Of a DNA stretch of 14,368 nucleotides, positions 1 through 14,368 are shown one piece after another. Positions within the stretch are counted from its first letter, which is position 1. Each line of letters opens with the position of its first letter. Below the pieces are notes generated by a model. It saw nothing but the letters and a program-made list of their open reading frames with translations. It searched no databases and was not told the DNA's origin. Made by a program: the position numbers and the translations under genes. Location: UHGV virus genome UHGV-0310616; one strand, written 5' to 3'. This stretch comes from a virus.

Positions 1-89
1 CATTGTGAGTTGTAGGTATTCTGGTTTTCCAGAACCATACGAATAGCGCGTTGACGAACTTCAGGGGGAAATCGGTTATGTTTTGTCAT
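1..89 (-). CDS. IS3-family transposase OrfA, N-terminal fragment (29 codons visible, runs off the window)
   Basis: Minus-strand translation from ATG at 89-87: MTKHNRFPPEVRQRAIRMVLENQNTYNSQ..., matching the conserved N-terminus of IS3-family OrfA HTH proteins (from memory). Below the ORF-track length cutoff. Confidence 0.55.
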   Translation of the reverse strand, partial: MTKHNRFPPEVRQRAIRMVLENQNTYNSQ

Positions 90-141
90 CCTGGTTACCT
101 CTCTCAAAGAGTGTAGTCTCCAGGATTACCGGGGCGGTTCA
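1..141 (-). mobile_element. Left terminus of an IS3-family insertion sequence (partial; continues beyond the window start)
   Basis: Minus strand reads TGAACCGCCCCGG... (revcomp of 129-141), a typical IS3-family terminal inverted repeat beginning with TG, followed about 50 nt later by GAGAGG RBS and ATG (89-87) opening an OrfA-like reading frame. Confidence 0.55.
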
Positions 142-522
142 TGGTGTAATGATCTCTTTATCACACCAATGAGACAATTCTCTGATCGTTTTTTCTCGTA
201 ACTTTTTATCGAACTGGTGATACATACCCGCAGTTACTGCCAAAAGAACAGTTTCTTGCATTTCAATAAGTGACCAGACGTAGTTTACACCCTCCTCATA
301 TGCTTGCTCATAGGCTGCCATTGGGTCGTCAAAATCAGGATTGAAATGCTCAGCGGTATACTCCAGAAACTGTTTCTCTCGCTCCTCCGCCTCTTGGGTC
401 AGATCCCCAAACTGAGACAAAAGTCTCCGTCTTGCTTCCGAAACATAAAATTCGTGAGGTTCAAGAAAATAGGGCCGATCTACTTTAGCAAGCCAAAATG
501 TCACGAAGTTATCTGATGACAT
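139..522 (-). CDS. Hypothetical protein, 127 aa, acidic; stop codon coincides with the IS terminus
   Basis: ORF with AAGGA RBS 7 nt upstream of ATG (520-522 on minus). AT-rich relative to the island core. No domain recognised. Confidence 0.7.
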   Translation of the reverse strand: MSSDNFVTFWLAKVDRPYFLEPHEFYVSEARRRLLSQFGDLTQEAEEREKQFLEYTAEHFNPDFDDPMAAYEQAYEEGVNYVWSLIEMQETVLLAVTAGMYHQFDKKLREKTIRELSHWCDKEIITP

Positions 523-585
523 AACTTATCCTTGATAATTATTGTATGGATAGATTATCCAGAAATTTGCGAACTGAGTCGGTCA

Positions 586-596
586 TTTTTTTTTTT
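586..596. repeat. Homopolymeric T11 tract in a divergent intergenic region
   Basis: Eleven consecutive T at 586-596, between the start of the minus-strand gene (522) and the plus-strand gene at 669. Confidence 0.9.
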
Positions 597-668
597 GTGT
601 GCGCGTGATGTAATAAAGGTTCAGGAATATACTGTCAGTTTACTGAAAAACTGGCAACAGAGGCGGTT

Positions 669-896
669 ATGAGCGAGAGTTACGAGTTCTCAGCAGGTTG
701 TTTTTTGAAGCTATCAATATCTTCAGGGTATTTCACTATCAAAATTCAGGGAGATCTCCCCGCTCGTGCAGCTAGTGCCATCTTGGCAGATGATGTCGAG
801 CAGGTTTTATCTCAACTAGACAAATGTTTTCAGCTGAGTAATAGGCAACGAGAAGGGATCGTTAAGTATCTTATGTCGAAGGGGATGCAGCCTTGA
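669..896 (+). CDS. Hypothetical small protein, 75 aa; first gene of a coupled pair
   Basis: ATG at 669 with GAGG upstream; stop TGA (894-896) overlaps the ATG (896-898) of the next gene. Confidence 0.6.
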   Translation: MSESYEFSAGCFLKLSISSGYFTIKIQGDLPARAASAILADDVEQVLSQLDKCFQLSNRQREGIVKYLMSKGMQP

Positions 897-1354
897 TGAC
901 TTGGATCACCCAAACAGATAACTGGACAGGGATCGCGGCGTGGGCGGGTTTTGCTTTGTCCGTATTTCAATTACTAAAATCCAGAACATCGCTAAGGCTT
1001 TATCTCGGATGTGATCAGCACGAGGACAGGATATACGTTTCGAACATAAGCGCACACGATGTAACGTTGAGTGCAGCCGGTGTGGTAACAGCCAGTGGAC
1101 GCCTTAGAATGTTATCCGACGAATATTCGGACGAGAACATGATCACACCGATGCTGCCAAAAAGATTGAAAGCACGAGACGAAATGGTCTTGAACGTGCC
1201 ATTCATAAATAAGGCTCATCACAACAAAGTGCATCATCGTGGCGGGGTTTATATCAAAACATCTGACGGCAAGATGTTCAGTGATGTTTGTTGGATCAAA
1301 CGCCAATGGTGGTGGTTACTGTCTGTAATACTACGAGACACAAAGCGATACTAA
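896..1354 (+). CDS. Hypothetical membrane protein, about 152 aa
   Basis: Starts at ATG 896 (track start 893 is a TTG). Hydrophobic N-terminal segment GIAAWAGFALSVFQLL and a C-terminal hydrophobic/Trp-rich segment QWWWLLSVIL. Translationally coupled to the upstream ORF. Confidence 0.65.
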   Translation: MTWITQTDNWTGIAAWAGFALSVFQLLKSRTSLRLYLGCDQHEDRIYVSNISAHDVTLSAAGVVTASGRLRMLSDEYSDENMITPMLPKRLKARDEMVLNVPFINKAHHNKVHHRGGVYIKTSDGKMFSDVCWIKRQWWWLLSVILRDTKRY

Positions 1355-1434
1355 GTTGATTGATAGTCCGAGGTGATGTTCTGCCCAGCGTAGTTGCTGG
1401 GTGATACACCTTCAATGATTCTTGTTAGTGTGTA

Positions 1435-1443
1435 GGGGGGGGG
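1435..1443. repeat. Homopolymeric G9 tract immediately 5' of a start codon
   Basis: Nine consecutive G at 1435-1443, then C, then ATG at 1445. Confidence 0.9.
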
Positions 1444-1444
1444 C

Positions 1445-1663
1445 ATGTTGGATTTTAAAGCTGAGTTTGTTGGCGGCAGCCATAGCGGCGAGGTTATATC
1501 ACCGATGTCCGAGGTAGAACTTAATAAACTAGGGTATAGAGTCCATTTACGTGGTGCCCCCTCTGGCGATGAAATGCCTGTACACGTTGTTGTACCTATT
1601 GAATGGTCAGCGGATGAAGCACACAGAGCCATAATGCAGCGCTGGGGTAAACGCAGACGGTAG
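1445..1663 (+). CDS. Hypothetical small protein, 72 aa
   Basis: ORF directly downstream of the G9 tract, which could act as a G-rich Shine-Dalgarno. Composition more protein-like than the overlapping antisense ORF 1351-1674. No domain recognised. Confidence 0.35.
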   Translation: MLDFKAEFVGGSHSGEVISPMSEVELNKLGYRVHLRGAPSGDEMPVHVVVPIEWSADEAHRAIMQRWGKRRR

Positions 1664-2380
1664 ATGTCGCGCATTTCTCTTAAACTGGCTGCTGTGTTTG
1701 GTGCTAATTATCCATGCAAAGTGGCCTAAGCTACGTGGAAGAATGATCAGTTTCGCATTATTTGGTTCAAGGAGGGCTCCCCCACAGCCTCACTCTCTGA
1801 ATGCAAAACAGCCCCACAATCCCACTGTTAAAAGTCCCAGCTTGAAAATTGCACGCTTATGGTTGCCCCTCCCTCAACTCTATAGCTCGCCCGCGCCCCC
1901 GTGTGCATGTGCGTGCCCGCGCGTCAGGGGTCGCTGAGAAACCCTAAGATTTTGCTCATCCGAGACAAGCATTACAGGAGCGTGCTACTGAGCGAGATGC
2001 TGGCTGATTGCTGTTGCTGAATAACCGTGTGGGACGAGTGCTGCGATCATCTGCCTTTCACTGTGTATCTGTACATCCCTCTAAAACGATCTGTATCGCT
2101 CTGTGCTGCGTTCTGTGCTTCCAATGTGTGATTCAATGCCTTTGTGATTTCGAGATCGTGGCGGTGCCGTGCTGATCTGCTGCGTGCGCTCTACGCTGTG
2201 TTCGCTGGATGTGCCGGGGAATGCTGCTGTGGGGCGGTGCCAGTCTCTTTCGGGTATACCTGATAAAGACATAGACACACTGTCTCATTTGACTATCTAT
2301 AAAACTCTATTGACTACACATTATTGATGTGATCTCTTATAGGTCTTGCTGTGATATTTCATTGAGACTTAGGGGGAAGC

Positions 2381-3013
2381 ATGGCACACAATGCGCTTAT
2401 CTATTGCCGCGCCAGTACATCAGAGCAACACGCAGACCGGGCGCTGGGCTTGCTGCGAGAGTTCGCCAGTGATCGGGGCTGGCCTGTACGGGCGGAGTAC
2501 ATCGAGAACGCCAGCGGTGCGAGGCTGGCGCGTCCTGAACTAATGCGCTTGCTGGATGATGCGCAGGCCGGAGAGGTCTTGCTTGTCGAGAGCATCGACA
2601 GGCTAAGCCGCCTTACGCAAAAGGAATGGGCGACACTGAAACAGAGGATTCAGGATAAGGGACTGGTGATCGTTGCCGTTGACCTGCCAACCTCATGGCA
2701 ACTACTGAACGATACGGCGTCAGAGCTTACAGAGGGCATCCTGAGAGCTGTTAACGCAATGCTGATTGATATCCTCGCTACGATGGCACGAGTGGACTAC
2801 GAGACACGCAGAGCACGCCAAGCGCAGGGCATCAAGCGTGCCAAAGCCGAGGGGAAATATAACGGGAAGTCTAAGGATGAGAGCGCCCGTGAAACTGTCC
2901 GCGCTATGCTTACCGTTGGGAATAAACCAGAGCACATCATGAAAGCTGCCGGGATAAGCCGGGCAACGTTCTACCGTATCAAACGTGAGCTGTCCGCCAG
3001 CGTTACAGAGTGA
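2381..3013 (+). CDS. Small serine recombinase (resolvase/DNA invertase family), 210 aa
   Basis: N-terminal catalytic motif IYCRASTSEQ (serine nucleophile context), ESIDRLSR motif, and C-terminal HTH (GISRATFYRIKRE) laid out as in gamma-delta resolvase and Hin. GGGGGA RBS upstream. Confidence 0.9.
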   Translation: MAHNALIYCRASTSEQHADRALGLLREFASDRGWPVRAEYIENASGARLARPELMRLLDDAQAGEVLLVESIDRLSRLTQKEWATLKQRIQDKGLVIVAVDLPTSWQLLNDTASELTEGILRAVNAMLIDILATMARVDYETRRARQAQGIKRAKAEGKYNGKSKDESARETVRAMLTVGNKPEHIMKAAGISRATFYRIKRELSASVTE

Positions 3014-3454
3014 TGACCTACAGTCTGATGAGATGCCAGCACTGGCCGTTACTGGGCTGTGGGTGATGGATGGCCTACAGCTTTTGTATTGATATCAGAT
3101 ATTTATGTTATGCCTAATCTCGTAATGGTATGATTTATAATGTATTTCCGTATTACTTGCGGCTCTTGATATGAAGAGATGGCGGGGCTTTAGCCGTGCC
3201 AGACGATGAGTATCAAGATCAGATTGTGAATGTGATTTATCACTGAACAATTCGAGGGATGGGGCAGGGGAAGGGATCAAAGGCTGTGTTGTCCAATCAC
3301 TCAGCTAGATTTGAAGCAGGGCAACACCTTCGTTTTACCTTTAAAGTTGCATTTAAAATACATGTACAGAAAAGGGTTCTTCCCTTTCATCCCTTCTCCT
3401 AATCAGTGTTATCGCTTTTCGCTCTACACTGGCTGCGCTTCTCGCTATGCTCCA

Positions 3455-3497
3455 GCCCGCTCCATCGCCTTTGGCTCATTCCCGGCCTTCGCCCGCT
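3455..3497 (+). repeat. Degenerate att-core-like (tRNA 3'-end-like) repeats
   Basis: GCCCGCTCCA (3455-3464) equals the last 10 nt of the att core at 13718-13727. GGCTCATTCCCGGCCTTCGCCCGCT (3473-3497) resembles GGTTCGATTCCCTTCGCCCGCT of the core, with a 12-nt exact block CCTTCGCCCGCT. Confidence 0.3.
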
Positions 3498-3762
3498 GTG
3501 ATGCTCGGCCCTCCACGCAACCGTGCTTGCCAGGCAGTCAACGCGGCGGGGATAGAGTAGTGGTACGGTACTATATTGGGATATGGTACTCACAATGCCG
3601 CTTATAACCCCTTACATCCCAGCATCCCAACAAACCTACTGAAAGTTATCAGCAAATCATTCATCAAGTCAGACAGGGCAAGGCTTACAAAGGTGTTGAT
3701 TAAAAAATAATCAAATTAGAGTTTCTACTGTGGCAAAACGAACACCACTCGCTTGTGCATAC

Positions 3763-3830
3763 GTAGTGACCTACATGAAAGTCACTACTAAAGAGGGACA
3801 GAACATTCAACGTCACTGCTGACATGAAAT
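3763..3830. promoter_or_regulatory. Candidate operator/regulatory repeats upstream of the helicase gene
   Basis: Perfect inverted repeat GTAGTGAC (3763-3770) N10 GTCACTAC (3781-3788); third GTCACT at 3812-3817; direct repeat ACATGAAA at 3773-3780 and 3823-3830. Lies 75-140 bp upstream of ATG 3904. Confidence 0.3.
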
Positions 3831-3903
3831 TCTCTCTACGGGCAGCTCGGCGCTGCCGTCCTGCGCCTCGTTCTAAACTCACCTTAATTTTGGAGATTTC
3901 ACC

Positions 3904-5748
3904 ATGCCAACGAACCTACGCCGTTTGCTTGCGCAGGCTGCCGACGCTGACCCGCTCAATACCGCAAACGCAGATGTACAGCAAATGGTCGCTGACGGGA
4001 TTGTTATTCGGCGTTCCAAGATATGCCCGATAAAGCATAAACCCGTTAAGGCGGCATACAACACGAAGACCGAAGAGTTTTATTACAATGCTGATGGCTC
4101 CGCTATGACCCTGCGGGAATGGCGAGCGCTGCATGGTGTTCAACCGAAGAAGCAAAAACAGCGCTCTGACACGGGGTTGCGGCAAGTCATCCAGCCCGGT
4201 GACGCAATTCATTGCCGACGCGCTGAGATAGAAATGTGGCTCAACAAGAAGCCTGCTCGGTATGCTGACCCGCTGCCGCCTGATTTTCCCGGTGTTCGCG
4301 TAGATGATGCCGCATTGAAACCGCGCGAGCACGCCGTTTCGGCATCGACAACCGGGCAGAATGCTTTTCTCAAAGCCTGCCGCGAGTTCCTGATTTGTGA
4401 TGAGAAGACTATACACCGCATCAACAGGGGCATGAATAAACTGGAAGCGATGCGCAATTCAGATTTCAAACGCTACGGGGACTCAGCGGAGTTTCGTCAA
4501 TTGTGGTGTGGAGAGTCGAAACCTACCGAGGATAAATTTAACAGTACAAATCATCATTGTGACCCAAACGGCTTGGCAGTGTCGCCGTCTGTGCCGTCAC
4601 TGAATACAGCCTCTTATGAGTTTCGCCCGCTGGTTCGCTGTGACCGAAACGCACGCGTTAGCCTGTTGCCACCCGATGGGCTGGAGTGGAGGCCGGGGCA
4701 GTTGTCTGTTGCTGATGCGATCTTCTCCCGTGGTAGTGATGTGCTGGCCGTTCTGCCTACGGGTTATGGCAAGACCGCCGCCTTCGCTTATCCATTGATT
4801 TATGAGTCCCGCGCTGGCGTTGGCCTGTCTGTAATCGTGGTTCCCACTAATACCCTAAAGCGCCAGATTCTCCGCCAGTTGCGGGATGCTGGCGTTCACG
4901 CTGTGGCATTCGGTGACAAGTTGCCGAGGCACCGCAACGCTCAACAACTCGCGGGGCTGGCTGCCGGGGCGTTCCGTGTTGCTGTCGTTTCACCTGAGCA
5001 TCTTGTTCTGTCGAGTCAGGTCTTCGCGGCGCTGATGGCTTACGGCGTTGATCGTTTTATCATCGACGAAGCGCACACGGTTAAAGACTGGGATTTCCGA
5101 CCCGCTTACGAGGCCATGCAGCACTCGCTACAACATGCCTTTCTTTCGGCTCAACGCTGCGTATTTACGGCTACGCTGCTACGCGAAAATGAGCGCAGTT
5201 TAATGGCGTCGCTTGGCTGCCGTGGTGATTACGTAACATTCCGTGCTGATGTTGCTCGCGAAAATATCCAGTTGACGACAGTCAGACAGTGCCGCGAACG
5301 TTTCCGAGCGGCTATTGGTCTGGTCGAGGCTCTGCCGAAAGAAGAGAAGACGCTCATTCTCGTCAATGACCTTAAGACGTTGCGGGCGTACCTGAAACTC
5401 TTAGGCGACCGGGCGCGCCCATATCACTCGAAGACGATGCACTTGAGTAACGAAGAACGCCACGCAAACGCTGAGTGGTTTGCCACTACGCCGGGCGCAA
5501 TTCTGATTGCTACTAAAGCCTTCGGGCTGGGGGCTGATGTGCCAGACATTCGCAACGTCATCGTTACATATATTCCTGATGACCTGCCTGACCTCATTCA
5601 GATGATTGGACGAGCCGGGCGCGATGGTCAACCTGCCCGCGCGTTTCTGCTGTGGTCATCGCTGGCGCTGGATGCTGCGCCTGATGAGCTTGCTTACTTC
5701 TACCGCCCTGAAAACTGCAACTGGCAGTACATCGCTAAATACCTCTGA
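3904..5748 (+). CDS. RecQ-family (SF2) DNA helicase with a roughly 260-aa N-terminal extension of unknown function
   Basis: Motif I LPTGYGKTAAF; motif II IIDEAHTVKDWDFRPAY (RecQ-type DEAH...DFRP); motif III FTATL; motif V/VI ATKAFGLGADVPDIRNVI...GRAGRDGQPA. WRPGQ precedes motif I as in RecQ. No RQC/HRDC-like tail. GGAG RBS. Confidence 0.9.
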   Translation: MPTNLRRLLAQAADADPLNTANADVQQMVADGIVIRRSKICPIKHKPVKAAYNTKTEEFYYNADGSAMTLREWRALHGVQPKKQKQRSDTGLRQVIQPGDAIHCRRAEIEMWLNKKPARYADPLPPDFPGVRVDDAALKPREHAVSASTTGQNAFLKACREFLICDEKTIHRINRGMNKLEAMRNSDFKRYGDSAEFRQLWCGESKPTEDKFNSTNHHCDPNGLAVSPSVPSLNTASYEFRPLVRCDRNARVSLLPPDGLEWRPGQLSVADAIFSRGSDVLAVLPTGYGKTAAFAYPLIYESRAGVGLSVIVVPTNTLKRQILRQLRDAGVHAVAFGDKLPRHRNAQQLAGLAAGAFRVAVVSPEHLVLSSQVFAALMAYGVDRFIIDEAHTVKDWDFRPAYEAMQHSLQHAFLSAQRCVFTATLLRENERSLMASLGCRGDYVTFRADVARENIQLTTVRQCRERFRAAIGLVEALPKEEKTLILVNDLKTLRAYLKLLGDRARPYHSKTMHLSNEERHANAEWFATTPGAILIATKAFGLGADVPDIRNVIVTYIPDDLPDLIQMIGRAGRDGQPARAFLLWSSLALDAAPDELAYFYRPENCNWQYIAKYL

Positions 5749-5786
5749 GTCGAAAGGCTCCCCCTCATTCTCTGGAGTTAATCCAT

Positions 5787-6224
5787 ATGCCTGTTACCGA
5801 ACATGCGCAGCGTCGTGCTACGCGTGCGGATGCGCTCGTCACCGCACAACTTGCCTTCGCCCTGAACGGATATTCCTTCGATGGGTTAGCTGAGCGCCAC
5901 CGCCAGACTCTTAATCGTGCGGCCATCTTGCGCCAAGCTGGTACGCCGCTACAGCGGTATTGCCTGCTCAATCACTGTGAGCCTTGGGAATGTCTGGCCG
6001 CTGTGCTGAATAGATTCCGACGCCGGGAGGATGGCGCTCGTCTTTGGCCGACCTATCGCATGGCTCGTGAGGTCTTTAATGGGACTGTTCACCCTGCCAA
6101 CAAGACGCGCGACGAGATATTTCAATCTGTGCAGCGTCGCCTCTTTTTACCAAAACCAGTACACGCCGAAGTAATCCAGTACCTGCGCGTAATGGGGCTG
6201 ACAGGAGTTAATCCGCATGACTAA
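5787..6224 (+). CDS. Hypothetical protein, 145 aa
   Basis: ATG with GGAG RBS (GGAGTTAATCCATATG). First of a chain of overlapping, translationally coupled ORFs. No domain recognised. Confidence 0.7.
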   Translation: MPVTEHAQRRATRADALVTAQLAFALNGYSFDGLAERHRQTLNRAAILRQAGTPLQRYCLLNHCEPWECLAAVLNRFRRREDGARLWPTYRMAREVFNGTVHPANKTRDEIFQSVQRRLFLPKPVHAEVIQYLRVMGLTGVNPHD

Positions 6225-6423
6225 AACCGAGTTTGAAAATGAAACGTGGCGAATGAAAGGCTTGCTTCTTGGGGCGCTAATCCGCCGCCTTGAGGAAGAC
6301 AAGGCTGGTGAGTCGCGCATGGCCGCAGCGGAGTTATCCAGTGCGGTCAACTTCCTTAAGGCCAATGCCGTAGAAGCGCCGGACACGTCATTTAACCGTG
6401 TATTTGAGGATGACGAGCAATGA
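6217..6423 (+). CDS. Hypothetical protein, 68 aa
   Basis: ATG preceded by the same RBS context (GGAGTTAATCCGCATG); overlaps the end of the upstream ORF and the start of the next. Confidence 0.6.
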   Translation: MTKTEFENETWRMKGLLLGALIRRLEEDKAGESRMAAAELSSAVNFLKANAVEAPDTSFNRVFEDDEQ

Positions 6424-6596
6424 CACCCGCAGAGTTTAGAGCATGGTTTGCAACCCTGCCGCCGAACTATCAGAGCGCAGCACGAGCCATGTATGAAAGC
6501 GCCCGCAAGACGGGAACACACACCGCTTCCAGCCTGCTACTCATTCGCACGCTGATTGAAGATCAAATCAATTTCGATGGAGACTTTACCTTATGA
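6420..6596 (+). CDS. Hypothetical protein, 58 aa (not in the supplied ORF track)
   Basis: ATG 6420 overlaps upstream stop (ATGA), stop overlaps the next ATG at 6593 (ATGA). Translation MTPAEFRAWFATLPPNYQSAARAMYESARKTGTHTASSLLLIRTLIEDQINFDGDFTL. Fills an otherwise unexplained gap in a coupled operon. Confidence 0.5.
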   Translation: MTPAEFRAWFATLPPNYQSAARAMYESARKTGTHTASSLLLIRTLIEDQINFDGDFTL

Positions 6597-7156
6597 CAGT
6601 TCTGAGCCTGACCGATATCCAGCGCATCAATACCCTCGTTAAGCGCGACCTTCGCAATGTGGAAGAGGTAGTCGCTGCAACCGGATTTGACCCGGAGGAC
6701 GTTGACGCGGTGCTGCGCGGCGTTTATGTAGCCGACCTTGCCAACCAGTGGAGGGATGAAGCCGCTATTACGCTGGAGGAATACAACGCCATCCGTAAGC
6801 GCTGGAAACCGGGGCGCGGCCACTGGGACACTGCACATGCCATTGCACGCGATTTTCTAATTCGGCCTGAAACTGTGCTGGCTATCGTCCATTCCCGCTT
6901 TAGCAACGCCCACACCCACCCGATGCCGAAAGCAGTTAAAGCAAAGCCTGAGAAACCGCAGACGATGCGCCGCCTGTTGAGCGCCGACCTCGATCAGATG
7001 CACAAGCTGGAGCGCTTCGGCTGGAAACAAACCGAGATCGCTGGGGAGCTTGGGATCTCTGCTGAGGCTGTTGCTCATGTCCTGCGCCTGATGCGTAGCA
7101 AGTGGTCTTATCCAGATATTTTGGAAGACGTTAACACGCGATTCGGGGCTAAGTGA
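6593..7156 (+). CDS. HTH-containing protein, 187 aa (regulator or possible small-terminase-like DNA-binding protein)
   Basis: C-terminal segment GWKQTEIAGELGISAEAVAHVL resembles a sigma-70 region 4 / LuxR-type helix-turn-helix. Coupled to flanking ORFs. Confidence 0.7.
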   Translation: MTVLSLTDIQRINTLVKRDLRNVEEVVAATGFDPEDVDAVLRGVYVADLANQWRDEAAITLEEYNAIRKRWKPGRGHWDTAHAIARDFLIRPETVLAIVHSRFSNAHTHPMPKAVKAKPEKPQTMRRLLSADLDQMHKLERFGWKQTEIAGELGISAEAVAHVLRLMRSKWSYPDILEDVNTRFGAK

Positions 7157-7389
7157 TGGCAGAGAACGAACCGCTGCACCCTGCCGTTAACCCTGATCTC
7201 TATGTGAACCTTGACGAACAGCGCGAGGGATACGCCCCGTTTGAATCACGCGGCTGGGATGTGCTGACACAGAACCTGTCCGGGGAAGGGCGAACTGATC
7301 CCGGCCAAGCACCAAACCAGAATCCAAGGCAGCGACCGCGTGGCTCCGTTGGCGAGCGACGTTGGTTGCGTCGTCATGGCCTTATCTAA
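7156..7389 (+). CDS. Hypothetical protein, about 77 aa
   Basis: ATG 7156 overlaps upstream stop TGA (TGATG); track start 7153 is GTG. Confidence 0.55.
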   Translation: MAENEPLHPAVNPDLYVNLDEQREGYAPFESRGWDVLTQNLSGEGRTDPGQAPNQNPRQRPRGSVGERRWLRRHGLI

Positions 7390-7403
7390 CTGAGGATTAT
7401 TTC

Positions 7404-7643
7404 ATGAGCACCATTATTTTAATGGAGCCACGCCGCGCGGCTGATTGCGGGCAACAACTGAAATTCATTGCCGAAGCCTTGAATCTTCGTCAAATCGATT
7501 TGGCTCATGTGTACCAGATCGACAGACAAGATCTCGGCAAAGCGTACCACGGACAGAAGATGATTCCTGCCCGATGCGTACACGCGCACATGCTTTTACT
7601 TGAACTGGCACATCGCCGAGTTACATCACAAGAGGTTGCATAA
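7404..7643 (+). CDS. Hypothetical protein, 79 aa
   Basis: ATG 7404 preceded by GAGGAT RBS; the track's longer 7362 start has no RBS. Confidence 0.6.
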   Translation: MSTIILMEPRRAADCGQQLKFIAEALNLRQIDLAHVYQIDRQDLGKAYHGQKMIPARCVHAHMLLLELAHRRVTSQEVA

Positions 7644-7645
7644 TC

Positions 7646-8332
7646 ATGGCTGACCAGAATGTTAATCCGTACCTTTCGGGCGCTGATACTGCGCCGCAGC
7701 AATCGCCGTACATGGCCGCACCTGTAGGCGCTGACAACGGCGCTAGCAGATTCGACCAGACAACACCTGATGCTGATTTCCTGAAAACGCAGCCAGCGAA
7801 CATTAATCAAAGCTGGAACGAAAGTAACTTTGCCAACCAGCAAGACCAGCAGATTGATGTTGCTGCGCAAGTGGGCGACACGCTGCAATTACAGGATGGC
7901 ACTACTGTTGAGTTGACTCCTGAACTTCATGGGCTGATGGGGCAGTTTCACCAGTCTGTCGAAAGCCAGCTAGGGCAGGGGACAGTTGACGCGATGTTGC
8001 AGTACGCTGGCACGCTCGACGCCGGGACGCAATCAACCCTTGAACGGATGGTTATGTCTGGCGACCCTGCGCAGATGCAGCGGGCGGTTCATTATCTGCA
8101 AGAGCGTATGGTCGCAGGCACTGCGACTGGTTATGTCCCATCACAGGGGAACCCATACGGCCAGCCTGCCTCGCAACCTGTTGGTATGTCTCATGCTGAG
8201 TTTATTGCAGCGTATGATCAGCTTTCGCAGTGGGCGCAGCAATCAGGGTATGGCCCCGGCCATCGCCAGTACGACGATCAATACCGCGCTCTGGTTGCGC
8301 AGCGCTCCGCTGGCAAACGCGCTGGCCGTTAA
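7646..8332 (+). CDS. Q/N-rich acidic protein, 228 aa; putative capsid scaffolding protein
   Basis: Low-complexity Gln/Asn/Asp-rich protein encoded two genes upstream of the capsid gene, echoing the scaffold-capsid order of T7-like phages. Function is inferred from position and composition only. Confidence 0.6.
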   Translation: MADQNVNPYLSGADTAPQQSPYMAAPVGADNGASRFDQTTPDADFLKTQPANINQSWNESNFANQQDQQIDVAAQVGDTLQLQDGTTVELTPELHGLMGQFHQSVESQLGQGTVDAMLQYAGTLDAGTQSTLERMVMSGDPAQMQRAVHYLQERMVAGTATGYVPSQGNPYGQPASQPVGMSHAEFIAAYDQLSQWAQQSGYGPGHRQYDDQYRALVAQRSAGKRAGR

Positions 8333-8491
8333 GCAATCGCCTGTCCTGTCTTCCCCACGTCTTAACCTTACGTTTTAGAGCCTGAATCGCGTTGTACATC
8401 GCCAGATGTACATTCGTATACCTGCACCTGTAAAACGCGAAATTACCTCTCAAACACCACACATAAACCCACTTTGCATTGAGATCTGACA

Positions 8492-8839
8492 ATGACCTTA
8501 CTGACACCTGAAAACGTGGCAGCGGCTAGGGCTGCCCGTAGCGCGAGGATTGAACACTGGAAAGCCAACGCCAGCCAGCTTAAGCAGGACTTTGCTGACG
8601 AAGCGCACTGGCGGCGGCTCGCCTCACGCTTCGGCGTGCGTATGCCCTCGGCGTATGTTCCCGGCTCCGAGCTGCGATTGCTGCGCCGGGCGGCCAAACG
8701 CGCGGGCATCTCTGGTGCTGATATGCGCGATGCTTTTGGTGGGGGCGTTGCGCACCTGCACGAGCTTAATCCCCATTGGCCTGCCTTCGCGCTTATCGGC
8801 CTGATTCTTGAGATCGCGGCTGAAAAAGCTGCTGCCTGA
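8492..8839 (+). CDS. Hypothetical protein, 115 aa
   Basis: ORF between the putative scaffold and capsid genes; same strand and GC content as neighbours. Confidence 0.6.
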   Translation: MTLLTPENVAAARAARSARIEHWKANASQLKQDFADEAHWRRLASRFGVRMPSAYVPGSELRLLRRAAKRAGISGADMRDAFGGGVAHLHELNPHWPAFALIGLILEIAAEKAAA

Positions 8840-8907
8840 TTCATCCCATTCTCTTTTCCCCTTTTCCATAAATCGCGCTGGCTAACGCTGGCGCGGGAGC
8901 TATTTCT

Positions 8908-9903
8908 ATGACTGACAATGTTTATACCCCTGACCAATTCCGCCCGCACTGGGGCGGTGTAGATGCTGACAACGACATTCACATTGAAGCGTATGACCGG
9001 GACGTTCAGACCCGCCTTGAGGCAAAGAGCGTGTTTCTCGCCGAGGGGCTGAGCACATACAAGCCGCTGAAAAACAGTAATCAGTATCGTGTAGACCGCC
9101 TGAGCGGAGATCTGGAGGTGAAGGGCAGAACCGCAGGGCAATCGCTGGAGCCTACCGCCGTTAAGTCGGACAAGCTGATTATCTCTGTGGATACGCTGAG
9201 CTATATCCGCATCCCGATTGACTATCAAGACGACTGGACAGCGCCCACCTTTCGCGCAGAGCTGAGCCGCAACATGGGGACAGCCCATGCAAAGTTCTAC
9301 GACGAAGCGCACACTATCCAGCTAATCAAAGCGACTGACTTTGTACCGCCGCCTACGTTGCAACCAACGTTTAACCCGCTGACGGATAATGTTGTCTCGC
9401 TCGACCTGACAACGGGGAGCGAAGAGGATGCGGCTAACGAACTGGTTCACGCTATTAAAGCTGCTGTTAATCGATTCCTAACTGAAAAAGATATTCCGGT
9501 GGCGGAGCTGTGCCTTCTCATCGACCCAGCTTGGTTCAGCATCCTGATGGAACATAAGAAGTTGATGAACGTCCGTTACAGCCGGGATAGTGGCAATGAT
9601 TACGCATGGCGTCGCGTTGGCTATGTCGCTGGGGTGCGAGTTATTGAGCTGAACAGTTACCCGCAGGAAGCCATTACCGCGCATGAACTGGGCGCTGATT
9701 ATGATGTGACCGCAGGGGAAGCGCTGACACGGGCGACGCTGTTCCGGCCTGCGTCTGTACTTGTGACAGTCGAAGCGCAGAGCGTTATCAATCGCCAGTG
9801 GGATGATGAACGCGAAATGACAATGGTGATGGACTCATATCGCCTGTTCAATGTTGGGCTGCGCCGCCCTGACTGCGTTATAAATTTCCGACAAGCTGCA
9901 TAA
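8908..9903 (+). CDS. Major capsid protein, T7 gp10-like family (HK97 fold), 331 aa
   Basis: GGGAG RBS. By recollection of T7 gp10, several blocks align: KLIISVDTL...IDYQDD...RAEL...G...A...DEA, DPAWFSIL...VRY, and the C-terminal ...Y...GLRRP...VINF matching T7 ...Y...GLRPE...VVF. Size also fits. Not verified by search. Confidence 0.6.
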   Translation: MTDNVYTPDQFRPHWGGVDADNDIHIEAYDRDVQTRLEAKSVFLAEGLSTYKPLKNSNQYRVDRLSGDLEVKGRTAGQSLEPTAVKSDKLIISVDTLSYIRIPIDYQDDWTAPTFRAELSRNMGTAHAKFYDEAHTIQLIKATDFVPPPTLQPTFNPLTDNVVSLDLTTGSEEDAANELVHAIKAAVNRFLTEKDIPVAELCLLIDPAWFSILMEHKKLMNVRYSRDSGNDYAWRRVGYVAGVRVIELNSYPQEAITAHELGADYDVTAGEALTRATLFRPASVLVTVEAQSVINRQWDDEREMTMVMDSYRLFNVGLRRPDCVINFRQAA

Positions 9904-9919
9904 CAAAAGGGGCCGAGCC

Positions 9920-10447
9920 ATGAATATTGATGCTTATGCCCCGGAGCTGTTGCGCTCTTTGTTTCGGTACGATGCGAAGACTGGCCGCCTGTTCCATGCA
10001 GTAGACCGGATCGGAGCCAACAAGCGGATTTACGCTAAAGCCGGGGAACTGGCCGACACGGTAACGGACAGCGCCGGATATAGGCGCGTATCTGTCCGCA
10101 TCAATGGCAAATCTCATGCGCTATACGCCCACCGTGTCGCCTTCATCATTGCTAATGACGGTATCCCTGCCGGGATGCAAATCGACCATATCAACGCGGT
10201 ACGCGATGACAACCGCCTTATCAATCTCCGCACGGTTACGCCACAAGAGAACCAGCACAATTACCGCAAAGCCAAGGGTTATAGCCACCATGCCTGCTCT
10301 GGCAGATGGGAGGCTTACATTCGCGTTGGTGGTGTTCGCCATCACCTCGGCTTATTCACTACCGAAGCGGCGGCGCGTGCTGCGTACCTGAAAGCTAAAG
10401 CCAGATACCATCCGTCAACGCCAGCCGATTTATTGCAGGCTGCCTAA
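9920..10447 (+). CDS. HNH endonuclease with C-terminal AP2-like DNA-binding domain, 175 aa
   Basis: HNH signature HRVAF...QIDHINAVRDDNRLINLRTVTPQENQHN (His, Asn, Asn, His core) followed by W-EAYIRVGGVRHHLGLFTTEAAARAAY, typical of the AP2 domain attached to phage HNH nucleases. Confidence 0.8.
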   Translation: MNIDAYAPELLRSLFRYDAKTGRLFHAVDRIGANKRIYAKAGELADTVTDSAGYRRVSVRINGKSHALYAHRVAFIIANDGIPAGMQIDHINAVRDDNRLINLRTVTPQENQHNYRKAKGYSHHACSGRWEAYIRVGGVRHHLGLFTTEAAARAAYLKAKARYHPSTPADLLQAA

Positions 10448-10465
10448 TCCTCGGAGGTTCCATTA

Positions 10466-10891
10466 ATGGCTGATGAAAAGCCGATTAGAGCGCTGGCAGA
10501 TGATGACCCGCGCCGCCAGCGGTACGCTGAACTGTTGGCGCAGGCTGGCCGCATGACTATTCCACGGCTGCATCCGGGCGATGCTAACAGTGTTATGAGT
10601 CAGCTTGCGACAATGCTCGGAGCACCTGTCCCGATAGTAGGTGCTATGACTGAGCACGCCGCTGCATGGCGTGCCTGTCTTCTGGAGCAAGGGCTTGGTG
10701 ATCTTCTGGATGGCTTGAGTAAGCAGGTGCTGACCATCTTCTTTCTGCTCTGCTGGAGAGACAGCGCCTTGCGATTGGCGGGTAAGCAAAAGGAACGGTT
10801 TGCAGCGGCCAGCGAGGGTTTGACCATTGAGCAATACCGGGCAATGCACCCGGCTTACAGAGAGGATAAAGAAAATGATAACCACGATTAA
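10466..10891 (+). CDS. Hypothetical protein, 141 aa
   Basis: GGAGG RBS upstream of ATG 10466. No domain recognised. Confidence 0.7.
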   Translation: MADEKPIRALADDDPRRQRYAELLAQAGRMTIPRLHPGDANSVMSQLATMLGAPVPIVGAMTEHAAAWRACLLEQGLGDLLDGLSKQVLTIFFLLCWRDSALRLAGKQKERFAAASEGLTIEQYRAMHPAYREDKENDNHD

Positions 10892-11174
10892 ATTAAGGTG
10901 GCGGTACATCGAGCCGCCACCAATGACTGGCGCACTCGCTGACCTGAAACAGTGGGTAATGGATACCGGAGAGCCTGAGCTTGAAGCTAAATTTCGTAAG
11001 CTGCTGGGGCTGATGCGCCGCAATGGTATCAGTGACGAACGTGTTAATGCGATGGCCGCCGAGCTTTATGCTCTGGTATGCCAACGCCAGCGCGAAGAAT
11101 ACGAAGCCTGCAAACGGGCTGCATCTGACAGTGGAGGCTTTGAATCATGGTTACACGGACAGACCAACTACTAA
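10875..11174 (+). CDS. Hypothetical protein, 99 aa
   Basis: ATG 10875 with AGAGGA RBS 8 nt upstream (track start 10827 is TTG). Overlaps the upstream gene by 17 nt. Confidence 0.6.
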   Translation: MITTIKLRWRYIEPPPMTGALADLKQWVMDTGEPELEAKFRKLLGLMRRNGISDERVNAMAAELYALVCQRQREEYEACKRAASDSGGFESWLHGQTNY

Positions 11175-11584
11175 GAAAAGCGATGCGAGGCTATCTGGAA
11201 TATCTCGGCAACATGCCGCTAGCGGAACGCATTAAAAATTCTGCTGCGTTCGATGATGTGTATCACTTCCTGTTGAATGGTTCAGGACGGCTGGAGTTGC
11301 GCCGCGCTGATGTGGCCGCTGTCCGTGTCTTCCTGTGGAATTATCAATACCGACGCTGCGCGGTGACAGCTAAGCCGCTACGCCTCGCGTCTGCTGTATT
11401 GGATCACTGTCACCGAACTGGACGTGTGCGCGCTGTGGTTCATCGTTCGGCCAATGCAGCGGAAGGTGGTTATTATGTGGGAAATTTGTGCGGACTCTCA
11501 CGAGGTAGCATGTTAAGCATGCTACCTGCCTACCGCCGACAATACAAGGGGTTGGGCGTTATTTATCCAAGACAACATGCGTGA
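11147..11584 (+). CDS. Hypothetical protein, 145 aa
   Basis: GGAGG RBS; overlaps the end of the upstream ORF. Last gene of the GC-rich block. Confidence 0.65.
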   Translation: MVTRTDQLLRKAMRGYLEYLGNMPLAERIKNSAAFDDVYHFLLNGSGRLELRRADVAAVRVFLWNYQYRRCAVTAKPLRLASAVLDHCHRTGRVRAVVHRSANAAEGGYYVGNLCGLSRGSMLSMLPAYRRQYKGLGVIYPRQHA

Positions 11585-11670
11585 TGAGATTATTTCTTTT
11601 ATTTTCATTCGGTTATGTGTTGTTGTGGCTGCCTTGTTACTTGCCTATATTTAAAACAATTCTTGACGGA

Positions 11671-11700
11671 TTGACGTAGATTGCGTAGGCTGAGCATAAA
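11671..11700 (+). promoter_or_regulatory. Candidate sigma-70 promoter for the AT-rich two-gene cassette
   Basis: Tandem TTGACG hexamers (11664-11669 and 11671-11676), then an 18-bp spacer and CATAAA (11695-11700), about 85 nt upstream of ATG 11786. Confidence 0.3.
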
Positions 11701-11785
11701 ACAGTTTCCTAATATGTCTCCAAACTGAGCTTCAACTTGAGAATACTTCGTTCCTACATCTCCCTTGAAGGGGTAGGAGGATAAT

Positions 11786-11995
11786 ATGAACTTTGATATG
11801 CGTACAAACCAAAATTGTGCATCGTTTTTTAACCCAGCAACCAAGGCGTTTGTCGTCGTTGATTCGTTTGACAACTACGAATTCGATGTGCGTGCTGGTA
11901 CTTTATCACGCACTGAATTTGTAGGCACCATCACAGCTTCAAACGATGAAGAGTTGAACAAGAAATTAGCTGAGATCACGGCTGCACACATATGA
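11786..11995 (+). CDS. Hypothetical small protein, 69 aa; first gene of an AT-rich cargo pair
   Basis: Strong AGGAGG RBS. AT-rich, in contrast to the upstream block. Stop overlaps the next ATG (ATGA). Confidence 0.65.
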   Translation: MNFDMRTNQNCASFFNPATKAFVVVDSFDNYEFDVRAGTLSRTEFVGTITASNDEELNKKLAEITAAHI

Positions 11996-12366
11996 TAACT
12001 CAACAGCAGATTGATGATTTAGTTGCAGATATTAACGATATCTTGGAAGAAGATAGAGCCAAGCTAAAGATGTCATTTCATTTTGCTGTTGATAGACTTA
12101 ATGATCCGCGTAATAAACCTCCAATCACGTTAGCTGAGTTGAGAGTGATTTTTACAAATTTCATTGGACAACACTTGCAGACAATTCTAGGCAAAGATGA
12201 GGGATTTTCCTTCACTATCAAGTGTCAGAAATCTGGTATTGCTATACCGTGCGCTATAGAGCATGAACTTGATATCGGTGCAAAGTGGGTAGTTCAGCAA
12301 GTGATCACCATCATGCGGAATCCGCAGTTTAACGCGTATCATGGTGATGTCATCTTTGATGTTTAA
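11992..12366 (+). CDS. Hypothetical protein, 124 aa; second gene of the AT-rich cargo pair
   Basis: Translationally coupled to the 69-aa ORF and followed directly by a terminator. No confident domain assignment. Confidence 0.7.
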   Translation: MITQQQIDDLVADINDILEEDRAKLKMSFHFAVDRLNDPRNKPPITLAELRVIFTNFIGQHLQTILGKDEGFSFTIKCQKSGIAIPCAIEHELDIGAKWVVQQVITIMRNPQFNAYHGDVIFDV

Positions 12367-12370
12367 AAGA

Positions 12371-12392
12371 AAGGCGCTATAGCGCCTTTTTT
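12371..12392. terminator. Bidirectional rho-independent terminator between convergent genes
   Basis: Stem AAGGCGC (12371-12377), loop TATA, stem GCGCCTT (12382-12388), preceded by an A-run and followed by a T-run; sits between the cargo operon (+) and the integrase (-). Confidence 0.6.
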
Positions 12393-13611
12393 ATAAACAC
12401 GGATAACTGACCAACTCCACATACTCCCATAGTTCTTTCATCCCTGCTCCCTTGCTATATGTCCTGAAAGCTTCCGTTTTAGCTTTTTGTTCGGTATGCC
12501 CGGTTATTGCCCCTATGCGCTGTTCTGGTACTCCTGCTCTGTCTAAGCAAGTAATAAAGTGACCACGCAGGGAGTGGAAGCATTGGCGATCTGTAGCCGC
12601 TGACAGCACGCGACGGCGTAGCCGTGTAAATGCCTGCGAGTACCACGGGCCACGCTTACCGTCGGCACGTTTAATCTTGTTCGATTGGGGGAGCAGGTAT
12701 TCACCGTTGTTCTGCGCAAGGTATTTATCAACGATGCTGATTAACAGCGAGTGTATGGGGACGTGCCTTACACCCGCTTTAGTTTTAGATTTGCTGACGT
12801 AGAAGCAGCGTACCCCTTCAACTTTGATAATCTCAACTCGTTTGATGCTGGCGATTTCGTCGAGACGCATACCGGAATACAAACCGATTATGATTACGTC
12901 TCGTATCTCGCTACCTGCCTCTTTTATTAATGCCTGTAGCTGGTGTAGTTCAAAAGGTTGATAACTTTCGTTCGTCTGGCGGGCTTCCAGATTGTGGCCG
13001 TGAAAGGGATTATCAGGGGCGATATTGTCATATTTACGCCGGGCGAAGTCATACAGCGTCCCTAAGCAGGTTAACCAGTTTTGCAGCGTCTGGCGGGAAA
13101 ACTTATCTTGGTTCGCTTCCAGAAAGTCAGAGACGAGCCGCCGCCCGATTCCATTTATTGTAATGGTTGGGCGTTTTATTGAATTAGTAAATGCCGATAC
13201 AGCGCGAACTGATTTACTCAGCGTGGAATAAGAGCGCCGATCTTTGTATTGCTCTGCATATTCTTTACTGACATCTGTCAATTTTGGTGATGCTGGTTTT
13301 CCCCGCTCTGCTGGAATAGTTGCGGGTGTGGTAATGCTGCTGGATACCCCCGCCAGCAAGTGAAGATCTGTTACAGCGGAATGAATCCGGGTAATGGGGT
13401 TATCCGGTTTCATCATGAGCTGTAGCTTACGGAACTCTAATAAATATTGGTCACGGAAAATGCGAGCTTGCATGATGTCCCGTGTGCCTGTCGATTTCTT
13501 GAGCGAGCGCCGCCCGTTCCAGAGGTGGCGCATGTAGACCGGAATATAGATTTGAAAGATGAATATCCCATCTTTGTTTGCATAAAGATAAGAAGTCTTC
13601 TTGATTGGCAT
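12391..13611 (-). CDS. Tyrosine-type site-specific integrase, about 406 aa
   Basis: C-terminal catalytic region with HSLRGHF...GHT...RTYSK (His/Arg/His/Tyr arrangement of tyrosine recombinases); sits beside a tRNA-derived att core. Probable ATG start at 13611 (MPIKK...) with AAGG upstream; the track's 13641 start is TTG. Confidence 0.85.
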   Translation of the reverse strand: MPIKKTSYLYANKDGIFIFQIYIPVYMRHLWNGRRSLKKSTGTRDIMQARIFRDQYLLEFRKLQLMMKPDNPITRIHSAVTDLHLLAGVSSSITTPATIPAERGKPASPKLTDVSKEYAEQYKDRRSYSTLSKSVRAVSAFTNSIKRPTITINGIGRRLVSDFLEANQDKFSRQTLQNWLTCLGTLYDFARRKYDNIAPDNPFHGHNLEARQTNESYQPFELHQLQALIKEAGSEIRDVIIIGLYSGMRLDEIASIKRVEIIKVEGVRCFYVSKSKTKAGVRHVPIHSLLISIVDKYLAQNNGEYLLPQSNKIKRADGKRGPWYSQAFTRLRRRVLSAATDRQCFHSLRGHFITCLDRAGVPEQRIGAITGHTEQKAKTEAFRTYSKGAGMKELWEYVELVSYPCL

Positions 13612-13699
13612 GGTAATTACCTTGTAATCTACCGCTACCAACTACCGGGATAAGTACCGCGATTACTTATTTTGGTTCACAATTCATAGGGTTAGCAAA

Positions 13700-13727
13700 G
13701 AGGGTTCGATTCCCTTCGCCCGCTCCA
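13700..13727 (+). other. attR core: 28-bp copy of the 3' end of tRNA-Gly (glyU-type, CCC anticodon), not a complete tRNA
   Basis: GAGGGTTCGATTCCCTTCGCCCGCTCCA contains the T-arm (GGTTCGATTCC), the 3' acceptor strand and CCA, matching the E. coli glyU 3' end from memory. Upstream sequence is not tRNA-like. Confidence 0.7.
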
Positions 13728-13960
13728 ATTTATCTTCACCTCATCAATCTGCCATTTTTGCTGTATCTGATTTTCTATATTATCTTAATTCAATCGCTTC
13801 AGACTTTTCGCAATCGCCGTAATATTTCCCCATTTTGTTGTAAATAAAAAGCGTTTACGCAATGCAATCCTTTTGTAACAACCCAGGTAAAACACCTTAT
13901 TTTCAAGTTGTTAAATAAGTGGTTATCTACGCTTTTAACAAACGATTGATGGAATATTTT

Positions 13961-14259
13961 ATGAAAGGGAAATCTGCATTAACTCTTCTGCTCGCTGGTA
14001 TATTTTCGTGCGGCACATGCCAGGCGACAGGGGCAGAAGTGACGAGTGAATCTGTATTTAACATTCTTAATTCCACGGGGCAGCAACAGATAAAAGTTAT
14101 TTATCGTTAAATCCAGATAAGTACCCTAATTATCGTCTTCTGATTCACTCAGCCAAATTAAAAAATGAAATAAAGAGCCACTATACCAAAGACGAAATTC
14201 AAGGGTTGTTAACATTAACAGAAAACACGGCTTTGTTGAATAAATCAGATTTCGGGTAA
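13961..14259 (+). pseudogene. Small secreted/lipoprotein-like gene, apparently frameshifted
   Basis: ATG 13961 gives MKGKSALTLLLAGIFSCGTCQATGAEV... (signal-peptide-like) and stops at 14110; a second frame is open from 14071 to 14259 with coding-like composition but no start codon. The two overlap near a G4 run (14077-14080). Confidence 0.3.
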
Positions 14260-14284
14260 GTCTCCCCCGTAGCGGGTTGTGTTT

Positions 14285-14368
14285 TCAGGCAATACGCACG
14301 CTTTCAGGCATACCTGCTTTCGTCATTTTGTTCAGCGCTCGTACCAGGGCCATAGCCTCCGCAACCTG
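14285..14368 (-). CDS. 3' end of an unidentified convergent gene (partial, continues beyond window end)
   Basis: Minus-strand frame open to the window edge: ...QVAEAMALVRALNKMTKAGMPESVRIA, stop at 14287-14285. A weak hairpin (CCCG-TAG-CGGG, 14265-14275) lies between the convergent genes. Confidence 0.35.
   Translation of the reverse strand, partial: QVAEAMALVRALNKMTKAGMPESVRIA

Follow-up and report, generated by a model that had tools for sequence, protein, structure and literature searches.

Genes and features of the island

The window, by which we mean the whole 14,368-nucleotide stretch of DNA analysed, is nearly the whole of an intact copy of an integrative island of about 14.4 kb. As had been predicted, the genes from 3904 to 12366 form a compact, GC-rich block on one strand: all are on the + strand, the GC content is 53-59% versus 39-47% in the flanks, and several pairs of small ORFs are coupled by 4-nt start/stop overlaps.

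The gene at 8908..9903 (+) encodes a full-length major capsid protein of 331 aa of the Autographiviridae (phiKMV/Bonnellvirus-like) type (phrog_267, 2.8e-67). A search with the product returned a capsid fold and similarity to the T7 family, with matches to four solved capsid chains (E 5e-78 to 2.5e-54). The protein had been described as T7-gp10-like; the HK97 fold and the family of T7 were borne out, but the closest relatives are of the phiKMV/Bonnellvirus type and sequence search did not reach T7 gp10 itself. The identity to the capsid of Escherichia phage Lidtsur is 57.7% over 98% of the length; the nearest phage capsids, from Bonnellvirus and Waewaevirus, are 51-58% identical, and no known phage capsid was found above ~57%. 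In the capsid tree, the satellite capsids form a single clade, sister to those of Bonnellvirus/Waewaevirus. Conservation inside lineage 1 is 92-97%, and the pattern of substitutions (dN/dS 0.06-0.09) is that of strong purifying selection.

Directly ahead of the capsid gene, in the same arrangement as in the phages, the gene at 7646..8332 (+) encodes a protein of 228 aa that is probably a shortened head-scaffolding protein, those of related phages having 286-411 aa. It matches phrog_1018 at 5.4e-5, as do five of the ten members of its family (best 2.9e-7), and dN/dS is 0.15-0.22. Aligned with six phage scaffolds by hhalign (Prob 97.1, E 6.3e-11), it agrees end to end at the C-terminus, in line with the putative scaffold of the original prediction; homology to the phage proteins is limited to the C-terminal ~100 residues. 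Capsid and scaffold, both present as expected, are not the only morphogenesis genes, since the 68-aa product of 6217..6423 (+) resembles a miniature T7-gp18-type small terminase. It matches PF11123 (3.3e-4; 15 of 21 family members, best 2e-8) and the small terminase phrog_891 (0.004), is 47% identical to the Lidtsur TerS over 30 aa and aligns with Lidtsur gp48 by hhalign (66%, 5.6e-5). These five results are concordant and give weak-to-moderate support to a small-terminase homologue, the match covering 30-40 residues and this copy scoring below the Pfam gathering score.

The predicted RecQ-like helicase was recovered as a RecQ-family SF2 helicase at 3904..5748 (+; DEAD 2e-22, Helicase_C 2e-14), which we presume to be a replication protein. 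It matches recQ_fam at 1e-39, under the curated cutoff, and the PADLOC 'DpdF' submodel PDLC02858 at 2.7e-268. Its N-terminal ~240 aa are specific to the island family, matches outside the family being confined to the helicase core, and dN/dS is 0.10-0.14. Next to it lies a conserved non-coding block (3010..3572, +), with 85-95% nucleotide identity in all loci and a nearly invariant structured core at 3150-3283, downstream of a TATAAT-like box. The consensus fold scored -40.7 on the + strand versus -26.0 on the - strand, and its hairpin has three compensatory pairs, with 99.7% of cells paired. Nothing in Rfam matched the block, and a motif search found its motif in this island family alone. The block is a candidate for a primer or regulatory RNA, or for an ori/pac region.

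Two nucleases are encoded. The first, at 9920..10447 (+), is an HNH (HNH_3) endonuclease of the homing-endonuclease type (PF13392 1.1e-13; phrog_99 3.5e-48; PADLOC 'HEase' 1.9e-8); of the HNH-AP2 nuclease proposed earlier the HNH part stood, but AP2 is a motif only, short of the Pfam threshold of E<=0.01. This gene has two alleles within lineage 1; lineage 2 has it upstream of the helicase. The second, at 11147..11584 (+; start at 11183 according to PGAP), is an endonuclease VII-type junction-resolving nuclease (PF02945 3e-6; phrog_423 2.9e-15) that weakly matches the endonuclease VII gene of Lidtsur.

Seven further small proteins, all conserved, are encoded on the + strand. The ORF at 5787..6224 (145 aa), syntenic in all loci, gave only a weak hhalign match to Lidtsur gp51 (68%, 4.7e-5). 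It is followed by an ORF of 58 aa at 6420..6596, kept in synteny and translationally coupled to its neighbours, and by a conserved protein of 187 aa (6593..7156) with several helix-turn-helix-like modules (weak HTH_ParB, Sigma70_r3 and HTH_23 matches). The AlphaFold model of the latter (pLDDT 84) is all-helical with three modules and matched nothing significantly among PDB folds; the protein is presumed to be a DNA-binding regulator or a site-recognition protein. The ORF at 7153..7389 (78 aa) is 81-100% identical in lineage 1 and 38% in lineage 2. Those at 7404..7643 (79 aa) and 10875..11174 (99 aa) are recognised by synteny, and that at 10466..10891 (141 aa) is 85-98% identical in lineage 1. 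Profile searches matched no family to the 7404-7643 or 10466-10891 products, and the single-sequence structure model of the latter (pLDDT 58) was too poor for use. Taken together, profile searches, hhalign and structure models gave no function to half of the core proteins.

Accessory or defence cargo occupies three slots that vary between copies. The tRNA-proximal slot (1..2380) differs in gene content between copies: here ORF 139-522 (-) matches phrog_19541 and PADLOC gave no match in the slot, and other copies hold DUF3800, an XcyI-type restriction-modification pair or Rap1a. Beside it, a small serine recombinase of the resolvase/invertase type (2381..3013, +; PF00239 6.8e-25; phrog_125 DNA invertase 3e-40) is found in every copy and at a constant position, with three divergent alleles that are 25-98% identical across loci. 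The second slot, between the scaffold and capsid genes, holds an accessory gene at 8492..8839 (+; phrog_21723 1.3e-52) whose place is taken by other genes in some copies. The third adjoins the integrase and holds two AT-rich accessory genes (11786..12366, +; phrog_14630, phrog_14518); YafO toxin, a methylase with an NmeDI-like nuclease, or DUF3606 occur there in other copies. The tyrosine integrase itself, predicted next to the att core, is encoded at 12391..13611 (-; PF00589 4e-10) as a protein of 406 aa starting MPIKK; the 403-aa integrase of another locus (L002) aligns with the long ORF from residue 11 of that ORF onward.

Insertion site and boundaries

The 28-nt attR core at 13700..13727 (+) matches the final 28 nt of the tRNA-Gly(CCC) gene glyU exactly, in keeping with the proposal of a tRNA-integrated island bounded by an attR core. 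When the empty site was rebuilt as tRNA-Gly plus the window from 13728 onward, it was found with 100% identity in thousands of E. coli genomes; matches of 100% identity and coverage occur, and at least 80% of the empty-site sequence was covered in one place in 2985 genomes. The right boundary of the island, at 13727, is exact to the base. Compared across strains, the glyU site is occupied in some and empty in others with base-exact boundaries, and the element is by sequence a base-exact integrase-type insertion at glyU.

The left boundary had been placed near 3.5 kb, which proved wrong: judged by the empty site, the insertion starts outside the window, at the glyU 3' end, and ends at 13727. 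From the offset to an E. coli locus that is 100% identical to the window (L001), the true left end (glyU 3' end, attL) is ~688 nt (~0.7 kb) left of window position 1. The repeats called 'att-like' (3447-3497) belong to the ~560-nt non-coding block; they are not an att remnant, because the enclosing block is conserved even in members of the family integrated at tRNA-Leu. In those copies, equivalent 28-nt repeats are found on both flanks, and the integrase is swapped for one that is 36% identical.

Missing functions, conservation and distribution

Scans of all ORFs and comparison with the whole Lidtsur genome found no portal, large terminase or tail gene, in agreement with the original prediction, and no RNA or DNA polymerase gene; the helicase is the sole ORF of more than 420 aa. 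Internal core proteins and lysis genes are likewise absent from the island, and no repressor, antirepressor, excisionase or primase is recognisable in it. The missing head and tail genes do not lie just left of the window either: at L001, glyU is preceded by actS and xdhABC, and nothing phage-like is present on that side.

About 60 E. coli genomes show the same 14-gene order, as do several other enterobacterial genera. Synteny of the 14-gene core was seen at 13 loci in genomes of five genera (E. coli, Enterobacter, Kosakonia, Kluyvera and Trabulsiella), and the core is also present in ~29 metagenome contigs and in EPEC E2348/69. In a second lineage the gene order persists at 33-60% protein identity, and the capsid and scaffold sequences fall into three deep lineages. 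The TerS-like protein of the island shares 98.5% identity with its Trabulsiella and Kluyvera counterparts and 72% with those of other E. coli copies; such mosaic identities across genera imply exchange. We found no earlier description in the literature, and the island apparently represents a conserved family not described before.

We considered whether the island is what is left of a T7-like prophage (an integrated temperate member of the Autographiviridae) that is decaying and has few of its genes left. Counterparts of the capsid, scaffold, small-terminase and endonuclease VII genes do all exist in Autographiviridae, and LUZ100 is reportedly a temperate T7-like phage with an integrase. This reading is very improbable and already contradicted, because gene content and order are identical in the 13 loci and in the 33-60% identical lineage, the core ORFs are all intact and the capsid dN/dS is low. 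Moreover, no copy holds a fragment of the missing RNA polymerase, DNA polymerase, portal, tail tube or large terminase genes, the TerS-like gene is upstream of the scaffold gene, and the helicase is RecQ-type, not a phage primase/helicase, which is not a collapsed phage map. A one-off remnant was rejected in view of the conserved synteny over genera, the second lineage and the purifying selection on the capsid.

Relation to phage satellites and proposed life cycle

In the available part of the sources (10.1101/2022.09.08.507074; PMC13612085), cf-PICI are ~15 kb Enterobacteriaceae satellites with their own major capsid and small terminase and without tail or lysis genes. Like these, the island is integrative and has its own capsid and small terminase, an HNH nuclease and accessory cargo, and no tail or lysis genes. 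Unlike cf-PICI, which encode a full head module (portal, protease, head-tail connectors, often TerL), AlpA and a primase and take tails only, the island has only capsid, scaffold and mini-TerS and neither AlpA nor primase; therefore, it would have to take the portal and large terminase from the helper too. It also differs in having a scaffold in place of the protease-type module and a capsid from the lytic podophage family Autographiviridae. According to the available part of another source (PMC8569155), Ccm of SaPIbov5 is a homologue of the helper major capsid protein and makes a satellite-sized shell, the rest of the virion being the helper's. The island similarly encodes a capsid homologue of its presumed helper, which would serve for a satellite-sized shell. 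Ccm acts on a temperate Staphylococcus siphophage, turning a prolate head into an isometric one, and SaPIbov5 has the PICI core (Stl, Pri-Rep), whereas the island capsid is accompanied by a short scaffold and a gp18-like TerS and its presumed helper is a lytic podophage.

With P4-like satellites the island shares enterobacterial hosts, tRNA integration, a size of ~1/3 of the helper genome and defence cargo hotspots, and the small-capsid logic of P4 (T=4 from a T=7 helper) is the functional model for it. P4 relies on the capsid protein of its helper, the temperate myophage P2, and adds an external scaffold, Sid, along with Psu, Delta and the alpha primase-helicase; profile scans of the ORFs found none of these four in the island. 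The markers of P4-like satellites, PICI and cf-PICI are all absent, as foreseen. The helper presumed for the island is lytic, like those of PLE (Vibrio cholerae/ICP1), PICMI (Vibrionaceae) and MiniFlayer (Streptomyces), and, to judge from the available parts of those reports, satellites of virulent phages must complete excision, replication and packaging in the course of a single lytic cycle, with nucleases as a possible restriction on the helper. As far as these parts go, the three have no sequence relationship to the island and none is associated with T7-family phages or Enterobacteriaceae; PLE brings an external scaffold, TcaP, that remodels the ICP1 coat protein, and PICMI is without capsid genes. 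The closest capsids are those of Bonnellvirus/Waewaevirus (Lidtsur, J8-65, Kc261, LIMEzero), which also have a homologous scaffold C-terminus, small terminase and endonuclease VII. These, however, are complete lytic phages of 41-43 kb with RNA/DNA polymerase, portal, tail tube, internal proteins, large terminase and lysis genes, all of which the island lacks.

With its own capsid, scaffold and mini-TerS but without portal, large terminase or tail, the island therefore most likely parasitises lytic T7-family phages to spread. We consider it reasonably probable that it represents a new integrative phage-satellite family with an Autographiviridae-type helper. The most likely helpers are lytic Autographiviridae of the Bonnellvirus/phiKMV-like type with genomes of ~42 kb; the closest phages infect Escherichia, Enterobacter, Kosakonia, Cronobacter and Pantoea, a range that overlaps with the genera carrying the island. 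Against this reading, searches for a helper-type promoter, packaging site or terminal-repeat mimic were negative, and neither experiments nor viromes were found that show excision, replication, packaging or transfer.

Size bears on how the element would be packaged. It measures 14.4 kb here and 14.6-15.2 kb elsewhere, a narrow range despite differing cargo, and the closest phage genomes have 40.8-42.5 kb. Because the element is 0.34-0.36 of a helper-type genome, a ratio as in P4/P2 and SaPI1/80alpha, small T=4 shells would be expected, a capsid size deduced from genome length alone. The one-third ratio also fits a trimeric concatemer (3 x 14.4-15.2 kb, ~43-46 kb) in a helper-sized capsid, the island capsid and scaffold modifying or replacing helper subunits as Ccm does. 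T7-type packaging (gp18/gp19) acts on concatemers, and the capsid protein is full length with no obvious size-determining change. We nevertheless regard such a trimer as improbable, since satellites of one third of the helper size (P4, SaPI1) form T=4 shells and a complete capsid with a drastically short scaffold is hard to account for if shell geometry stays the same.

An unlikely alternative use of these proteins is defence only: capsid and short scaffold would be dominant-negative or decoy subunits that poison Autographiviridae assembly, phage DNA would be a target of the nucleases, and the island would spread by other routes without being packaged. The capsid is indeed a diverged homologue (57%) of those of lytic phages of the same hosts, PADLOC counts HNH homing endonucleases and the helicase family as defence candidates, and cargo slots of other copies hold restriction-modification and toxin genes. 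Evidence of packaging was also looked for and not found: the two IMG/VR matches are both chromosomal, and island-sized contigs merely end at att repeats. However, a decoy has no need of a small-terminase homologue, endonuclease VII or a replication-type module, nor would its length be expected to hold at 14.4-15.2 kb despite cargo turnover. Integrase swaps between tRNA sites and cross-genus mosaicism point to efficient horizontal transfer, and interference can coexist with satellite transfer.

For a satellite of T7-family phages, we propose that helper infection would lead the integrase to excise the island, which would be replicated by its helicase and the adjoining non-coding block, perhaps an origin or primer RNA. 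The island capsid and short scaffold would build small shells upon the helper portal and core, the mini small terminase would point the helper large terminase at satellite DNA, and endonuclease VII would remove DNA branches. Particles would be completed and released with the tails and lysis functions of the helper. The diversion of portals, terminase and tails, possibly together with HNH cutting of helper DNA, would lower the helper yield and may thereby protect the host population.

Insertion of the island at tRNA genes

The right end of the island is set by the attR core at 13700-13727, which repeats exactly the 28 nt at the 3' end of tRNA-Gly(CCC); no tRNA gene lies within the window. The tRNA-Gly sequence joined to position 13728 onward is present in complete E. 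coli genomes in one piece, at 100% identity and coverage, and 2985 complete E. coli genomes cover at least 80% of the rebuilt empty site in one place. As this junction exists at 100% in E. coli, the island is a base-exact insertion from the 3' end of glyU to 13727. The left boundary originally predicted at about 3.5 kb was therefore wrong, since the empty-site junction puts the start of the island at the glyU 3' end, outside the window. From the offset in L001, a near-identical island locus of E. coli VREC0864, the end of the tRNA is 688 nt to the left of the first window position, giving an element of about 14.4 kb. Portal, terminase, or tail genes of the same element could have been located just left of the window, and in L001 this position holds glyU, then actS and xdhABC. 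The idea of an att remnant or a tandem island at 3.5 kb was rejected, since the att-like strings (3447-3456 and 3486-3497) belong to a conserved non-coding block which the tRNA-Leu copies have as well. Across the family, integration is at tRNA-Gly(CCC) or tRNA-Leu(CAA), the respective integrases being 36% identical, and copies lie between attL and attR, a 28-nt repeat that matches the 3' end of the tRNA. The general satellite trait of an own integration/excision module with defined ends is present as a tyrosine integrase, att repeats, and an empty site.

L001 matches the window at 100% identity across two stretches, 142-2967 and 3517-13600. It carries a 549-bp deletion (window 2968-3516) that has a 5-nt microhomology at the junction (L001 14820-14824) and is not recombinase-like. 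The deletion takes the recombinase C-terminus and a conserved RNA-like core, and the attR position is occupied by IS1A (L001 24903-25616). With the non-coding block deleted and attR lost to IS1, L001 is a decaying copy and the window copy is the intact one.

Other rearrangements were seen around the insertion sites. The right end of the window (14229-14368) is an IS903 fragment 100% identical to the IS903 of phage P7 and others, located around 500 nt past attR in the ygeQ (glycoside hydrolase 15) region usually found after glyU. In E. coli 5735, a second element composed of a 544-aa integrase, DUF4145, and two hypothetical genes is present in identical copies on both sides of the island (L004 1-5410 and 18840-22870), suggesting that insertion at the glyU/ETT2 site was tandem or nested. 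In one tRNA-Leu copy, attR ends in a tandem array of four CCTTCGCA units rather than in a clean core (L059 15157-15229).

Capsid, scaffold, and probable small terminase genes

The ORF listing and base composition show a block of 53-59% G+C at about 3.9-11.6 kb, with all genes on the + strand and 4-nt start/stop overlaps between several of them, and AT-richer segments on either side. A small serine recombinase (2381-3013; Resolvase 6.8e-25, PHROG "DNA invertase" 3e-40) precedes the RecQ-family SF2 helicase (3904-5748; DEAD 2e-22, recQ_fam 1e-39, under the curated cutoff), which is the largest ORF, all others being of 420 aa or less. Downstream are the head scaffolding protein (7646-8332), the major head protein (8908-9903; phrog_267 2.8e-67), an HNH_3 endonuclease (9920-10447; PF13392 1.1e-13), endonuclease VII (11147-11584; phrog_423 2.9e-15), and on the - strand the tyrosine integrase (12391-13611; PF00589 4e-10), whose start was set by alignment with a related integrase.

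The 331-aa head protein, WP_000131804, matched the solved capsid chains 23sf, 8eld, 8vb0, and 9s9b over its full length (E 5e-78 to 2.5e-54). It also matched 777 GenBank phage records, every classified one being of the Autographiviridae. The best matches were to Bonnellvirus and then Waewaevirus podophages, with 51-58% identity over 98% of the protein, and the hosts of these phages are Escherichia, Enterobacter, Kosakonia, Cronobacter, and Pantoea. With Escherichia phage Lidtsur, a Bonnellvirus, the identity is 57.7% over 98% of the length. The protein thus has full-length homology both to classified Autographiviridae capsids and to solved structures. A phmmer search with the capsid query did not extend to T7 gp10 itself, so the predicted T7-gp10-like capsid holds as an Autographiviridae-type capsid and the term "T7-type" is valid at the family level only.

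The 228-aa scaffold is harder to recognize. It was weakly matched in single-sequence scans (phrog_1018 5.4e-5, C-terminal half only), tblastn against phages gave no match, and phmmer against 1.84 billion representative proteins reached satellite-family proteins only. The homology became visible because profile methods were used where single-sequence searches failed: the scaffold PHROG was matched by 5 of 10 family members (best E 2.9e-7), and when the family profile was aligned to one built from six Autographiviridae scaffolds, the match had Prob 97.1% and E 6.3e-11. In the island protein, residues 120-228 pair end to end with the last ~100 residues of the phage scaffolds, which are 286-411 aa long. 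In the island and the phages alike, the scaffold gene is directly upstream of the capsid gene. By these profile matches, the 7646-8332 product appears to be a scaffold reduced in length but with the conserved C-terminal region retained, in agreement with the original assignment.

The capsid and scaffold had been thought to be the only such genes encoded. Both are indeed present, but a 68-aa ORF at 6217-6423 had been overlooked. This ORF matched the TerS gene of Lidtsur by tblastn, with 47% identity over 30 aa to the protein by BLASTP, and matched phrog_891 "terminase small subunit". Its match to PF11123 (3.3e-4, 21.1 bits, about 38 of 79 profile positions) is under the gathering cutoff of 27.5, and 15 of 21 family members match the same profile at E<=0.01 (best 2e-8). 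Comparison with Lidtsur gp48 by hhalign gave 66%. Since all these modest matches, over ~38 residues, point to a small terminase of the T7-gp18 type, 6217-6423 probably encodes a mini small terminase.

No portal, TerL, tail, internal-core, lysis, or RNA/DNA polymerase family was matched by any window ORF in the PHROG, Pfam, and NCBIfam scans. When all island proteins were compared by tblastn to the whole 42.3-kb Lidtsur genome, only the capsid matched, plus weak matches of endonuclease VII and TerS. The predicted lack of portal, large terminase, and tail genes is therefore borne out by the family scans of all ORFs and by the Lidtsur comparison. Profile comparison of eight small-ORF families to all 55 Lidtsur proteins gave the TerS link and one weak gp51 match only. 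The model of the 187-aa protein (pLDDT 84) had no significant PDB neighbour (best E 0.26), and the single-sequence model of the 141-aa protein (pLDDT 58) was unusable. No inducer-sensing regulator, excisionase, primase, or packaging site was identified in the island. In lineage 2, a deep relative of the window's lineage 1, a Phage_pRha gene (antirepressor-type regulator) is located between the recombinase and helicase genes (L057 2427-3068), a hint of the induction wiring in that lineage.

The helicase matched the PADLOC DpdF submodel PDLC02858 over its whole length (2.7e-268). A Dpd defence system (dpdA-K cluster) was rejected, the helicase being alone with no other dpd gene in the island; evidently the submodel includes this helicase family, and defence pipelines probably report the islands as partial Dpd systems.

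The island family and its conserved non-coding block

The scaffold-capsid segment was found in about 60 of 5426 complete E. coli genomes (66 matches, a few being 73-nt fragments), including an intact copy at leuX of EPEC E2348/69. Copies were found in Trabulsiella, Kosakonia, Kluyvera, and five Enterobacter species in a scan of one genome per species, protein searches added Cronobacter, Klebsiella variicola, and Phytobacter, and around 29 more metagenome contigs with the same genes were retrieved by a conserved 20-nt motif. The gene order is shared by 13 of 13 genome loci: tRNA, variable cargo, serine recombinase, conserved non-coding block, helicase, 145 aa, TerS-like, 58 aa, 187 aa, 78 aa, 79 aa, scaffold, (variable gene), capsid, HNH, 141 aa, 99 aa, endonuclease VII, (variable genes), integrase, attR. 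Lineage 2 (Enterobacter, L057) has nearly the same order with proteins 33-60% identical and the HNH gene shifted upstream of the helicase. There is a third capsid lineage (P0027), and the scaffold search likewise gives three lineages. In a rough neighbour-joining tree, without support values, the satellite capsids fall into a common clade with the Bonnellvirus/Waewaevirus capsids as its sister group, which suggests a single old capsid capture followed by diversification.

The TerS-like protein of the window copy has 98.5% identity to its counterparts in Trabulsiella and Kluyvera but 72% to those of other E. coli copies; such mosaic identities across genera imply exchange between hosts. The dN/dS values were 0.06-0.09 for the capsid, 0.15-0.22 for the scaffold, and 0.10-0.14 for the helicase. 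Judged from these comparisons, the island is a conserved family and not a remnant. Counted from where the tRNA ends through the attR repeat, the element is 14.6-15.2 kb long in eight copies and about 14.4 kb in the window copy, a range held although three slots differ in cargo. The genomes of the closest phages are 40.8-42.5 kb, which gives an island/phage size ratio of 0.34-0.36.

The slots that turn over between copies are 1-2380, 8333-8907, and 11585-12390 (comparison to L002, L003, L005, and L059, other copies of the island). The tRNA-proximal slot contains DUF3800, an XcyI-type restriction-modification pair, or Rap1a; the scaffold-capsid slot contains a phrog_21723 gene or unrelated genes of 137-160 aa; the integrase-proximal slot contains a YafO toxin, a cytosine methylase with an NmeDI-like nuclease, or DUF3606. 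The HNH endonuclease exists as two alleles in lineage 1, with 63-65% and 85-87% identity to the window copy (9920-10447), and in lineage 2 its gene lies upstream of the helicase at L057 3727-4218, a behaviour more like that of a mobile homing endonuclease gene than of a fixed core gene.

The non-coding block (3010-3572) keeps 85-95% identity across all loci, including those in which the recombinase upstream is a divergent allele with only 25% identity. Its motif was seen in the island family only, and the block had no Rfam match. Within it, a nearly invariant core of 130 nt (3150-3283) stands behind a TATAAT-like box, and the G-rich segment at 3253-3283 is followed by a C-rich repetitive segment. 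The consensus fold is -40.7 kcal/mol for the + strand versus -26.0 kcal/mol for the - strand. The main hairpin has three compensatory pairs with 99.7% of cells paired (20 distinct sequences), and zero compensatory changes were found in any of the slid controls. The compensatory pairs, in sequences of low diversity, are moderate evidence for a paired RNA structure; two or three hairpins of the block show compensatory changes. More speculatively, the block is a candidate primer RNA, regulatory RNA, or origin region. An invertible switch, in which the invertase-type recombinase would act on the inverted repeats 3266-3283/3383-3400, was rejected because the segment has the same orientation in every locus. 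Scans for sigma-70 promoters and terminators gave site counts at or below those of shuffled sequence. A terminator-like hairpin follows the recombinase gene, and a near-perfect 13+13 nt palindrome (GTAGTGACCTACA/TGAAAGTCACTAC) at 3763-3788, downstream of a promoter-like site (3684-3711) and ahead of the helicase start, is a possible operator.

A proposed satellite of Autographiviridae-type phages

Complete sets of virion, packaging, and lysis genes are absent, only capsid, scaffold, and TerS-like genes being present, as in a satellite that makes no particles alone. Nor does the island fit an Autographiviridae phage or prophage, as the window and the 13 related genome loci have no single-subunit RNA polymerase, DNA polymerase, portal, tail tubular A/B, or TerL. 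P4-like satellites are marked by the sid, psu, and delta capsid-hijack module and the alpha primase-helicase (PMC13612085). The island resembles P4 in size logic but is without these marker genes, no ORF having a PHROG, Pfam, or NCBIfam match to sid, psu, delta, or alpha. The classical PICI core comprises int, alpA/stl, and pri-rep without structural genes; the island has an integrase, but also structural genes that PICI lack, and no AlpA or primase/Pri-Rep match. The cf-PICI have int-alpA-pri plus a full head module, which comprises capsid, portal, protease, head-tail connectors, and TerS, and in some cases TerL; with them the island shares capsid and TerS-like genes but is without portal, protease, connectors, AlpA, and primase. 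It is closest in working to cf-PICI and SaPIbov5 Ccm, because there too a satellite-encoded capsid protein is used. The presumed dependence of the island on a lytic helper is like that of PLE, PICMI, and MiniFlayer; general PHROG and Pfam scans gave no match suggestive of the PLE core proteins (RepA, TcaP, NixI, and others). A Methylotenera locus (L015) was discarded as a distant satellite, its head-tail module, with portal, scaffold, capsid, and tail tube, being that of an ordinary phage.

The proposed satellite interpretation is thus supported at the level of gene identities, absences, insertion, conservation, selection, and size, and we think it somewhat probable that the island is a satellite using an Autographiviridae-type helper. 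Mobilisation by a helper is supported only indirectly, by the size constraint, the mosaicism across genera, and integrase swapping. The details of a small capsid and of terminase redirection are less certain than the satellite reading itself. A lytic Autographiviridae helper would set off excision, and the RecQ-type helicase and the adjoining conserved block would replicate the element. The island capsid protein and the short scaffold would form small shells on the helper portal, the mini-TerS would bring in the helper large terminase, and endonuclease VII would resolve branches. Helper tails and lysis genes would then complete the particles, at a cost to the helper.

P4/P2 and SaPI1/80alpha have similar size ratios, with T=4 shells made from T=7 helpers, and on this likeness the ratio of the island predicts a small capsid. 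The rival reading we retain is that three island copies are packaged in one full-size head instead of a small shell. The RNA polymerase gene of Lidtsur is late, adjoining the structural genes, as in phiKMV-like phages. In phiKMV the host RNA polymerase stays in use for early and middle transcription, so a host-transcribed satellite could respond. Helper promoter or terminal-repeat mimics were sought by a repeated-motif search and short-word blastn of the island against Lidtsur, which gave the capsid gene only and no shared motif. No packaging was found in virome data, the IMG/VR matches including host flanks, and a 15.2-kb contig was rejected as a free element, its ends merely falling at att repeats.

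To our knowledge, the known enterobacterial satellites (P4-like, PICI, and cf-PICI) all use temperate sipho- or myophages. No published description of the island family or of any Autographiviridae satellite was found, most subscription journals being outside the full-text search. Tentatively, and with slightly less than an even chance in our judgement, these islands may be the first satellites of T7-family lytic podophages, in E. coli and relatives: they would make their own small capsid with a minimal scaffold and a stolen portal, re-aim the helper TerL by a 68-aa mini-gp18, and replicate from a new transcription-primed origin (structured RNA, G-rich then C-rich) driven by the RecQ-type helicase, and hence be both a gene-transfer vehicle and a specific phage immunity.

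If true, this design would stand between capsid-remodelling satellites and cf-PICIs, the capsid and scaffold being its own and the portal, terminase motor, and tail stolen. It would also allow the influence of scaffold length and capsid sequence on the T number to be studied as a natural experiment in the best-studied podophage lineage. Material for testing is at hand, as EPEC E2348/69 carries an intact copy and candidate helpers growing on E. coli K-12 are in collections. At present the islands are probably mis-scored as "Autographiviridae prophages" or "DpdF" defence matches. The Autographiviridae are a phage group widely used in therapy, and the islands, if they are such satellites, would affect Autographiviridae phage therapy in Enterobacter, Klebsiella, Cronobacter, and E. 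coli.

Follow-up and report, generated by a model that had tools for sequence, protein, structure and literature searches.

What does a RecQ-like helicase with a long N-terminal extension and no canonical C-terminal accessory domains contribute to a small mobile element? The question is raised by a gene in a viral genome (UHGV-0310616), whose whole 14,368-nucleotide stretch we term the window. The gene (3904..5748, + strand, ATG start) codes for a protein of 614 residues, identical to RefSeq WP_001142870.1 (annotated as a 'DEAD/DEAH box helicase'), with a 100% match in E. coli NZ_LR536431; the ORF list bears out the statement of an earlier note on this DNA that it is the largest gene of its island. 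A Shine-Dalgarno motif, GGAG (3892..3895, + strand), is readable 8 nt 5' of the ATG, and the TGGAG that includes it is invariant across 10 related islands (alignment A6). The start and codons 1-110 are kept in homologs down to 32% identity, and dN/dS is well below 1 over the full length of the gene (0.05-0.32 for codons 1-110, 0.13-0.29 for codons 111-262, and 0.05-0.13 for the core), from which we conclude that the entire N-terminal region is translated and selected. The ORF is hence a real gene under purifying selection across all its segments, belonging to a family found only in Enterobacteriaceae.

The gene resides in a tRNA-integrated island of about 14 kb from E. coli, bounded by a 28-nt tRNA-Gly repeat (13700-13727) and carrying a Tyr integrase. 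The helicase is the first gene 3' of a repeat array and heads a co-directional block of about 8 kb, which also codes for a T7-gp18-like small-terminase (TerS) candidate, a short scaffold-like protein, a major capsid protein of T7-like ancestry (57% identical to the capsid proteins of Bonnellvirus, a virulent member of Autographiviridae), and two nucleases, namely Endo VII (PF02945, phrog_423) and an HNH protein. The island has no portal, large-terminase, or tail genes, and the ORF list leaves no remaining ORF long enough to code for them. Likewise, Pfam, PHROGs, and PADLOC searches of the further ORFs that were scanned recognized no primase, polymerase, or second helicase in the window, and PDB searches with the downstream ORF (145 aa) and a 187-aa HTH protein recovered nothing. 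The helicase occupies the same position in all 12 of the related islands examined, which span six genera and two tRNA sites, with the synteny holding even at 43% identity of the helicase and 60% identity of the capsid protein; none of these islands has another replication module in its place. As such, it belongs to the fixed, syntenic core of the island.

The combination of an integrase and att repeat, small size, morphogenesis and packaging genes, and an incomplete virion set is that by which satellites are recognized, and by its gene content the island looks like an undescribed satellite (parasite) of T7-like phages. Pfam and PHROG searches for the hallmarks of the four described satellite families (viz., alpA with pri-rep; sid/psu/delta; a full set of capsid, portal, protease, and TerL; and the PLE genes) found none of them in the island, so that, if a satellite, it would represent a different family. 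We found no description of satellites of T7-like or other Autographiviridae phages, or of this helicase, in the searchable literature. One IMG/VR contig contains the island, with flanks of chromosomal size, and therefore provides no evidence of packaging.

The C-terminal part of the protein comprises a RecQ-type SF2 helicase core with two RecA-like domains (residues 261-590; 4684..5673, + strand), recovered by Pfam, TIGR, PDB, and fold matches. Pfam places DEAD at residues 264-428 and Helicase_C at 478-575, alignments to TIGR01389 and TIGR00614 span residues 261-586, and those to RecQs begin at residue 261, in agreement with the earlier estimate of a core starting near residue 265. All the RecQ-type motifs that had been read from the sequence indeed align, i.e., motif 0 (WRPGQ), I (PTGYGKT), Ia, II (DEAH, with the aromatic loop W-DFRPAY), III (FTAT), IV, V, and VI (GRAGRDG). 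Every ATPase residue is retained, with K290, D388, E389, H391, R570, G572, and G575 invariant across an alignment that includes canonical RecQs. PDB sequence searches with the protein recover RecQ, WRN, and BLM, while RecQ catalytic cores lead the Foldseek matches of the full-length model (4tmu, E=1e-20). Judged by these alignments and the structural model, the protein is predicted to be an intact RecQ-type ATP-driven SF2 motor. No close homolog of this core is found in phages.

In comparison to RecQ helicases (E. coli, C. sakazakii; PDB 1OYW/4TMU; human WRN, BLM, and RECQ1), which are the best matches by both sequence and fold, the whole SF2 core is shared at 28-33% identity over about 330 residues, including the RecQ-specific motif 0 (xRPGQ) and the post-DEAH aromatic loop. 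The RecQs, however, possess a Zn-binding sub-domain, RQC, and HRDC, all of which our helicase lacks, whereas it displays a 260-residue N-terminal extension that is absent from canonical RecQs; moreover, it is borne on a mobile island, while RecQ is a housekeeping gene. The claim that an RQC/HRDC-like tail is missing thus holds: RecQ_Zn_bind (PF16124), RQC (PF09382), and HRDC (PF00570) give no Pfam match at E≤1, and the protein ends 24 residues past motif VI, with a single Cys, where the Zn-binding sub-domain of RecQ would start. The alignment to canonical RecQ stops at residue 601 of 614, and canonical RecQ runs about 265 residues further. What follows the core is a short conserved tail (residues 591-614, PDELAxxYRPENCNWxYI..L; 5674..5745, + strand), delineated from the family alignment (A2) and that to canonical RecQ. 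The scores against recQ_fam (TIGR00614; 136.3 bits versus a curated cutoff of 219.8) and recQ (TIGR01389; 146.8 bits versus 640.2) both fall below threshold.

The same core attracts matches from catalogs of defense systems, and the PADLOC label 'DpdF' would suggest a part in anti-phage defense, be it of the Dpd type or another. The whole of PADLOC model PDLC02858 'DpdF' aligns to residues 111-614, with 888.6 bits, and other DpdF models, along with NCBIfam DpdF, align to the core. However, this 504-position model begins at the internal Met111, which points to its having been derived from mis-started members of the very same helicase family, and the NCBIfam DpdF equivalog (NF041063), with 128.5 bits over the core only, falls below its cutoff of 550. 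Both DpdF of the 7-deazaguanine Dpd system and the RecQ-like toxin PsyrT share the RecQ-like SF2 core (PADLOC aligns residues 261-590), but not their N- and C-terminal regions, with our protein. Further, a PADLOC scan of 10 other island proteins yielded no Dpd or other defense component, the single match being a homing-endonuclease model on the HNH protein, and in the islands examined the gene is always in the same capsid-bearing context and never in dpd clusters. We accordingly consider a role in Dpd-type defense highly improbable.

The region N-terminal to the motor (residues 1-262) matches no Pfam, NCBIfam, or PDB entry, consistent with the earlier observation that this third of the protein has no recognizable motif. 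A PDB profile search gave nothing significant (best, PorL, E=0.17), PADLOC with residues 1-265 recovered nothing besides the model apparently derived from this helicase family, and neither phages nor the candidate helper genome contain a homolog. An exhaustive phmmer search of 1.84 billion representative proteins returned 14 matches, every one of which is a member of the same family, a fragment thereof, or one spurious repeat protein. Two candidates for other architectures (P0107 and P0109) were rejected as frameshifted fragments of the family, and a third candidate relative (P0110) as the spurious repeat protein. Neither this nor a word-based search found any other domain architecture with this region; the co-occurrence with other enzymatic domains for which it had been proposed to look was thus not encountered among these 1.84 billion representatives, nor did domain searches identify it as an established domain of primases or origin-binding proteins, the finding that was to have refuted the earlier reading. 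On this evidence, residues 1-262 are a region confined to this helicase family among the proteins scanned. The family alignment (A2) shows no conserved Cys cluster, and AlphaFold models residues 1-262 poorly (pLDDT 57.7).

Three segments can nevertheless be distinguished within it. The first (residues 31-80; 3994..4143, + strand), the only confidently modeled N-terminal part (pLDDT 83-87), is a small basic (pI 9.6), predicted β-rich sub-domain with strands at 34-40, 47-53, and 58-61 and a helix at 70-76. Its pairwise identities fall into two classes, ≥92% and about 55%, regardless of the remaining protein, indicating an exchangeable cassette with two alleles that, as far as the alignments tell, reassort freely. 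The second (residues ~66-127; 4099..4284, + strand) is also basic (pI 10; segments within residues 31-125 range from pI 9.6 to 10) and carries a faint, unconfirmed AlpA/excisionase-type helix-turn-helix signal. Five of the 16 family members match phrog_66 ('excisionase and transcriptional regulator') below threshold, with a best E of 7.9e-4, and hhalign pairs residues 101-127 with AlpA at 37-40% identity, with a probability of 10% (profile) or 19% (single sequence); the likeness to AlpA/excisionase is a short local one (RAEIEMWLNKKPARYADPLPP versus AlpA RATIYDWLNPKSPRYDATFPK). Neither PF05930 (Phage_AlpA) nor PF12728 (HTH_17) of Pfam matches the helicase, and the structural model is unreliable over this stretch. 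A likeness to lambda Xis was rejected (hhalign probability 0.3%). The third segment (residues 126-201; 4279..4506, + strand) is the best-conserved N-terminal part, with invariant columns (GxNA..A.R..L.C, RI.RG) in alignment A2, 82-95% identity across all close homologs over residues 126-165, and helices predicted at 147-162, 167-191, and 195-201; pLDDT is ~56-76 over the predicted helices (residues 151-200) versus 31-36 for residues 131-150.

Satellites commonly interfere with the replication and packaging of their helpers, and a freely reassorting two-allele cassette is the pattern expected of a module tracking a variable helper protein. This raises the alternative that the helicase is an effector of helper interference, which, expressed from phage-type promoters, would act on the DNA or replisome of the helper and cut its yield, be it by displacing proteins, unwinding replication intermediates, or titrating a helper protein via the N-terminal cassette, thereby favoring the island or protecting the host population. 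In PLE, the element's own replication adds to the restriction of ICP1 (PMC7145576). The RecQ-like relatives in defense catalogs, with PADLOC models of both DpdF and PsyrT matching the helicase, would also accord with such a role, but these matches are generic to the RecQ core, except for the one model evidently built from the helicase's own family. Moreover, no toxin/antitoxin or nuclease partner adjoins the gene, and the low dN/dS of the cassette (0.05-0.32) means that there is no codon-level sign of an arms race. We regard such an effector as improbable, albeit a better prospect than a Dpd component.

A repeat region had been noted upstream of the gene as a possible origin, and a comparison of 10 islands, aligned over the sequence 5' of the gene, confirms its existence: direct copies of a ~26-nt motif, AATGAARGnnnCTAcTAAGGnGAAAG, together with an AT-rich stretch (3561..3848, + strand), with copies at 3714-3739 and 3774-3799 and weaker ones at 3561-3586 and 3823-3848. 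In a position-weight-matrix scan, each of the islands has its matches of at least 15 bits nowhere but 5' of the helicase operon, all on the + strand, with a few weak matches (11.7-14.7 bits) elsewhere. Searches for iterons and tandem repeats found no classical iteron array. In the Autographiviridae phage Lidtsur, the motif has four matches of at least 12 bits over both strands versus 0.56 expected, with coding-strand enrichment; of the four + strand matches listed, three exceed 12 bits. From their sequence, the repeats are candidate promoters for a helper-phage RNA polymerase, a candidate T7-type origin, or both, and look more like tandem promoters of this kind than iterons. Scanning IMG/VR for exact occurrences of the promoter-like pattern identified no helper, as its four single matches are probably at or below chance by a rough, uncomputed estimate. 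The N-terminal cassette (residues 31-80) does not co-vary with the repeats, which are the same in islands L013 (allele A) and L009 (allele B), or with neighboring genes on inspection of the island gene layouts.

Based on its position, synteny, and the analogy to satellites, we tentatively favor the view that the helicase is an island-encoded replication helicase, probably the initiator, of a phage-satellite-like island, a reading that we hold to be nearly, but not quite, an even proposition. The earlier suggestion of either an initiator or a nucleic-acid-sensing effector thus divides: its first half is the best supported by these contextual inferences, while the second finds little support, there being no partner nuclease in the helicase operon and no Dpd or other defense partners in the island. 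Under the proposed scheme, infection by an Autographiviridae helper would lead its RNA polymerase to transcribe the helicase-headed block. The basic N-terminal module (the cassette and the possible AlpA-like HTH) would then direct the motor to its target, which might be either island DNA or a replisome protein of the helper or host. The 3'-5' RecQ-type motor would open the duplex, allowing the polymerase and primase of the helper or host to amplify the excised island, and the amplified copies would be packaged in island-made capsids.

Satellites typically encode their own initiator and borrow the replisome of the helper, as exemplified by RepA of PLE (PMC7145576). Like P4 alpha, Pri-Rep of SaPI/PICI, and RepA of PLE, the helicase would confer replication specificity on an integrative satellite that encodes it for itself but otherwise relies on its helper or host, and its gene lies, similarly to theirs, near the start of the main operon. 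It differs from them in having no primase (Prim-Pol, TOPRIM, or zinc finger) and no SF3/D5-type, DnaB-type, or RepA_N module; Pfam, NCBIfam, and PHROG searches link it to no satellite or phage primase-helicase initiator family, the motor class being RecQ-type SF2. To our knowledge, no bacterial replicon is known to use an SF2 helicase of the RecQ type as its initiator.

Certain features weigh against an initiator role. The helicase has no primase domain of its own; promoters offer the better account of the upstream repeats, and no classical iteron array was found; a tandem-promoter T7-type origin could allow replication by the helper replisome without any island initiator; and DNA binding by the N-terminal region is only putative, given hhalign probabilities of 10-19% and a poor model (pLDDT 57.7).

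The absence of iterons and of co-variation between the cassette and nearby DNA repeats would also fit a different function, in recombination. RecQ-family helicases are recombination and branch-migration enzymes, and T7-like phages require recombination-dependent replication, concatemer formation, and debranching. The helicase, whose closest structures are RecQ, BLM, and WRN, could hence act as a branch-processing enzyme in conjunction with the Endo VII and HNH nucleases of the island, participating in recombination-dependent replication, concatemer formation, or debranching prior to packaging, with its N-terminus mediating protein contacts and not recognizing an origin. The nucleases share the co-directional block with the helicase, and the candidate helper phage likewise has an Endo VII. 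However, an entire morphogenesis module lies between the helicase and the nucleases, the RQC winged helix and HRDC with which canonical RecQs read branched DNA are both missing, and such a role leaves its retention in every copy of an otherwise function-borrowing island unexplained. We therefore judge a recombination role unlikely, if less so than interference.

Returning to the replication helicase that we favor, its closest functional parallel might lie outside bacteria. UL9 of HSV-1 joins an SF2 helicase to a domain that binds the origin, with the DNA-binding domain at the C-terminus. The logic proposed here would be similar, namely a non-ring SF2 3'-5' motor that, guided by a targeting domain, opens an origin, the replisome being provided by other genes; the likeness proposed is one of functional analogy, with the putative targeting domain being N-terminal in our helicase as opposed to C-terminal in UL9. 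Extending this, the helicase may serve as the initiator of a new family of Enterobacteriaceae satellites preying on virulent T7-like (Autographiviridae) podophages, triggered by the single-subunit RNA polymerase of the helper via the tandem promoters, with the orphan, cassette-like N-terminus recognizing the origin or the helper replisome as a new DNA- or protein-recognition fold in a bacterial counterpart of UL9. We consider this fuller scenario possible but doubtful.

If the replication reading is correct, it would define a new route by which a satellite secures its own replication, i.e., a RecQ-type SF2 motor with a private targeting domain, in contrast to the primase/SF3-helicase or RepA_N proteins hitherto described, and the orphan 260-residue domain would gain a testable role in targeting nucleic acids or the replisome. 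It would also imply that a satellite family exploits virulent phages of the T7-like kind in E. coli, Enterobacter, Citrobacter, Cronobacter, Kosakonia, Kluyvera, and Trabulsiella, with relevance to phage therapy with Autographiviridae and to gene transfer driven by lytic phages. Among the carriers of the island are the experimentally tractable E2348/69, the prototype strain of EPEC, as well as NCTC11023 and VREC0864. Even if this reading is wrong, the protein would still be a clean case of a RecQ core that has been shorn of its accessory domains and that a mobile element has re-equipped.

The helicase, the island's largest gene as the earlier note had it, is an ORF of 614 codons (3904-5748, + strand) with an ATG start 8 nt downstream of a Shine-Dalgarno GGAG (3892-3895, +); an alignment of ten related islands shows both this site and the initial codons (MPTNL.RLL) to be conserved. 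Pfam recognizes a DEAD (264-428) and a Helicase_C domain (478-575) and no further domain, while RecQ alignments from NCBIfam and the PDB run from residue 261 to about 586-601, in agreement with the core start at about residue 265 read from the sequence in the earlier note. The core contains the RecQ motif 0 (WRPGQ), motifs I, Ia, II (DEAH), III, V, and VI, and the RecQ aromatic loop W-DFRPAY after the DEAH, with K290, D388, E389, H391, R570, G572, and G575 fully conserved when canonical RecQs are included in the alignment. The best folds for the full-length AlphaFold model (pLDDT 74.9, pTM 0.66) are the catalytic cores of RecQ, BLM, WRN, and RECQ1 (4tmu, E 1e-20). The protein ends 24 residues past motif VI, the aligned canonical RecQ running ~265 residues further, and Pfam finds no RecQ_Zn_bind, RQC, or HRDC domain, so that the reported absence of an RQC/HRDC tail holds. 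With a dN/dS of 0.05-0.13 for the core against nine homologous loci, this is an intact RecQ-type motor under selection that has lost the RecQ accessory domains. By sequence and predicted fold the core belongs with the RecQ helicases; however, since the protein falls below the curated RecQ family threshold and misses three of the defining accessory modules, it is not filed as RecQ proper. Nor does it belong to the P4 alpha, Pri-Rep, or RepA_N initiator families, and it is best described as a RecQ-type SF2 motor to which a mobile element has added an orphan N-terminal module.

That N-terminus (residues ~1-262) is translated and selected: against the same nine loci, dN/dS is 0.05-0.32 over codons 1-110 and 0.13-0.29 over codons 111-262, and ~40 positions are invariant even in homologues only 32% identical there (e.g., W73, QPGD 97-100, H143, G151-x-N-A, R160, C165, R172-I173, G176, and W201). 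A reading of the protein as a Dpd-type or other defense helicase is suggested by the PADLOC 'DpdF' model PDLC02858, which matches residues 111-614 (window 4234-5748) end to end with 888 bits. However, the match begins at the internal Met111, suggesting that the model derives from copies of this same family with mis-called starts; moreover, the protein scores only 128.5 against the cutoff of 550 for the curated DpdF model of NCBIfam, and no Dpd partner turned up among the ten other island proteins scanned, leaving a defense role highly improbable. If PDLC02858 did originate in the island helicase, the output of defense finders may label such islands as partial Dpd systems.

The N-terminus is private to its family. 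Pfam matches it in none of 16 family members, and a PDB search with the N-terminal family profile gave no significant match. An exhaustive phmmer search against 1.84 billion representative proteins returned 14 matches, two being full-length clusters of the same helicase and the others fragments, frameshifted copies, and one spurious repeat protein; therefore, at single-sequence HMMER sensitivity, it occurs in no other domain architecture, and the pairing with other enzymatic domains contemplated in the earlier note was seen nowhere among these representatives. The Pfam, PDB, and phmmer searches also gave no known primase or origin-binding domain, the identification by which that note would have seen its reading refuted, and its failure to recognize a primase zinc finger or TOPRIM is matched by the absence from the N-terminus of a conserved cysteine cluster and of any sign of TOPRIM or Prim-Pol. 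With just two sub-families and a Neff of about 2, the family alignment has little depth, and beyond residues 30-80 the structure predicted for the N-terminus is not reliable. The sole confidently predicted part is residues 31-80, modeled as three short strands and a helix (pLDDT 83-87). Residues 31-125 are basic (pI 9.6-10), residues 126-165 form the best-conserved stretch, residues 147-201 are helical by prediction, residues 201-220 have a pLDDT of 50-55, and residues 220-262 (pLDDT about 71-83) run into motif 0. Identity to the window protein in residues 31-80 is either at least 92% or about 55%, independent of the remaining protein: one homologue (P0016) has 56% there and 92-98% elsewhere, another (P0020) 96% there and 58-74% elsewhere. 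By this pattern, the segment behaves as an exchangeable cassette. The only similarity lead for the N-terminus is a weak one to AlpA/excisionase-type HTH domains over residues ~66-127, with PHROG 66 matched by five of the 16 family members (best E 7.9e-4) and hhalign pairing residues 101-127 with the recognition-helix region of AlpA (37-40% identity, but a probability of only 10-19%). Lambda Xis gave no match.

The sequence is that of an island of the E. coli chromosome (window 1-13727) and, apart from a 556-bp deletion in the latter, matches NZ_LR536431 with 100% identity. The island is inserted at tRNA-Gly, with the 28-nt tRNA 3' end repeated at 13700-13727 beside a tyrosine integrase. The helicase heads its main co-directional block, the downstream genes being closely packed on the same strand: an ORF of 145 aa; a small-terminase candidate of 68 aa (6217-6423) with weak T7-gp18-type matches (PF11123, E 3.3e-4; phrog_891, E 0.004), whose best tblastn match in the Autographiviridae phage Lidtsur falls within terS and which is a candidate packaging-redirection protein; an HTH protein of 187 aa; a scaffold-like protein (7646-8332) half as long as that of Lidtsur (228 vs 411 aa); a major capsid protein of 331 aa (8908-9903; phrog_267, E 3e-67); and, beyond the capsid block, HNH and Endo VII nuclease genes. 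A recombination or debranching helicase partnering these two nucleases in concatemer metabolism is an unlikely reading, though less so than the defensive one. In the ORF list no remaining island ORF is long enough for a portal, large terminase, or tail protein. Gene order, helicase included, is identical in all 12 related loci retrieved, at tRNA-Gly or tRNA-Leu, across six enterobacterial genera (among the sources Escherichia, Enterobacter, Kosakonia, Kluyvera, Trabulsiella, and a metagenome), and persists down to identities of only 43% for the helicase and 60% for the capsid protein. Of 5426 complete E. coli genomes, 60 carry the helicase, one copy each, EPEC E2348/69 among them; a search of 50,697 phage records gave no close relative.

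Together, the capsid and TerS-like genes without portal, TerL, or tail genes, the conserved order, and the lack of a close relative of the helicase in the phage records searched make the island satellite-like, with the helicase an obligatory member; it looks like a phage satellite with morphogenesis genes of T7-like ancestry. None of the genes that mark P4-like, PICI, cf-PICI, or PLE elements were found on it, and a literature search found no description of islands of the present kind. These gene contents suggest that virulent T7-like (Autographiviridae) phages probably have here a satellite that has apparently not been described before. The best capsid match, to virulent members of the genus Bonnellvirus, is just 57% identical, so any helper remains putative. 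This context, the more surprising element, raises the interest of the helicase; the probable satellite is present in a standard EPEC laboratory strain, E2348/69.

The repeat region that the earlier note placed upstream of the helicase exists, albeit not as classical iterons, which were not found there. Alignment of the upstream regions of ten islands revealed a ~26-nt motif, AATGAARGnnnCTAcTAAGGnGAAAG, which a PWM scan places in two to five + strand copies above threshold per island, in the window at 3714-3739 and 3774-3799 (+), with weaker copies at 3561-3586 and 3823-3848 (+). In every island, matches reaching 15 bits are confined to the region upstream of the helicase operon; a few weaker ones (11.7-14.7 bits), some of them on the minus strand, occur elsewhere in some loci. 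A closely similar motif, ATGARRGTRWCTGYTAAGGA, is found on the coding strand of Lidtsur at one intergenic site upstream of the replication genes, two right after the RNA-polymerase gene, and one at 33127 (four matches of at least 12 bits vs 0.56 expected; three of at least 15 bits vs 0.11 expected). Given this similarity and enrichment, the evidence for the reading, the repeats are most economically regarded as probable tandem promoters for the single-subunit RNA polymerase of the helper, which would tie helicase expression to the time of infection. A role of the helicase as an effector interfering with the helper phage is improbable, somewhat more so than the concatemer role. The primary replication origin of T7 is made up of tandemly arranged phage promoters and the AT-rich DNA that follows them, and the promoter-like array could therefore possibly double as a T7-type origin. 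Repeats and cassette do not covary in the related islands compared: the repeats are the same in loci L013 (allele A) and L009 (allele B) but differ between the window and L015, both with allele A, a weak argument against the cassette reading the repeats as iterons.

No primase, polymerase, or second helicase was recognized among the island ORFs scanned. We tentatively propose, at slightly less than even chances, that the protein is the island's own replication helicase or initiator. The N-terminus would direct the motor either to DNA of the island or to a component of the helper or host replisome, and the motor would open DNA for a borrowed polymerase and primase, the excised island being amplified and then packaged. 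The HSV-1 UL9 protein, which combines an SF2 helicase with an origin-binding domain, is a precedent for such an architecture. A satellite-encoded initiator working with a borrowed helper replisome has its precedent in PLE RepA (PMC7145576).

The island has two recombinases: the tyrosine integrase (12391-13473), at its far end, distal to the tRNA gene and adjoining attR (13700-13727), and a resolvase/invertase-type serine recombinase (2381-3013) upstream of the helicase, which ranges from 25% to 97% identity among otherwise similar islands. The NZ_LR536431 deletion (window 2959-3514, between short GGGCAAC-type repeats) takes the 3' end of the latter gene together with some of the intergenic DNA. 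Variable cargo fills the slot that separates Endo VII from the integrase (window 11786-12366; locus L019, 16889-17791), namely two small PHROG-only ORFs in the window, an AbiTii-domain protein in E2348/69, and a DUF3606 protein in NCTC11023; the slot resembles the defense hotspots of other satellites. The backbone conserved among relatives starts at about 1820-1836 in three matched records, close to a stretch of ~86 nt (1836-1921) that shares 72% identity with non-coding DNA toward the right end of Lidtsur (40868-40953) and may mimic that phage's pac site or terminal repeat. Farther afield, a 7.7-kb betaproteobacterial contig from a Methylotenera MAG encodes a capsid homologue (2922-3923) 40% identical to that of the island, and the contig could stem from a phage or from a distantly related island of this type.

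What the first reader, a model, noticed from the sequence alone, without database searches (positions are those of the whole stretch)
11585..12392. AT-rich two-gene cassette beside the integrase: candidate defence or toxin-antitoxin cargo
Two coupled ORFs (69 and 124 aa) with their own candidate promoter, a strong RBS and a dedicated terminator lie between the last GC-rich core gene and the integrase, and are sharply AT-rich relative to the core. That position is where P4-like satellites and prophages accumulate anti-phage or addiction modules. Neither protein shows a domain I can name.
Basis: inference. Interest (0 to 1): 0.65.

Follow-up and report, generated by a model that had tools for sequence, protein, structure and literature searches.

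The report
RegB-like RNase cassette beside integrase
A small, AT-rich two-gene cassette sits in the swappable cargo slot next to the integrase of a phage-satellite-like island in E. coli. It most likely encodes a toxic RNA-cutting enzyme and its small protein inhibitor, an uncharacterised toxin-antitoxin or anti-phage module rather than a core gene of the island.

Summary
Two translationally coupled genes, A (69 aa, 11786-11995) and B (124 aa, 11992-12366), have a strong Shine-Dalgarno site (SD), a weak but positionally conserved promoter and a strong bidirectional terminator. The cassette is 39.5% GC against 54% in the island core. Both genes are under purifying selection (dN/dS 0.04-0.14).

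The slot between the endonuclease-VII-like gene and the integrase is a cargo hotspot. In 16 related islands read it is empty or holds type II restriction-modification systems, AbiTii, a YafO toxin pair or other unknown genes. Only 1 of 59 E. coli genomes carrying the island core has A-B. The same A-B unit also occurs in unrelated capsid-bearing islands, two epsilon15-like phages, a conjugative plasmid, and alone beside deoD.

Best reading: an RNase toxin with a protein inhibitor, serving addiction or abortive infection. Function is untested.

The parts
11585..11785 (+). Upstream non-coding region of the cassette. It holds a candidate sigma-70 promoter (-35 TTGACG 11663-11668, 17-nt spacer, -10 TAGGCT 11686-11691), the 5' UTR and the SD AGGAGG at 11775-11780.
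   Evidence: Read from the sequence. The -35, spacing and -10 are conserved in L008 and L025. The -35 and spacer are also shared with the YafO-type cassette of sister islands, and divergence starts at about 11688. The consensus scan did not call this promoter.
11786..11995 (+). Gene A: a 69-aa acidic protein (pI 4.6) with a four-strand sheet followed by a C-terminal helix. Proposed inhibitor (antitoxin or immunity protein) of B.
11992..12366 (+). Gene B: a 124-aa protein with a predicted RegB/RelE-like (BECR) endoribonuclease fold. Proposed toxin or effector.
12367..12392 (.). Bidirectional intrinsic terminator between the convergent stop codons of B and int.
   Evidence: dG -20.1 kcal/mol, z -7.0. 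Palindrome I1.
11147..11584 (+). Left boundary of the slot (not part of the cassette): the endonuclease-VII-like last backbone gene.
   Evidence: Pfam Endonuclease_7 at 3e-06 and phrog_423 at 2.9e-15. Conserved in all related islands.
12391..13611 (-). Right boundary of the slot (not part of the cassette): the tyrosine integrase, 406 aa.
   Evidence: Pfam Phage_integrase and phrog_1. The 406-aa gene call comes from identical loci. Integrases 87-92% identical sit directly against the endoVII-like gene where the slot is empty.

Best explanation
The cassette is a moron-type accessory unit: a promoter, two coupled genes and a terminator, with foreign base composition. It occupies the variable integrase-proximal cargo slot of a capsid-encoding, satellite-like island.

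Gene B encodes a metal-independent endoribonuclease of the RegB/RelE (BECR) fold. It belongs to a so far unannotated domain family that lytic phages carry on its own or fused into large multidomain proteins. Gene A encodes a small acidic protein. It is made first and in excess, through the strong SD and translational coupling, and it binds and neutralises B, in the way barstar, colicin immunity proteins and type II antitoxins neutralise their nucleases.

In the carrier cell the pair would be inert. If A is depleted, whether by loss of the element or by shutdown of host gene expression during phage infection, B would cleave mRNA and arrest growth. That outcome stabilises the element or aborts the infection.

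Shown here: the anatomy of the cassette, its cargo status, the turnover of the slot, the mobility of A-B as a unit, purifying selection on both genes, and the predicted fold of B.

Inferred only: RNase activity of B, inhibition of B by A, and the addiction or defence phenotype.

My estimates for each step: accessory cargo in a defence hotspot 0.95; B has a BECR-fold RNase structure 0.65; A is the inhibitor of B 0.45; the cassette gives an anti-phage or addiction phenotype 0.3-0.35.
For: Cargo and hotspot:
- The slot content differs among 16 related islands. It can be empty, or hold type II R-M (two kinds), AbiTii, a YafO-family toxin with a small upstream ORF, a DUF3606 pair, or unknown genes.
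- The cassette is in 1 of the 59 complete E. coli genomes that carry the island core, out of 5426 genomes searched.
- GC is 39.5% against 54% in the core.

Mobility as a unit:
- A-B always has the same sizes (69-73 aa and 124-125 aa) and the same 4-bp overlap.
- It occurs in two other, unrelated Phage_cap_E islands, in two Uetakevirus phages, in an Aeromonas conjugative plasmid, and alone beside deoB/deoD.
- dN/dS is 0.04-0.14 for both genes.

Fold of B:
- Foldseek independently matches a protein annotated 'site-specific RNA endonuclease', the name also given to annotated RegB homologues (E 3.6e-5).
- hhalign places B H30-x3-D34-R35 on RegB H48-x2-D51-R52, where H48 is catalytic (PMC3014915).
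- The family invariants include His30 and Thr106, with Arg40 and Arg109. [quoted passage not shown]
- Like the PBECR domains, the B domain occurs alone in phages and inside multidomain proteins.

A as inhibitor:
- A sits upstream, is coupled to B, and is uniformly acidic (pI 4.1-4.8).
- A is detected only next to the B clade carried long-term by temperate or integrated elements. It is not found next to the lytic-phage homologues examined.
- In the Aeromonas plasmid copy, B is split by an IS5 element while A is intact.
- In sister islands the same promoter-proximal position, in the same orientation, holds a small ORF followed by a YafO-family toxin.
Against: - There is no sequence-level link to any nuclease or toxin family. 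Pfam, NCBIfam, PADLOC and a PDB sequence search all found nothing. The hhalign comparison with RegB reaches only 13% probability.
- The B model was built from a 6-sequence alignment. Its pLDDT is 76.9, and the other four models scored 55-66. I could not check whether the conserved residues cluster in three dimensions.
- This clade of B is mildly acidic (pI 4.9-6.5), whereas RegB is basic at 8.6.
- A has no recognisable DNA-binding domain, so classical type II autoregulation is not expected. Its structural matches are weak and heterogeneous.
- The lytic-phage homologues examined lack A. B may therefore not be toxic on its own.
- The promoter is weak by consensus.
- I found no experimental data. 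A search for 'RegB-like' returned nothing, though I did not search the literature for the A or B families by any other name.
Confidence: 0.45

Rival explanations
1. B is a RegB-like regulatory RNase that the mobile element uses in its own lytic or induction programme, not a toxin held in check. It might inactivate helper-phage or host early mRNAs, as T4 RegB cuts GGAG in Shine-Dalgarno sites. A would be a modulator, chaperone or specificity factor.
For: The closest structure is RegB itself. Most of the B-domain family examined lies in lytic, T4-like phage contigs among small early-type genes and without A. RegB has no known antitoxin (PMC3014915). In the Uetakevirus phages the pair follows an antirepressor-like gene on the same strand.
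Against: The pair has its own promoter and terminator, and it runs convergent to int rather than sitting inside the island's operons. Islands with the same backbone and integrase do without it. It also occurs alone in a chromosome beside deoD, with no phage genes nearby. It shares its slot with R-M, AbiTii and YafO cargo.
Confidence: 0.2
2. The pair is a counter-defence module. B would be a PBECR-like RNase that destroys RNA components of host or rival immunity, such as crRNA, retron ncRNA or ToxI-type antitoxin RNA. A would be a second anti-defence protein or a regulator.
For: Iyer et al. proposed this role for phage BECR RNases in polyvalent proteins (PMC5512222). The B domain is fused to Zeta-toxin-like, nucleotidyltransferase and HNH domains in large proteins. 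The weak structural matches of A include phage-encoded inhibitors and an anti-CRISPR.
Confidence: 0.1
3. The pair is a moron of unrelated function, such as superinfection exclusion or a host-physiology modifier, and B is not a nuclease. In that case the RegB/RelE resemblance would be a generic small alpha+beta similarity in a medium-confidence model.
For: There is no HMM or profile support for any nuclease family. The model has moderate pLDDT from a shallow alignment. B is acidic in this clade.
Against: Two independent structure-search methods and libraries converge on RegB and 'site-specific RNA endonuclease'. The runner-up matches are consistently BECR toxins. The invariant polar residues (H30, R40, N41, T106, R109) are conserved across family members as little as 22% identical to B.
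Confidence: 0.2

Closest known systems
Phage T4 endoribonuclease RegB (PDB 2hx6)
   Different: No significant sequence similarity: hhalign probability is 13% and no Pfam model matches. The second catalytic His of RegB (H68) has no conserved counterpart in B. RegB is basic, 153 aa, found in lytic phage, and has no known inhibitor. B is 124 aa, mildly acidic, carried by integrated elements, and paired with A.
Type II toxin-antitoxin modules with RelE/ParE-superfamily (BECR-fold) toxins, e.g. RelBE, HigBA, YafNO
   Different: Neither protein matches any Pfam, NCBIfam or PADLOC family; the specific toxin and antitoxin models were not checked individually. A has no RHH, HTH, Phd or AbrB DNA-binding domain and is an all-beta-plus-helix acidic protein. 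In that respect it is closer to barstar or a colicin immunity protein than to a classical antitoxin.
PBECR domains of phage polyvalent proteins (Iyer et al. 2017, PMC5512222)
   Same: A predicted BECR RNase with a conserved His and Ser/Thr. It is found both alone in phages and embedded in large multidomain proteins.
   Different: No family reached E <= 1 for B itself, and no PBECR or MuF_C model appeared among the 25 Pfam families most often matched by the 35 family members. The only match is one sub-threshold MuF_C hit in a distant multidomain relative. The fusion partners seen here (CTP_transf_like, DUF5824, Zeta_toxin, DUF3008) are not the MuF or portal fusions described as the simplest PBECR architectures.
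psu-int defence hotspot of P4-like satellites (Rousset et al. 2022, PMC9122126), including gop-beta-cII
   Same: A variable slot next to the integrase of a satellite, holding R-M, Abi and TA-like cargo. Many alternative arrangements occur at one locus.
   Different: The island here is not P4-like. No Psu, Sid, Delta or alpha-primase-type hit was found; instead it has its own major head protein, a scaffold-like protein, an HNH, a RecQ-like helicase and a serine recombinase.

Membership tests
Type II TA with RelE/ParE-superfamily toxin | Two-gene operon: small antitoxin gene adjacent to or overlapping the toxin gene | tested here: met
   A (69 aa) and B (124 aa) overlap by ATGA. The arrangement is kept in all 20 intact copies examined.
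Type II TA with RelE/ParE-superfamily toxin | Toxin matches a known BECR toxin family profile (RelE, ParE, HigB, YoeB, YafQ, YafO and others) | tested here: not met
   No Pfam, NCBIfam or PADLOC family at E <= 1 for B. No such family appeared among the 25 Pfam families most often matched by the 35 family members.
Type II TA with RelE/ParE-superfamily toxin | BECR fold of the toxin | tested here: inconclusive
Type II TA with RelE/ParE-superfamily toxin | Antitoxin with a DNA-binding domain that autoregulates the operon | tested here: not met
   A has no Pfam domain. Its confident model (pLDDT 92.7) is a four-strand sheet plus a helix, and no RHH, HTH, Phd or AbrB match was found.
Type II TA with RelE/ParE-superfamily toxin | Toxin arrests growth and the antitoxin neutralises it by direct binding | not testable with these tools
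   Needs expression and binding experiments. No complex prediction was available.
T4 RegB endoribonuclease family | Sequence homology to RegB | tested here: not met
   No Pfam hit. hhalign of the B family against an 8-member RegB alignment gives probability 13%, E 0.002.
T4 RegB endoribonuclease family | RegB fold, including the extra N-terminal helix | tested here: met
T4 RegB endoribonuclease family | Catalytic His48 and His68 | tested here: inconclusive
   The invariant H30 of B aligns with H48 in both hhalign runs. B has no conserved equivalent of H68. H68 is itself not invariant among the RegB homologues aligned here.
T4 RegB endoribonuclease family | GGAG-specific cleavage stimulated by ribosomal protein S1 | not testable with these tools
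   Biochemical property (PMC1702504 abstract).
PBECR (phage BECR RNase) domains | Match to the PBECR1-5 or MuF_C profiles | tested here: not met
   No Pfam family for B itself, and none of these profiles appeared among the 25 families listed for the 35 members. One distant multidomain relative gives MuF_C at E 0.0062, below the cut-off.
PBECR (phage BECR RNase) domains | [quoted passage not shown] | tested here: inconclusive
   H30 and T106 are invariant in 35 diverse members. I could not verify their placement on the corresponding structural elements.
PBECR (phage BECR RNase) domains | Occurs alone in phages and inside multidomain (polyvalent) proteins | tested here: met
   Solo copies occur in T4-like contigs. 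Fusions occur with CTP_transf_like, DUF5824, Zeta_toxin, DUF3008 and HNH.
Known anti-phage defence systems (PADLOC-DB v2.0.0) | Protein matches a defence-system model | tested here: not met
   No PADLOC family for A or B at E <= 1. The same library recognises the R-M and AbiTii cargo of sister islands.
Moron / accessory cargo of a mobile element | Own promoter and terminator, deviant composition, present or absent among otherwise collinear relatives | tested here: met
   The promoter is a candidate only.
P4-like satellite (psu-int hotspot) | P4 backbone genes (psu, sid, delta, alpha primase-helicase) | tested here: not met
   Pfam, PHROG and NCBIfam scans of most of the larger ORFs in the window gave a major head protein, a scaffold-like protein, HNH, endoVII, a RecQ-like helicase, a serine recombinase and an integrase, and no P4-type functions.

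The most novel reading that the evidence does not exclude
A RegB-type endoribonuclease domain, otherwise found in lytic phage genomes without a partner, has been captured together with a dedicated small acidic protein inhibitor. The pair now forms a self-contained mobile cassette that works as a new toxin-antitoxin or abortive-infection family in satellite and prophage cargo slots. If so, A would be the first 'anti-RegB-like' inhibitor, a partner whose existence was raised as a possibility for T4 RegB (PMC3014915). The B domain, with 364 cluster representatives and no Pfam model, would be a large unrecognised BECR RNase family spanning lytic phages and multidomain proteins.
Probability: 0.3. 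Interest if true: 0.65.

Novelty: new member of a known kind. Interest (0 to 1): 0.5.

Why it matters
If correct, this adds an uncharacterised RNase-plus-inhibitor pair to the list of small anti-phage or addiction modules. It links the long-studied T4 regulator RegB structurally to a much wider phage domain family that has no annotation. It also identifies a second satellite type, capsid-encoding and not P4-like, whose integrase-proximal slot behaves as a defence hotspot holding R-M, AbiTii, YafO and several unknown genes. That slot is a cheap place to look for further systems, and the claims can be tested directly with two small clones. If B proves to cut RNA at specific sequences, it could also be useful as a reagent.

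Tried and rejected
- Sequence-based naming failed. Pfam, NCBIfam and PADLOC found nothing for A or B. PDB sequence and profile searches found nothing for B or A. Pfam on 35 family members gave only scattered chance hits. All database names are 'hypothetical protein'.
- The Foldseek afdb50 library was unavailable.
- Type III (ToxIN-like) or other RNA-based systems were rejected. There are no tandem repeats and no Rfam family above threshold; the sub-threshold hits only reflect the terminator hairpin.
- A regulatory 5'-UTR hairpin was considered. Every copy can pair the SD of A with upstream bases, but the folding z-scores of -0.06 to -1.2 are unremarkable, so nothing is claimed.
- An A-B fusion protein (P0021) looked like 'Rosetta stone' evidence for a physical interaction. 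The underlying Pseudomonas plasmid locus turned out to be a decayed copy, with a frameshift in A and a premature stop in B. It was rejected as evidence.
- An excisionase or recombination-directionality role for A or B was rejected. Islands with 87-92% identical integrases have no A-B, and A is acidic and beta-rich.
- I first took the window to be NZ_LR536431.1. In fact it matches the GCA_900450495.1 type (L004) over 1786-14368 at 99.99% identity. LR536431 has a deletion and an IS1 in the 5' end of int.
- The antisense ORF 11605-11874 (89 aa) has only a chance-level Pfam hit (E 0.083) and overlaps the promoter, so I treat it as spurious.

Full report
**1. What is in the sequence**

The window is an E. 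coli chromosomal segment. It is 99.99% identical to GCA_900450495.1 over 1786-14368. It carries a roughly 12-kb island with the following genes:

- a serine recombinase (2381-3013)
- a RecQ-like helicase (3904-5748)
- a scaffold-like protein (7646-8332)
- a major head protein (8908-9903; phrog_267, 2.8e-67)
- an HNH endonuclease (9920-10447)
- an endonuclease-VII-like protein (11147-11584)
- a convergent tyrosine integrase (12391-13611)

Between the last two genes lie gene A (11786-11995, 69 aa) and gene B (11992-12366, 124 aa), which overlap by ATGA. A is preceded by AGGAGG 5 nt upstream of its ATG. B is followed by a GC-rich hairpin and a T6 run at 12367-12392. That hairpin has dG -20.1 kcal/mol and z -7.0, and it abuts the integrase stop codon, so it can terminate transcription in both directions.

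The consensus scan found no + strand promoter. However, TTGACG-17-TAGGCT at 11663-11691 is conserved in position upstream of A-B in two other genomic contexts.

The cassette is 39.5% GC, against 54.1% for the island core.

**2. Both ORFs are real genes**

- A matches phrog_14630 (3.6e-39) and B matches phrog_14518 (4.1e-65). Both families have unknown function.
- The exact proteins occur on 862 contigs (A) and 779 contigs (B). They are named 'hypothetical protein' wherever a source gives a name.
- Across four contexts with saturated synonymous divergence, dN/dS is 0-0.13 for A and 0.04-0.14 for B.

**3. The pair is cargo and the slot is a hotspot**

Of 5426 complete E. coli genomes, 59 carry the capsid-to-endoVII backbone at 85-90% identity. 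Only one carries the cassette, even under sensitive blastn.

I read the endoVII-to-integrase interval in 8 further E. coli loci from those 59 genomes (6 distinct arrangements) and in 8 islands from Trabulsiella, Enterobacter, Kosakonia and Kluyvera. The contents were:

| Slot content | Loci |
|---|---|
| Empty | L014, L047 |
| Type II REase + C5-methyltransferase | L040, L041 |
| Eco47II-like REase + MerR-fused C5-methyltransferase | L046 |
| AbiTii | L043, L044 |
| 300-aa hypothetical protein, not scanned | L016 (E2348/69) |
| YafO-family toxin preceded by an unannotated ~52-aa ORF | L019, L020 |
| DUF3606 protein + 92-aa protein | L015 |
| Unknown 214-aa protein | L017, L018, L045 |
| Unknown 201-aa protein | L042 |

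The A-B island and the YafO-type island share the intergenic DNA up to and including the -35 box and the spacer. They diverge at about 11688. This behaviour matches the psu-int hotspot of P4-like satellites (PMC9122126). The island here is not P4-like, however.

**4. A-B moves as a unit**

The same two genes, with the same sizes and the same overlap, occur in several other settings:

- next to the integrase of two other capsid-bearing (Phage_cap_E) islands, one in Enterobacteriaceae (L008, L011) and one in Yersinia enterocolitica (L021-L024)
- in 2 of 50,697 phage records, both epsilon15-like Uetakevirus (L002, L003)
- on the Aeromonas conjugative plasmid pS44-1 beside qnrVC6, where A is intact and B is split by an IS5 element (L049)
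- as a decayed copy on a Pseudomonas megaplasmid (L048)
- alone beside deoB/deoD with no mobile-element genes nearby (L025, L026)

Homology between the window and the L008 island begins at 11672, inside the promoter, and runs through the cassette into the 3' half of int.

**5. What B looks like**

The AlphaFold2 model has pLDDT 76.9 and pTM 0.73 from a shallow alignment. Its order of elements is: N-terminal helix, short strand, short helix, long helix, then an antiparallel sheet.

- Foldseek against viral models independently finds a phage protein annotated 'site-specific RNA endonuclease' (E 3.6e-5). Annotated RegB homologues carry the same name.
- RegB is a cyclizing RNase with catalytic H48 and H68. 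It has the RelE/YoeB fold plus an extra N-terminal helix (PMC3014915).
- Profile-profile alignment of the B family with RegB homologues is weak, at 13% probability. It nevertheless places the invariant H30-x3-D34-R35 of B on H48-x2-D51-R52 of RegB.

An exhaustive HMM search finds 364 cluster representatives of the B domain and no Pfam model. The invariant residues are H30, R40, N41, T106, R109 and F113. The His and Thr among them fit the configuration described as common in BECR RNases (PMC5512222).

Distant members sit in T4-like lytic phage contigs near uvsW, uvsY and RNA ligase genes, or are fused to CTP_transf_like, DUF5824, Zeta_toxin, DUF3008 or HNH domains.

**6. What A looks like**

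A is uniformly acidic, with pI 4.1-4.8. An HMM search of all loci fetched up, plus the two plasmid loci, detects A only immediately upstream of the enterobacterial, Aeromonas and Pseudomonas clade of B. It never appears beside the lytic-phage homologues examined.

**7. Interpretation**

The best-supported reading is a self-contained RNase-toxin and protein-inhibitor module carried as swappable cargo, acting in addiction or abortive infection. It resembles type II TA modules, and in the nature of A it resembles barnase-barstar or colicin-immunity pairs.

Three lines support it: the fold of B, the architecture of the pair, and the other occupants of the slot.

Several points weaken it:

- B has no sequence-level link to any nuclease family.
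- The confidence of the B model is only moderate.
- B is mildly acidic.
- A has no DNA-binding domain.
- Lytic phages carry B-like genes without A.

Three rivals remain:

- B is a RegB-like regulatory RNase used in the element's own programme (0.2).
- The pair is a counter-defence RNase module (0.1).
- The pair is a moron of unrelated function, and the fold match is not informative (0.2).

**8. Novelty and verdict**

Neither protein belongs to any curated family or defence catalogue tested. A full-text search for 'RegB-like' returned nothing; I did not search the literature for either family under other names. The predicted mechanism is a known kind, so I rate this as a new member of a known kind with moderate interest (0.5).

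Its interpretation as candidate defence or TA cargo is supported as a candidate, and I can now attach a specific, testable mechanism to it.

Noticed in passing
window 2381-13611: The host element is a roughly 12-kb satellite-like island. It encodes its own major head protein and a scaffold-like protein, plus an HNH endonuclease, an endoVII-like protein, a RecQ-like helicase, a serine recombinase and a tyrosine integrase. No portal, terminase or protease HMM hit was found. Its core is present in 59 of 5426 complete E. coli genomes, including EPEC E2348/69. I did not work out which satellite family it belongs to.
   Followed up: partly
L040 5484-7635; L046 5472-7504; L043 5468-6391; L044 5468-6370; L019 6789-7440: Sister islands carry two different type II R-M systems, AbiTii, and a YafO-family toxin with an unannotated ~52-aa upstream ORF in the same integrase-proximal slot. 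Other sister islands carry uncharacterised 201-aa and 214-aa genes and a DUF3606 + 92-aa pair. These are further candidates for unknown defence genes.
   Followed up: partly
window 11663-11691 versus L019 and L008: The -35 box and spacer of the candidate promoter are shared by the A-B cassette and the YafO-type cassette of sister islands. They are also shared with the A-B copy in an unrelated island. Sequence diverges at the -10. The exchange breakpoint therefore lies inside the promoter.
   Followed up: partly
window 11750-11780 and the equivalent positions in L008, L021, L025, L002, L003: Every A-B copy can form a short hairpin whose 3' arm covers the Shine-Dalgarno site of A, with different stem sequences in different lineages. 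The folding energies are not better than those of shuffled sequence (z -0.06 to -1.2).
   Followed up: yes
L049 1497-3285 (Aeromonas salmonicida pS44-1); L048 2757-3270 (Pseudomonas silvicola megaplasmid): Two plasmid copies of the pair are decayed. In pS44-1, A is intact and B is split by an IS5 element, beside qnrVC6. In the Pseudomonas copy, A is frameshifted and B has a premature stop. The gene call there looks like an A-B fusion (P0021) but is a pseudogene.
   Followed up: yes
P0035, P0049, P0051, P0057, P0070, P0075, P0117, P0098, P0104, P0086: The B domain occurs at the N- or C-terminus of 400-1250-aa metagenomic proteins, together with CTP_transf_like, DUF5824, Zeta_toxin/AAA_33, DUF5754, DUF3008 or HNH domains. 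These architectures resemble polyvalent proteins, but I did not examine them further.
   Followed up: partly
window 1-141, 2968-3516 and 4749-7646: The island varies structurally between strains. L009 and L013 lack 4749-7646, which runs from the 3' part of the helicase to the scaffold-like gene. NZ_LR536431.1 lacks 2968-3516 and has an IS1 inserted in the 5' end of int. Window bases 1-141 match none of these relatives and cut short a 259-aa gene, of which only 139-522 remains.
   Followed up: partly
window 9920-10447: An HNH-AP2 homing-endonuclease-like gene lies directly after the capsid gene. Nucleotide alignments to sister islands break at about 9955-10150 inside this gene, which suggests a locally variable or exchanged segment.
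   Followed up: no
L034 524-567 (Citrobacter phage Merlin): In phage Merlin the gene immediately downstream of regB (vs.1 in other T4-like phages) is annotated 'RegB site-specific RNA endonuclease-like'. This hints at a RegB paralogue next to regB in that phage.
   Followed up: no
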